DNA of 54,198 bases, filler included, from Jimgerdemannia flammicorona (taxonomy: Eukaryota), in NCBI GenBank assembly GCA_003990765.1. It is 3 parts of 3 records of this genome, joined end to end, with 100 filler letters (N's around TTAATTAATTAA, not from the genome) between each part and the next. Parts side by side here need not be neighbours in the genome. Positions count along the whole stretch, not along the records: positions 18,103 to 36,103 come from RBNJ01002336.1; 2 more parts are not named here. One strand, given 5' to 3'. Below the pieces are notes generated by a model that saw only the letters and a program-made list of their open reading frames with translations, was not told the origin of the DNA and searched no databases. Of the stretch, positions 1 through 54,198 are shown one piece after another. The position numbers and the translations under genes were made by a program. How positions within the stretch are numbered: the stretch's first letter is position 1; each line of letters starts with the position of its first letter.

Positions 1-295
1 AAAAAAAAAATATAAGAGTTCTGATAGATATACTGAATTAGGCAGATCTGAGAACTCAAGCTAGCAGTATATCAGGAGAGGATATAGTATAGATATAGAC
101 TTTTTTAGTAGTATAAGTAGATAGAGGAGATCTGGAAAGTATCTGGTATCTGAAAGGAGTAGAGAAGGAGCAAGGTTTATAAGCTTTACCAATAAGGTGA
201 AGGCAGGAGATTGATCTGAGAGTATGTAGAATAATAAGACTGAGAAGAGAGAAAAGATAAGCACTAAAGAGACTGGAGGATTGATAGCTGGTAGG

Positions 296-930
296 TGTAA
301 TAACTCTTATTTCTATCCCTCTCTTATCCTTTAGATAATTAGAGAAACAAGGTATTACTTAGGGACTTAGTATACAATATGTACCAAGAAGCCTTCAGTT
401 TGAGAAAGTACCTACTTAAAAGTAGTTATAGTAGTAGTATCCTTCTTATCAACCTTGGTTATAAGAAACTTATTCTTTGGTGTGCACAGACTGAATTTGC
501 CTTAAAATTTAGGTTCAATGAGTTTACTTAAGTCTTTGAGATTTATATACCAGTCTCAGTTCTGGCAGAAGTTAGCTAGTTTAGTCAGAAATACTAGAGT
601 CACTTAGATGTTATTACTAAGACTCAGAGGAATGTATATATATGGGAGAAACTTAATTCTTATATCAAGAACTAAACTAAAACTCATTTATTTCAAATGG
701 AAACTGGGGGGTATTTATACAAGTTGGTCTGTGATTTCTAACTAAGTATAAGTGACTAATTTGGTAACTATAGTGAGATTTGTAATTATGACCTTTGTCA
801 GATAGTTTGTGATAAAAAATACTTTGTAATCAAGACCTCAATTACTAGGCAATTATTAGTATTGCTGTAGCACTAGTTGTTATGGTGCTGATCACTGGGG
901 ATAAGCTAGATATTATTTATTTATATCATT
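296..930 (-). mobile_element. Distal part of the 3' LTR of Gypsy element 1 (LTR split by LINE-A)
   Basis: On the minus strand, TATAAATA (712-719) is followed by AATAAA (about 688-693), and the segment ends ...GTTATTACA at 296. The other LTRs in the window have the same layout. The segment is CpG-free. Confidence 0.55.
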
Positions 931-940
931 TATATTATTT

Positions 941-2481
941 ATTATTATTTTATTTTATTTTATTTTATTTTTTTTTATAATCACTTGGACTTCTTTATTT
1001 CAATCAGTATATATGAATATTAAACAATATACAAGTCTCCTTAACCACCCTCAACTATACCTAAAGGACCTACTAAACTCAGTAGGACCTGTCAATCTAC
1101 TCCAATTTTCTATCACACCTCACTCTCTCTTAGCACCAAATGACTCTGACTTCCAAGAATAATGTCTTGTACTTTCTTCACCACTCTAAACTCCTACCAC
1201 CTCTTCTGGTATCACTGCTCCTGTACTACCTCTCTTATAAGTTAATACCAATACTCCACCAAGTCTCTGATTCTTATCCAGTATTCACCTTCAAAGACCC
1301 ACTGCCAGTGTAATACCATCAAGACCAATACTCCTAAGATCCACTCCACACTACCCCAAACATCACTAATATCTCCCACCAATCTCCTCTGGGTAACTAT
1401 ACTGACAGAATCTCCTGGCTGTCCTCTTTCAGAACCCCAATATTCCTCCAAGGTCTACTAATAATCTTCTACTCCAGAGCAGACCACTAATATATACTCC
1501 AGAGTTTGAACTATCTCTCTAGCAATTTCAGTACACCATTTACAATCTCAGTACCCATTAACCACCATCCAACCTATCTAGTAGTTCAACATCACATTCT
1601 TTCTCAAGAATTACTACCATACTACCCAATATCTAGGGGGTACCACCTTATTAAATATAGCTATCTAACTCCAAACTTGACTCTATTCTTACATCTCTCC
1701 AATTCCAGCCATCTGCCATTCAACCAGTCACTACTTGAGTGGGCCTGACCTAGTCTATTCTATAGTCTCAACCAAAGAATAGTCCTTCAACTCTCTTCCT
1801 CTTACTCTTATTAACTCTAGCTGCTATCACTACTGCTCTGAGTCAACACTCTTCTCTACCACCTCCACCTCAGGCCCCCCTCAGTCTCATGGCTAGCCAG
1901 GCCTCTACAATGCCCCACCAGAACCCTTTGTACCACATTCTACCAACTGATCCAACTTGAAGTAACCCTCTCAAGTCCTTCTACTCCTCACTCTAAGGGC
2001 AGAACCTGACCTCTCAATTGTCTATCACTAGTCTACCCTATCTCTCTTCTTCTAGCTCTATAAGACAGTGACCCCACCAGCCCCTAAGGGCCTACAGCTA
2101 CTACTAGAAATTCACCAACCCTAGACCCCCATCAGCAATTGACAGCACTAATGTCTCTCATTCAATCTATAGCTACCTTTCCCACTAGAGCCACTCTTCA
2201 ATAACCTTCTTCAGCTACCACACCACCCACTCTGAGAAATCCAAGTAGTAATCCAGATACCACAACTTTGGTAATCAGTACATATTCAAAACCACCACTC
2301 TTCCCACCAGGGAGAAGTTATGATCAGCTCAGCCTATTAGTATACCTTCCTATTTCTGCACCATCACACTCTATTACTCTCTTGGCAAAACTGTCCCAAA
2401 CACTGAAAACCAGATACCTAGATACCAGACAGCCTCTTTATTAAATACAACTCATCCAAACCCTCCTGCAGCTCTAATGTC
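941..2481 (-). mobile_element. LINE-A (L1/Tx1-like), 3' part: end of RT, C-terminal region, 3' UTR and A-rich tail; degenerate
   Basis: The 3' end GTCCAAGTGATTAT-A(n) matches the end of the intact copy at about 54178-54198. It translates to EAVWYLGIWFSVFGTVLPR at about 2385-2440, homologous to EAVRYLGIYLSVYGSVLPK. Many stops. Confidence 0.85.
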
Positions 2482-5400
2482 TTTTTTTTTTTTTTATAGC
2501 CTCTTGGACTTTACTATTTATTATCAATCTATCAAATATAATTACAATATCCCCATCTACTACCCAATACCCCTAGGGCCCCCTCTCTTTATATCTTCAT
2601 ACTTGAATACTATCTTGCCACCCACCATCTCAATTGTCCCCTCACTCTGCCTATAAATTTTCTCTATCAAATGGTGCTACTGACCTCCCTGCAGACCCCA
2701 TCCTGGCCACCAGCCCATTAAGACATTCTCCATCAACTCTTTCTATCTTAATAACTACTCTTCCAGACTCAAATGTTTCTCTTCCTCAAATACAAACAGC
2801 CAATGACCTGTCAGCTCCACCCATACAGCCAATATCTAACTCAAAGTAAGTCACTCCTTTCCTACTCTCTCCACCAATCTATCTCTCAGATCCTCCTATC
2901 TATTCCTCTCATGATCCCTTTTATATATCATACTCAATCTATTTCCAACCACTAACAAAAAATCTCCAAGTACTATACACTCCCCCAGTTAATGTTCTGG
3001 TGTCTGCACAAACCCCTCTTCTTGTCCTACATTATAGCACTCCTCACAGTCAAAGCTCCCCCCCTCCATAAGATGGTCTGAGCAAAAGTTGAGCATGATA
3101 TTCCTTTATAGTATGCACCACTATACCACCCAGTACTTGGGTGATACCCATCATCTCATCTCTGCACTCCAGGCCCAGACTCTACTCCAGTTCTACTCCT
3201 CTTTAATATCTACCAACTATCAACTACAAGGCCATATATATTGTCCCATTCCCCTCTGGCACTCAACTCTATTATCAATATCAATGTCTATAAGGAGAGT
3301 GTCCCCCAGCAATACCCAATCTTATCTTTATATTGCTGGACCCTAAGACACCTCTCCTTCATCCCACTGCTAGTGAATTCCAATACAGTGAGCCCCATCA
3401 ACAACTCTCTACCAGAAGTCCTTAAACCTCATATGCCCACTATTTTGAAGCCCAACCAAAGACAGCAGATCTCTGGTAGTTTCTCTTGATGAGTATCTCA
3501 TCTCCCAGACCCTCTTCAGCAGTAGAATTCAGCTACCACCTCTCAGTTCTACTGCTCTCATCAGCCACCATGCTCTCAGACAATATAATCTCTTTGAGAA
3601 GTCAACCAGCTCAAGGCCTCCTCTAGCCACTGGTAATGACAAGATTTTCCAGCTAATCTGACTCCTCCTCTCAGCCCAGATCCAATCTTTAGCCAACTTC
3701 AATAGCCTCTTCACCACCTAGGCTAAAAAGTCTGGATGATATGTCAAATATCATAACTTTGGCAACCAGTAGATATTCCAAATTGTAATGTGTCCCACTA
3801 AAGACAAGTGATGGCTGCCCCAACTATACAAGACCTCTCCCCAGACAACTATCCACTACTCCCACCAAGGTCATGATAGGACTGATCCATATACTGAGAG
3901 ATAGATTCCCAAGTACCTCACAGTCTCTTCTATAGAGATAATTGTTCCAATGACATCCCCTTTCATCAGGCCATTGCCTAACACCATTGTTTCACACTTG
4001 TACCAGTTAATTTTAGCCCCAGAGTGTACCTCATACCACTCTACTGTTTCTTGGAGTTCTTTGATATCAGCAATCAATCCTAGACCAACTACTATATCAT
4101 CTGCAAAGGCACCAACTTTCCATATAATATCAAATACTGAGAGCCCCACTATCTTCTACTGAATTCTATCTATCAATAGCTCCAAAGATGGAGCATATAA
4201 AATAGATGACAGTGGGTCTCTCTGAAGAATACTCCTCTCCAGAGAGAATGCTACCCCTCTATGCCTATTACATATGAGCACTACTCTACTTCCCTCCAGA
4301 AGGCTGATCATTGTCACTTGAAACTACTGAGGAATACCAATCTGATCCAGGACCTTTGCCAGCTAGATCTGCCAAACACAGTCATATATCTTCTCCTTAT
4401 CCAAGAAGACCAATCTCCCATTCAGTCTACAGGCTTGAGTCTCTTTAATAATATCATACACCCAGGCTATGCTATCCCTAATGAGCCAGCCTCCTACAAA
4501 ACTTTACTACTTCTCACCCAAGACTTACTGAGCCACCTTCTGCAGCCTCACCACTATCACCTTAATGACCAACTTCCTGTTTATGTCCAGAAGTATAATG
4601 GGCCACTAGTTCTTCCAGTTCTCCCTCTGACTCCTATTCTTAAAAAGCAGAGTCATCAGCCCCAGATCCTACTCATCCACCCACCTTTCTAACTATAGTA
4701 CTAAGTTACAGAGTACCATCAACTCTTCCAGTACTCTAGGGATATCCACCATCTTCTTCCAAAAGTCCCAGGACAGATCATCCTCTCCTGGTATCATACC
4801 CAGTATGGTTACGGCAAGAATCTGGTGAATTTTCTCCTTCTGAACTAGTGCCACCAAACTGCCCAGCCCATCTACTTGTAGAGAGTACCAATTCTCCAGA
4901 GCATGTTCTATAATAGTAACATCAGCCCCACTCTCCTCCTCTCTCCACAGACCACTCCACCTCTCCTTCAATGAGCCCAGAATTGCTTGTGAACTATGGA
5001 CCAGCAGCCCATCAGAATTAAGAACACCCTTCCATTACTGCCTCACTCTTCTTGCCTGAAGAGATCTTGAAAGGAACTTAGAGGGCCTCTCCCTCTCCTC
5101 CAGTCCCTATCAGTATATGTAGCTATATAGCCAAACTCTGCACTTGTATCTCCTCCTCCTCTCTCAATATCTGTTGCAACTCTATAATCTCCAGCTTTGC
5201 TCACATTACTCTCTAATACTCCACCCCCTCCAGGGCCAAGAGCTCCATCCAACCCTCCAAAAGTCCAGCCAATCTAGCAGAAGCCCAGACCCCTCTCCTC
5301 CTCCTCCACCTCCCTGTCATCTTGCCAGCTTCCCCCTAGTAAATCCTAGTGGCCTCCTTCAATCTCATCTATTGAATACTAACTGTGATACCCTCTCATA

Positions 5401-7238
5401 CCCAACCCTCTATTCTCTGTCAAATATCCTCCACCCACCTGTCCTATAGCTCCTTCTCAGCCAACAAAGAGGAATTGAGGTGCCAATGTCCAGGCTCATC
5501 TCCACTCCCCCCAAAATGACCCTGCCCCAACAGCCTCCAGTGATCAGACTATAGATACCATACAGCCTCTAGTGACTTCCAAATATCCAGACCCCAGCAG
5601 TCTGCTGTCAGCATTCAGTCAATCCTCATCTCCAGACCATTTATCCAATGTGTATATACCCTCCTATCTCTCTAGAACTCTCTGCCAGCATCCATTAAAG
5701 AGCTCAGCCTCTCTACTTCCTCTTATATCTCCAGTCTCTCACTTCTGCCTACAGCCCTCTGCCCTCTGTCAGTCCTATCCACCAATGCATCCCAGTTCAT
5801 ATTAAAGTCTCCTCCAAGAATATCTACTCCAGCCTCTACAAGGGCCCCACTCTTCAGAAGTCTCTCAATCCACTCTCTCCCTGTGTATAGCAGGGTAGTA
5901 GCAGGAACTTACTGTAACTGGCTCCCAATCTGGCCAGATCTACTCTCCCCAGACCAGCCTGTCTCCTCAGCTTCTTGAATCTTAAATCTCCCCTCTACCT
6001 CTCCAGACCAGGATCCCAACCTTACTCTTCCAAACTACCACATCTCTTCATTCTGTCATTCATTTCAGTCTATCCAAGTCATCTTCACATCTAACATCCT
6101 GCAAAAGAAAAAGATCAGCCTCTAAACTCTTCAGCTAAGTAAAGATGTTCTAATACCTAACTGAACTCTGAAGCCTATTCATATTCATAGAAAAAATGTT
6201 TATTATACTAATCATAAGTAATGTTAAGAGTTATATATGAAGGCTCCCCACACCATTACTGAAGGCCAATCCTGAGTTTTCTCTATGACCTCTCTCTCTG
6301 TCAATTGAATCTAAATATCAACATTCTCTGTCTAAAAGGAGGTCCCTTCCTAGACCCTGAACTCAATATCAACTACCACTCTATACTCAGCCATGACCTT
6401 CTCAACTCTCCTCCTCATCTCTATAGCAGTCACCATAGAGATCCCTTTTACCAGAAGTTGTATCACCCTGGGATCTCACCTCAAGCAGCATGCTATTAAG
6501 ATAAATATCTCCCCAATAGTCAACCTAGTCTTCAGTGTATCCTCCAATAGCCCAGTCTTCTCAAAGCCCACCTCTACCCCTTCCAGGCCCCTCAGAAACT
6601 TAACAGATACTATACTATTCATCTGCTTAGCAATCAGCCTCAAGACCATATTTGCCATCACTACCAAGCCTCAGAAGTACAAAGTAACCATGAACTCTGA
6701 GATTGACTTCTTGAGTAATGGAGCCACCACTAGACCCATTATACTATCCACCAGGTCACTGGGCCTCATGCCCAACCTATAACTCAGTCTACTAACAGTT
6801 CTATCTAGATTTTTTTCCAGATTGCCCATCACACCCCTATCAGCAGTTACCCCTCCAGCTACTACACCACCAGCCCCCCCACTCTGGCCCTCCAGTGGAG
6901 CTCCCCTCTTCTCTCCAGTAGCTATCTTCTCTCCAGTCCCTTTGCCTGAGCTCTTATTCTGACCTTATCAGCAAAGGTCAGCTGTCCACTTCCCTGCTGC
7001 CTTATTCCACCTCTTCCACCACCACTGGCTCTTCATCCCCTCAGAGAGGTACTTGGCATCTCTAAGTCTGCACCTTGACCCTACCTCATATACTATCAGT
7101 TAAAGACACTGGAGCTGCCCTACTCCATATACTCTTCAGAATGCTCATTACTTGCCATGATATTAGAACCTTTTTACCAAAAATATTGTTAGAAATATTG
7201 TCTGAAGTTTATATAATCTAAATGTTACTAGAGAAAAG
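2482..7238 (-). mobile_element. LINE-B (same family as LINE-D), nested inside LINE-A, with about 1.1 kb of ORF1 deleted; degenerate
   Basis: Poly-T at 2482-2495. ORF fragments KVGAFADD, RRSQISW and PGEDDLSWDFWK. Endonuclease start MISIINIFSMNMN at about 6215. The 5' end at about 7150-7238 aligns with 48333-48420. Confidence 0.92.
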
Positions 7239-10200
7239 TGTATAGCCCCAATGCTTATACCAAGCTCTAAGGTCTCACATTTTCCCCAATTTAACTTTAT
7301 ACCTACCAATCTCTCATACTGTTCAATCTCTTCTCATAAAATATTCACATTAACTGCACTATCTAGCCTAACCACCATATTATCTACAAAAGCCCCAAGC
7401 TTTCAAACTACCTCTCTCATTCTCAGTCCAGTCAGCTGTTCTCTCAGCCAGGCCAATACTGGCTCTAATAAGAGAATATAAAGGAGGAGAGATAGAGAGT
7501 CCCCCTGCAGAACTTCTCTACCTAAAGCAAACTCTGGACTATACTAACTATTCATCAGAACTGTCCCTCTACAGCTATATACTAGTCCCATCAGTCTTCC
7601 AATCTCTCTAATATCAAATCTGATACTCTATAATACAGCCTCTAGATAGCACTACCATACTCTATTATATGCCTTTTTCTGATCTAAGAAGACCATCCTC
7701 TCATTGACCTGATAGCTTCTATAGCCCTCTAAGACATTTTGCACCCATGCAGTACTGTCTCTGATCTACCATCTCTTCACAAAACCTCTCTGCTCCTCCC
7801 CTACCAGTCTACCAATCTACTGCTACAATCTTCCTACCAAGACCTTTGAAACCAACTTCTAATCCATATTCAGCAGCATGATCAGCCTCCAGTTACACCA
7901 TACCCTCCTGTTACCTTTCTCTTTGTACAGTAAAGAGACCAGTCCTAAGTTACTGTTACTAACCCACTGACCCTCTTCCAATATATAGTTGACCATCTTG
8001 ACAAGCCAAGCCCCAAACTCAGTCTGGAACTCCTTCCAAAACTCTCAAGAAAGCCCATTCTCACCTGATGAAAAGCCACCAGGTACCTTCTGCAGAACCC
8101 CCAACATCTCTTCCAAAGATACTCTGCCTATTATAGAAGCCTCCATCTCTGATAGTAATACTACTGGCCAGTTTTATACTAATAACACATTAGTAATGTC
8201 CAGCACCCCATCTCTCCCTCCCCCACCCTCATCACTCCAGAGGGCCTGCTATTGTTCAGAGATCTCCTTCAGTATATCTGCTATACTAGAAACTTCAACT
8301 TTATTCTCTCATAATACTGAAGCCTAGCTGTGCTGCACCTTTTTAGCTTTCAAGACACTAGATAAATATTTTGTCAATCACTCACTCTCTTCCAGTCACC
8401 AAGTCCTCAAGTATACCAGAAGACCATCAATTACTCTATCCTCAGTCTCTCTCATATCTGACTACAGATCTACCACCTCCCTAGCCAGCCAGTACTGCTC
8501 TTCTCCAGCCAGTATTCTGTCTTCTAATAACTTTAGTCTCTACCTCAAATCTCTCAACCCTCAGTTTCTTGTCCTTTTGCTCCTTTTCAGCCACCTCTCC
8601 AGCATTCTGCTAATATATACCCACTAAGTATTTAAACCTACCCCACTATTCAGCAATAGACAAATCTCTGTTCACTTACCTCTCTACTTTCTGTCTAGCC
8701 AAGCAAACAAATTGCTCCCTTTCCACCAGTTGTCAGAGCAAGGCTATATTAAGACATCAATACCCTCCTCTACCACTAACTGCCTGAAATCTTCCACTTA
8801 CTTTAACCCCCCAATGGTCAGACTATGAGCACCACCACACCTTCACAATATTCAACATATTACCCTAATGTTCAGCTACCAGTATCCAATCAATCTGTAT
8901 CTCCACCATCTCATCACTCACCAGATACCATCTAGCAAAGGACCTGACTTATCTTCAGCCCTCAGCCATACACCATCTACCAATTCCATACCTTTTTCTA
9001 TCTGAAGCCACTGAGATAGCCCCTGAGAAACAGTTATACTAGCTCCACCATCTGACTGATCCAGTGTATAATCCTGTAGTATATTGAAGTCTCTCCCCAG
9101 AATGTCCAATTCTAGAGCTACCCAACCCTCACAAGCCAGCCACTCTTTCACCCATTGCTTTTGCTCTCTACCAACTACTGGCAGATATACAGAGCCCACC
9201 AAAAGTCCATCTCTATTACCTTCTTTCAATCTTCCCCACACCAGATGACTATCAAAGATTTCTACATCAACTAGTATACCTTTTCTAACCCCAACTAGAA
9301 TACCAACTTGCTTATTCCAACCAGTACCTCCAAATCATTCCTTACTCTATAACTCATAATCCAGCATATCATAAGTATAAATATCCTAAAGAAATACCAC
9401 ATCATACCTCTGGACCTTCAGCTATTGAAAAGATACTACTGCTTAACTCTATTATGTAGATTATTAACATTAATTGATAAAATTCATAGGTTGTTCTTCA
9501 TTATAGAAAATGAGTTTAGATATCTACTACTGCTACTACTACCTTCTCAGTCCTACTCTTGATGATATCCCAATGCTCCTTACAGACTACTCTCCAAATT
9601 CACTCTCCATTAATACTACTATAGAAGAAGTCCACTCATTTCAATACTACCTTTCTGATATCTGCTATTTAGGCTTCATTCACCTCATATCTTTCATCCT
9701 CCAAGAGGGCTGCTACCATAGCAGTTACCAACTTCAGTTCTTATAATACCATCTTGAGAAATTCTTTCCATGTCTCTAGAGAACTCTGAAATACATCCAC
9801 CTCCTTGATGTCTTCCTCTGTGAGCTCCTTCAAGATTTCCTGAAACCAATCATCTACTACCATTACTAGTGGCCCTGGGGTGGCAGGTCTAGGAGTCCTG
9901 CACAGCTCCTGAAGCAATTCTCTATCTACAGACACATCAGAAGCAATCTCTACCAGATTATCCTCCTCTGAAACTTTGTTCAGCTATACTACCTCCCAAG
10001 CCTCAGGATATTCTCAGTGCATATTTGCTGATCTGACCATTATCATGTCCTCTACCTGAGTCTCTGAGACTACCTCAACATTCTCCTTGAAGCCTGCTCC
10101 CCTCTATTCCTCACCATCAGCCCATTTCTCCATCATAAGTACATATATATATGAAGTCTTCAACTCCCACCAGCTGCAAGAAGGACACTTCAGCTGCCTC

Positions 10201-11487
10201 CATTCCTTCTATTCAATTTCTGTCAGATGTGACCCTCTCAGCCTCTTTCTTAACAAATCCTTGCAACACTACCTGCAACTACTCCCAATTCTTCTTATGC
10301 TATTACCTCCTCTTCCCATCTGCCTCAATCCAGATCCAGTCTTTGGCAAATTCCTCCCATTATCTCTTCTGCAGAGTCTTTGCTTCATCATGCTCCTCTA
10401 GGGCAATTAGCAACTCTTCCTCTTTCTGCTCTGAGTCTTTCCTCCTCCAAACCTAATACTTCTGTCCCACAATACAAATGATCTCTGGCCAGTCCTGTTC
10501 TAACCCAGTTGCCTCCTTCTCTTCCAACTGTACCATTGTCTTATAGTTACTATTCCTCAACTTCATGCCCTCTCAAAATATAAATCTGAAATCCACTATC
10601 TCAACAAAACCTTTCAGAGCTTTGGCTATCACTATCTTAGTCTCCTACCTGCTCAGTATTGGCAATTCTTTAACCACTAGCCTCACCACACATGGGTCCC
10701 ATCTCAAGCATCTTGCTATCTCCACCTTAATGTTCTTGACCATCAGCCCCTTCTCCAGAGCCTTCACCATGACCTCCTACTCGATAAAGCCAACCTCTAC
10801 TGCCTCTGCTGAAGGAATAAATCTCAGCAACTCTGTCTCTATAACTTCCTCACCCACTAGTCACAGAATCTCCTTGGCTGATAGACCAAGGTCCAAGAAA
10901 TTGATAGAGACTGCCCATGTCAATACCAACTTATAAAAGAATAGATATATCACCAGCTTGCCAATCTCTACAATTAAGGTTGTCTTGCTCTTACTTCCAG
11001 ACATACTAGTCACTATCTCACTAGAGGCTACTGTGCTATCAGCAGTTATACCTCTAGTTACTGATCTAGCCCTAGGAAAGCCAGTCTTAGCTATCCTACT
11101 CCAGACCCCTGACCCCTGCTGGACCCCTGACCAGTCAGCTGATCAGTCACCTGACACCTACCTCTGTCAATACTATGCTCTCCCTGCTCTCTTACTATAG
11201 GCCTAAAGGCCACTCTTCTGCTCTCCATCACTGTATGCTAGCTATTCACTCTAGTTACTAGCCTCTGATTACCTGTCTGCCTTTTTACTCCATCAGCCCC
11301 AGTAGCCACTGCAAAACTCTTAGAGAGATCCAGGCCAGACCTCCTCCTCTCTAAGTACTCTGAGCTCAATAAACCTTAGGTCACTATTATATAGAAACTT
11401 GACAAATTTTGATGAAACTTATTGTAAATTATTGCCAGACTCTTGCTACATCTAGTATACTAGTATAGGTGAAGTGAAAACTGAAAA
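7239..11487 (-). mobile_element. LINE-A, 5' part: ORF1, APE endonuclease and RT; divergent subfamily, degenerate
   Basis: KLNWGKCETLELG at about 7260-7300 continues the RT broken at 2481. QGDSLSP at about 7490 and LGRDFN at about 9090. ORF1-like region at 9520-11390. Candidate TSD TATATTAYTT at 931-940 and 11488-11497. Confidence 0.85.
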
Positions 11488-11715
11488 TATATTACTTTTT
11501 ACAAAAAGATATCTGTGTGACTTAGCTTGCTCTAAGTAGTTTGAGCAAAAGAAGTCTCTCATTCATTATGTTCATCATTTGTATATCATATATCATACTT
11601 AATCATATGTTATCATCAGGTTATATGATCTCTCATTATATATTATATCTCATCTGTTTGTTTGTTTACATATCATATATCACATCTTACCTGTTCATCT
11701 ATTTTTCTTCTCTTA
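11488..11715 (-). mobile_element. PPT and proximal (U3) part of the 3' LTR of Gypsy element 1
   Basis: Minus-strand purine tract AAGAGAAGAAAAA at about 11702-11714 follows the accessory ORF. The LTR continues on the far side of LINE-A. Confidence 0.45.
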
Positions 11716-11848
11716 AAAATCAATGTTCTTATTGATTTGGAAATTAAGAACTAGAGGAGAGAAAGGTGGAGAATATTTCTCAATATTATTGTTTTCTCTA
11801 GTAGCTGGAGGGGTAGTTGCTGATGGCTCAATATCTAGGATGGAGAAG

Positions 11849-12538
11849 TCAATGAGGTCTGCAAATAGTTCTTGAACTGATATAAGCATTGGGATAGAGG
11901 TTCTCTATCTAATATGATTGGGGCCATCCAAGTAGGGGTTCTTGATCCTTATGCCTAGAGATATCTATTCAGATAAGTAGTCCTTCAAAGAGGTCAGAGA
12001 GACCTTGAAGCAATTGGTCTGGGTTGTCATTCAGGAGAGAGCTCTAGTGGAGTTTGTAGTCAGTAGACTTGAGAGTAATCTAGGAGTTGGCTTCTTAGGC
12101 TACCTTGATCTCTAGCTTAAAAATCTTAGAAAAGAAGGGGTTCTGGAAGTCCTTCAGTTATATATAGTTAAGGTTGAGGATTATAAAGAATACATAGTAC
12201 ATAATTTGATAGACCTTCTTAGCTAGTCTTTACTCATGTCTATTCAGGTGGGTCTAGTCTGAGATCTGATCAGTAGGTAGGCCATTTGCATATTGAAGAA
12301 GTTGATAGCCAATTTCATATTCATACCAGATTTCTAAGTGGCTGGTAGCAAGGTAGATCCTTTCAATGAATTCATAGCAGTTAAGAATATACTATTCTAA
12401 GTCCTGGCTGGAGAGGTTAAGGGCCTCAGAGTGGCAGTTCCTTTCTTAGATAGTAACCTGGATGTATCTAAAGAGATAGTCAACCTGGTTTGAGAGGGGC
12501 TGACTATAGTAGGCAGTTTGGTGATAGGTAGCAAGCAT
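11849..12538 (-). pseudogene. Degenerate accessory ORF downstream of pol in Gypsy element 1 (about 230 codons, many stops)
   Basis: One frame reads MLATYHQTAYYSQPLSNQVDYLFRYIQ...IWYEYEIGYQLLQY...HE*RLAKKVYQIMYYVFFIILNLNYI*LKDF. The stops are TAA/TAG/TGA compatible with C-to-T change. A similar motif occurs in the ORF at 47653-48332. Confidence 0.6.
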
Positions 12539-12605
12539 TCTTGTCTTGTCTTTTCTTTGGGGAGAGAAGAGAGGGATAGAGATTGTAACATATGTTTGCC
12601 CTGGG

Positions 12606-12613
12606 TATTTATA
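12606..12613 (-). promoter_or_regulatory. Candidate TATA box (TATAAATA) for the accessory ORF
   Basis: About 70 nt upstream of the ATG at 12538, followed by a CT-rich tract and an A-rich pre-ATG leader. Confidence 0.4.
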
Positions 12614-13189
12614 CTTATTTATCTATCTGGTATGACTTCAATTCAATTATGTTTTCTAGCAGAATATGTGACCTGTTTCTATAAGTGGAGCATATACTGG
12701 TTTTATGAGAAAATCCTGATTTCAAAGATATCACTACATTGTAGTTATGATTACACAGAGTTGATAAATCTTGGTCTTTTTTTTTTTTTGTCTTATCAGT
12801 ATATTTATAAGGACTGACCATCCTTGTCTAGGGTGAGGGCTCACATTGTCATAGCTAGGAGTTTGAACCTCTTGGAAATAGTATTTCTTAATCTGAGACA
12901 ATTCCTAGTAATAATATCTATCATATAAATGAACTTAGATTAGTTTCAACATCATCAGCTTTTCTAAGTTCTATATGAAGTATCTGACATCATTCAGCAG
13001 AGATAATACAGATAGTATGAAATGGAATTATTCAAATATATTTTGCTATATCTTGCTGAGTTATTCCTTGCCAGAGTATCTTCTTATAGTGTTCTTTTTT
13101 TCTGTAAAGTTCAGTATTATATATTCCAGATAAATATATAGCATCTTCTTCCTTTGCTATATGCTTAAAGTTTCAGAGCTATAGTTTCT

Positions 13190-14683
13190 TTCTCTACTGG
13201 GAGATAAGTATTTCCATGTAGTTCTGGAGGACTTTGCATGCATTCTCCAGAGTTTTTTCCAGATAGTAATACATATAAGTGAGATAATTCTTCCACTTGA
13301 TGAGAAAAAACTGCTTAACTGTTTTGGTATACTTGTAAACCTTGTAGTCAAGTACTTTCTCAATTTAAATTCCTTATAATCATTGATCCTAATTGAGGGG
13401 TAGTGGTGGAACTGTATACTTAGAGAATATATTCTCATAGTAGTCCACCAGTTGGCTAATATAGAATACCAGATATACTCGAATATTATGGGGAAGTTAC
13501 AACTTATAGTTGACTTTATTAACTTTTTCCACAATCTTATATAGTCTAATTCTTCTAGTACAGAGTTTCTTGGCTAGTTATTGTGCCAGAGTGTCAGGAT
13601 GGAGGTAGTCTGTTCTAAGTATAACTATATTACCAATATTATAGGAGACTTCTCTTTGCTTTAAGTTTACATACTTAGTCTGATAGTCCTGTACTTCTAT
13701 AAGAGCATCTCTTGTCATTTGTATAAGGTCAGAAATGATCTCAGCAAGATCTTGGGCTACTGGGACTACTGATTTCACAGTAGTGCTCAGAGTTCTTGGG
13801 TGTTGACTATGGTTCAGAAAGAATGGGGTCTTTTTCATTGAGGTTTGCTGACTATTATTGTAGGCAAACTCAGCATGGACTAGGTACTTATCTCAATCAT
13901 TCTACTTATAACAGCAGAAGATACTGAGTATCTGCTTGAGAGTCCTATTGATTTGCTCAGTCTGTCCATTAGTCTGGAGATAGTATGCAGTAAAGAACTT
14001 CAGCTTAGTTCTATAGAGGGAGAAGAATGCCTTCCAGAAGTTACTTATAAACTTTACATCTCAGTCAGATATAATTGTGCTAGATATATCATATAGCCTG
14101 GATACTTAGTTGAGAAAGATCTCAGCAATCTCTAGTACTATGGTGATGGTCTCAAGTGGGCTTGTTTGCTTAGATAGTCTACAAATACTACAATAGCATC
14201 TCATTCTACCTTGATCTTGGAGAGCTAGACAATGAAGTATATGGCAATCTGATCTCAGTTGTGACTTGAGATAAGTAAGGGTTATAGAAGACCTATAGGT
14301 AGTTTGTTATCACTTTTGAACCTTTGGCATATCTCACATAAGGCCACAAAATCTTTGATATCCTTAGTCATCTTTGGCCAATAGAACTCTTTTGAGAGGA
14401 GATTGTAGGTCTTCTCAAAATCAAAATATCCTACTGCAGGAATATTATGGAGTTCCTACATGATCTTGAGCTACAGAGTATCATTGTTGGGCACAACTAC
14501 TCTGTTATGGTTTCTATAGATAAGTCCATCATGATAAGTAAATCTTTTGGACATTTGCCTCATGGATTCTGAGACCTCAGCCTCTGGGTCTTGACAGAAT
14601 TAAAGGAAATTTGCCAGAGGGTTGTTCTGTTGATAGCTGTTCTTGATCATCTGAGTAAGGTCTCTAATTACCTTAACTATAAA
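13190..14683 (-). pseudogene. Ty3/Gypsy (chromovirus) integrase with GPY/F region and chromodomain; degenerate
   Basis: FYWPKMTKDIKDFVALCEICQR (Zn-binding region), QTNGQTEQINRTLKQIL, HAEFAYNN, KKTPFFLN, KVNYKL.LP, and chromodomain EKVLDYK...FLIKWKNY. Confidence 0.9.
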
Positions 14684-17600
14684 TTTTTTTTTTTTTTTTT
14701 TTTTTATAGTTACATAGACTGTCCTTTATTACTACCATCTATAATTATAATAATACAACATCACTCCATCCCTTCAACCAATACCCAGCAGACCCATTTC
14801 TCTCTCATTGTCGCCCTCCTGTCTGAGGACAACCCAGTCACCCACCACCTGAATCCTCCCATCACTTTTCCAGAAGATACACTGTACCAAACCTCTGCAA
14901 TCCCCCCCCACCCGGCCCCCACCCTCACCATCAGCCATTCAAAATATCTAGTAATAACCATTCCCAATATGCTACCCTATCTCCAACTCCAACCCACTGG
15001 CCCTCCTCAAATACATGTACCCAATGTCCAGCCATCCCAACCCATATGGCCAGAGCCCAGCTGAGGGTCAGCCATTCATCCCCAACCCCACCAACCAGCC
15101 TTCGGCAGAGCTCTCCCCATCTCTCCCCTTCCCCTCTCTCTAGGGTCTGCAGCTCTAACTGGTCCATGATACATCCCCAGAACACCCCCAAAACATCACA
15201 CTCACCAAGCTAATGTTCAGACATTTGTACCACTCCTCCCTTCTGACCAACATCGAAACATTCCTCACACTCAAATGTACTACCTTCCACCAAATACCCA
15301 GACCAATAGTTCAACATCACATTCCACCAGAGAACTCGCCACCATACCACCCAGAACTTGGAGGGCAGCCACTGCATCACCTACCTGCTCCAAAGCCAGA
15401 GCCCATTCCAGTCCCACTCCTCACCGATCCCAACCCTCTGCCAGGCTTCGGGCCAAAGGTCGCCACCCAAGCCCTGCAGACACTCCATACCCTTGCCAAG
15501 CTAGAAGTCCTCCACCAAAACACCACCTAGCAGTAATCTGTCCCACTGCCACATCCTCGGTCCCCAATCCCCCTCTCCTTCATCACCCTGCCACCAAAGT
15601 CCAATTCTCTTAGCACCATCCACCACCCCCCACCAAAATCCCTTATACTGCATCCTCTTGCTCTCATTCATGATTACCATTGCAAGCAGGTCACCAGAGT
15701 CTCCACGAGGGGAATACCAGACCTCCCACACCCTCTGCATGAGTGGTACCCACTCTCAGCCCCTCAGCTCACTTGCCCTTCTCAGCCACCAGGCCCTCAA
15801 GCAAGGAAGCTATTTGGTAAAGTCCACCAAACCCAGCCCACCTCTTTCCACTGGTAGCATAAGTACCTCTCATCCTATCTGACTTTGCCACCCTCCCCAG
15901 ATCCATGATCTTGCCATCTTCAATAGCCCCTTGACCACCCAAGCTAGAAAGTCCAGATAATATCTCACATACTACAGCTTCAGCAGCCAATATACATTCA
16001 GCACCATCACCCTTCCTGCTAAGGATATATACTGACCACCCCATCGCAGAAGCATATTTCTTCACTCCAGAAGTTGTTGGTCCCACCAAGCACAAGGGAG
16101 AAGTGACCCAAACATTGAGAAGTAGATTCCCAAGTAACATACTGACTCACCTGCCAGTACCACTGTTCCAATTACATTGCCCCCAACAATTCCACTGCCA
16201 AGCACCAGGGTTTTGCATTTGTGCTAATTGAGCCTAGCACTGGAACCCCTCTCATACCATTCAACAGACTGTTGTAATTCCCCCACATCTGCCAATGAGC
16301 CCAGTCTAACCACTATGTCATCTGTAAAGGCCCCCATCTTCCAATTAATCCCTAAAATGTCCAAACCCTCAACTCGATGCCAGATCCTGTCCAGTAGGGG
16401 CTCTAGGGAAAGGGCATATAAGATGGGTGACAAAGGATCACCTTATAGCACTCCACGACCAAGAGGAAAGGCCACACCCCTGTGGCCATTGACCACCAGT
16501 GCTGCCTGACTGTCCTCCAAGAGGCCAATCAATGACCCATGGAACCCCTGGGGGATACCAATCCATTTCAACACTCCCTCTAACCAGTTCCTCTGCACTC
16601 TATCATATGCCTTCTCCTGATCCAAAAAGACCAACCAGCCATCCACTCCTATAGCCCAGGCTCCTTCAATTACACCATGTACCTAAGTAGTCCCATTACA
16701 GATCAACCAGCTGCCGACAAATCCATGTTGCTCTACACCAAGCACTTGTTGAGCAATTCCTTATAGCCTCATCACTAATATCTTTGTCACCAGTTTGTGG
16801 TCTATGTCAAGTAGCATGATTGGCCACCAGTTCTTCCAATCTTCCTGCCTCTTCTTATTCTTGTAGAGCAAGGAGACCAGCCCCAGGTGCTGGCCCCCAA
16901 TCCAGGTTCCAGACCAAAGAATCTCACCACACATGTCTGTCATTTCCTCCAGTACCTTGCCCACCCCAGCCATCTTCTTCCAAAAATCCCAGGGAAGCCT
17001 ATCCTCCCCTGGGGCTGTCCCCTTACTAGTCATGGCCAAGATCTTACAAATCTCCTCTCCACACACCAGGTCCCCCAAAGTCCCCAGGCCCATCACAGGG
17101 TCTAGATGCCAATCCCCCAGCTGCTGTTCAATGTTCAAGGCATCCTCCCCTCCTTCCTCCTTGCTCCATAGATCCTCTCAACTGGTTCTCAGCAATCCCA
17201 GAATTGCCTGGGTTCTCACCACTGTTTTGTTCATCATGCTTGTAACATCCATGATAAAAACCTAGTAGGTCTCTCTCTCTCCTCAAGTCCCTGCCACTGC
17301 AGCCATGCCTCCAACCCCTTCAGCCTCACCTCCTCCTCCCTATGTAACACTCCCTTAAGTTCCTCAACTTCCTTCTGGATCCTCACAATATGCCAGTCAG
17401 TTGCCTCCCAATCTTCTAGTACTCCTGCCCATCTCTCCAAGAGGGCCACCAATTGCTGTAAGGCCCAAAGCACTCTCTGCCAATATTGGGCACTCCTTCC
17501 TTTCCCCGCTTCACTCCAATACCCCTGAGCACTCACCTTTAGCCTCCTCCAGTGGTCCCCAATCACCAGACCCCAGTCCCACCATCTCCCAATATTCACA

Positions 17601-18002
17601 ATAACCTCCTTTTCCCAGTCCACCCACAAAGCCCCATCCTTCAACAAGGAAGAATTTAGTTGCCAATGTCCAGGCCCATCCTCACTTCTCTCCAACCTCC
17701 CCCCTCCTAGCAGCCCCCAGTGATCAGACTACAGACACCAAACCACCTCCAGTACTGCCCAGATATCTGCTCTCCAGCAATCTGCTGTCAAAATCCAGTT
17801 AATTCTGGAGCCCAGCCCTGCTGCTCAGTGAGTATAAATCTGATGATCATCCCAAAACTGTCTTCCTGAATCCACCAATGAACTCAACCTCTCCATCTCC
17901 AACCAGTCTTCCAACCCACCACTCTTGCTCTGCATTCCTCTCCCTCTATCTGTCCTGTCCATCTCCTTATCTCGTACCATGTTGAAGTCCCCCCCCATAT
18001 AG
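14684..18002 (-). mobile_element. LINE-C (L1/Tx1-like) inserted just upstream of the Gypsy integrase; runs into the assembly gap
   Basis: Poly-T at 14684-14705. ORF fragments FLDQEKAYDRV, LSPILYALSLEP, AFTDD, DGPGHWQLNSSLL and GGDFN at about 17985. Some CpG retained. Confidence 0.93.
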
Positions 18003-18102
18003 NNNNNNNNNNNNNNNNNNNNNNNNNNNNNNNNNNNNNNNNNNNNTTAATTAATTAANNNNNNNNNNNNNNNNNNNNNNNNNNNNNNNNNNNNNNNNNN
18101 NN
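18003..18102. other. Assembly gap with artificial linker (N44-TTAATTAATTAA-N44)
   Basis: Exactly 100 nt with a six-frame stop 12-mer in the centre. Identical to the second gap. Confidence 0.97.
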
Positions 18103-18113
18103 AAAAAAAAAAA

Positions 18114-18702
18114 GTACTAAGTAAGAAATGACAGGGCTTTGTTAGAGGCTACTTGATTTAGAATTAGATAATCTGAGTCTATAGTATCATTGAAGAGATC
18201 AGAACTATAGAGGTGGATAGCTAATTGGTTTTTTTGAACCAGAAGAAGATGTATGATAGAGTATAGAGAGTATAGTTGAATAGAATATAGAAATATATTG
18301 GAGTCTCCCCAGACTTAGGTGGTCCTTAGTCAGTCTGTTAGAGGAGAGTTAGATGGCTATCTTGATTAATAGATATAGGAGGGTATTATTTCCTTTAGGT
18401 CAAGGAGTGCTGTAGAGTAATCTATTATCACCTATCCTCTATGTTCTCTCTTTGCAACCCTTGCTAGACAGAATTAAGAATAAAGTAAATTGAAAGGTAT
18501 GAGTTTATACTAATAATATAGTAATTGAACTAAGATCCATAAAGAATGTGGCTGTCTTAAAGGGGGCCATAGAGTGGTATAAGGAATACTTAGGGGCCAA
18601 GCTCAACTGGTACAAGTGTGAGACTCTGATACTCAATAGTAGAGTAATAGGTGAGAATATAATTGGAACAATTATTCTAAAAAAAGAGGTAGTCTATTAT
18701 CT
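18114..18702 (+). mobile_element. LINE-E: heavily degraded RT fragment
   Basis: QGFVRG, LVFLNQKKMYDRV, LSPILYVLSLQPLLDRI and GAKLNWYKCETL. Confidence 0.85.
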
Positions 18703-18719
18703 AACTCCTTATTATCTAG

Positions 18720-20931
18720 GATATGGTGAGAGCAGAAGTTAATTAAATAGAAAAATGCTCTACTGGGCTGTGGTCTGGGGACCAGAAATGTGGAGATGAG
18801 ATCATCTTCTGTTGAGAGGTTCCCAGGTTAGATTTCAGACCTTTTCATAGAACTCCTTATTTACCTCCTTAAGTACTCTTTAACATTAGTAGTTTTTTGA
18901 CTTCAGATAGTCCAATTCTGCCTTTTTGAGTTCCTTCTTATCAGCTGTGGCTTTTCTGACATCACTCTTAATTACTTATATTATTTGGATCAGTGTGTGT
19001 CCTTCTGTGAGCTCTATTAGTACTCCTTCAGTATTGATATCTTTGGCTCTTATGTTCCATATCTTATCTATTTCCAGGTAGTATTTGATGGCTCCAATAT
19101 TATTATAGTTCATCCTTCTTTTCATGTTCATGGTCTTGATGATAAGGAAGCCTTTCTTGCTTTCAAACTCTATATTTGCTATATCTAGTTCACTAGGTTA
19201 GTACTATTGTACCAAAGACCATATTCTGATTTACTTATATGCCTTCAGCACTCTTTTGGCTGCTGATGATAGATAATTCTCTTTGCTTTCTACCAGGACT
19301 TGTCTGACTATCAGTAGGTCTTCAAGTGGGGCATCATATGGTTTTTGTATTTGGAGAGCTCTCTGTTCTTCCCAAGTCTAGACTTTGATTGCCAGTCTTT
19401 CACTGTCTTGAAGTTCCTAGTAGACTGCTTCAGTGAGTTCATTCTGAGTACTACTACATCTATTTGTGGAGTCTCATAGATGACTTCTTCCTTGGCCTCA
19501 CTTTTGATTACTAGATTACTTATTAGTTATAGAGCCCTTGAGATCCTTTGTGCTCATATTCATCTAGCTTTGGTTACTTGTTGAAACTCTCTCAGGTCTT
19601 GTACTTAGTATTGAAGATACTTCATAAGATTGATATCTTTCTGAGTCTGTCTTCTAAGATTATTGTACAACTTACTTATCATGATTGTATTTATTTCTAG
19701 AGTTTTTATCTAATCTTTTATATAGGTAAGTGTGGACTCCTTGGGTATTTTGATAATTACTTTCTGGTAGTAGAGGCAGATTCCTCTGATGGTTTTTTCT
19801 ATGTTTTCCATTCTCCTGGTCTCAATATTCCTTCTTTCACAAATTTTTCTCCTCTTGTAGTTGGTATATATTGTTCTAATATACTTGAGAGATATTGCTC
19901 AGATACTAGAACTTATTTTCTTACTACTCTATGTTTTCTTAGCAGTCTATATAGAGGTTGTATTCTGTCAACATTTGTTTTGCCAAGATGACTATCTCTA
20001 CTGATCCTTCTGTTTGGTCATAGAAGTATAGGGCCTTATTGTATCTGATCAATACTACTTCTTTTTCTTATAGGTAGTCTATAACTTCTTTTGATCTAAA
20101 CAGTAGTGACTTTGAAAAGATATCTAGTAGAATCCTTTTTTCTTCTTATAGGATTGAGTTTTCTCTAATTATATCATATAACTATATCTGTATTGGGCAT
20201 TAATTTGTATGTTCAAGAAGTAGGCAGTCAGCTTATTTATATATATAAGTAGTCCATAAGGTTTAACTATCAGCTATTTCCTTTTTTTTTTTTTCAATCT
20301 TCTTGATTTTCTTTATAAGATCTTATAGCTTGATTGAGGAATTCTTTTTGGTTATTGTACCATTGATCTCTTTTCCTTTTTGAAGAAATTATTCTAGAAT
20401 TTCTTAATTGATTCTTTATCTACTATTTCTTTCCATAGTTCTTCTGATGCTTGGTTCTCCTTATCAGAGTCTGACTCTTCATTGTAAACTTGTCCTTAGA
20501 AGTTGGCACCATACCCTTATTCATAATGGTACTTTTTCCATAGATGTGGTATAAATAAGTACAGTTGCAGTATTGTTCTCTTTCTATAAAGTCAAAGTTC
20601 ACATAGTTCTTTCTGGAGTTGTAATCAATTTCCCAATAGTCCATTTCTTTAACTACTCTTAGAAAATCATCTAGATAGCTAGTGTCTGATTCTCTAGCAG
20701 TTGGGTACTATATTTCATCTATTATTTTATTTAGAATAGTTGACTTCCATTTGTTCACATCTTACTATATATTGTTGTACCATATTCTTGTAGTCTTGCC
20801 TTTCTCTTCTCTTGTCCATTTTGATATTATTTCTTCCTTTAAGTCTTTTTATGCCTGTTATTGATCTTGCTGCCAGTCAACTTGGATAGTTCTATATACC
20901 TTCTTTAGATGGCTTGAGCCCCCAGTTACTT
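18720..20931 (-). mobile_element. Internal 5' region of LTR element 2: candidate PBS and degenerate coding-like sequence with no recognisable domain
   Basis: Minus-strand TGGGGGCTCAAGCC (20911-20924) resembles a tRNA-Pro primer-binding site, 7 nt from the LTR end. The purine-rich minus strand gives protein-like reading fragments. CpG-free. Confidence 0.5.
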
Positions 20932-22145
20932 TGTCAAAAAGCAATAAAATATTCTTATAATTTCTGAGATCCTTAGTGTTTAGTCATATGATAATAAAAT
21001 ATAGATACAGCAGTTGATTATATGTCAATTTCTTTATTAAGATAATTCTTTTAAGTATAGTAGTGATGTTGTATAAGTAGTTTTCTTATATAATTTCTAT
21101 ATAATGATCTTCTATATAGTATGACAATCTCTGTATAGTGCAATAGATTCCTTATATGATTTATGTATAATAATCTTAGTAGATTTCCTTATATAAATAT
21201 GATGAATAACTAGATTTGAGCAAATAACTCAGTTTGGTGGGATTTTTCCTGAATCAAACTTACTGGGAATAGATAAATAACTTAGGTAATAGATAACTCA
21301 GATAACTCAGAGGATACAGATTCTCCTTAAATTGGCAGGCTCTCTGGAAATAGTAGAAAACTTAATAATTTAAGTAACTTAAATAACTTAGATGGTAGAG
21401 GTTCTCCTGAATTGGGCTCTTCTGGGAAATAATTTGGATTCTTAATAAGTTATGTCAAAGACTGGCTTCATTTGCATGAGATTACATTGATAGACTAGCT
21501 CTATTATATAGTTGCATTAGATAGACTAGCTTATAGTAAGATTCCTTTTAATAGGTTCTCTGAGAAATAACTTAGATAATATGGATTCTTCTAAATCAGT
21601 AGACTTCTTTAGAAATGACAGATAACTTAGACAAAGTTACATCAAAGACTAACTTCATTTGTACAGAGTTATATTGAAGACTAGTTCTATTGCAAAGTTG
21701 TATCTAATAGACTGGCTTTGGTAGAATTTCTGAAAAATAACTCAGATTCTTTTCAGGCTTATCTGGCAAGTATACTAATTAATCTTTGCATCATAAAGTA
21801 GACCAGAGTGAAAAGGGAAACTATTACTTTAGATTCAATTTCAGACTGAGGTTTATTCACTCTTGTTTCTGAAGTATTTTATACAGTTGTGATTATTTTA
21901 TTCCTAATTATAGAAGGCTATGGTAGATATTTCTGATTCAATACAAGTGTTTAGACCCAGTATAGATAAATATACCCTTTCTGATATATCTGACTAATTA
22001 TACAAGTTGTTATAATAAAGCAGTCTTAGATATTCTCAGATATATTTGACTGTCTTTTTGTATACTCATGACTATTAAGTATATTCACTATAATATATAG
22101 TTATTTTATAATATTTTTATAGTATGATTTCTACTACTCATTACA
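20932..22145 (-). mobile_element. 5' LTR of LTR element 2 (about 1.2 kb) with internal degenerate tandem repeats at about 21200-21750
   Basis: Minus strand reads TGTAA...TGACA. TATA-like box at about 21876-21883. AGAGTGAATAAACCTCAGTC at 21844-21863 is identical to 47231-47250. Confidence 0.6.
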
Positions 22146-22439
22146 ATAGATAATATAGATATTAATAATATAAATAATTAATAATATTATATTTAAATTA
22201 TATTTTGATATATATATATAAACTAAGTTATATATTCTAATAAAAGAAATTTTTTTAAAATATATATTAATGAATAGATAATATAAATTTTATAAAAATA
22301 ATTTTATTACTTACTTTATAATTTATACTGATAATAGTAATTTAGTATTTCTAAGAAACTGAATTATTCTTAGTAAGATCTAGAGTAAGATTTCTCTTAC
22401 TAAAAGATTATTAGAATTTGTAACTTTCTAGTTGTCTAC

Positions 22440-24885
22440 TGTAACATAGTAGATGCAAATCTTAGTATATTGGTAGAATTCTGGATTTTGTGTAAAGAGA
22501 GAAAGAGTATATAAAGAAGACTTTTTTTTTAAAAAATTAAACTAACTATGGTTTATTCACTCTAAAATACTGAGTTATTTACAGATTTGTGCACTAATTC
22601 TGCTACTAAATATAAGACTAAGTAATAAGTTATTTTATGTGAAATTCCAAGTAGAATTCCAGTCATATCTAAGGTAAAATCTCATATAAAATCCTATCTG
22701 AAGTTTATGAAAGTAACAACAGTTTCACTAATAATGTTTTAGATATAATATCTATAGTAAAGGTAATTTCTACACTATAATAAATCAGGAAATCAGATTC
22801 AGATACTATGATCAAATGTCTATTTCCTATTTCTATTTTATACTATATATCATATCTTCTTCCTGAATAGGTTATTTTTGTCACAAAAATACTTATTCAA
22901 ATTCTTACATTATAATATTTATATATTTATTCCTCCTATATAGACTTATTTGTAATATTGTATCCAAGTAGTTGTTAGAATGTTTTTTAAGGTCCCAATA
23001 AAGTCTTCAAATAATGAATTTAGACAGTAGTGCATATGTCATCAAAAGTTAGATGGCTTCTTCCAAAAATTAGATAGTGGCTTCTTCTAAAAATCAGATA
23101 GTAGCTTAACTTCTATTCTCCAGAGTGGTCCATTTGTATGTTGGGCAGTATTTATATATTGGGTAGCATTCATATCTTCAAAAGTTAGATGGTATTTTTT
23201 AAATAATTAACTTGGGTAGTTTGTATATAATATCTTTAATTCTCTATAGTAGTCTATTTGTATGTCAGATAGTATTCATATGTCATCAAAAGTCAGATGA
23301 CAGTATCTTTAAAAGTCAGCAGATAATAACATCTTCAATTCTCATTTGTATCTTCAAAAGTTGGACAGCATTCTTATGTCAAGCAGCATTCATATATCAG
23401 GTGGCATTTATATCTTCAAAAGTTAGACAGCATTCTTCAAATAATTTACTCAAGTAGTTCATATATGATATCTTTTAATTCTGTGGTCAAAGTAGGACAG
23501 TTTGGTGTATAACAGGTGGTATTCTTATCTTCAAAAGTTGGATAGCAATGGTCTATACAGTGGTCTATTTGGTATGACAGTAGTTTATTCAGCATTTTTT
23601 GGTAATTAATCTTATAATATTATTCCTTGAACTTAGGAGTGATCTGGCTATTAACTCAATAATATACATAGTCCTTTGAAGAGCATCTATTGTTTAATAC
23701 TAATGGTTTACAGAAATGAGACTGATAACTAGAAAAACCAATTAATAGCAGATAGTACAGAAATAAATATCATGTATATTAGATAGTATTTTTCAAATTA
23801 TTAACTTGAGTGATTTATATGATGTCTTTTAATTCTGTGGTCAAAGTAGAGTAGTTCAGTATATAATAGATAGCATTCTTATCTTCAAAAGTTGAGTAGC
23901 AATAGTCTATACAGTAGTCTGTTTGGTATGGTAGTAGTTCATTTGATATTTTTTAGTGATTAATTCTTATAACATTGTCCCTCAAACTAAAGAGCAATCT
24001 GGCTATTAACTCAATGATGTGGTCCTTTGCAGAGTATCTATTGTTCAATACTGACAGTTTATAGAAATGAGGCTGACAACTGAAATAATCAATTAACAGC
24101 AGATGGTACAGAGATGAATATTATGTATATTAGGCAGTATTCTTCAAATAATTAACTCAAGTAGTTCATATATGATAGCTTTTAATTCTGTAGTCAAAGT
24201 AGGATAGTTTGGTATATAATAGGTGGTATTCTTATCTTCAAAAGTTGAGTGATAATGGTCTATACAGTGGTCTGTTTGATATGGTAGTAGTTCATTTAGA
24301 ATTTTTCAGCAATTAAGTAATATTATCTCTCAAACTAAGGAGCAATCTGACTATTAACTCAATAATATAGTCACAACAGTCTTTACAGTAGTCTGTATAT
24401 AGTGGTTGTTTATTTTTCAGCTTAAAAGTGGGGATTCATCTTGAATCACTAGTTAATAGATATGTACTAAGTTATAATATAGCAGATATAGATCTTAGTA
24501 AGTTGGTAAGATTCTGGATTTTATGTAAAGAGAGAAAGAGTATATTAAGAAGACTTTTTTTTTAATTGAACTGACTGAGATTTATTCACTCTAAAATACT
24601 GAGTTATTTATACAGATTTGTGTGCTAATTCTGCTACTAAATATGAGGCTAAGTAATAAGTCATTTCATGTGAAATTCCAAGTAGAATTTCATTCATATC
24701 TCAGGTAGAATCTCATATAAAATCCTATCTGAAGTTCATGAAAGTAACAACAGTTTCACTAATAATGTTTTAGATATAATATCTGCAGTAAAGGTAATTT
24801 ATACACTATAATAAATCAGGAAATCAGATTCAGATACCATGATCAAAGATCTATTTCCTGTTTTTATTTCATACCATATATCACA
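22440..24885 (-). mobile_element. Non-autonomous LTR retroelement (TRIM/LARD-like), 2446 bp; LTRs at 22440-22854 and 24473-24885; TSD CTAC
   Basis: About 414-bp direct repeats. Outer termini are TG (22440) and CA (24885). CTAC at 22436-22439 and 24886-24889. Minus-strand PPT at 22855-22863, with TATA and AATAAA on the minus strand. No gag or pol motifs recognised inside. Confidence 0.88.
23030..24370. repeat. Internal tandem repeats of the non-autonomous element: about 354-bp unit x about 2.7, plus shorter ATCTTCAAAAGTTRG-containing subrepeats
   Basis: CTGTRGTCAAAGTAG recurs at 23481, 23835 and 24188 (spacings 354 and 353). Confidence 0.9.
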
Positions 24886-25199
24886 CTACTGTCTTCAATT
24901 TTCTGCAATATTATAGCACTAGTTCAGATCTCTGTTAAACACCTAATTATATACCATTTTAGCTAATATTATCCTACTTTCTAACCATTTTCACCTCCAA
25001 GCCCTTTGTTGTTTCATAATTATAAATCATGAATTGTAGTTTTGATTTATTGAAAAATTGTTACTAGCAACTGATTTTGTAATAGCTAATTTGATAGAAC
25101 TATAGATTGAGAATCATTTCTCTGTGTTATCACAGTCCCATATGAATTTTGTGCAGTGGCGGCAATTAAAAACTGGGTATATTGCATTAACTATTCCTT

Positions 25200-27061
25200 G
25201 GCTGTATAAATTATTTGGCTTAAACTATGATTCAAAGTCTCCAGTATGCACAGGAAGGTCACTAACAGAGACGGGGTTGTACCTTGGAGCATCAGACTTA
25301 TAGATATAACCTGGATCATTAGACTTATTGACATAAAATGGATCGTCAGGCTTACTGACATAACCATGTTGCAGTGGCAGGTGCCGATTTGGTGAGGTCC
25401 ATGTCGTTATCTGACGGAGTGTTGTGTGGCACTACTTGTTTGATTTGACCGGGCTAATCACGATATATATGCTACAGTGGGATGTCGTAGTCTTGTACGG
25501 GTTCGGCCTGGGCATGTTTCTGCCATGGCTTTCGGATAGTGAGAATAATGGAGATTATAATGATGACAATCAGAACACTACATATGACAGCAATTATTGT
25601 AACATTAACGGTAAGTGGTGAGGGGATGGTTGAGTTGGGAGATGGGATGGTTGAGATAGGAGAGAAGCTGGTGATCCACTGAAATGGTATTTCTCGGGTA
25701 TCTAATATGCTGAGATCATTCATAGTTTTGGCTCCATCTGTGCCTGTTATATATATCATAATGAAATTAGCAATACCAATTTAGTGTATCGAGCATCACG
25801 ATATCGTTTAAATTTGAAGTGGCACCAACACCACAGCATATGATGATAGCAGTGCCATTGGTATCTATTTAATGATGACTCAGTTGTCATGTTCGATAAA
25901 CCTTCAACAATTAATATATATAACATAAGAATATTACTTACCCAATATAGCAGTATGCCATCGACATCAGAGTGGGATCACCCCTGTTACATTAATTGGT
26001 TTCCATGTACTGCTATTAGTACTATTGTGGAAGTCGGCTGAAAATTAGCATGAATGGAAAACTTTGAAGTCTGGATGGCCCACTGTACTCACAAGAATTC
26101 TTGCAAAATACCATAAATGTTATTATCATATTCTAACTCAAAAGTGGAATTTCCTCCATAGCTGCTAGCGTCCAATTGACAATTAAATTAGAGGTTTGTT
26201 ACCAATATACCTTCCGACCATCACTAGAACATTGTAATAGTAAATCGATGTATCATAAGCAACACTAGTAAGACATTCCAACAAGAGGAGAAATGGAGAG
26301 AAGAAGAGAAAGAGAGAAATCATACCGGAGCATTGTTACGGTATACTCAGTTCTAGGCGCAGGTTTCGGCTCAACAACATTGAGAACGTTCCATACTAAC
26401 ATTTTGGTATCAAATGTAATCATATCATCAAAGATATGCTCAGCGCTTGTATTGGAAGAGAATCCTATAAGTTAATTAACAAAAATACAAGGTGTTAACT
26501 AAAAGAGATCTTTGAAAGTCGGTAGAATGTTGGAAACGTTTGATAAACTGCGGGCCTACCTGTATAATAATCGCCTTCCCCAGCCCAAATGTAGGCTACC
26601 CCTGATGAAGTCCACGAAGCGGATATATAATCCCTTTGCTGAGGCATATTGATGATGGCAGATGGAAGTGTCCAATTTCTAGTGACGGTGTTGTACTGAG
26701 CGAACCCACTTTGCAACAATGGCTGACCACGGCTGTTACCTCCGCCCCAGACATAAAACGACTCACCATCCGCGGAAGGCCACATTGCATGAGAGTCGCT
26801 CAGTGGAACAGTGGAGTTTCCTGTAGTAATCGTCAGGTCGACCCATGATGGGTTAGTGGAAATCCAGGGTTGAGAGATATCGAGGCTGTATAAGCTTTTC
26901 ACAGTAGTGTAAGGTCGTATTATTGAGCCACCGAAGACGTAGATGGTGTCGTTGATGAGCACGGCAGCCTGGTTATACTGGGAGGCAGGTATGAAGCCCG
27001 TGGCGCGATGGGCTATAGTTGCGAGTAACGTGACAATAGCCAGGAAGGTGGGTTTCGACAT
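25200..27061 (-). pseudogene. Multi-exon Kelch/galactose-oxidase-repeat single-pass membrane protein; 5' exons intact, 3' half disrupted
   Basis: GCCACC-ATG at 27061, signal peptide MSKPTFLAIVTLLATIAHRATG, and Kelch blades (IYVFGG, FYVWGG, PAPRTEYT). GT-AG intron 26559-26465. In-frame TGA at 25967-25969. TM helix IIAVICSVLIVIIIISIILTI, followed by an early TAG at 25472. The 3' end coordinate is approximate. Confidence 0.8.
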
Positions 27062-28725
27062 GGTGGCAAGTTGAAAGATTAATGCCCTCTGGATCAGAGA
27101 GACAGAGGGACCTGAAAGTCGAAAACATGACTTTGCCACAAATACGAGCACTTGATTCGTTCGTTCGACAACCCCAATAAAAAATCACAATTCTACAACT
27201 AGACCCAAACAGGTTACGTGACTGAAATGTTCAGTCAAACAATTGCGCCAACATACAGAACAGAAACCGAAAAGCGTTTTGTAGGCCAATACCCTCCACC
27301 GTATCCAAGTTATCCGGAGCCTCGTTCAGGCAAATCAGAGAACACCCTCCGATTAGCACCCAGGAATAGGAAATCTGGTACGATTGCTAGAACAATTAGT
27401 CGCAGTCCCACCAAACCCGAATAAGCCTTCCAAATCGGGTAACCAAGACTCACAGAACCCCACCGAATTAGGACAAGCTTGAATACATCGAAATAGGGTG
27501 ACCACGCACCCCTACTCGTCGTTCCAAACTCTCGGTAATCGAGGTCACGTGCCCGACTTTCGAACTCAAAACGTTGAATATAGAATAATTATCGTATATT
27601 ATCTGTACAAATCGATCGCCACAGTACATATTGTATGGCCAAGCACAAACACATGCAGCTATTGAAATATTGCATTAATAACTTCGCTGTACTCCAACCA
27701 TTCGAATACCAGTGGGCAGTGATCTCGGAGAGCCTGCAGCGAGCCATATCCTATATGATAACGTCAAAGTCGAATCTCGGAGGGTGGCGAGACCTTTAAA
27801 GTTGCGAACGCTTTGCTGGTTCATACCCAGGAAGATATTTGTACACAAAAACATATATTTTAGTAAAGGCGTATTCCTCAGGACCCTGGCACCGAGGCTT
27901 CTGAGGTGTTCCAGGTCAGATGAATTGGTGTCTTGAATCTCAACTGCCGCTTTCTTCAGAACACGCACACTTTGCAGACGCAAAGAGTAACCATACTCAG
28001 GAAGAGTTTTACAGTACCCCTAGTTGAGTGCCATCCGTACAAAAGCAATCATCGTTTAAGGAGCCACTTTGGGCGACCAGTCCGTTCATGTCGAACACCA
28101 AACGCACAAAACAGAGAGGATGATGTCACATGATTCCACCGACACCTGCTGCGCCCCGATGACGGGAAGCCCTAATTTCTAAGGCCGTCGACCAGACGGT
28201 CTTTGAAATTTGTATATCCCATCCAGTCGCTTGAGACCTCGCCTCCCCAGCGGCGCACTCCTCCAGTACTGCCAAAGTTCCGCTTCACTAGGTAAGTGTG
28301 CATCTGCTATTGCTATGCCCGCTAAGCCCGGGACGAACCCTAGGAACGAGATCTTGCAGGAGGCGTAAACTCAGATCGATTATATATTACTGATAATAAT
28401 TTGAAAGGAACGAAAGGAAACTCATCTTTTTTTTTTTTGTGGGGGGGGGGAAGGGATTTAACAAAAAATTGCAGTCAAAAGATTGGCAATTTTGCAAAGC
28501 AAGAGATCGATTATGCTATGTTTAATAGGATTGACCTTGTGCAATAAACCACTTTCTTACTATAACCTTTACATCTGAAGTTTTTTTTGTAATGTACAGA
28601 ATGGCGAAAATTCTTGTGTTGAGTTTAAAGTTGTGGACGTAAACATTTGATGTTTTCTTTAATGCACCCTCGTTCGCACCTCTATACCTTGTCACATATA
28701 CAACCAAAGCCATTATTTATTCTTT

Positions 28726-29376
28726 TTAATACATGCCTGCAAAGTCAAGATATGCATAGAACACTTGTGGGCCTTCCGAGTCATGTACACCTTCCGAGCC
28801 TTGCGGACCTTCCGAGCCTTGCGGGCCTTCCGAGTCTTGGTCTCGCGGGCCTTCCGAGCCTTGCGGGGATCCCGATTCTCGTGGGGATTCACACTCTTGC
28901 CGGGGTTCCACCTCTTGCAGGGGTTGTGCCTCTTGCGCGGATTCTGCCACTTCTTGCTGGGGTTCTGGTTCTTGCATGGACTCTGGCTCTTGTGGGGATA
29001 CAGCCTCAAGCTGGGATTCCGCCTCTGGTGGGGATTCCATCTCTTGCGGATATTCCGCCTCTTCCGAGGAATCCTCCTCTTGCGAGCCTTCGGCCTCTTG
29101 CGGGGACTCGGAGTCCTCCACTAGGACATCGACATCCATATCTTCGTCCGTCGTAGGAGACACTAACAGCTTCAGTCTGTAATTCTGCCTTTGTAAACGT
29201 TCGTTTTTCGCGCGCAACCGCTCGATATTGCCGTTGAGTAGACTTGTGATCCGAACGATCTCTTTTTCGAGCTGAGACACTTCGGCGTTGCGCTTTTTGA
29301 GTAATCGTGTAATTTCGACAACCTTCTTTTGATGCCGCGACACCTCGGCATCGCCTTCTTCGATTAACGATGACAT
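28726..29376 (-). CDS. Hypothetical 216-aa protein: N-terminal coiled coil, acidic/Pro/Gln hexapeptide-repeat tail (EGPQGS)
   Basis: Open frame with a heptad-like N-terminus. 18-bp repeat units run from about 28765 to 29110 and preserve the frame. No recognised family. Confidence 0.5.
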   Translation of the reverse strand: MSSLIEEGDAEVSRHQKKVVEITRLLKKRNAEVSQLEKEIVRITSLLNGNIERLRAKNERLQRQNYRLKLLVSPTTDEDMDVDVLVEDSESPQEAEGSQEEDSSEEAEYPQEMESPPEAESQLEAVSPQEPESMQEPEPQQEVAESAQEAQPLQEVEPRQECESPRESGSPQGSEGPRDQDSEGPQGSEGPQGSEGVHDSEGPQVFYAYLDFAGMY

Positions 29377-29379
29377 GTG

Positions 29380-29702
29380 TGGCTATGAGATGTGCGGCGA
29401 AGATGTGCGTGATAGACGTGCGGCGAGGATGTGAGGCGGTATGCGGTGCGGCGGCGTGATAGACGTGCGGCAAGGATGTGCGGCGGCGTGCGGTGCGGCG
29501 GCGTGATAGCCGTGCGGCAAGGATGTGCGGCGGCGTACGGTGCGGCGGCGTGATAGACGTGCGGCAAGGATGTGCGGAGACGTGCGGCAAGGATGTGCGG
29601 CGGCGTGATAGACGTGCGCGGCGGCGCGTTAGACGTGCGGCAAGGATGTGCGGCGGCGCGTTAGAGGTGCTGGCTGGAAGATGTGTGGTAAATGTGCGGC
29701 GG
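29380..29702. repeat. CpG-dense minisatellite built from GTGCGGCGGCGTGATAGAC and GTGCGGCAAGGAT modules
   Basis: About 7-8 irregular units of 30-45 bp are directly visible. Confidence 0.9.
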
Positions 29703-31657
29703 TGAGGTAGATATGCGCCGTGTGGTAAATGTACCCCGATGAGGGAGATGTGTGGAAAGGAAGGCTGGGAGATACAGCTTATATAGGAAAGCTGTGGAGG
29801 AGAAGATTTCTCTTTCATATGTTCATAGGTTATGGCCATGGACGTCATAACCAAGTGACACAATGCCTTGTTCGCCATCTCCATCATAAGATTGATGGAT
29901 TGTGGAGGCGACCGTTCGGACAGGCGAAGCCGCCGAACGGCGAGTTCATTAGAGGGTCCACTGGTAGTGAGAATTGGTGGTGATGGTAGTGGCAACACTG
30001 GTGGATGTGAAAATATGGAAGGTGAGAGAAGCTAGTAACCATTGAAGTGGTGCTCCTCCGATGTCTAAGATGCGAAATTGCTCTGTCGTTGTCACCTGTC
30101 CTACCTGAAGGAGTTGAGGGAGGTGACCTGTCTGCGGAGATGACCGGCGGGGATAGGTGACCCGTTGGCGGATGTCAAGTGATCAAGGGAGGGGGACCCG
30201 TCAGCAGAGGTCAAAGGAGGCGACTTGTTATGAAAGGGAAGAGAGGGTCATGGCATCGGCGGAGGTCGGTCCCGGGTCTTGATGTAATAATCAGACAATG
30301 ATGGATAATGGATAATGGATGATGGATGATGGGAGAAACAACTCAACCGCAAAGTCCGATTCACAATATTTATTCTGTCTGAGTGCAGCGACCGGATCAT
30401 TATGGAGTGTGTGCACAGCATTGGGATTTCGGCAGACGTCATTACAGTAGAGGTATGTTGTTAGCGTGGACGTTTGAAGATCAGCAGGTGTCAGATGTCC
30501 CGTGCAAAGCGAGAAAGGTTTTTTTGCTCTTGAGTAAATTTTTTCTCGACGTGCCATTGACTTTCACAGATTTCTTTATGGATGTTTTAAAAAAGTTAAA
30601 TGTTGCAATGGGCTTGTAAAACTATCCGCGAATGGCACATGCTTCTAGGAATTATCTTTTCCCGCCGATTATTCAATTGTTGGCAGTGCCATAGACTGCG
30701 TAACCTAACGGCTTGTTGGTGATTGTTGCAGTTACCACCTTCATCATCATTAACATACCATGCAATAACTATTAGAAATGATGAGATGATGGGGGATGTC
30801 ATAGATGGTAGTGGATTTTATGGCTACACTAGGTTCCTGATTTTATTATTAAGCAAATTATTTTAGATGTAATGAATGTTATTTTTCTCTCTTTTATAGA
30901 TTCTGAAGAGGTCAATCTATAGAAACAAAAATTGTTTAGATGTCATTATATATATATATCTGATCTACACTAAATTAAGATTGTTTTAAAATGATAATAA
31001 ACTATTACAAAATAAACCAGCTGAATATTGTATTAATTTTGTCATCAATTTAGTTACTTATATTTAATTAAAATATTTAACATTTATTTATTGTGATAAG
31101 CAATGAGCAGCTTGAATATTCTAGATAGAGTGACAAAATGCTATTACATAGGTACCGGTGAAAATCATATGAATAACCACCTGAACATTGTGACGCAGTA
31201 ATTATAAACTAAACCAAACATCATTAGTTAGCTTCTATGTCCTGTCTAGGATATCATGTCCTGCCTAGGATATTATGAAAAATATAAATAATATTATATA
31301 AATAGCCTAATATAGTTAGTAACTGCAAAACCAACTTGTATAAATATCTCTAGTAATTTGAGTAAATAAATCTCAGTTGAAAAACTTAAAAATAAAAGTT
31401 AAAGTTCAAAATTTAAAATTTAATTCAACTTCAGTTTACTCAATAGTTACTTAGATAAGAAGAGTAAAAATCTTACATATAATACTTAGAGAAAAAATTA
31501 CTTTAATTATAATAATTTAATCAATATAGATAAAAATAAAAATAAAAATAAAATAAAGCAAATAAGATTTACTGAAATAGTATGAACAAAAATCTTAATC
31601 TATAATAATAATCTATTATTATATAACCTAAAAATAATATCTAATTTAGTTAAAAGA

Positions 31658-32497
31658 TGTAACAGAATTAGTCTTTGGCTATTCTAAAATATTGTACAGA
31701 ATAGAATAGAATTCAATTCTGGGCCTCAGCATATCTATCTAGATTTTAATTATCTCTTGTAGCTTTTTTATACTTTTGGTCAGTCTTATATAGTACTTTT
31801 GGAGACCTCTTAGAATATCTGACTGATCAGGCCAAGTATTGTAATTTAGAAGAGGTTATAGTTCTTAGTTATATAATAAGATATTCAGTTATCTCTTTAT
31901 TGAAATAAAAGTGAAGCTGAGATCTTACATTTACTCAGATTGAGTTCTTTATATAAGTTAGTTACTCTGCACTCTAGTATAAAGTTAGCTAAGTTATGTG
32001 ACTGCTAAACTATATTTGGATTGGTATGACTCTGATGAGAGCTCTACTGAGAGTTTATATAATTTGGTAAAAATTCTCCTCAGAGTAGTATAGGGATTAT
32101 ATAAGCTATTTATAGCTATAGTACTTTAGAGGTTAACTATATAATATTATCTAACTATATTAGTATTTTTATAGTGTTTTACTATATTCTTCTCTTCTTA
32201 AAATTGAGACAGAAAACTTTTATTATCACAATTTATATAGTTAGTATTCTATAAGTATATAAGATAATACTAGCTAGATAATGTTCTATATAGATATGTT
32301 CAATAAGTTTCTAGAGCTTAGAGAGTACTTGAGGACCTTGTACTTTCTGGTAAAGATCTTTTGATCAAAGGTTAATAACTTAGTAATTACTTAGTTTGAG
32401 AGTGAATATATAGTAAAGTACTATTTATTAGTAATCTAGAGTATATATATATAAGTGCCTTGTCACAAAGAAACAGAGTCAAAGAATATTAATTACA
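31658..32497 (-). mobile_element. 3' LTR of Gypsy element 3 (about 840 bp)
   Basis: Minus-strand purine tract AAGAAGAG precedes TGTAAT at 32497, and the LTR ends ...TGTTACA at 31658. TATATAAA at about 31948-31955 and AATAAA at about 31896-31901 on the minus strand. Confidence 0.55.
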
Positions 32498-33309
32498 TTA
32501 GGCTCTTCTTAAAATATCTCTCAATTTATGAGAGAGGTGATCATATTCTAATTTAAAAGAGAAAATCCAATATCAGTTACTTATTTAATAGAGATTGATA
32601 TGGTCTGACTTTAGTTTAAAGAGTTAAAGAGGAAGTCCCAATTAGTTATCAATTTATTTAAGATTAGACTATAGTGTATTTTTTTCTTCAAGAATTGGTA
32701 TATTAAGGATTAATTGAATACTATAGATATATGTAGAGTTCTTTACTAATCTAGTTTCTGAGATAATTATATTATTTCCAGTTAATATTTTAAAACCAGT
32801 TGACTTTGTATCAGTGATGTTGTCACAGATATCTGAGTAGAGTTAAAATATATAATATATCTTACTGATAAGATTCTAGATATCTATATCAATTTTTATA
32901 AATATGTAAATATTTCTTAGATTGTTTTGATATTAATAGTACTGGAATTATAGTTCTATTTCATATTATATTATATTAGAAATTCATTTTGGTGATAAAC
33001 TTATTTATTCTATTAAAGATATTATTTAAAGGTAGTGAAGAAATAGTAGTTTTTATCTTTTTATATAATAGGTTTATCAGAAAAGAAGAGGGTGATAGTT
33101 TGAATAACTTTTTCTTTAAGGATATTGATGAGTTTATTAATTTACACTTGGATACTTAATTTGTTTTCAGTGGATTATTTAGTGTTATTTACTTATCTGT
33201 TTTTGTTAAATTATATAGTTTTTATTAGTGACTTTTGAGTCACCTCAAGACTGCTGATCTTTATTTATTGACTACTTTTTAGTATTTAATAGATTATTAT
33301 AGATTATAC

Positions 33310-34495
33310 TTTCTTTTATAAGTATTGAGTTATTTAGTTATATTTGGTCGGAGATGTTCTTTATATTCTCAGGTAGTATCTCAGTTAGAGTAGCTTTTCT
33401 ACTTGATCAAGTAGTATTTTATTGATTCTTTAATCATCTGTATTTTCTTTCCTTATACTTTAAGATTTGTTCTGCTTTAAATTCTTCATAGTCTTTGAAT
33501 TGAACTAGTGCAAGTAGTGATATAGATTATTCTTTGAATAGATTGAAGTATATTTTCTGAGTTATAAGATATAGAATACTAGATATATTTTTCATCTATT
33601 TAATAGTTGAAGTTTGTAAGTAGTTTCTTCAATTCATTTCAAGATCTTAAAGAGTCTAATAAAGTGGGATCTGAGTTTCTTTTTGGGCCCAATATTGTCT
33701 AATGTGAGATACTTAGTATTCAGTAGCATCTGGTAAATGTAAATTTATTTCTGTACCTATTGGTATTGATAATATAATTATACTATATCTAAATTAGGGT
33801 ATTATATACTTTTTATATCTTTTCTTTAATAGTTCTAATTAAATTTTGAGCTGCTAGTACTCAAAACTATATTATATTAATTAGTGTTTGGGACTTCTGA
33901 TCACTCATAGCTTTGAATAGTATGAGTTTAGTACTAATAGATATAGAGCTATTATATATAAATTTGGCTAAGGCTAGGTATTCATATTAATTATTCTATA
34001 TATAATTACAATAGATACTGAGTATCTGCTTGAAGATTTGGGTGGTCCTTTTAGTATATCTATTAGTTTGTAGATAAAAAATAATAGATATTATAAGCTA
34101 TATTCTTAGACTCTTAAATAATATCTTCCAGAAGTTACTCATAAATTGTATATCTCTTAAAAACTGTTAATAGTCTATAGAGTTGAAATATATTTTGCAA
34201 AAATAGTTAGATAGTTTTGAAAGCTATAACTAATATATCTATTATATATAGCAAAGTATACTTATTTACTAAGGTAATCTATAAATATGATGATCATATC
34301 TCTTCTTTTCTTTATTTTTAATAGCTGCATAATAAAATCTAAGTCAATGTGATCTCAGTTTCTAGTTGAGATTAAGAGAGAACTGGAGTATTTCAGATAA
34401 AGCTAGATTATTAGACTTATATTATTGGTATATTTTATAACTTATGATATATTTTCTAATATCTTATATTATCTTTGACTAGTAAAATTCTTACA
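33310..34495 (-). pseudogene. Ty3/Gypsy integrase plus chromodomain of element 3; extremely degraded
   Basis: FY*SKII*DIRKYI, IFIDYLSK, KKLRSHFIRLFKI, TYKLQL, EEFKAEQIL and YLIK*KSY...T*E. Confidence 0.8.
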
Positions 34496-36065
34496 TATAC
34501 ATATATATATGATAGTAGTCTATTCACTAAGTCACTTTGGATTATCCTTCCAAGGCTTGTCTTTCCAATATGTTCTAAGTATTAATATTATATATTAAAT
34601 ATATCAGCCATCATTATTATATATATTGAGACTTTTATACTATTTAGTATTCTATTGATTATATAAATATTTCTATATTTTGAAGCTATTAATATCTCAA
34701 TATTGTGTGAATCATATATAGTTGTGCCTTTTGTATATATATATCTCTTTATTGCTACAGGATATTATCTTTTCTATTGAAAAGAGATTTTTACTAGTTT
34801 CTAGAGTATATAATATATCTAGGAAGATGCTAGCAGATTTAATAATATTACTATAGAGATATATTTTCACAATTTTCTTTTCTTGAACATAGATGATGTT
34901 GTTATCTTCTAGTTTAATAAGTATAGAGTATTTGAAAGACTCATATAAGAGAACTATTTTCTGTATACTATTATGTATTATATGGCTCTAGAATCTAATA
35001 ACTAGATATTATTATTATCAGCTATATTAGCAGATACACTGCTGATGGTGCTGACTTCATTGTCACTTTTTATCAAGAGAAAAGTATTTTGCTTTTAATC
35101 AGGACTAGAATTTGTAGATAATAGATTATTAGATTCAGTGGTAAATTTAACAGATTTGGCAGTAAGACTATTATTTATATATATTACTTATATAAAAAAC
35201 ATATTACTTTTATCAGTTTTAGTAGTATTGGTATTATCTCATTTCTCTTTACTATAATAACTCTTTCTGCCACCTCTATGTTACCAATGCTGGCTTTTAT
35301 ATTATTGCTTCTTACTACTTTCATTACCATTTTCCCAGTGATAATAATTGTGCTTCCTGTATTCATACTTGCTACAGTATTTACAGTAACCATTATACTT
35401 GATTAATTAGCTAGACTAGTTGTTATATTATTGAGCTTAGGTTTGGATTTATTGATCTTATTGTCCATACTTTTAACTTTATTTTATATCACATCTATAT
35501 AATCTGTAGAATATATTTTTATTATCATTGGTGATACTATTGTCTTAATATATTTCCTCATTTATGAGGTTAATAATAATGTGAGTATAATCAGCAAGCT
35601 TGCCATTTTCTCATATGGCTACCACTATAATATAATAGACTTCAGAGAGATTTCTTATAAGAGTCAAGATCTTATCTTTATCACTTATATACTATACTAA
35701 TTTACTTAGAGAATTGATCTGATTCATCAGATTATTGATATGACTAAATAGTCTTCTTTAGCTTTATTTATAAATTGAATAACTGAGATTTTAGATAAAA
35801 TTGATTCAATATAGATATTTACATATAATGATTATATAGAGTCTCTTATATCTTATGAACAGTAGCTTTATGTATTATGAGCTTTATTTGGAAGTTCAAT
35901 AATATAAATGTAATCTCCTATAATACTTGATGATTATTTGCAATATTATAATCTTGAATTAGTACTTATGGTTTTATATACTCTGCCAAGCTATATTCAT
36001 CAAGATAATTTATTATATGGAAAGCCCAGATTGTATAATCTTTTCCATTGAAGATCAGGATAGAT

Positions 36066-36103
<38 letters not shown>

Positions 36104-36203
36104 NNNNNNNNNNNNNNNNNNNNNNNNNNNNNNNNNNNNNNNNNNNNTTAATTAATTAANNNNNNNNNNNNNNNNNNNNNNNNNNNNNNNNNNNNNNNNN
36201 NNN
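36104..36203. other. Assembly gap with artificial linker (N44-TTAATTAATTAA-N44)
   Basis: Same structure as 18003-18102. Confidence 0.97.
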
Positions 36204-36330
36204 ATTCGGATGGGGCGATTCGGATTAAATCCGAGTTGATCCGGATGGCTTCGGATTTGAGATTCGAATCAAACCGTCATGTGACGAATCGAATCCGGAT
36301 TTGATTCGAATTGACTCGTTCGGAGCACTA
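36204..36330. mobile_element. Probable terminus of a hAT-like DNA transposon or MITE
   Basis: The end read inward is TAGTGCTCCGAACGA, followed by dense subterminal TTCGAA/TCGGAT/ATCCG motifs. The other end is not visible because of the gap. Confidence 0.45.
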
Positions 36331-36705
36331 ATCAGTGGTAACTACATCTTGACCGAAAATACAATTCCCGAGTGTGATGTATGTACTCACACAATAGATG
36401 TTTCTTTAATTCCCTTATCCTCCAGTTCTTCATATGACCCCTTGACAGAGTGCAGCCTGAAAAGGTACACCCGACTTCGTAAGCATCACCGGAGTAATAC
36501 TCATTTAGCACGCATCTTTTCGTGCGTGTGGATTCAATGGGTCCTTCGGTTTAATATGAGAGCATGTGGCATCATCACAGTTTCAGGGAAGAGAAGGGGT
36601 TGAATTCCCTTTTTTAAAAGAGAGAAGCCAACAGTGCGACAAGGATTGAGAATGCTTAATGCTAAATAGTAACAAGGGGAATCTCGGTGAAACGGCCGGT
36701 TTGTC

Positions 36706-37926
36706 TTATTTAGTAACGCCGTCTTCCTCGTCGTCATCCGAAAATGTTACCGGGAACGGCTCATCTCGGTCCCAGTTGTCTCTGAGTTCCTTAATCCAGT
36801 GCTTCAGGTGTCCGTAAAAGATCCACACAGAAAGCGCCGCATTCTCGAACTCGCGGCATGGCCCCCCCTCGTCTAGCGCTCTCAAGAATGCTGGCTCATG
36901 CGCGGCGACCTCGGTGCGAAAGAAGGCGCACAGCTGCGCCTTCTCCTCCCTTTCGCCCTCGCTCTCACTCTCACCGTCAATCCAGGACGGATACTCAGCA
37001 CACGACCACGCCGGGTACGTGCCCGCGCACTCCCAGTCGATCAAACCGGTGACGCACGTGCCGTTGACCAAGAAGTTGCTGAGACGAAGGTCTGTGTGTT
37101 TGAGGCCGCAGCGGTCGAGGGTCAGCTCCTTCGGGCTGAAGGCAGGGGCTAGTCGCGCGAGGCGCTCGAACGTGCCGCGGATGGCCGGGGTGTCGGTTGG
37201 AATGCCGGCCTTGAGCATCCCCGGCATGGCGGCCATAGCGGTGGTCTGATGGACACGAAGGAAGGAGATCTCACGGCGTGCGGCGGCGGCAAGGTAGTCG
37301 CACGTGGTAGCCCATGGCCCACGGTCAAAATCCATGGCGCCGCGCTCTTCAATGAAGAAAGGGCGACTGACGAGCGGTCCTACAGCGTAGTCGCCGTCCG
37401 CTGCGCGGTAGAGGCTGCCGATCTTGAAGGTGAGGCGGAAGAGCTGGACGGCAATGTCAGCGATCTGGCGAAGTACTTGTTTCTTCTGCTCCATCAACAA
37501 GTCTTCCCATACATCATATAAAGACACCCCTGGGACCTTCTCAATTAGCATATACTCGGCGCCTACGGCATTCTCCGGGTCGGCATCCCAGTGGTAGACC
37601 TTGGGCACAGGGATAGAGGTTTTTTCCGCAACGTACTGCATGGTCGCGACCTCGCTCTCCATCTTGAGGCGGCGGAAGATAGGGAAGGCGACACGAGCGA
37701 TGCATTCCGAACCGTCGTCCATGGTAAAGAGGTAGATCTTGTGGAAAGAGCCTTCGTCAAGCTTGGTGATGGACATGCATTGCTTATGGAGGGACTCGCA
37801 GGTGATCTGCTGCAACGCGGATATATCGAACGAGAGGAATTCGCTCTCAGCGTCGCTGCTGTCGTCCTCTTTGTCTTCTATAGATCTGTGGGTAGGTGGT
37901 TCTTGGGTAAGGTCTACGTTGGGCAT
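36706..37926 (-). CDS. Aminoglycoside-phosphotransferase (APH)/choline-kinase-like phosphotransferase family protein, intronless, about 406 aa
   Basis: EGSFHKIY, IARV, ESEVATM, IPVPKVY, Brenner-type HTDLRLSN and GLIDWE. ATG at 37926 and an intact frame. Confidence 0.92.
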   Translation of the reverse strand: MPNVDLTQEPPTHRSIEDKEDDSSDAESEFLSFDISALQQITCESLHKQCMSITKLDEGSFHKIYLFTMDDGSECIARVAFPIFRRLKMESEVATMQYVAEKTSIPVPKVYHWDADPENAVGAEYMLIEKVPGVSLYDVWEDLLMEQKKQVLRQIADIAVQLFRLTFKIGSLYRAADGDYAVGPLVSRPFFIEERGAMDFDRGPWATTCDYLAAAARREISFLRVHQTTAMAAMPGMLKAGIPTDTPAIRGTFERLARLAPAFSPKELTLDRCGLKHTDLRLSNFLVNGTCVTGLIDWECAGTYPAWSCAEYPSWIDGESESEGEREEKAQLCAFFRTEVAAHEPAFLRALDEGGPCREFENAALSVWIFYGHLKHWIKELRDNWDRDEPFPVTFSDDDEEDGVTK

Positions 37927-38259
37927 TACTCTCAAACGAATGGATTTACGTGTATAAATTGAGTTTAATTAAGGAGTTCGGCTAAGCCTCCCATGCGTCT
38001 ATAATTACGTATATTAATAATAAAAAATAAAATAATTGGTGTCAGATGCAGGCAAATTTGCCTGCTAAAATATAATTGGCTATAATATCTATAATAATAT
38101 ATATTATTTTTAATTTCCAAATTTGGTATAAATAATTATTATAGTAAGTACTGTAATAGCTTAGACAGGAAGAAGTCACTGTGTAACACAATTGGCCTTT
38201 ATCCCTCAGGGTCGGCAGCCTGGTCTTGCATACTTACATTCATAAAATCCACCAGCAGC

Positions 38260-38731
38260 ATGCCCCCGTTCCCGACCACCCATCACTGTCCCAAGTGTGA
38301 TAAGAAGAAAAGTACACCCAAGGGTGGCTACTGTAAAAAGCATCAAGAGCTTTGTTATGGTACCAAAGACACCCCCCATGACCCGTGGGTTTTTTTTTGA
38401 AAACTGAAAGTTGTAGCCGGTGCGCCAATATCAAAGAGTGCGTATTTACTATTAAGTTTCTTATTGAGAATATTATTTCAGTATGTCAGAGAGTAAAAAT
38501 ATAAAGCTTATTGAAAATGAATTTCTAGAGTCCAAGCAGCTAACGAAGCAAAAGCTAACGAAGCAAAAGCTAAAGCCGACCAAGCAAATGCTGAAGCCGA
38601 CCAAGCAAATGCTGAAGCCGACCAAGCAAATGCTGAAGCCGACCAAGCAAACCCAAGCAACGCTAAAGCCAACAAAAGCAAACGCTGAAGCCAACCAAAT
38701 AAACGCTGGAGCTAACCAAGCAAACAAATAA
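38260..38731 (+). pseudogene. Small two-exon gene: Cys/His-rich domain plus ADQANAE heptad repeats; frameshifted as assembled
   Basis: MPPFPTTHHCPKCDKKKSTPKGGYCKKHQELCYGTKDTPHDPWVF, then a T9 run that breaks the frame, then KTESCSRCANIK. GT-AG intron 38438-38528. A 21-bp repeat reads ADQANAE in the spliced frame. Confidence 0.55.
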
Positions 38732-39088
38732 CATCGCCTATTATATCCATGTTATATTATCATGCTTCTAAGAGCAAATAAACTGTGTAGTACCTACAAT
38801 TTAAATATGACTCTATTGCTATGTTAGTTATGTAAGCAGACGTATTCTCAGTCAGTGGTGAGAAACGCACGTGCCAATCCTGTGGATGGTACGAAATCAA
38901 TCAGCGTTCTCTATGGTGTGGACAGTACTGACTTTTACAAGCGTATTCTTGGCTTTTATTCAAGAGCTTCCGACCACTTTTATGATTTACTATGTAAAAA
39001 GGGATTTTGGGTGTTCACATGACTATAGCTGGTGATAGAGAATTTCCTCATCTATTATCATTTTCCCTCTTCTTTCCTGTGATGAATC

Positions 39089-40525
39089 GCTGCGCACAAC
39101 GGGCACGTCGAGGTCGTAAAGGTGCTCTTGGCCGACTCCAAGGCTGACGCCAACGCCAAGACCAACACCGAGGCGACGCCGCTTATCCTCGCTGCGGAGA
39201 AGGGACACGTCGAGGTCGTAAAGATGATCTTGGCCGACTCTAAGGCGGACGCCAATGCAAAGACCATCGACGCTTCACTTCGCTGCCTTCTACGGGCACG
39301 TCGAGGTCGTAATGGTGCTCTTGGCCGACTTCAAGGCGGACGCCAATGCTAAGACCAACGCCGAAGCGACGCCGCTTATCCTCGCTGCGGAGAAGGGATA
39401 CGTCGAGGTCGTAAAGGTGCTAAGGCGGATGCTAACGCCAGGCAAAAAGCTGAATGGACGCCCCTTCACTTCGCTGCGCAGAACGGGCACGTAGAGGTCG
39501 TAAAGGTGCTCTTGGCCGACTCCAAGGCGGACGCCAACGCCAAGACCACCAAAGGATCCTCTCAGTTTCACCTCGCTGCGCAGAACGGGCACGTCGAGGT
39601 CGTAAATGTGCTATTGACCAACTCCAAGGCGGACGCCAACGCCAGGCAAAAAGACGATGGGATACCGCTTCATCTCGCTGCGGAGAAAGGGCACGTCGAG
39701 GTCGTAAATGTGCTCTTGACCAACTCCAAGGCGGACGCCAACGCCAGGCAAAAAGACGATGGGATACCGCTTCATCTCGCTGCAGAGAACAGGCACGTCG
39801 AGGTCGTATAGGTGCTCTTGGCCGACTCCAAGGCGGACGCCAACGCCAAGAACAACGACGGATGGACGCCGCTTCACCTGGCTTCAAACAAGGGACACGT
39901 CGAGGTCGTAAAGGTGCTCTTGACCGACTCCAAGGCGGACGCCAACACCAAGACGAACGATGGGTGGACGCCGCTTCTCTGGGCTTCAAACAATGGGAAC
40001 ATTGAGGTCGTAACGGTGCTCTTGCGACTCCAAGGCGGACGCCAATGCCAAGACCAACGACGGATTGACGCCGCTTCACTGGGCTTCAAACAAGGGACAC
40101 GTCGAGGTCGTAAAGGAGTTCTTGGCTGACTCCAAGGCGGACGCCAACGCCAGGCAAAAAGACGATTGGATACCGCTTCATCTCGCTGCAGAGAACGGGC
40201 ACGTCGAGGTCGTAACCAAGGCGGACGCCAACACCAGGCAAAAAGAAGAATGGACGCCACTTCACTCGCAGCATCAAACGGACACGTCGATATTGTGAGG
40301 TTACTCTGGACAAACTCCAAGGTGGACTCCAACGCCAAGACCAACAATGGATCGACGCCGCTTTACTGGGCTACTTACGGAGGACACTAGGAGGTTGTGA
40401 GGATGCTGGAGGCCGGACGCCAACGCCAAGAAAAATAATAAATTGGTGCCGCTTCACATCGATACGCAGAAAGAACATGTCAAGATCGTAAATTTGCTCG
40501 TGGCCGAGTTCGGCGCGGCCTACTA
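39089..40525 (+). pseudogene. Ankyrin-repeat array (about 15 units, 102-bp period), 5'-truncated, with several frameshifts and stops
   Basis: TPLHxAAxxGHVEVVKVLLxxSKADANA units. GTCGAGGTCGTA recurs at 39593, 39695, 39797 and 39899. In-frame TAG at 39809. Confidence 0.9.
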
Positions 40526-40819
40526 GCATGTAATTTGTTATAATGCTGTCTTCATTCTCCTTAAATGGGATAATAAAGCATTTACTTGTTTAATAATTCT
40601 TGGCGAGATTGTTTGATGTTTTTCGTGGAGATAAAATTATTAAGGGAATTACTAAAGTTATATAGAATCACCGATTAGTCTGTATCATCTCACTCTCTAC
40701 CACAATCAAATTTTGAAACAAAATTTTCTATTGATTATACACGCTCTATTCTATATTTTAATTCTTTACTAAATCATAATATAATCCAAAAAAAACTGTA
40801 TAACATAATCTCATTGAAA

Positions 40820-41221
40820 GGTGAAGTATTATTCCAACCGGCGTTCGTAAATGACAAGGGCAAGCTCTACCTGCATGGTGACCATTTACAGGGTGCACCC
40901 GTGACCAAGACGTTCTTAAAGAAGTCACCAAACAAGGGTGAGGAGTGGACGATCCTGCCCTGCGACGATGGCTTCGATGATGTCAATGCCGACATCGACC
41001 TTAATACCTCCATATGCAAGTTGTCATACCTGACAAGCAGTGACCACTTTAAGCTGTGCCATAGGACCAGCAACAAGCACTACCTCGCGTCGCATAGAAC
41101 GACGCTCGAATGCATCCCCGTGTGCAAGAAATCCTCCGCGACCCCATCTGAGAAGTTCAAGGAAGTGTTGAGCTTTGCTAATAGTTTATCCGAGGTATTG
41201 TTGCTGGAGGTGCTGGAATGA
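40820..41221 (+). pseudogene. MIR-domain-like (beta-trefoil) coding fragment
   Basis: LYLHG...EEWTI...FKLCHRTSNKHYLASH...P...FKEV resembles the MIR consensus (RLRHxxTxxYLHSH...EV). There is no ATG start, and it begins after a possible splice acceptor. Confidence 0.45.
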
Positions 41222-43599
41222 AGGATGTATGGCAAGTCATGGAGAAGTAGTTTGGCATTGGTCAGGCGCAGTGTCGCTGATTCATTATGTCATGATATCA
41301 TGGGCAACACTACTTATTCTGGATATTTCCCATTCCTGAACAGTATTCCTCACCCTCTGTTAGGGGTATATTCTCTTTCGGGTTACGGATACCTCTGTCT
41401 TTGTTCTCTTGGCAATTACATAAACATTGTCGCCGGAGGTACACTGAGTATAATTCATGGAAATAATGAAGCTTGACTGAGGTGGAAAAAACACATGAGT
41501 AAAATCACGAAGTGATGAAGACATGATGCGCATTATGCGAAAGGCGCGGTATTACATGAAATGGAACAAATATCTGCTGTGCATCTTATTCTACATAATG
41601 AACTGTGGGGATGGCACTCCAAATCTGTTTATAAAAATAATAATGAGTATTTATCGCATATCGGGCTGTCACATTGCTGACAACTGCATCAACTGATGTC
41701 AATCAGTCAGGATACATCTGCAGGCTGCAGAGTAAATCACGGCGACGTGGAATTGGAGATTTGAGAATGTGTGATTGTGTGCGTCTTAATAATTACACTT
41801 GTTCACAGGTTTCACATATCAGAAGAGCGAGACATGTTAATTACTACCTTATCCCAAATAGTGTACTTTTGCAGATGGTAGGGTGGTTTGGTTTCATGCA
41901 CCTTCTCCTAAATCGCCAGCGAAACGACTCGGCCCTCGTCATACTTGCCCCAAGAATCGCAAAAACTTGGGTTGAAATTGATCAGAGCTGTCGCTGTAGA
42001 TGGGGGTGTGCTCTGGTCCATTGAATCGACATTGTTAAGCTCCAATTGGGAAATGTTGCCTCGTTATTCGTTAGGTGGCGAATAGGGTTTGCGGGAATCA
42101 GTTGACGTGAGAGGTGGTGGTGGGTATATGGCTACGATCTCATGGGAAAGAGGTACCAAATGGTATGTCCATCCGTTATGGACAAAACTTTTTTCATCGT
42201 AGCATGAGAAAATACTACTATGCTTCAATATGTGCAGTTTATGTAAATGCTTGCAATGGATAACCTCCGGAAAAAAAAAAAAAAAAAAAAAGCGCGAGAA
42301 GTTGATATCTGCTAATTACATGTCAAATGCATGGACAAGTGTGTGAAATGGATGTAGTAGATGATGCCGTTGCGCCACTTATCAGCTGGTACCCTTTCAA
42401 CTCTGCACGCCAACCTTTAACAGATGTAGTTGTCTAATGCATGTATGCATTTCCCCGCCAACATTGTCTCAGAATAAAGCGACATTCTGACAACCAGTAT
42501 CATATGGGGCGTGCTGTAACAAAACCAGACAAAGTGAACATTTGACGTCACACAATGCATATCCAAAACATTTATGTACTCATAAAATTTTTGGCTCTAT
42601 CGTTCTTGTTTCTTTCTCTTCTTTTTTTTTGCTGGTGGTAGTTGTTGTCGGCAAGAGCAAGAAGTGGAATAGTCATGATAGGGACAGGGACCGCAGGTGT
42701 CAGAGAAGTACTAAGTGATAAGCCGGAAAGTCGTCTTCATTCAGGTTCTGGCCGCAGATGATGCTTAAGCAAAATAAAATCGTTAGTCACCACCTTCTAC
42801 GTTGACAATTTTAGTAAAAAAGCATTGGAAGTTTTGCTACTTCATTAGACCGCCCAGGTTCCTTCCCTTCTGATAACTGAAGCATACCATGCGGCCACAT
42901 TAACGAGTTCTTGGCTTGCGTGACAAATCCACGATGTGGATGGGTAGTACCAGACATACAGAAACTCGTTAAAGGTTGCTCGAATAAGCTACCTAAATAT
43001 TTTAATAGTTATTTGATATAGTTTAGTTTCACATAATTATTTAGTATAGATACATGAGTAATTCTATGTGCCTCACTCCTTGCAATAATTAGGTCGATCC
43101 ATACCTGCAATCGAGACGAGGTCGGTTCTTGGCGTATTAGGACGTTCAACGAAGGTTGAGGTAAGATGGATTCTTCGGAACTGGCAGGCACATCCAGTAA
43201 CCAAAAGGTAATTTAACCAAAAGGTAATTTTCAGTGCATAGCAAGACGTGAGAGCGCTTTAAGACACTATGTCACGCAAACTTTGCCAAACGCACTATCC
43301 AAGAGATTCCCAGTAAAAATCGGGTGGTCTTGGAAGCACGGTCCGGTTGCCATTAGCGAGCAGGAGAATGGGGAAGGCAACGCAGGCTCATGCCCATAAA
43401 TCCCGTCACTAGACGCCTTTCCATGAGATAGGCCGTCGATCCTCAAACAGGCGAAAGGCACAAGTCATGGTCCAGCGAGGCAATCACAGATCCACCGGTC
43501 AAACTATGTATGTGGCAGAACACCAGAGGGTGGCTTGGTAATTGGCGTGACCAAAAAATCTTTCTGGACACGCGCTCTATAAGCATCGACACGTCTAAC

Positions 43600-43877
43600 A
43601 TGTCCGCCACCGAATACCGTAAAGCGGTCATGGAGGCAGCGCTTGTTACATATTGGGATCGCAAGACCGCGACCAAGAAAGTCGGCTTGTATGACTGTCT
43701 TAAACAACTCGACAGTAAGTTGGAGCTCACGCCTGAAGACAAACAACCATTGTATATGATGTACAAGAGACATACTGCGCTTTTGGCGACGATAATCTCG
43801 GTTAGCCCACATCTGCAGAATAAGGCGAAAAACGAGCATGACAATTTCAAGGCATTGTATCTTCAAACAAATTTTTT

Positions 43878-43926
<49 letters not shown>

Positions 43927-45886
43927 TCTAAATCTTACTCCTTTTTTTTGTTGCAGACAAATTCGGCATCCCCAACAGTCCAGCAGTTCTGGGCAGCGAA
44001 AGAAAAAGGTGCCCAATGGAAACAATGTGTGGATGAATATAAGTTTACTATCGACCGACATGTAAGACGAGAGAAGACATACCTGAGCTCCCAGCACCTT
44101 CGGCAACTGAAAGATGAGGATGCATCAAAAGATGATGGGGACGATGATGCCGGAAGTGATGACAATGGCGACAATGTCACGGAAGGTAAAGGGGAGGAAT
44201 TCGAAGACAATGAAGACTCTATCATGGCTACGAGTAATGAAGCACCAGATCATGCCTCCGAACTGGATAACAATACCGAATTTGTTGAAAGAAATGAACC
44301 GGAGAATTTGGGTCGAACCAAACGCTGGATTTTGTCAAGTGGGACTGATGTGGGTCAGGTATTGACCACTTATCGTTGTAACATTCCCGAATTACAAATG
44401 TGTCTCAAGTGAGTTGTTTATTATTATTATGCTTCTGTCGTATGATAGCTAGATGAAATTAATCACAGTCTTCTATTTTACTCTGTAGTCCAGTTTATTG
44501 GGGAATTCTCGATCTCACCGGCGCTCATTTAGAAACAAAGGAACTCTTCTCCACTGCAGACTGGAATGAAATGCTGAAGAGCTTCGAAGATGACGTAAAG
44601 ATGGTTCAAGGAGAAACATCCAATGAAGTGTGTTTGTTGTTCGACGAAATTTCTGAGGTAAATGACGGCTAATGATATTTCTGCACATAGGATGTTTATA
44701 CTTATTGTTTCATTCTTCTCAGATCGCAAGGAGCAGAAAAGACGTTGTGACGGCGATCGATGAGATCACTCCGCAGAAAATAGAGGCAAAGCATAACATC
44801 ACACTCAGCCCACAAGGGAAGAGCTGTATGGTTGCAGTCAAACGAGCAGTCCTAACATAGTACGTGAAAGTAATGTGATACATTTTTCAAGATAGATTGC
44901 ATTGTTATACTTACAGCCTATCTCTCCTCGACCTTTGTCATACAGTGCAGAGAACTTAGCCGATATTGGAGACATAGTTTCCGAGTCGGACTTTGACAAT
45001 TCGTTCACAAACATGCTTACGAAAAGGTTTCTCGACCGGACTGAGTTGAGAATGGACACGTAAGGATTCAAACAGTTTTCGTTTGTTGTTTGTTTGTTTC
45101 TAATTCCTTTATATAATTTCTAGGGGAGAGATCTGCTCCTGGGCTTCTGCTCATCGACGTAATGAAGGCCGTTCAGTTACACTTCGTGCCCGAGTAGGGC
45201 AAAAATGTGATTTCCGAGGGACATTCAAACACAGCATAAACAAGCTCGAAGCAATAATAGGCCTCCGGAGTGGTGGACTTCCAGTTGCTCACCAAAAAAA
45301 AAAAATCTATAGATTCTGTCGACCTGTCCATCACAATGAGAGACGTTCTCCATGCATTCTTCGGTTCGAATGCAAATGCTTCAAATGATGATTTGCATGA
45401 GATGTTTGTTCTTGGGTTCCAATCATGGGGTAAGATAGTTATCACAAATTAAACTTAAACCCTATTCATGATGCTAACGAATATTGCTTTTTTCTAATGC
45501 AAAGGTTGGACGCATCAAGTCTATGGCATGGATTGTAAAGCAACGAATGTTTGTAGGTATGGCAAGTTGTGCACAACGGTCTTACCTAACTCGACGAGGA
45601 GCCTTGCATGCTTAGAAGCATTCTATGTCAACATGATGAATGTAAAGGTATTGCCTTGGTCTATATTATTGTTTCTGGCATCATGCAATGTTTTATTAAA
45701 ATAATGTTCATATGATTGTAGGCAACCTTAAGCCACATATGTGATAAGGCTAACGAGATAGCTCTTACCCACGCTCGGGCGCACAGAAGATTGAAGCGAA
45801 AAGAAGAAATTCAAGCAGAGCACGCCGAGCTCGGAGGCTGTTTTGGTGAAATTGCCGGAACTCCCGAAAAGAAACGACGGAATTAG
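43600..45886 (+). CDS. Multi-exon Crinkler-related protein with C-terminal PD-(D/E)xK/REase-like domain and terminal NLS-like motif; one frameshift in an A12 run
   Basis: The exons splice to ...RWILSSGTDV...PVYWGILDLTG...ELFSTADWNEM...SESDFDNSF...GEICSWASAHRRN...GQKCDFRG...LEAII...VLGFQSWGW..VYGMD...TPEKKRRN*. Canonical GT-AG introns start at about 44409, 44658, 44860, 45060, 45430 and 45648. The start could instead be at 43510. Confidence 0.75.
43882..43923. repeat. (TG)21 microsatellite
   Basis: Directly visible, and preceded by a poly-T run. Confidence 0.97.
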
Positions 45887-46389
45887 AGCATCCCCACCCT
45901 TAATGTGTGCTGCGAGTAATGTGTCATGAAGTGATATAGGGCTATCCCTATATATAAATATAAATATGAAACTGATTTACATAAAATCCACTATGGAGCT
46001 GAAGAACTATAGTACCATCAGAAGTGTTTTGAAAAGAGAACAAGGTGAGAAAATTGCCCTGTATGTTTTCAAAATATCTGACACTAAAGCTATTCAAGAA
46101 TACTTGGATAAAGAGAGAATTACCTATGAAATTTACCAACAATTATACGTCAATTTTAATAAAAGTATAAATACTGCTCATCAAGATACTTCTGGATGAA
46201 GTCAGCAAGAATTAAATCCTAAGAAGTGAGAATTACCAGAAACATCCCAAGAGCCTAGAAAAAAAAAAAAAAACCTCTAAAGAGTAGAATATTATGGGTA
46301 TCATATATAGGGGTATTCCTATATGTATTCTTTAATACACTCTATAGAAGAAATTTTACAAAATCAGACAAACTGTACATAATATATAT

Positions 46390-47719
46390 ATTGTGGCATT
46401 CAGTTTTGTATGTATAATGAACTTCGACTGCACGGCTCAATGTGCCACTTGGTGAAGTGTGTGATGTATAACTGAAGACGTTGGTGATGTTTGCGGGTCG
46501 ATGGTCATGTGACAGGTCGTTCGAAACGTGCAATAATAGTGGGAGTTCAATTGTTCGTTGGCTCAGGATGTCGATGATGAGGTCATTCGGTTGTTCAACA
46601 ATGGTGGCTCAATTGTTTAGTGGATAAGGGTGGCGGTTATGCTGGCTAAGTTTCCTGGCGGTGATTAACTTGGCACGAACTTGAATTTATGTGGCGACGA
46701 TGGGCTTGCTCTTTATGCGGTCAATTAAAGCGGTCCGTGGCACAGTAGGTCAGGATGACGGCTCGCTCATCCATCTTGACTTGTTAACTTGAAAGGTTCC
46801 TGGTGGTCATTCAGGTCTTTGGCAGCAGTCTTGTATTCTTTGGCTGGGTAACTAGGGTTCCTTGGGTTCCTTAGCTATGTTGCCAGGGTCTTGAATCTCG
46901 AATGGCAGTCGAATGCGCGGTCCGAATGGCAGTCTGAATGTGCGGCGGTTGTGGTCTTGAATCCTTGGCGGGGTCTCGGGTCTCGAATGGTAGTTGAATG
47001 CACAGTCCAAATAGCAGTCTGAATGCGTGGCAGTCGTGGTCTTGAATCCTTGGCTGGGTCTTGGGTCTCGAATGGCAGCGGTCAGGTAACATTTTCTTTC
47101 CGTGGCAAGAGAAAATTCTTTAACTCAAACCTCAAGCGATCGTTACTCTAATTATCTTGTTCTCAGAATTTATCCGGTCTCTTGGAGGCAGTGGTTTCTT
47201 TGTAATCCTTTTTACTTTTAAACACAAGCTGACTGAGGTTTATTCACTCTAAGAATATGGGTTATTTATATAAGTTTGCTAGCTATGGGGGAGGGGGTGT
47301 AACTAAGGCTAAGGTATACTATGTTGTGGCGAACTTCGCTATGCTATTGGCTTGCACAATGCGAGGTGCAGGCTATTGTTTACTATGGATTGGGTTATAG
47401 GAGATAGCAACACTGGATTCAGATGAGCTGATATGATATGATGATTGTTGCCAAAAGCGGTTGTAGAGGGTGGCAATGCTGGATTCAGACCTGCTGACAA
47501 AATGCTGAAAACGGTAGTACTGGGTAGCAATGCTGGATTCGGATGAGCTGATATGATATGATGATTGTTGCCAGAAGTGGTTGTGGAGGGTGGCAATGCT
47601 GGATTCGGACCTGCTGACAAAAGTTGGGTTCTCATGGCTGATGGGCGGTACTCTAGAGGAAATAGTACCCTTCATCTGTGGTGGACAAATCTTGCTGGGT
47701 TGTGATTTCTTCTTCATCA
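46390..47719 (-). mobile_element. 3' LTR of LTR element 4 (about 1.3 kb) with 120-bp (47400-47625) and about 84-bp (46885-47085) tandem repeats
   Basis: Minus-strand PPT TTTGAGGAGAGATA, then TG at 47719. TATAAATA at 47263-47270 and AATAAA at 47239-47244. The left boundary is uncertain. Confidence 0.6.
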
Positions 47720-48332
47720 TATCTCTCCTCAAAGGGGGGAAGTGCCGGCCAAGAGGTGAGGGGGTAGAAAAGTGGCCAGTCATCTTCAACAATATTCTCC
47801 AACCCTTGAACAGCTTGAATGCAGACAGAGGACTAGTAGACTCTCTGTTGCTCCTCTTCTTCTTCTGAAGGCTCATTAGTTTCGGTCTCAGAGGGGGTTT
47901 CTTCAGGGGCAGGGTCTTGGAGTTCTTGGGCCTCCTCTTCAAAGACAGAAACTTCTTGGGCTTCTTCTTGATTTGGTTCCCAAATGATGAGGTGTGAATT
48001 GTGGCTGACAAGGTGGTGGGTGGTTGGGGTAGCTCCAACAGGTGCTTCTATAGTAATGGGCGGTTCTTCAAATAGAGGTGGTGTGGAAACCTGGCTGAGT
48101 AGATTCGGTTTGTTGGCTTCCTACAGTGATGCAGTTGCTGCCAATAGAATTGGCTACTTTGGATTCTATCCAGTCAGCATCTTCGGTTGATAGGTGGGAG
48201 AGGCTACCAGCTGTTACTCCTTGTAAGTGTGCTATAGCCCAGGGGATATGGCGGAAGATTTGGTGGACACAGAGGGCTCTCTTGATTAGTCAGCTGGTGG
48301 TTAACATTTCGGCAATGAGGTCTTCCTGGCAG
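47653..48332 (-). pseudogene. C-terminal part of the accessory ORF of LTR element 4, cut by LINE-D
   Basis: LIKRALCVHQIFRHIPWAIAHLQGVTAGSLSHLSTEDADWIE, then after one frameshift an acidic/Pro-rich tail (EEEAQELQDPAPEE...PPFEERYDEEE) that runs through the PPT into the LTR. Confidence 0.6.
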
Positions 48333-48413
48333 ATCTCTTTCCAGTACCATTCAGGTTACACAACCTTTGGAAGGCACTTTCGACATCGTTTTTGGCAAAA
48401 AGAGACTAACAAT

Positions 48414-50439
48414 ATGGCAACTGACAGGCAACCTGAGGTGTGTACTGGACAGGGCAGCCCGAGCACTTTCGACTGGCAGCAGGTGGGGAGGGGTCCAGGC
48501 CTGGGGGGAGGTTATGAGGGGCCTGCTGGCGGGTGGACATGGAAGGAGTGGAGGAGGTAGTGGAGGATCAGGATCTGGGAGGGCGAGCTTCGCGGAGATG
48601 GTGAAGGGGAGACAGCAGGCGTCGGGGCTGGAGGGCTGGCTGAGGAAAGGCAAGGAGGCTGAGAAGGTGACGGTGCCGGGGGGTGTGGCCCTTGAAAGGG
48701 GGGGCGGTGGAGCTGTGGGAGTAGTGGCTGGGGGGGGTGTGACTGCTGATGATGTTGGGACTGTCGATCTGGAAAAAAATCCAGATGTGACGGCTGATGG
48801 CGAGGCTGAGCGGCTGAGGCTTAGAAGACAAGGGGACTTGGCGGATGGTGTGACGGGTCTGGCAGTGGCCCCGTTACTCAAGAAATCGATTTCAGCATTC
48901 GCGGTCACACTGTGCTTCCGGGGCCTGGCGATGATGGCGAAAATGGTGCTGGGGCTCATCGCTAAGCAGGTGGTGAATGCAGCTTCGGTGAAGTTTTTGA
49001 AGGGACTGGAAGGAGTGGAGGTTGGTTTTGAGGAGGCAGCACTGCTGGAAGAGGTGCTGAAGGTTGGATTGGTGGTTGGGGAGGTGTGTGTTCCGATGGC
49101 ATGGTGCCTGAAGTGGGACTCCAGGGTGGTCCAACTGCTGGTGAAAGGAGTGCCGACAGTGACAGCGATGGAGACAAGGAAGAGAGTTGAGGATTTCATG
49201 GCAGAATTTGGTGAGGTGGTGGATATCGGGTTCAGGGTCTGGGAAGGGACCTCGCTCAGGACTGGTGATGTGGATGTGAGGATTCAGCTGGCTGGGAAAG
49301 AAGCCACTGGGAAGACAAGGGATTGGCCTTTGGCGATGGTCTGGGGAGCGATCCTGTGTAAGGTGGCGAGAGTAAAGGGGAGTGAGGAGGAGGAGGAGGA
49401 TTTACTGGAAGCACTGGAAGAGCTGGGGGGCACTGTAGAGAGGCGAGCAAAGGCTTGGGAGGCTTTTGAAGAGGCAATGCACTTGGAGGTGGTGGATGGA
49501 AAGCGGATTTGAGTGACCAAGGAGCAGTGGGAAAGGGCTCAGGGGCGTAAGAGGCAGAAGGAGTTGCTGGCCAAGCTGGATAGCGGACCACTGGGGGAGG
49601 CGGGCAAGGTGAAGGGCACAGGGGGAGCTGAAGCAAGTGTCTGGGCTAGCGAAGGGGTGGGGAAGGACAAGACAGAGGCGGGGGAGAACAAGAAGGAGGC
49701 TGGAAAGGACCTGTATGCCGATGGTACACTGGAGGTATGGGAGGAGGACTGGGTGGGCTCCCCTACCCCTACCCCTCTCATCAGGCATGGCCCGGCTTCC
49801 CGGAATAGGGTGGTGGAAGATGTGCCAATGCGAGGGGCCCAGAGGGTGCAATTCGGAGTTCCAGAGGTGGCGTATGGGAGACAGGTGGTGGCGGCTGGTG
49901 AGGAGGAACTGGTGGATGTCCCGAAAGTTTGGGATGAGTCTGCGAGTGCTGGAGCTGACACCACAATATTGGATGGAGGGAGGCTGGTGACTCCAGGGGG
50001 GAAAGAGGTGGGGAACTTGCTTTGGATGTGCCGGATGATGAATAACCTGGCGGCAGAAGAGTTGGGGGAAGTGGACTTGCGAGTGATGAGTGATGAGCAT
50101 TGGGCCGGAATACTGCAGAGGGATGGCGTCATGAGGGCATTGAAGGCGGAAATTCTTGTGGTGTACCTGGAGGAGGAAGGGTATGAGGTGGATAAGGAGA
50201 GGGAGGAGGAGATGGCGGTTGTTGCTGGAGAAAGGGCTGAATATTGCTGGAACAAGCGACATGGACTACAGCTTTGGCAGGAAGTATGTATCGAATACCG
50301 AGAGGAGTTTGAGGAGAAGGCCGATGGCGAGATGAATGAGCTGCTGGCTGGATTGGAGGCTCAGAGGGCCGAAGAGGAGGAGGTGGCTGCGGAACATAAT
50401 TTGGACAAGGTGCAGGAGGAGATGAGCATAGAGCAGTAG
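48414..50439 (+). pseudogene. LINE-D ORF1 (RRM-like region, acidic coiled coil); one frameshift near 48490 and one stop at 49510
   Basis: The ATG context is conserved in LINE-B. SFAEMVKG, LLVKGVP...FGEVVDI...RTGDVDVRI. Confidence 0.8.
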
Positions 50440-50472
50440 AGGCTGACGGACGACTTCAAATATATCATCAAT

Positions 50473-53400
50473 ATGAACAGTACAACCAACATTTTCTCTT
50501 TGAACATGAATGGGTTACGGGGTGCTTCTAGACATAGGAACATTTTTACTTGGATAAAGGGATTGGAGGCCAATCTCTTCCTCTTGCAGGATGTCCGGTG
50601 CGAAGACGATGCTGATAGGGTAGAATGGACGAAGGAATGGGGAGGTGTGGCGATATGGAAGGACAAGGTTGGGATTTTGGTTAGGAAAGGCAGAGGGGAG
50701 ATACAGAATGTGCGGTGCTGGGGGGAGAGACTGGTCTGGGGAGAGTGGATTCGGGCAGGCTGGGAGCCAGTTACAGTTGGCTTCTACTACTGCCCTGTGG
50801 TACGGGGGGAGAGGGTAGACTGGGTAAAGGGCTTACAGGAGAGTGGATTGCTTGCGGAGGCTGGGGTAGATGTGCTCGGGGGAGATTTCAATATGGTTAG
50901 AGATACACTGCTGGATAGAACAGATGGAGGGTGAGGTGATGCGAGCAGGAGTGGAGGGCTGGTGGCATGGGAGGAAGTTGAAAGGTTAAGTGCGCTATTG
51001 GATGCTGGAAGGGAGTACTGGGGGAATAGAAGGGTCTATACACATTGGGCAGGGGGTCTGGGGACTAGAATTGACTGGATTTTGACGGCCTGCTGCTGGG
51101 GACTCGATGTTTGGAAGTCGTTGGAGGTGGAATGGTGTCCATGGTCGGACCACTGGGGGCTTTTGGGACAGGGGTGCTTTGGGGGAAGTGGGGATGGGCC
51201 TGGACATTGGTGCCTCAATTCCTCTTTGTTAGAAGACAAGACCCGGTGGGATGTGTGGGCTAAAGACATTCAACTGAGGGTGGAGAATTGGAGGCAGGAA
51301 GGGGCCGCAGTTGGGACTCGGTAGATGAGGATGAAGGAAATGGCCAGGATTTACTGGAAGGAGGCTGGCAAGGAGGCAGGGAAGCAGCGAAAACAAAGAG
51401 TACACTGGGCCTCTGCTAGATTGACGAGGCTCCTGGAGGAGTGGGCAAGGCTGACGATGTTGGAGGGAGAAGAAGATTGGAGATTAATGAGGGCAAAACT
51501 GGAGGTTGGGGAACTTCAACAGGTACTGTGGGAGGAGGAAGAGGCAAGGGTACAGGGCTTGGCAGCACGCCTTCGCTGGTAAGATCTGGAGGAAGGAGAG
51601 AGGTCTTCCAAGCTTCTTACAAGGGCCCTGAGGGCGAGGCGGGTCCAGCAACGTTGGGATGAGATATTGGACTCTGAGGGTGTACTGGTGCATGGTGTAC
51701 AGGATATTCTTGGATCGCTGAAGGAGAGATGGAGTAGATTGTGGAGTGAGGAGGAGGGTGGGGCAGATGCTGCTACTATTGAACGAACATTGGAGGATTG
51801 GCATCCACCACAAGTTATAGGACTGGGGGACCTGGTGATGCCTGTACAGGAGGATGAGATCCACCAGGTTCTTGCTGCGACAACGTCCGGTACGGTGCCT
51901 GGGGAGGATGGTCTGCCCTGGGACTTCTGGAAGCGAATGGTTGAAGTCCCAGGAGTAATGGGAGAGATGACAGCATTGTGTGATCTTATTTTACAGATGG
52001 GTAGATGGGTGGGGGAGCAGGACCTTGGGCTGGTGACACTGCTCTACAAAAACAAAGGAAGGCGGGAGGATTAGAAGAACTGGTGGCCGATAATGCTGCT
52101 AAATATGGACAGAAAGTTGGTAACTAAGGTGGTGGTGGCAAGACTACAGAAGGTGGCCCAGCAAGTCATGGGTGTTGAGCAGAGGGGATTTGTGGGTGGT
52201 CGGCTCATCAGAGATGGCACTGCCTGGGTGCATGGCATTATCGAAGGGGCACGGGCCTGTGGACTGGATGGGCGTCTAGTTTTCTTGGACCAGGAGAAGG
52301 CATATGACCGGGTACAAAGAGTCTGGCTGGAAAAAGTCTTGGATAGAATGGGGGTACTGTATCGATTCTGGTCAACAATGGTCAGCCTACTGGAAGGGAG
52401 TAGGGCTGCTCTTACGTGTAATGGACATAGAGGGGTAGCATTCCCCTTGGGAAGGGGAGTGCCCCAGGGGGATCCATTGTCCCCCATTTTATATGCTCTT
52501 TCCCTGGAACCACTCATGGACCGAATTAGGCGGAGAATCGTGGGGCTCTCTGTCTTTGACATAGGATGGAAGGTTGGAGCCTTTGCTGATGACATGGTGG
52601 TGGATTTGGGTTCGATTGCTGATGTTGAGGAGCTCAAGAGGACTGTGGAGTGGTATGAGGAGCATTCTGGAGCTAAGCTGAATTGGCATAAGTGTGAGAC
52701 AATAGTACTCGGTAATGGCCTGGTGGGAGGGGAAATTATAGGAACAATTGTCCCCACCGGTGAGGCAGTGCGGTACTTAGGTATCTACTTGTCAGTCTAT
52801 GGGTCGGTTCTGCCCAAGCTTTGGTGGGAGCAGCGGATTGGAATCTGGGAGGAGGCTCTGCGGAGTTGGGGGGGTAGACATTTTTCTCTGGCAGGGCGGG
52901 TCTTGATCTTGAATGTCTACTGGCTGCCGAAGTTGTGGTACCTGGCATATCATCTGGACTTCCCAGCCTGGGTGGTGAAGAGATTGATGAAGTCGGCGAA
53001 GGGGTGGATCTGGGCTGGCAGGCGGAGCCAAATTAGTTGGGAGACCTTGTCCCTACCAGTGGCAAGAGGCAGTCTTGGGCTGGTGGACTTCCCAAAACGG
53101 TTACACTGCTTGAGAGCATGGTGGATGAAGAGGGCAGTGGAGTTACGAGGTGGTGGATGGGTTCCTCTGTTACAGAAGCTATGGGAGAGGCAGGTATCGC
53201 CAAGGGGCTCAACCGGTGATCTCCTCTCCTTGGTCGGGCTTCAGAATACTGCCCAACTATGATATAAAGGATTTTGGTGGGGAATAGCAGAAGGAGTGCA
53301 CCGCATTGGTATCCGTTGGCAGGGGAATGATGGTGAGGAGAACTGGGACCCGGCGATGTGGAGATGGGACTGTATACTGCTGGGTGGTGCTCCTTTAGTT

Positions 53401-54129
53401 GAGTTCGACATTGGGGATGGAATGGAATGCCAGAGGGGACCAGGCCAGGATGTGTGGCCTAGCGGTTGGCAAGGAGTTGGAATTGGAGAAGAGTGGAACT
53501 GGCATGGTATTTGGACCTGGAGTGCTGCAGTGAGAGCATGGCTGCCGCCAAAGTACTGGGTGGTCTGGTGGCGCATGCTGCGGAGGAACATTATGCTCAA
53601 TTTTCGATCAGGGCACCTTGTTGTAGGGGGTTGCTTCGACTGTGAGGAGTGCCATAATGTAGGGCAGGAGGGGGGCTATGTACAGATGCCAGAACATTGG
53701 CTAGGGGAGTGTGAGGTGTTGGGAGATTTTTGGCAGACAATTGGGGATCGCTTAGGGATACGGAGTAGAAGTGATGGAGCATGGGGGCAATGGGAGAACT
53801 TAAGGGATAGATTGATAGGGGGGATAGGAAAGGAGTGGCTTACTTTGGGTTGGGCTTTGGCTATTTGGGTGGGGCTGGCAAGCCATTGACTATTTGTTTT
53901 TGAAGATGGGAAGAGACAGAGCTTGGGGGACCAGTTGCTGCGATGGCATAGGCTTATGGAAGACACCTTAACAGGCTGGTGGCTGGGTTGGGGGATGCGG
54001 GGTAGTCGGAGGCGCCACTTGGTGGAGAAAATCTGTAGGCAAAGTGGGGAGAGAGTTGGGGTAGTTGGTGAAAGGGTGATCTTCATTCGTGAGGAAGTAG
54101 GAAGGGGCCCCCCTGTGGGGATTGGATAG
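50473..54129 (+). pseudogene. LINE-D ORF2: APE endonuclease, reverse transcriptase and C-terminal Cys/His region; 1219 codons in one frame with six internal stops
   Basis: SLNMNGL, GGDFN, RIDWIL, SDH, PGEDGL, FLDQEKAYDRV, GVPQGDPLSP, FADD, YLG, CFDCEEC...EHWLGEC. Confidence 0.95.
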
Positions 54130-54198
54130 TGGGTCAGAATGTTGTATATTTATTCATAGACTGGTAATAAAGGTGGAGTTCAAGTGACTATAAAAAAA

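Follow-up and report, generated by a model that had tools for sequence, protein, structure and literature searches.

A third gene of Ty3/gypsy elements in Jimgerdemannia flammicorona, lying before the right-hand repeat in one family and inside the repeat in its relatives

Fungal Gypsy elements are usually annotated with gag and pol only, and their solo LTRs are usually annotated as non-coding debris. Extra ORFs of LTR retrotransposons, in both sense and antisense orientation, are reviewed in PMC7264820, the available text of which names Boty as an antisense case in fungi and gives the functions as unknown, and thousands of plant eORFs are counted in the excerpted text of PMC6317226. Two ORFs are described as usual in the available part of PMC3248453, and for fungal elements the legend of Fig. 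3 in PMC2864245 marks an 'add. ORF' of unknown function, which may be a fungal precedent in sense orientation. An earlier note on the DNA studied here took it as established that fungal chromoviruses normally encode only gag-pol; this stands as the usual description but not as a rule, as there are precedents for extra ORFs in fungal Gypsy elements (brtn of Boty, PMC7264820; 'add. ORF', PMC2864245; both as given in the available text). In the literature covered, which comprised sources other than subscription journals, no description was found of the gene family reported below or of fungal elements with a gene in U3.

The window, by which is meant the whole stretch of 54,198 nucleotides of Jimgerdemannia flammicorona DNA (assembly GCA_003990765.1) that was analysed, consists of three contigs stitched together, with N spacers at 18003-18102 and 36103-36204; the first contig (1-18002) is from record RBNJ01002335.1. 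On its minus strand a decayed integrase with a Tf2-type SH3 and a chromodomain occupies 13194..14671 and ends with a stop at 13196-13194. The 5' part of this element is missing, a poly-A tail abutting it at ~14670, and the chromodomain scores 17 bits, below the Pfam cut-off (25.1). Downstream on the same strand lies a third gene, which extends from an ATG at 12538 to a terminal TAA at 11715-11713 that touches the PPT. A degraded PPT and the first ~125 nt of a 3' LTR follow (11559..11714, minus strand), with the first LTR bases absent in this copy. Some 10.6 kb of LINE-type sequence separates this from a further LTR piece at 293..913 (minus strand), which corresponds to LTR positions 148-793 at 81% identity; the further piece is probably the displaced remainder of the same 3' LTR and would have been joined to the end at 11559.

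The earlier note had placed an ORF relic of about 230 codons in sense orientation between the integrase-chromodomain stop and the PPT. Its position, strand and core were confirmed, the frame of ATG 12538 containing the core sequence pointed out there. The length has to be revised, since the homologous gene has about 275 codons and runs to the TAA at 11715-11713, the shorter figure being due to a frameshift in the window copy near 11930-11943, as comparison with homologous copies indicates. In addition to this frameshift, the frame from ATG 12538 contains ten stops within its first 229 codons, and CpG o/e around the locus is 0.00-0.02. The gene frame is nonetheless open to a greater extent than chance would give: in an alignment with 29 other copies it has no stop common to at least 26 copies between 12538 and 11852, with several common to 14-22 copies, and each of the other five frames (12538-11750) has 5-12 stops common to at least 26 of the 29. 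The relic in the window is a dead copy of a real gene.

The remainder of the window includes G-rich LINE-type elements at 914-11558, 14670-18000 and 48340-54198 (endonuclease-like match, E 6e-4; RT, E 2e-26), which interrupt the LTR of the element described above at 11559 and a second LTR, belonging to the family termed C below, at 48340. Similar LINE 5' parts adjoin the gene in the same orientation in loci L003 and L016, and LINE pieces were seen in 15 other loci; possibly these LINEs have a target preference for such LTRs. CpG-rich regions, which are probably host genes, are located at 36706-37968 and 26495-27184 (both minus strand), at 39038-40518, and at 43432-44412 (plus strand). Pfam identified an APH-type phosphotransferase (E 2e-15) and Kelch repeats (E 1e-14) among them; the set also includes a 102-nt tandem repeat array and an ORF of 326 codons that has no Pfam match.

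A protein search of the fungus's own genome gave 6,495 first-look candidates, of which 150 were scored, and the copies belonging with the window gene were designated family A. Among 76 distinct copies, these being the top-scoring and better preserved matches and not a random sample, 23 are open for 269-276 codons to the TAA that begins the PPT, and 21 of these 23 retain the ATG. Of 20 wide stretches, 19 have the integrase upstream of the gene, and in 99 of 99 copies the gene stop is followed by a purine tract. Four copies (L061, L062, L066 and L080) have both LTRs, which are 790-825 bp long and 90-93% identical; the order PR-RT-RH-IN was read within the LTRs of all four (L061 without gag), and in all four the gene lies outside both LTRs, U3 included. 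The intact copy L070 carries a Chromo domain (PF00385, 45.4 bits against a cut-off of 25.1, E 7e-12) and a Tf2-type SH3 that also passes its cut-off, family A having the features of a Ty3/gypsy chromovirus with the chromodomain at the integrase C-terminus. A 946-nt contig from run X1, a data set only presumed to be RNA, covers the ORF (L082:357-1213) but as a contig cannot reveal a transcript start or strand; 20 of the 27 ORF differences listed for it are at third codon positions. No longer, fused form of the gene was present among 8,000 candidates scored, which speaks weakly against such a form. The earlier note had asked after an open frame in a reconstructed consensus and after linkage to Gypsy pol. 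Natural copies are open, as counted above, and of 105 copies 79 are continuous from the gene to the integrase end, placing it between pol and the LTR, while 16 are cut by the end of the locus and 10 end earlier.

The pattern of substitution was then compared across copies. Against L111, a metagenome relative with the same stop-PPT-LTR layout, 36 stop-free own-genome copies give a dN/dS of 0.167 (0.127-0.217; median dN 0.24, dS 1.48), a value which is approximate because dS is near saturation, and differences by codon position of 0.275/0.167/0.476. Within family A, dN/dS is 0.29 over 101 copies, broken ones included (63 with stops), which is comparable to the pol controls, namely integrase at 0.21 (19) and RNase H at 0.26 (17). 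The corresponding values are 0.24 for family B (25 copies) and 0.28 for family C (34 copies), two families introduced below. The spacer of family A has no codon periodicity (0.146/0.144/0.134, 83 copies), and transversions alone in the family A gene amount to 0.013/0.010/0.032 by codon position, a pattern that is weaker in families B and C. The dN/dS of about 1 that the earlier note had considered was therefore not what was found, the values being 0.17-0.29. Open copies, dN/dS and linkage to pol together support a third, selected, sense-strand gene situated consistently between pol and the PPT in family A, and this is almost certainly a real gene under selection. An artefact, a fragment of a host gene or the gag of a nested element might be suspected from a dead window copy surrounded by nested LINEs, but selection like that on pol and a fixed position argue against it, no gag or host family was matched, and every homologue with readable context lies in a Gypsy element or LTR; we find this explanation scarcely credible.

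Protein collections yielded only a few environmental proteins, none of them named (1 among 146 candidates, 5 from 1.84 billion representatives, and 4 of 3,833), and two of these led back to high-copy families in the fungus's own genome. One of 308 pattern matches in metagenome contigs was a relative, and none of 26 in viral contigs. The genome holds three gene families, A, B and C, with the proteins of B and C about 41% and about 32% identical to that of A, respectively. First-look candidates number 5,552-6,823 per query across three high-copy lineages, these being overlapping sets and not copy numbers.

Families B and C have the gene within the LTR. In nine of ten B loci the LTR begins with the same TG, about 240 nt ahead of the ATG, the search pattern having matched another site in one, and the ten comprise four solo LTRs with 4-bp target duplications, three that run into a primer-binding-like site and three without a 3' end. 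All ten C loci have a TG start about 207 nt before the ATG; four of them follow a PPT and pol, three are solo with 4-bp duplications, two are 5'-LTR-like and the end of one was unread. In L185 (B) and L176/L184 (C) the gene is present in each of the two LTRs. The gene is upstream of the LTR TATA and AATAAA in both families, which places it in U3, so that it is present in every LTR, whether 5', 3' or solo. The window has an example of its own, a distant homologue of family C at 47653..48337 (minus strand), which is truncated at its 5' end by a LINE, sits inside a C-type LTR reaching to about 46403, and is on another contig of the window than the family A copy. The 'env position' assigned to the ORF by the earlier note accordingly describes family A, where the gene precedes the PPT, and is the exception within the gene family, B and C both having the gene inside the LTR. 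No Chromo match was obtained in the integrases of L185 (B), L175 and L176 (C), and none was flagged in eight B and C rows.

Some features of the repeats themselves were also recorded. The LTRs of A, B and C (L066:93-882, L164 and L167) share a core, TTGTATAAATA, with AATAAA about 27 nt later, despite their distant pols, and the start of the primer-binding site is common to A and B. The 4-bp target duplications of B and C are at alternating purine-pyrimidine sites, namely ATAT, ACAC, GTAT and ATAC (L158, L159, L163, L164, L167, L168 and L174).

The pols of A and C are only 30-39% identical at the protein level, while a 350-nt part of the A spacer matches, at 76% DNA identity (267/350), a C stretch running from the integrase stop to just before the PPT (score 293, shuffle maximum 33). 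Within the window a non-coding spacer segment at 12802..13082 (minus strand) is likewise 76% identical (210/276) to family C (score 219, shuffle maximum 40). The 3' end is therefore a mosaic and, judging by these alignments, 3' modules have very probably been exchanged between the lineages, leaving A with the PPT directly after the gene. A tree of RNase H, containing own-genome rows without named reference elements, groups B with C (99/97; 14 rows, with 12 of 17 family-A rows left out and one long outgroup), and a tree of the gene separates A, B and P0009 from C (100/100; rooted at the midpoint only, with long branches flagged). As the gene tree has A nearer to B and the spacer ties A to C, one capture event is insufficient, and residence in the LTR would be the simpler ancestral state because it is found in both B and C. 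No match to the C integrase tail was found at the protein level in the A spacer, and the 215 nt immediately upstream of the ATG are no more alike between A and C than shuffled sequence is. A relic of a donor LTR start in the A spacer was considered and rejected as evidence: although 53 of 97 copies have the word TGTGAC, the region scored no higher than shuffles did in 20 comparisons (best 11 of 200).

Conservation of the spacer between A, C and, in part, L111 would suit an accessory factor acting at the RNA level, of the Rev or CERV type, which would bind genomic RNA at the spacer and promote its export or packaging; the available text of PMC10309623 gives CERV as a precedent for an LTR-retrotransposon export factor. 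However, family B has the gene but lacks the spacer, and no folding signal common to A and C was detected in it (z mostly above -2.6 in A and above -2.1 in C). We hold this role to be decidedly unlikely.

A promoter-like arrangement precedes the gene, with the motif, CT tract and A-rich leader present as the earlier note had them. A TATA box occupies 12603..12614 (minus strand), 75 nt before the ATG, with TATAAATA at 12613-12606, and its 12-mer recurs only once on this strand of the window, at the LTR TATA (720-709); the CT tract (12581-12559) and leader extend over 12539..12581 (minus strand). TATAAAT is kept in 99 of 103 family A copies, and TATA-like boxes are found at -72/-75 in A, -80 in L111, -86 in B and -62 in C, although a TATA-like word is expected by chance in that interval at a rate of 4-21% per sequence and family C has only TATTTAA. 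On this sequence evidence the gene probably has a promoter of its own. In the U3 of a 5' or solo LTR a gene is upstream of the genomic RNA start, and it needs its own promoter to be expressed from there. The gene in B and C has this position, being upstream of the LTR TATA and AATAAA, and genomic RNA started in a 5' or solo LTR cannot include it. Alternatively, the 3' copy could be read by splicing or reinitiation, with selection acting by that route, and the CT tract of family A, which ends in AAAG, could be a splice acceptor.

Six intact proteins were used for protein analysis. A hydropathy scan identified no TM or signal-like stretch in them (best 19-residue hydropathy 0.49-0.74), bearing out what had been said of the relic, and the hydrophobic look of YYVFFIILNLNYI in the window copy (1.36) is absent from all six. 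They share a basic N-terminus, a conserved basic helix at residues 100-113 and an acidic tail with 11-33 acidic and 0-4 basic residues. An env-like fusion or movement protein, which the position and orientation of the gene in family A might suggest, is very improbable in view of the lack of any TM or signal stretch in these proteins, their acidic tails and the U3 location in B and C. As the earlier note had supposed, the protein is predicted to be helical: the model of residues 1-215 (mean pLDDT 74.5, pTM 0.68; the other four models at 55-60, below pLDDT 70) has a long helix at 47-83 followed by helices at 89-96, 100-113 and 117-149. Homodimer prediction scored 0.29 against a mark of 0.32.

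Searches of Pfam (best E 0.006, Apo-CIII, 28 residues, below the cut-off), PHROGs, NCBIfam and PDB sequences gave no significant match. Foldseek against PDB and BFVD returned none at E<=0.001, and VIA-align no chain at Z>=5, an absence which does not show a new fold; ESM Atlas gave leads only, with low shared-feature counts. As judged from these sequence and model comparisons, the gene product is of a new protein family with no Pfam, PDB or fold match. By title, 13 of the 50 VIA-align rows are bacterial HTH or sigma proteins, matching at residues about 64-153, among them SopB (Z 3.9, rmsd 4.4, 80 aligned), VirB (3.6, 4.3, 79), SigF (3.3, 2.8, 49) and DeoR (2.8, 1.9, 48), and ParB is also among the weak DNA-binding-domain matches to these residues. 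The top structural row is, however, an unrelated photosystem subunit (Z 4.1), matches below Z 5 amounting to a common helical arrangement, and the helix-turn-helix resemblance of the modelled core is weak and to be taken as a hint only. A suspected likeness to DUF3102/DUF1016 was set aside, no Pfam member having matched and PF11300 having no candidate in the fungus's own genome. In alignment A4 an invariant F-x-G-x-x-I at residues ~184-193 precedes, in C and P0009, a PxIxI-like word, and tail motifs of the types acidic-F-x-D-L-I-x-F and P-x-x-L-N-F are present in A, B, L111 and P0009. By resemblance, these could be host docking motifs.

We propose that a Ty3/gypsy accessory gene is packaged here as a small TATA-leader-ORF cassette, which sits in U3 in B and C and just upstream of the PPT in A, there on a 3' end very probably exchanged with a C-like lineage. 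The gene would most likely be transcribed from its own TATA, with transcription ending at the LTR polyadenylation signal, and the protein would most likely act in trans in the nucleus, regulating LTR transcription. Its helical core, with the helix-turn-helix-like part, would bind element DNA, and the acidic tail with its hydrophobic motifs would recruit factors of the host's transcription or chromatin machinery, and would in this way raise expression or counter silencing. That the protein is a trans-acting DNA-binding regulator of LTR transcription is, from its predicted features, a tentative reading, plausible but falling short of probable. The more specific reading of 'complex' fungal retrotransposons with a Tas-like self-encoded DNA-binding activator or anti-silencer of a new protein family, whose cassette would pass between chromovirus and non-chromovirus elements, entering and leaving the LTR, and whose solo LTRs would be mini-genes supplying the factor in trans, seems to us rather unlikely as a whole.

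The product might instead be a counter-defence adaptor without DNA binding, which would use its helical core or tail motifs to bind a component of the host's silencing apparatus (the machinery of RNAi, DNA methylation or deamination) and blunt it in trans. Copies decay by near-total loss of CpG (CpG o/e 0.00-0.02), which implies strong silencing pressure, A, B, L111 and P0009 have retained short hydrophobic motifs in their acidic tails, and a product that acts in trans is in keeping with the multiplication of the gene in solo LTRs. Neither family nor structure searches matched any known suppressor, however, and the basic helix and the HTH-like arrangement point to nucleic acid; in our judgement such an adaptor is unlikely.

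Returning to the regulator of LTR transcription, the location of the gene before the right-hand repeat in A and inside the repeat in its relatives suggests that it is a regulatory module capable of moving. An orphan gene under selection is carried by three high-copy lineages, two of them with it inside the LTR, and this provides a natural record of accessory genes crossing the PPT boundary and moving between distant lineages. It also offers a testable case for the role of accessory ORFs in LTR retrotransposons, a question left open by the available text of PMC7264820. If the Tas-like reading is true, solo LTRs would remain working mini-genes across a repeat-rich genome.

Among described systems, the aORF-3S or eORF-3'F of plant and insect LTR retrotransposons (PMC7264820; PMC6317226) agrees in position, orientation, presence in most copies and pol-like conservation, as far as the available text of these sources goes. 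The gene reported here differs in having no TM, a candidate TATA of its own in place of known splicing, a probably fungal host and relatives inside the LTR; plant aORFs were compared through Pfam and protein collections only, with no match. Families B and C resemble sag of MMTV (PMC2277433, available text) in having the entire ORF in U3, and with it in both LTRs and in solo LTRs, but sag is a retroviral glycoprotein, whereas the protein here looks soluble and has no detectable similarity to it, and in A the gene is outside the LTR. Boty brtn of Botrytis and Sclerotinia and gene23 of maize Grande (PMC7264820; bioRxiv 10.1101/2021.04.13.439636; available text) are likewise accessory genes of Gypsy elements between pol and the 3' LTR, brtn providing a fungal precedent and gene23 being nuclear with its own promoter. 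Both are antisense, in contrast to the sense gene here, brtn having been compared by description only. Foamy-virus Bel1/Tas, with which no sequence or fold match was found, may serve by analogy as the working comparison, being in the available text of PMC517496 an accessory gene near the 3' LTR with an internal promoter, whose product is nuclear, binds DNA and has a C-terminal acidic activation domain.

Follow-up and report, generated by a model that had tools for sequence, protein, structure and literature searches.

Across the window (the whole stretch of DNA that was analyzed, 54,198 nucleotides), a C-to-T process is confined to the transposon compartment; within an LTR element and the compartment that surrounds it, cytosines mutated in the order CG > CA ~ CC > CT. 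The explanation that we favor is that transposon heterochromatin decays through methylation; as a whole, we give it an even chance of being right. The original prediction had proposed a repeat-targeted C-to-T process, either RIP-like or due to deamination of dense non-CG methylation. Of that proposal, a C-to-T process that acts outside CpG and is compartment-specific stood, and deamination of non-CG methylation is judged its most likely cause; the CpA-specific hallmark of RIP did not stand. As had been supposed, the host is, on the evidence of proteins, Mucoromycota-like and not a member of Dikarya. The element and the CpG-free blocks are as follows.

22440..24885, LTR element, whole: non-coding and dead, with a 5′ LTR of 415 nt and a 3′ LTR of 413 nt, flanked by the 4-bp target duplication CTAC
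22436..22439, + strand, left copy of the target-site duplication CTAC (direct reading)
22440..22854, + strand, 5′ LTR: 415 nt, 24.3% G+C, zero CpG, starting TG and ending TA (a decayed CA)
22855..24472, + strand, internal region without coding capacity
23423..24372, + strand, tandem array within the element: 353-nt unit, 2.7 copies, 80% matches
24473..24885, + strand, 3′ LTR: 413 nt, 26.9% G+C, zero CpG, starting TA (a decayed TG) and ending CA
24886..24889, + strand, right copy of the target-site duplication CTAC (direct reading)
1..25159, no strand, CpG-free transposon compartment containing the element: 19 CpGs, of which LINE copy B holds 16; first CpG rightward at 25160
31195..36103, no strand, second CpG-free block: 24% G+C, 1 CpG
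34715-34987, - strand, copia-like Pol_BBD remnant inside the second CpG-free block

The element is best read as a non-autonomous LTR retrotransposon, now dead, which landed among the remains of old transposons. It has two direct LTRs, a target-site duplication, and outer ends of TG and CA, which are canonical LTR termini; gag and pol are absent. No ORF of at least 150 aa lies between the LTRs, and none of the six ORFs of 55-84 aa that overlap the element had a Pfam match. A purine-rich run of 11 nt with one T (24426-24436) lies 36 nt 5′ of the 3′ LTR; no tRNA gene was found within the window, and no tRNA-matching primer site was recognized at the element. We take TRIM and LARD to be the relevant types of non-autonomous LTR retrotransposon. 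Like these, the element combines two LTRs, TG..CA ends, and a 4-bp target duplication with the lack of gag or pol; unlike them, its internal part is mostly the 353-nt tandem array, which occupies 950 of 1618 nt.

The two LTRs aligned over 417 columns, 6 of them gap columns, with 90.5% identity (39 differences over 411 aligned positions) and a K2P distance of 0.10. Transitions make up 32 of the 39 substitutions and transversions the other 7; of the transitions, 23 set CA/TG in one LTR against TA in the other, 6 lie in CpT context, and 3 lie in CpC context. If the ancestor of the pair is reconstructed by counting every transition as C-to-T, a direction that was checked directly for a minority of sites only, then the 5′ LTR carries 21 derived changes and the 3′ LTR 11, the latter retaining G/C at 21 of the 32 sites. 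The details from which the original prediction started were reproduced: the first 26 columns hold 6 differences (columns 2, 6, 11, 16, 17, and 19), all of them transitions and 5 of them CA/TG versus TA, and the inner termini have decayed, with TA at the start of the 3′ LTR (24473-24474) versus TG in the 5′ LTR, and TA at the end of the 5′ LTR (22853-22854) versus CA in the 3′ LTR (24884-24885).

Based on a polarity-free test in which 43 sites with unlike neighbors were set aside, transitions occurred at 20/140 Y-before-A sites versus 7/222 of the remaining ones (odds ratio 5.1; p=1.4e-4), so the excess of CA/TG-versus-TA differences is not due to chance. The pattern held after the discovery columns (1-26 and the last 3) were dropped (CpA 16/90 versus CpT 3/100, p=0.001), and the CA/TG-versus-TA changes were split evenly by strand (11 TG, 12 CA). 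The claim that CpG decay alone cannot explain the LTR differences also proved correct, because TG in one LTR opposite CA in the other, as expected where the element carried a CpG when it inserted, occurs at a single site (columns 155-156). Two effects of the wider sequence context were considered and set aside. A 5′-neighbor effect of the APOBEC-like TpC kind was not seen (ACA 8/32, GCA 5/14, TCA 7/42, CCA 2/14), nor was the CHG preference of plant-like methylation (CAG 9/53 versus CAH 23/130; CTG 1/51).

The termini, outgroup fragments, and family contigs agree with the predicted direction, C-to-T and not T-to-C. The canonical TG..CA termini polarize 2 sites, and three outgroup copies of the LTR core motif polarize 3 sites, with G-to-A at 3/3. 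Family contigs came from sequencing runs X1 and X2, at a depth near 1000; their loose ends and inserted letters were compared with the window by eye and are outside all counts. Among the differences listed, the window has A/T where X1 contigs have G/C at 27 places versus 6 in the reverse direction, and where X2 contigs have G/C at 27 places versus 11. From those listed, 34 differences were used: 26 run from contig G/C to window A/T (by context, CA 10, CG 8, CC 5, and CT 3), 4 run in reverse, and 4 are transversions. A search for more copies of the LTR family with a 28-letter degenerate LTR pattern retrieved six metagenome stretches; blastn found nothing else shared with the element, and these matches are regarded as chance. 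Neither the LTR pattern nor the LINE reverse transcriptase had matches in viral contigs.

It is very improbable, and already largely refuted, that the pattern is an artifact, whether through small numbers, a misassigned polarity (T-to-C at TpA), or insertion-time CpGs that decayed twice. Majority-rule polarity over the three tandem units does give 20 apparent T-to-C changes at TpA over 222 lineage-sites, a result that favors the artifact, whereas the polarity-free test (p=1.4e-4, repeated outside the discovery columns) and all independent polarity checks, which indicate C-to-T, stand against it. Twice-mutated CpGs are suggested at a minimum of two sites (24737-24738 and 24784-24785), where family contigs have CG and the LTRs have CA/TA or TG/TA. 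If such CpGs had been the general source, TG-versus-CA sites should abound, because, among the differences listed, 6 of the 7 CpGs that the contigs show for the internal region had been hit just once. Only 1 such site was found versus 21 sites with TA versus CA/TG, the contigs keep most of the TAs, and the model would require ~73 CpGs per 415-nt LTR. Since TG and CA changed equally, a strand bias cannot save it.

Rates of C-to-T by context were obtained from three comparisons. In the LTR pair, changes per lineage-site were CA 22/102, CC 4/28, CT 4/110, and CG 2/4; between the window and the family contigs, changes per site among the differences listed were CA 9/42, CC 5/27, CT 3/29, and CG 7/12; and among the tandem units, which show the same transition pattern as the LTRs, changes per lineage-site were CA 12/72, CC 7/42, and CT 6/102. 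Pooled, these sets give CA 43/216 (19.9%), CC 16/97 (16.5%), and CT 13/241 (5.4%), with p=2.7e-6 for CA versus CT and p=0.002 for CC versus CT; these are small sets that partly overlap, as 23975-24112 in the contig comparison sits in tandem unit 2. CpA-to-TpA had been presented as a specific hallmark, a claim that did not survive these counts: CpC changed about as often as CpA (p=0.53), and only CpT was spared.

These rates bear on the possibility that only CG is methylated and that the non-CpG pattern is a neighbor-dependent, spontaneous C-to-T bias in unselected AT-rich DNA, in which CA/TG, like other pyrimidine-purine steps, is more mutable, with neither non-CG methylation nor a dedicated mutator. 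We consider this unlikely. The 4-fold gap between pooled CpA and CpT argues against it, as judged from germline spectra such a gap is large for a plain neighbor effect. As a control, tandem repeats from the part of the window that does contain CpG gave, on small numbers, 19/95 for Y-before-G, 5/55 for Y-before-A, 2/58 for Y-before-T, and 1/74 for Y-before-C. The same order in CpG-containing DNA supports the spontaneous bias, whereas Y-before-C was lowest there, unlike in the element.

Three LINE copies in the window provided a further comparison.

2482..7232, - strand, LINE copy A, a Tx1/L1-like reverse transcriptase remnant: 44% G+C, 1 CpG in 5400 nt examined, 69% identical to copy C
14692..17995, - strand, LINE copy B: 51% G+C, 16 CpGs in 3202 nt examined, ending at an N gap
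48340..54198, + strand, LINE copy C, the least decayed: 155 CpGs in 6198 nt examined, running off the window end
52075-53262, RVT_1 ORF of LINE copy C

Three-way polarization of C loss in the lineage of copy A gave CA 49/182 (.27), CC 37/185 (.20), and CT 21/100 (.21). The predicted CpA excess is therefore weak in these copies (CA versus CT, p=0.31), and C was lost at nearly uniform rates whatever the non-CpG context, which speaks for a spontaneous bias and counts against the methylation-linked reading. The copies are 31-40% apart and perhaps derive from different source lineages, such that the three-way and pairwise counts are weak evidence; other repeat pairs in the window, 57-64% identical, were left out of the counts.

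The predicted difference in treatment between the transposon compartment and neighboring genes was evident in both CpG ratio and dinucleotide odds. CpG observed/expected is ~0 in transposon blocks and ~1 in gene blocks, switching abruptly at 25160, 31194, and 36207; observed versus expected counts are 3 versus 479 in 1-14000 and 0 versus 149 in 18001-25000, and CpG is the most depleted dinucleotide in the transposon blocks. In CpG-free blocks the odds ratios are 1.43-1.52 for CT/AG, 0.84-1.09 for CA/TG, and 0.98-1.14 for TA, versus 0.89-0.93, 1.11-1.12, and 0.77-0.86, respectively, in gene blocks; the remaining C in CpG-free blocks is thus enriched before T. Pfam matches to transposon remnants in the CpG-free blocks include RVT_1, Integrase_H2C2, and Pol_BBD. 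The CpG-free state extends 274 nt past the element (24886-25159), which fits spreading or leakage alike. Non-coding DNA of the gene blocks is not pushed to 24% G+C and its TA stays low, so the mutation regime is compartment-specific, which weighs against CG methylation combined with a spontaneous bias. The CT/AG enrichment may, on that explanation, be a second-order effect of CpG loss, as in a vertebrate model described in the available part of bioRxiv 10.64898/2026.09.02.747768.

We regard as decidedly unlikely a true RIP-like defense, in which an enzyme recognizes duplications, probably near the time of the sexual cycle, and deaminates their cytosines in bursts, preferring CpG, CpA, and CpC. 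Several observations resemble Neurospora crassa RIP, which is RID-dependent and premeiotic: C:G-to-T:A transitions dominate in repeats (32 versus 7 transversions in the LTR pair), many are CA-to-TA, relics are AT-rich, and both copies of a duplication are mutated (5′ LTR, 21 changes; 3′ LTR, 11). CpG loss is near-absolute although LINE copy A keeps 40-45% G+C, and twice (columns 16-17 and 317-318) TGCA in one LTR faces TATA in the other, with both strands changed at one spot. The preference order differs, however. In canonical RIP, CpA is by far the preferred target, followed by CpT, CpG, and finally CpC; here CpG is the prime target, unlike in Neurospora, and a strong CpA preference with CpC lowest was not observed. 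RIP index cut-offs are TpA/ApT ≥0.89 and (CpA+TpG)/(ApC+GpT) ≤1.03; of the 30 bins of 1 kb that cover the CpG-free blocks (1-25000 and 31001-36000), 25 pass the first, which favors RIP, and only 7 the second, which does not. The CpA bias of RIP is described in the available parts of PMC7862722 and PMC4014442.

Strand-coherent runs, as seen in Neurospora RIP, were likewise no more frequent than site availability gives. Columns 1-190 of the 5′ LTR carry 9 G-to-A changes and 1 C-to-T change, versus 3 and 8 beyond column 190; the available TG and CA sites number 16 and 5 in columns 1-190, then 9 and 21. Site availability accounts for these runs, which had been considered as a trace of processive events, and no strand-coherent clustering above it was found in the LTR pair. 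The family contigs, at depth ~1000, keep CpG at 7 sites where the window lacks it (among the differences listed); if X1 and X2 represent DNA, this suggests that many copies with few mutations exist side by side, which also tells against a RIP-like defense. C-to-T mutation directed at repeats is seen as a specialty of ascomycetes: within the portions available, a 2025 kingdom-wide screen reports its signatures in Ascomycota only (PMC12543289), and a 2026 review gives RID for Ascomycota only (PMC13297926).

A CpG-biased, "RIP-like" hypermutation in the basidiomycete Rhizoctonia solani AG8 offers another comparison; there too CpG is the first target, transitions prevail, and RIP and plain 5mC deamination are both considered (PMC4014442, partial text, with references to Pucciniomycotina). 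In AG8 genes are damaged like repeats, whereas here genes have normal CpG and a second tier of CpA/CpC is present. A two-state contrast between transposons and genes, with CpG loss centered on transposons, is shared with vertebrate transposons and Glomeromycotina, including Gigaspora and Rhizophagus, in which transposon-linked CpG methylation is bimodal (PMC13443276, partial text); here too, transposons would be methylated and genes unmethylated. As in vertebrate transposons, CT/AG enrichment accompanies CpG loss; unlike in mammals, where CpG observed/expected is ~0.2-0.3 (both from the same bioRxiv excerpt), the ratio here is <0.01, with an added non-CpG context effect.

The closest parallel is Dim2 in the ascomycete Zymoseptoria tritici. 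According to the available portions of PMC8016269, Dim2-dependent 5mC in its transposons reaches 43-61% at CG, 10-22% at CA, 3-8% at CC, and <0.01% at CT, and Dim2 promotes mitotic C-to-T changes in methylated repeats. Shared features are the restriction to transposon blocks (here judged from their sequence composition), the order CG, CA, CC, the change of CA to TA, and the enrichment of residual C before T (of the CH dinucleotides that remain in Z. tritici transposons, CT is the most frequent and CA the least). The Dim2 site order, CG > CA > CC with CT low, is matched here by the mutation order and not by a methylation order. In Z. tritici, >98% of new C-to-T mutations occur at CA and CG is not depleted (PMC8016269, same portions), whereas here CG is erased, CpG being the most depleted dinucleotide, and CC is changed about as often as CA. 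Two processes must therefore be assumed, a point against methylation-linked decay.

Under methylation-linked decay, the transposon block around the element would be maintained as methylated heterochromatin. Methylation of cytosines in CG context, followed by 5mC-to-T deamination, would have wiped out CpG, while a DIM-2-like enzyme, favoring CA and CC and avoiding CT, would add lower-level non-CG methylation. Deamination of this non-CG 5mC, spontaneous or enzyme-aided, would convert CA/TG to TA and CC to TC, and such decay after insertion would be the source of most LTR-LTR differences. We infer the methylation, the DIM-2-like enzyme, and independence from sequence duplication from the pattern of mutation. 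In Phycomyces, also Mucoromycota, a DIM-2 homolog and DNMT1 are recorded (available parts of PMC13297926 and PMC7862722); its bisulfite data put non-CG methylation at merely 0.3-0.5% (PMC7862722, same part), which counts against our explanation. Early-diverging fungi are usually described as reliant on 6mA with little 5mC (PMC13297926, same part). The available text of the FRE genome paper (PMC12574304) makes no mention of RIP, methylation, AT-rich or bimodal composition, or transposable elements.

A bolder version is rather unlikely: an active, enzyme-driven cytosine mutator on Mucoromycota transposons, either DIM-2-like ("mitotic RIP" as in Zymoseptoria) or an unrelated RIP-like system, that targets CpG, CpA, and CpC but not CpT and builds CpG-free, AT-rich blocks. 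If true, it would place repeat-directed hypermutation outside Dikarya, and it would probably predate the DIM-2/RID split. Within the window, the genome is divided into CpG-normal gene blocks and virtually CpG-less transposon blocks, and a second, non-CpG tier of cytosine loss mirrors the site preference of ascomycete Dim2. Should genome-wide counts and methylation calls agree, k-mer screens tuned to AT-rich RIP products could miss such systems, and non-CG methylation, together with the mutations it brings about in transposons, would be an ancient trait of fungi that would help to explain transposon inactivation in large, repeat-rich, Endogonales-like genomes.

The element is an LTR-type insertion bounded by direct repeats and a target duplication, with the following features.

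22440-24885, LTR-type insertion
22440-22854, 5' LTR (415 nt)
24473-24885, 3' LTR (413 nt)

The outer termini of the element are TG and CA, and CTAC, a 4-bp direct repeat, occurs on both sides (22436-22439 and 24886-24889). The 1.6-kb interior, mostly a tandem array (353-nt unit, 2.7 copies), contains no ORFs of at least 150 aa, and Pfam matched none of the six ORFs of 55-84 aa that overlap the element; thus, this is a dead, non-autonomous LTR element.

Alignment of the two LTRs (417 columns, of which 39 hold substitutions and 6 hold gaps) gave a p-distance of 0.095 and a K2P distance of 0.10, and the differences comprise 32 transitions and 7 transversions. The original prediction described six differences within columns 1-26, all of them transitions and five of them CA/TG versus TA, together with inner termini that read TA where the outer counterparts read TG and CA; on rereading the sequence, we found every one of these. 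Over the whole pair, 23 transitions are CA/TG versus TA, 6 are CpT and 3 are CpC. In a polarity-free test, which excludes 43 sites with neighbours unlike between the LTRs, transitions occurred at 20/140 sites with Y before A and at 7/222 other sites (odds ratio 5.1, p=1.4e-4). With the discovery columns of the original prediction removed, CpA changed at 16/90 sites versus 3/100 for CpT (p=0.001).

The polarity of these changes is C-to-T, as originally proposed, and four lines of evidence agree, among them the termini, motif outgroups and contigs. The canonical TG..CA ends polarise two LTR sites as C-to-T. Three further window copies of a ~45-nt LTR core motif served as outgroups for three LTR differences, all of which are G-to-A (in the 5' LTR, two TG-to-TA changes; in the 3' LTR, one of CpC type). 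Contigs from two public sequencing runs of one organism (X1 and X2) were matched to the window at 80% likeness, with some family members at ~1000 depth; the window has A/T where the contig has G/C at 27 places in each run, with 6 (X1) and 11 (X2) in reverse. Of 54 window-contig differences, 40 are listed, and at 34 of these the other letter dominates depth: 26 run from contig G/C to window A/T, 4 go the opposite way and 4 involve transversions. Seven sites are CpG in the contigs but not in the window, and at columns 317-318 the inserted letters of one contig are, by eye, G and C against A and T in the 5' LTR. That chance or wrong polarity produced the pattern is very improbable. The core motif itself lies at 22540-22585 and 24569-24616, and also at 21840-21885, 31300-31400 (-) and 47208-47285; one of these last three copies sits in CpG-containing DNA, and the motif could be a fragment of another mobile element or a common regulatory module.

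The claim that CpG decay alone cannot explain the pattern was borne out, as a single site (columns 155-156) shows TG versus CA. An insertion-time CpG decays into TG or CA in each LTR independently, which predicts TG versus CA at half of these sites; a single site shows it. In the internal region, contig CpGs correspond to a single change in 6/7 cases and a double change in 1/7. Deriving the 21 TA-versus-CA/TG sites from CpGs would need ~73 CpGs in 415 nt, plus almost no original TA; most TAs are also present in family contigs. TG and CA sites changed about equally (11 and 12), so strand bias cannot save this model. The contigs have CpG at two checkable LTR sites (24737-24738 and 24784-24785), and even there the final step to TA is C-to-T at CpA.

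C-to-T changes per available site and lineage, by 3' neighbour of the cytosine
LTR pair (ancestor presumes C-to-T for every transition): CpA 22/102; CpC 4/28; CpT 4/110; CpG 2/4
Window versus contigs, two well-listed stretches: CpA 9/42; CpC 5/27; CpT 3/29; CpG 7/12
Three tandem units, majority rule: CpA 12/72; CpC 7/42; CpT 6/102; CpG none
Pooled (sets overlap, as one contig stretch falls within tandem unit 2): CpA 43/216 (19.9%); CpC 16/97 (16.5%); CpT 13/241 (5.4%); CpG not pooled

CpA did not prove to be a specific target: the CpC rate is near that of CpA (p=0.53), and only CpT is low (p=2.7e-6 versus CpA; p=0.002 versus CpC), in a data set limited to a few hundred sites of one window. For the tandem units, majority rule further gave 20 apparent T-to-C changes among 222 TpA lineage-sites, which are probably parallel CA-to-TA changes. 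We found no CHG preference (CAG 9/53 vs CAH 23/130), saw no effect of the 5' neighbour on C-to-T, and detected no strand runs exceeding site availability.

More striking than the LTR signature is a split of the window into two kinds of block by CpG content.

CpG seen/expected
1-14000: 3/479
18001-25000: 0/149
32001-36000: 1/58
26001-31000: 259/266
36001-47000: 549/556

Observed/expected CpG is ~0 in 1-25159 and 31195-36103 and ~1.0 in the gene blocks 25160-31194 and 36207-47000, with borders (25160, 31194 and 36207) that are sharp within a few hundred bases. The CpG-free blocks contain remnants of transposons (RVT_1; Integrase_H2C2, 14285-14455; Pol_BBD, 34715-34987). Strand-symmetric odds there are 1.43-1.52 for CT/AG, 0.84-1.09 for CA/TG and 0.98-1.14 for TA, versus 0.89-0.93, 1.11-1.12 and 0.77-0.86 in the gene blocks; surviving C mostly precedes T, and dinucleotide composition across ~26 kb agrees with the alignment-based context order. 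GA/TC is raised (1.17-1.22) and AA/TT lowered (0.77-0.89) in the CpG-free blocks. According to the available part of one preprint, CpG loss alone can yield part of a CT/AG excess (bioRxiv 10.64898/2026.09.02.747768); in the window, CpG loss and CpT sparing together account for only part of the CT/AG, GA/TC and AA/TT shifts. A rather unlikely explanation of the pattern is an ordinary neighbour effect combined with methylation at CG alone.

Each CpG-free block contains one of two remnants that are ~61% identical (13856-14391 and 33950-34492); the first overlaps the Ty3/gypsy-type integrase zinc-binding domain at 14285-14455 (-) (E=5e-17), and the copia-like Pol_BBD match lies near the second. 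Tandem repeats of 85 and 120 nt (46880-47622) adjoin a LINE copy (copy C) and differ chiefly by CpG transitions (Y before G, 14/46 sites), so CpG decay seems ongoing there. In CpG-normal DNA, a tandem repeat with a 102-nt unit and 11.3 copies (39087-40215) is probably an ankyrin-type repeat gene, judged by its period. A 341-aa ORF without a Pfam match, 29009-30031 (-), contains several GC-rich short tandem repeats (28764-29678; periods 18, 47, 53 and 76). A run of 35 T precedes the N stretch 36104-36203, which, like the one at 18003-18102, contains a pair of 44-N gaps; the window thus comprises three contigs.

Three Tx1/L1-like LINE copies share 60-69% mutual identity.

2482-7232 (-), copy A, most decayed
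14692-17995 (-), copy B
48340-54198 (+), copy C

Three-way parsimony for copy A gave CA 49/182, CC 37/185 and CT 21/100 (CA vs CT p=0.31). Pairwise loss for CA, CC and CT was.31,.27 and.25 from copy C to copy A, and.14,.15 and.18 from A to C. The LINE excess is again ordered CA > CC > CT, weakly, and these counts speak against a strong context effect. Across 118 aligned copy-C CpGs, the copy-A dinucleotide is TG in 29 cases, CA in 28, TA in 21 and something else in 40. The LINE sense strand is very G-rich and C-poor (2392 G vs 968 C in the stretch of copy C; GC skew ~ +0.4, A ~ T), and sense-strand C-to-T loss from C to A is higher (CA.38 vs.28; CT.32 vs.20), a hint of mutation or editing that acts unequally on the two strands.

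Placement of the host in Mucoromycota is supported by gene relatives. For the phosphotransferase-family gene (36706-37968), the best named relatives are from Endogone sp. (52% identity) and Mortierella sp. (42%), with Dikarya relatives at only 24-36%. The Atlas clusters nearest to the Kelch ORF (26498-27184) are mostly Mucoromycota, and the LINE reverse transcriptase has most of its named relatives in Mucoromycota and Zoopagomycota.

In canonical RIP, CpC is the least affected context, whereas in the window CpG goes first, CpA and CpC are similar and CpT is spared. A CpA bias of RIP is described in the accessible portions of PMC7862722 and PMC4014442, and a 2025 kingdom-wide screen, in its available sections, places repeat-directed signatures in Ascomycota only (PMC12543289); a duplication-triggered RIP-like system is an improbable source of the window's pattern. 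The best reading is methylation-linked decay, to which we give about an even chance: CG methylation would erase CpG, and a CpA/CpC tier would come on top from non-CG methylation of a DIM-2-like kind or directly from the enzyme. In the excerpted text on Zymoseptoria tritici transposons, Dim2-dependent 5mC is 43-61% at CG, 10-22% at CA, 3-8% at CC and <0.01% at CT, CT remains as the most frequent CH dinucleotide and CA as the least frequent, and Dim2 drives mitotic C-to-T in methylated repeats (PMC8016269). Set against these excerpts, the window's mutation order matches the 5mC order; however, CG is erased in the window, and CC is affected as much as CA. The consulted parts of two sources list a DIM-2 homologue and DNMT1 for Phycomyces, a member of Mucoromycota (PMC13297926, PMC7862722), and according to those of a third, CpG methylation in Gigaspora and Rhizophagus is bimodal and their TEs are highly methylated (PMC13443276). 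We found no report of a non-CpG signature of this sort in Mucoromycota in a non-exhaustive search of the literature on RIP, methylation and CpG depletion. We file the finding as a putative case of transposon cytosines being lost in association with methylation, in a context order like that of Dim2.
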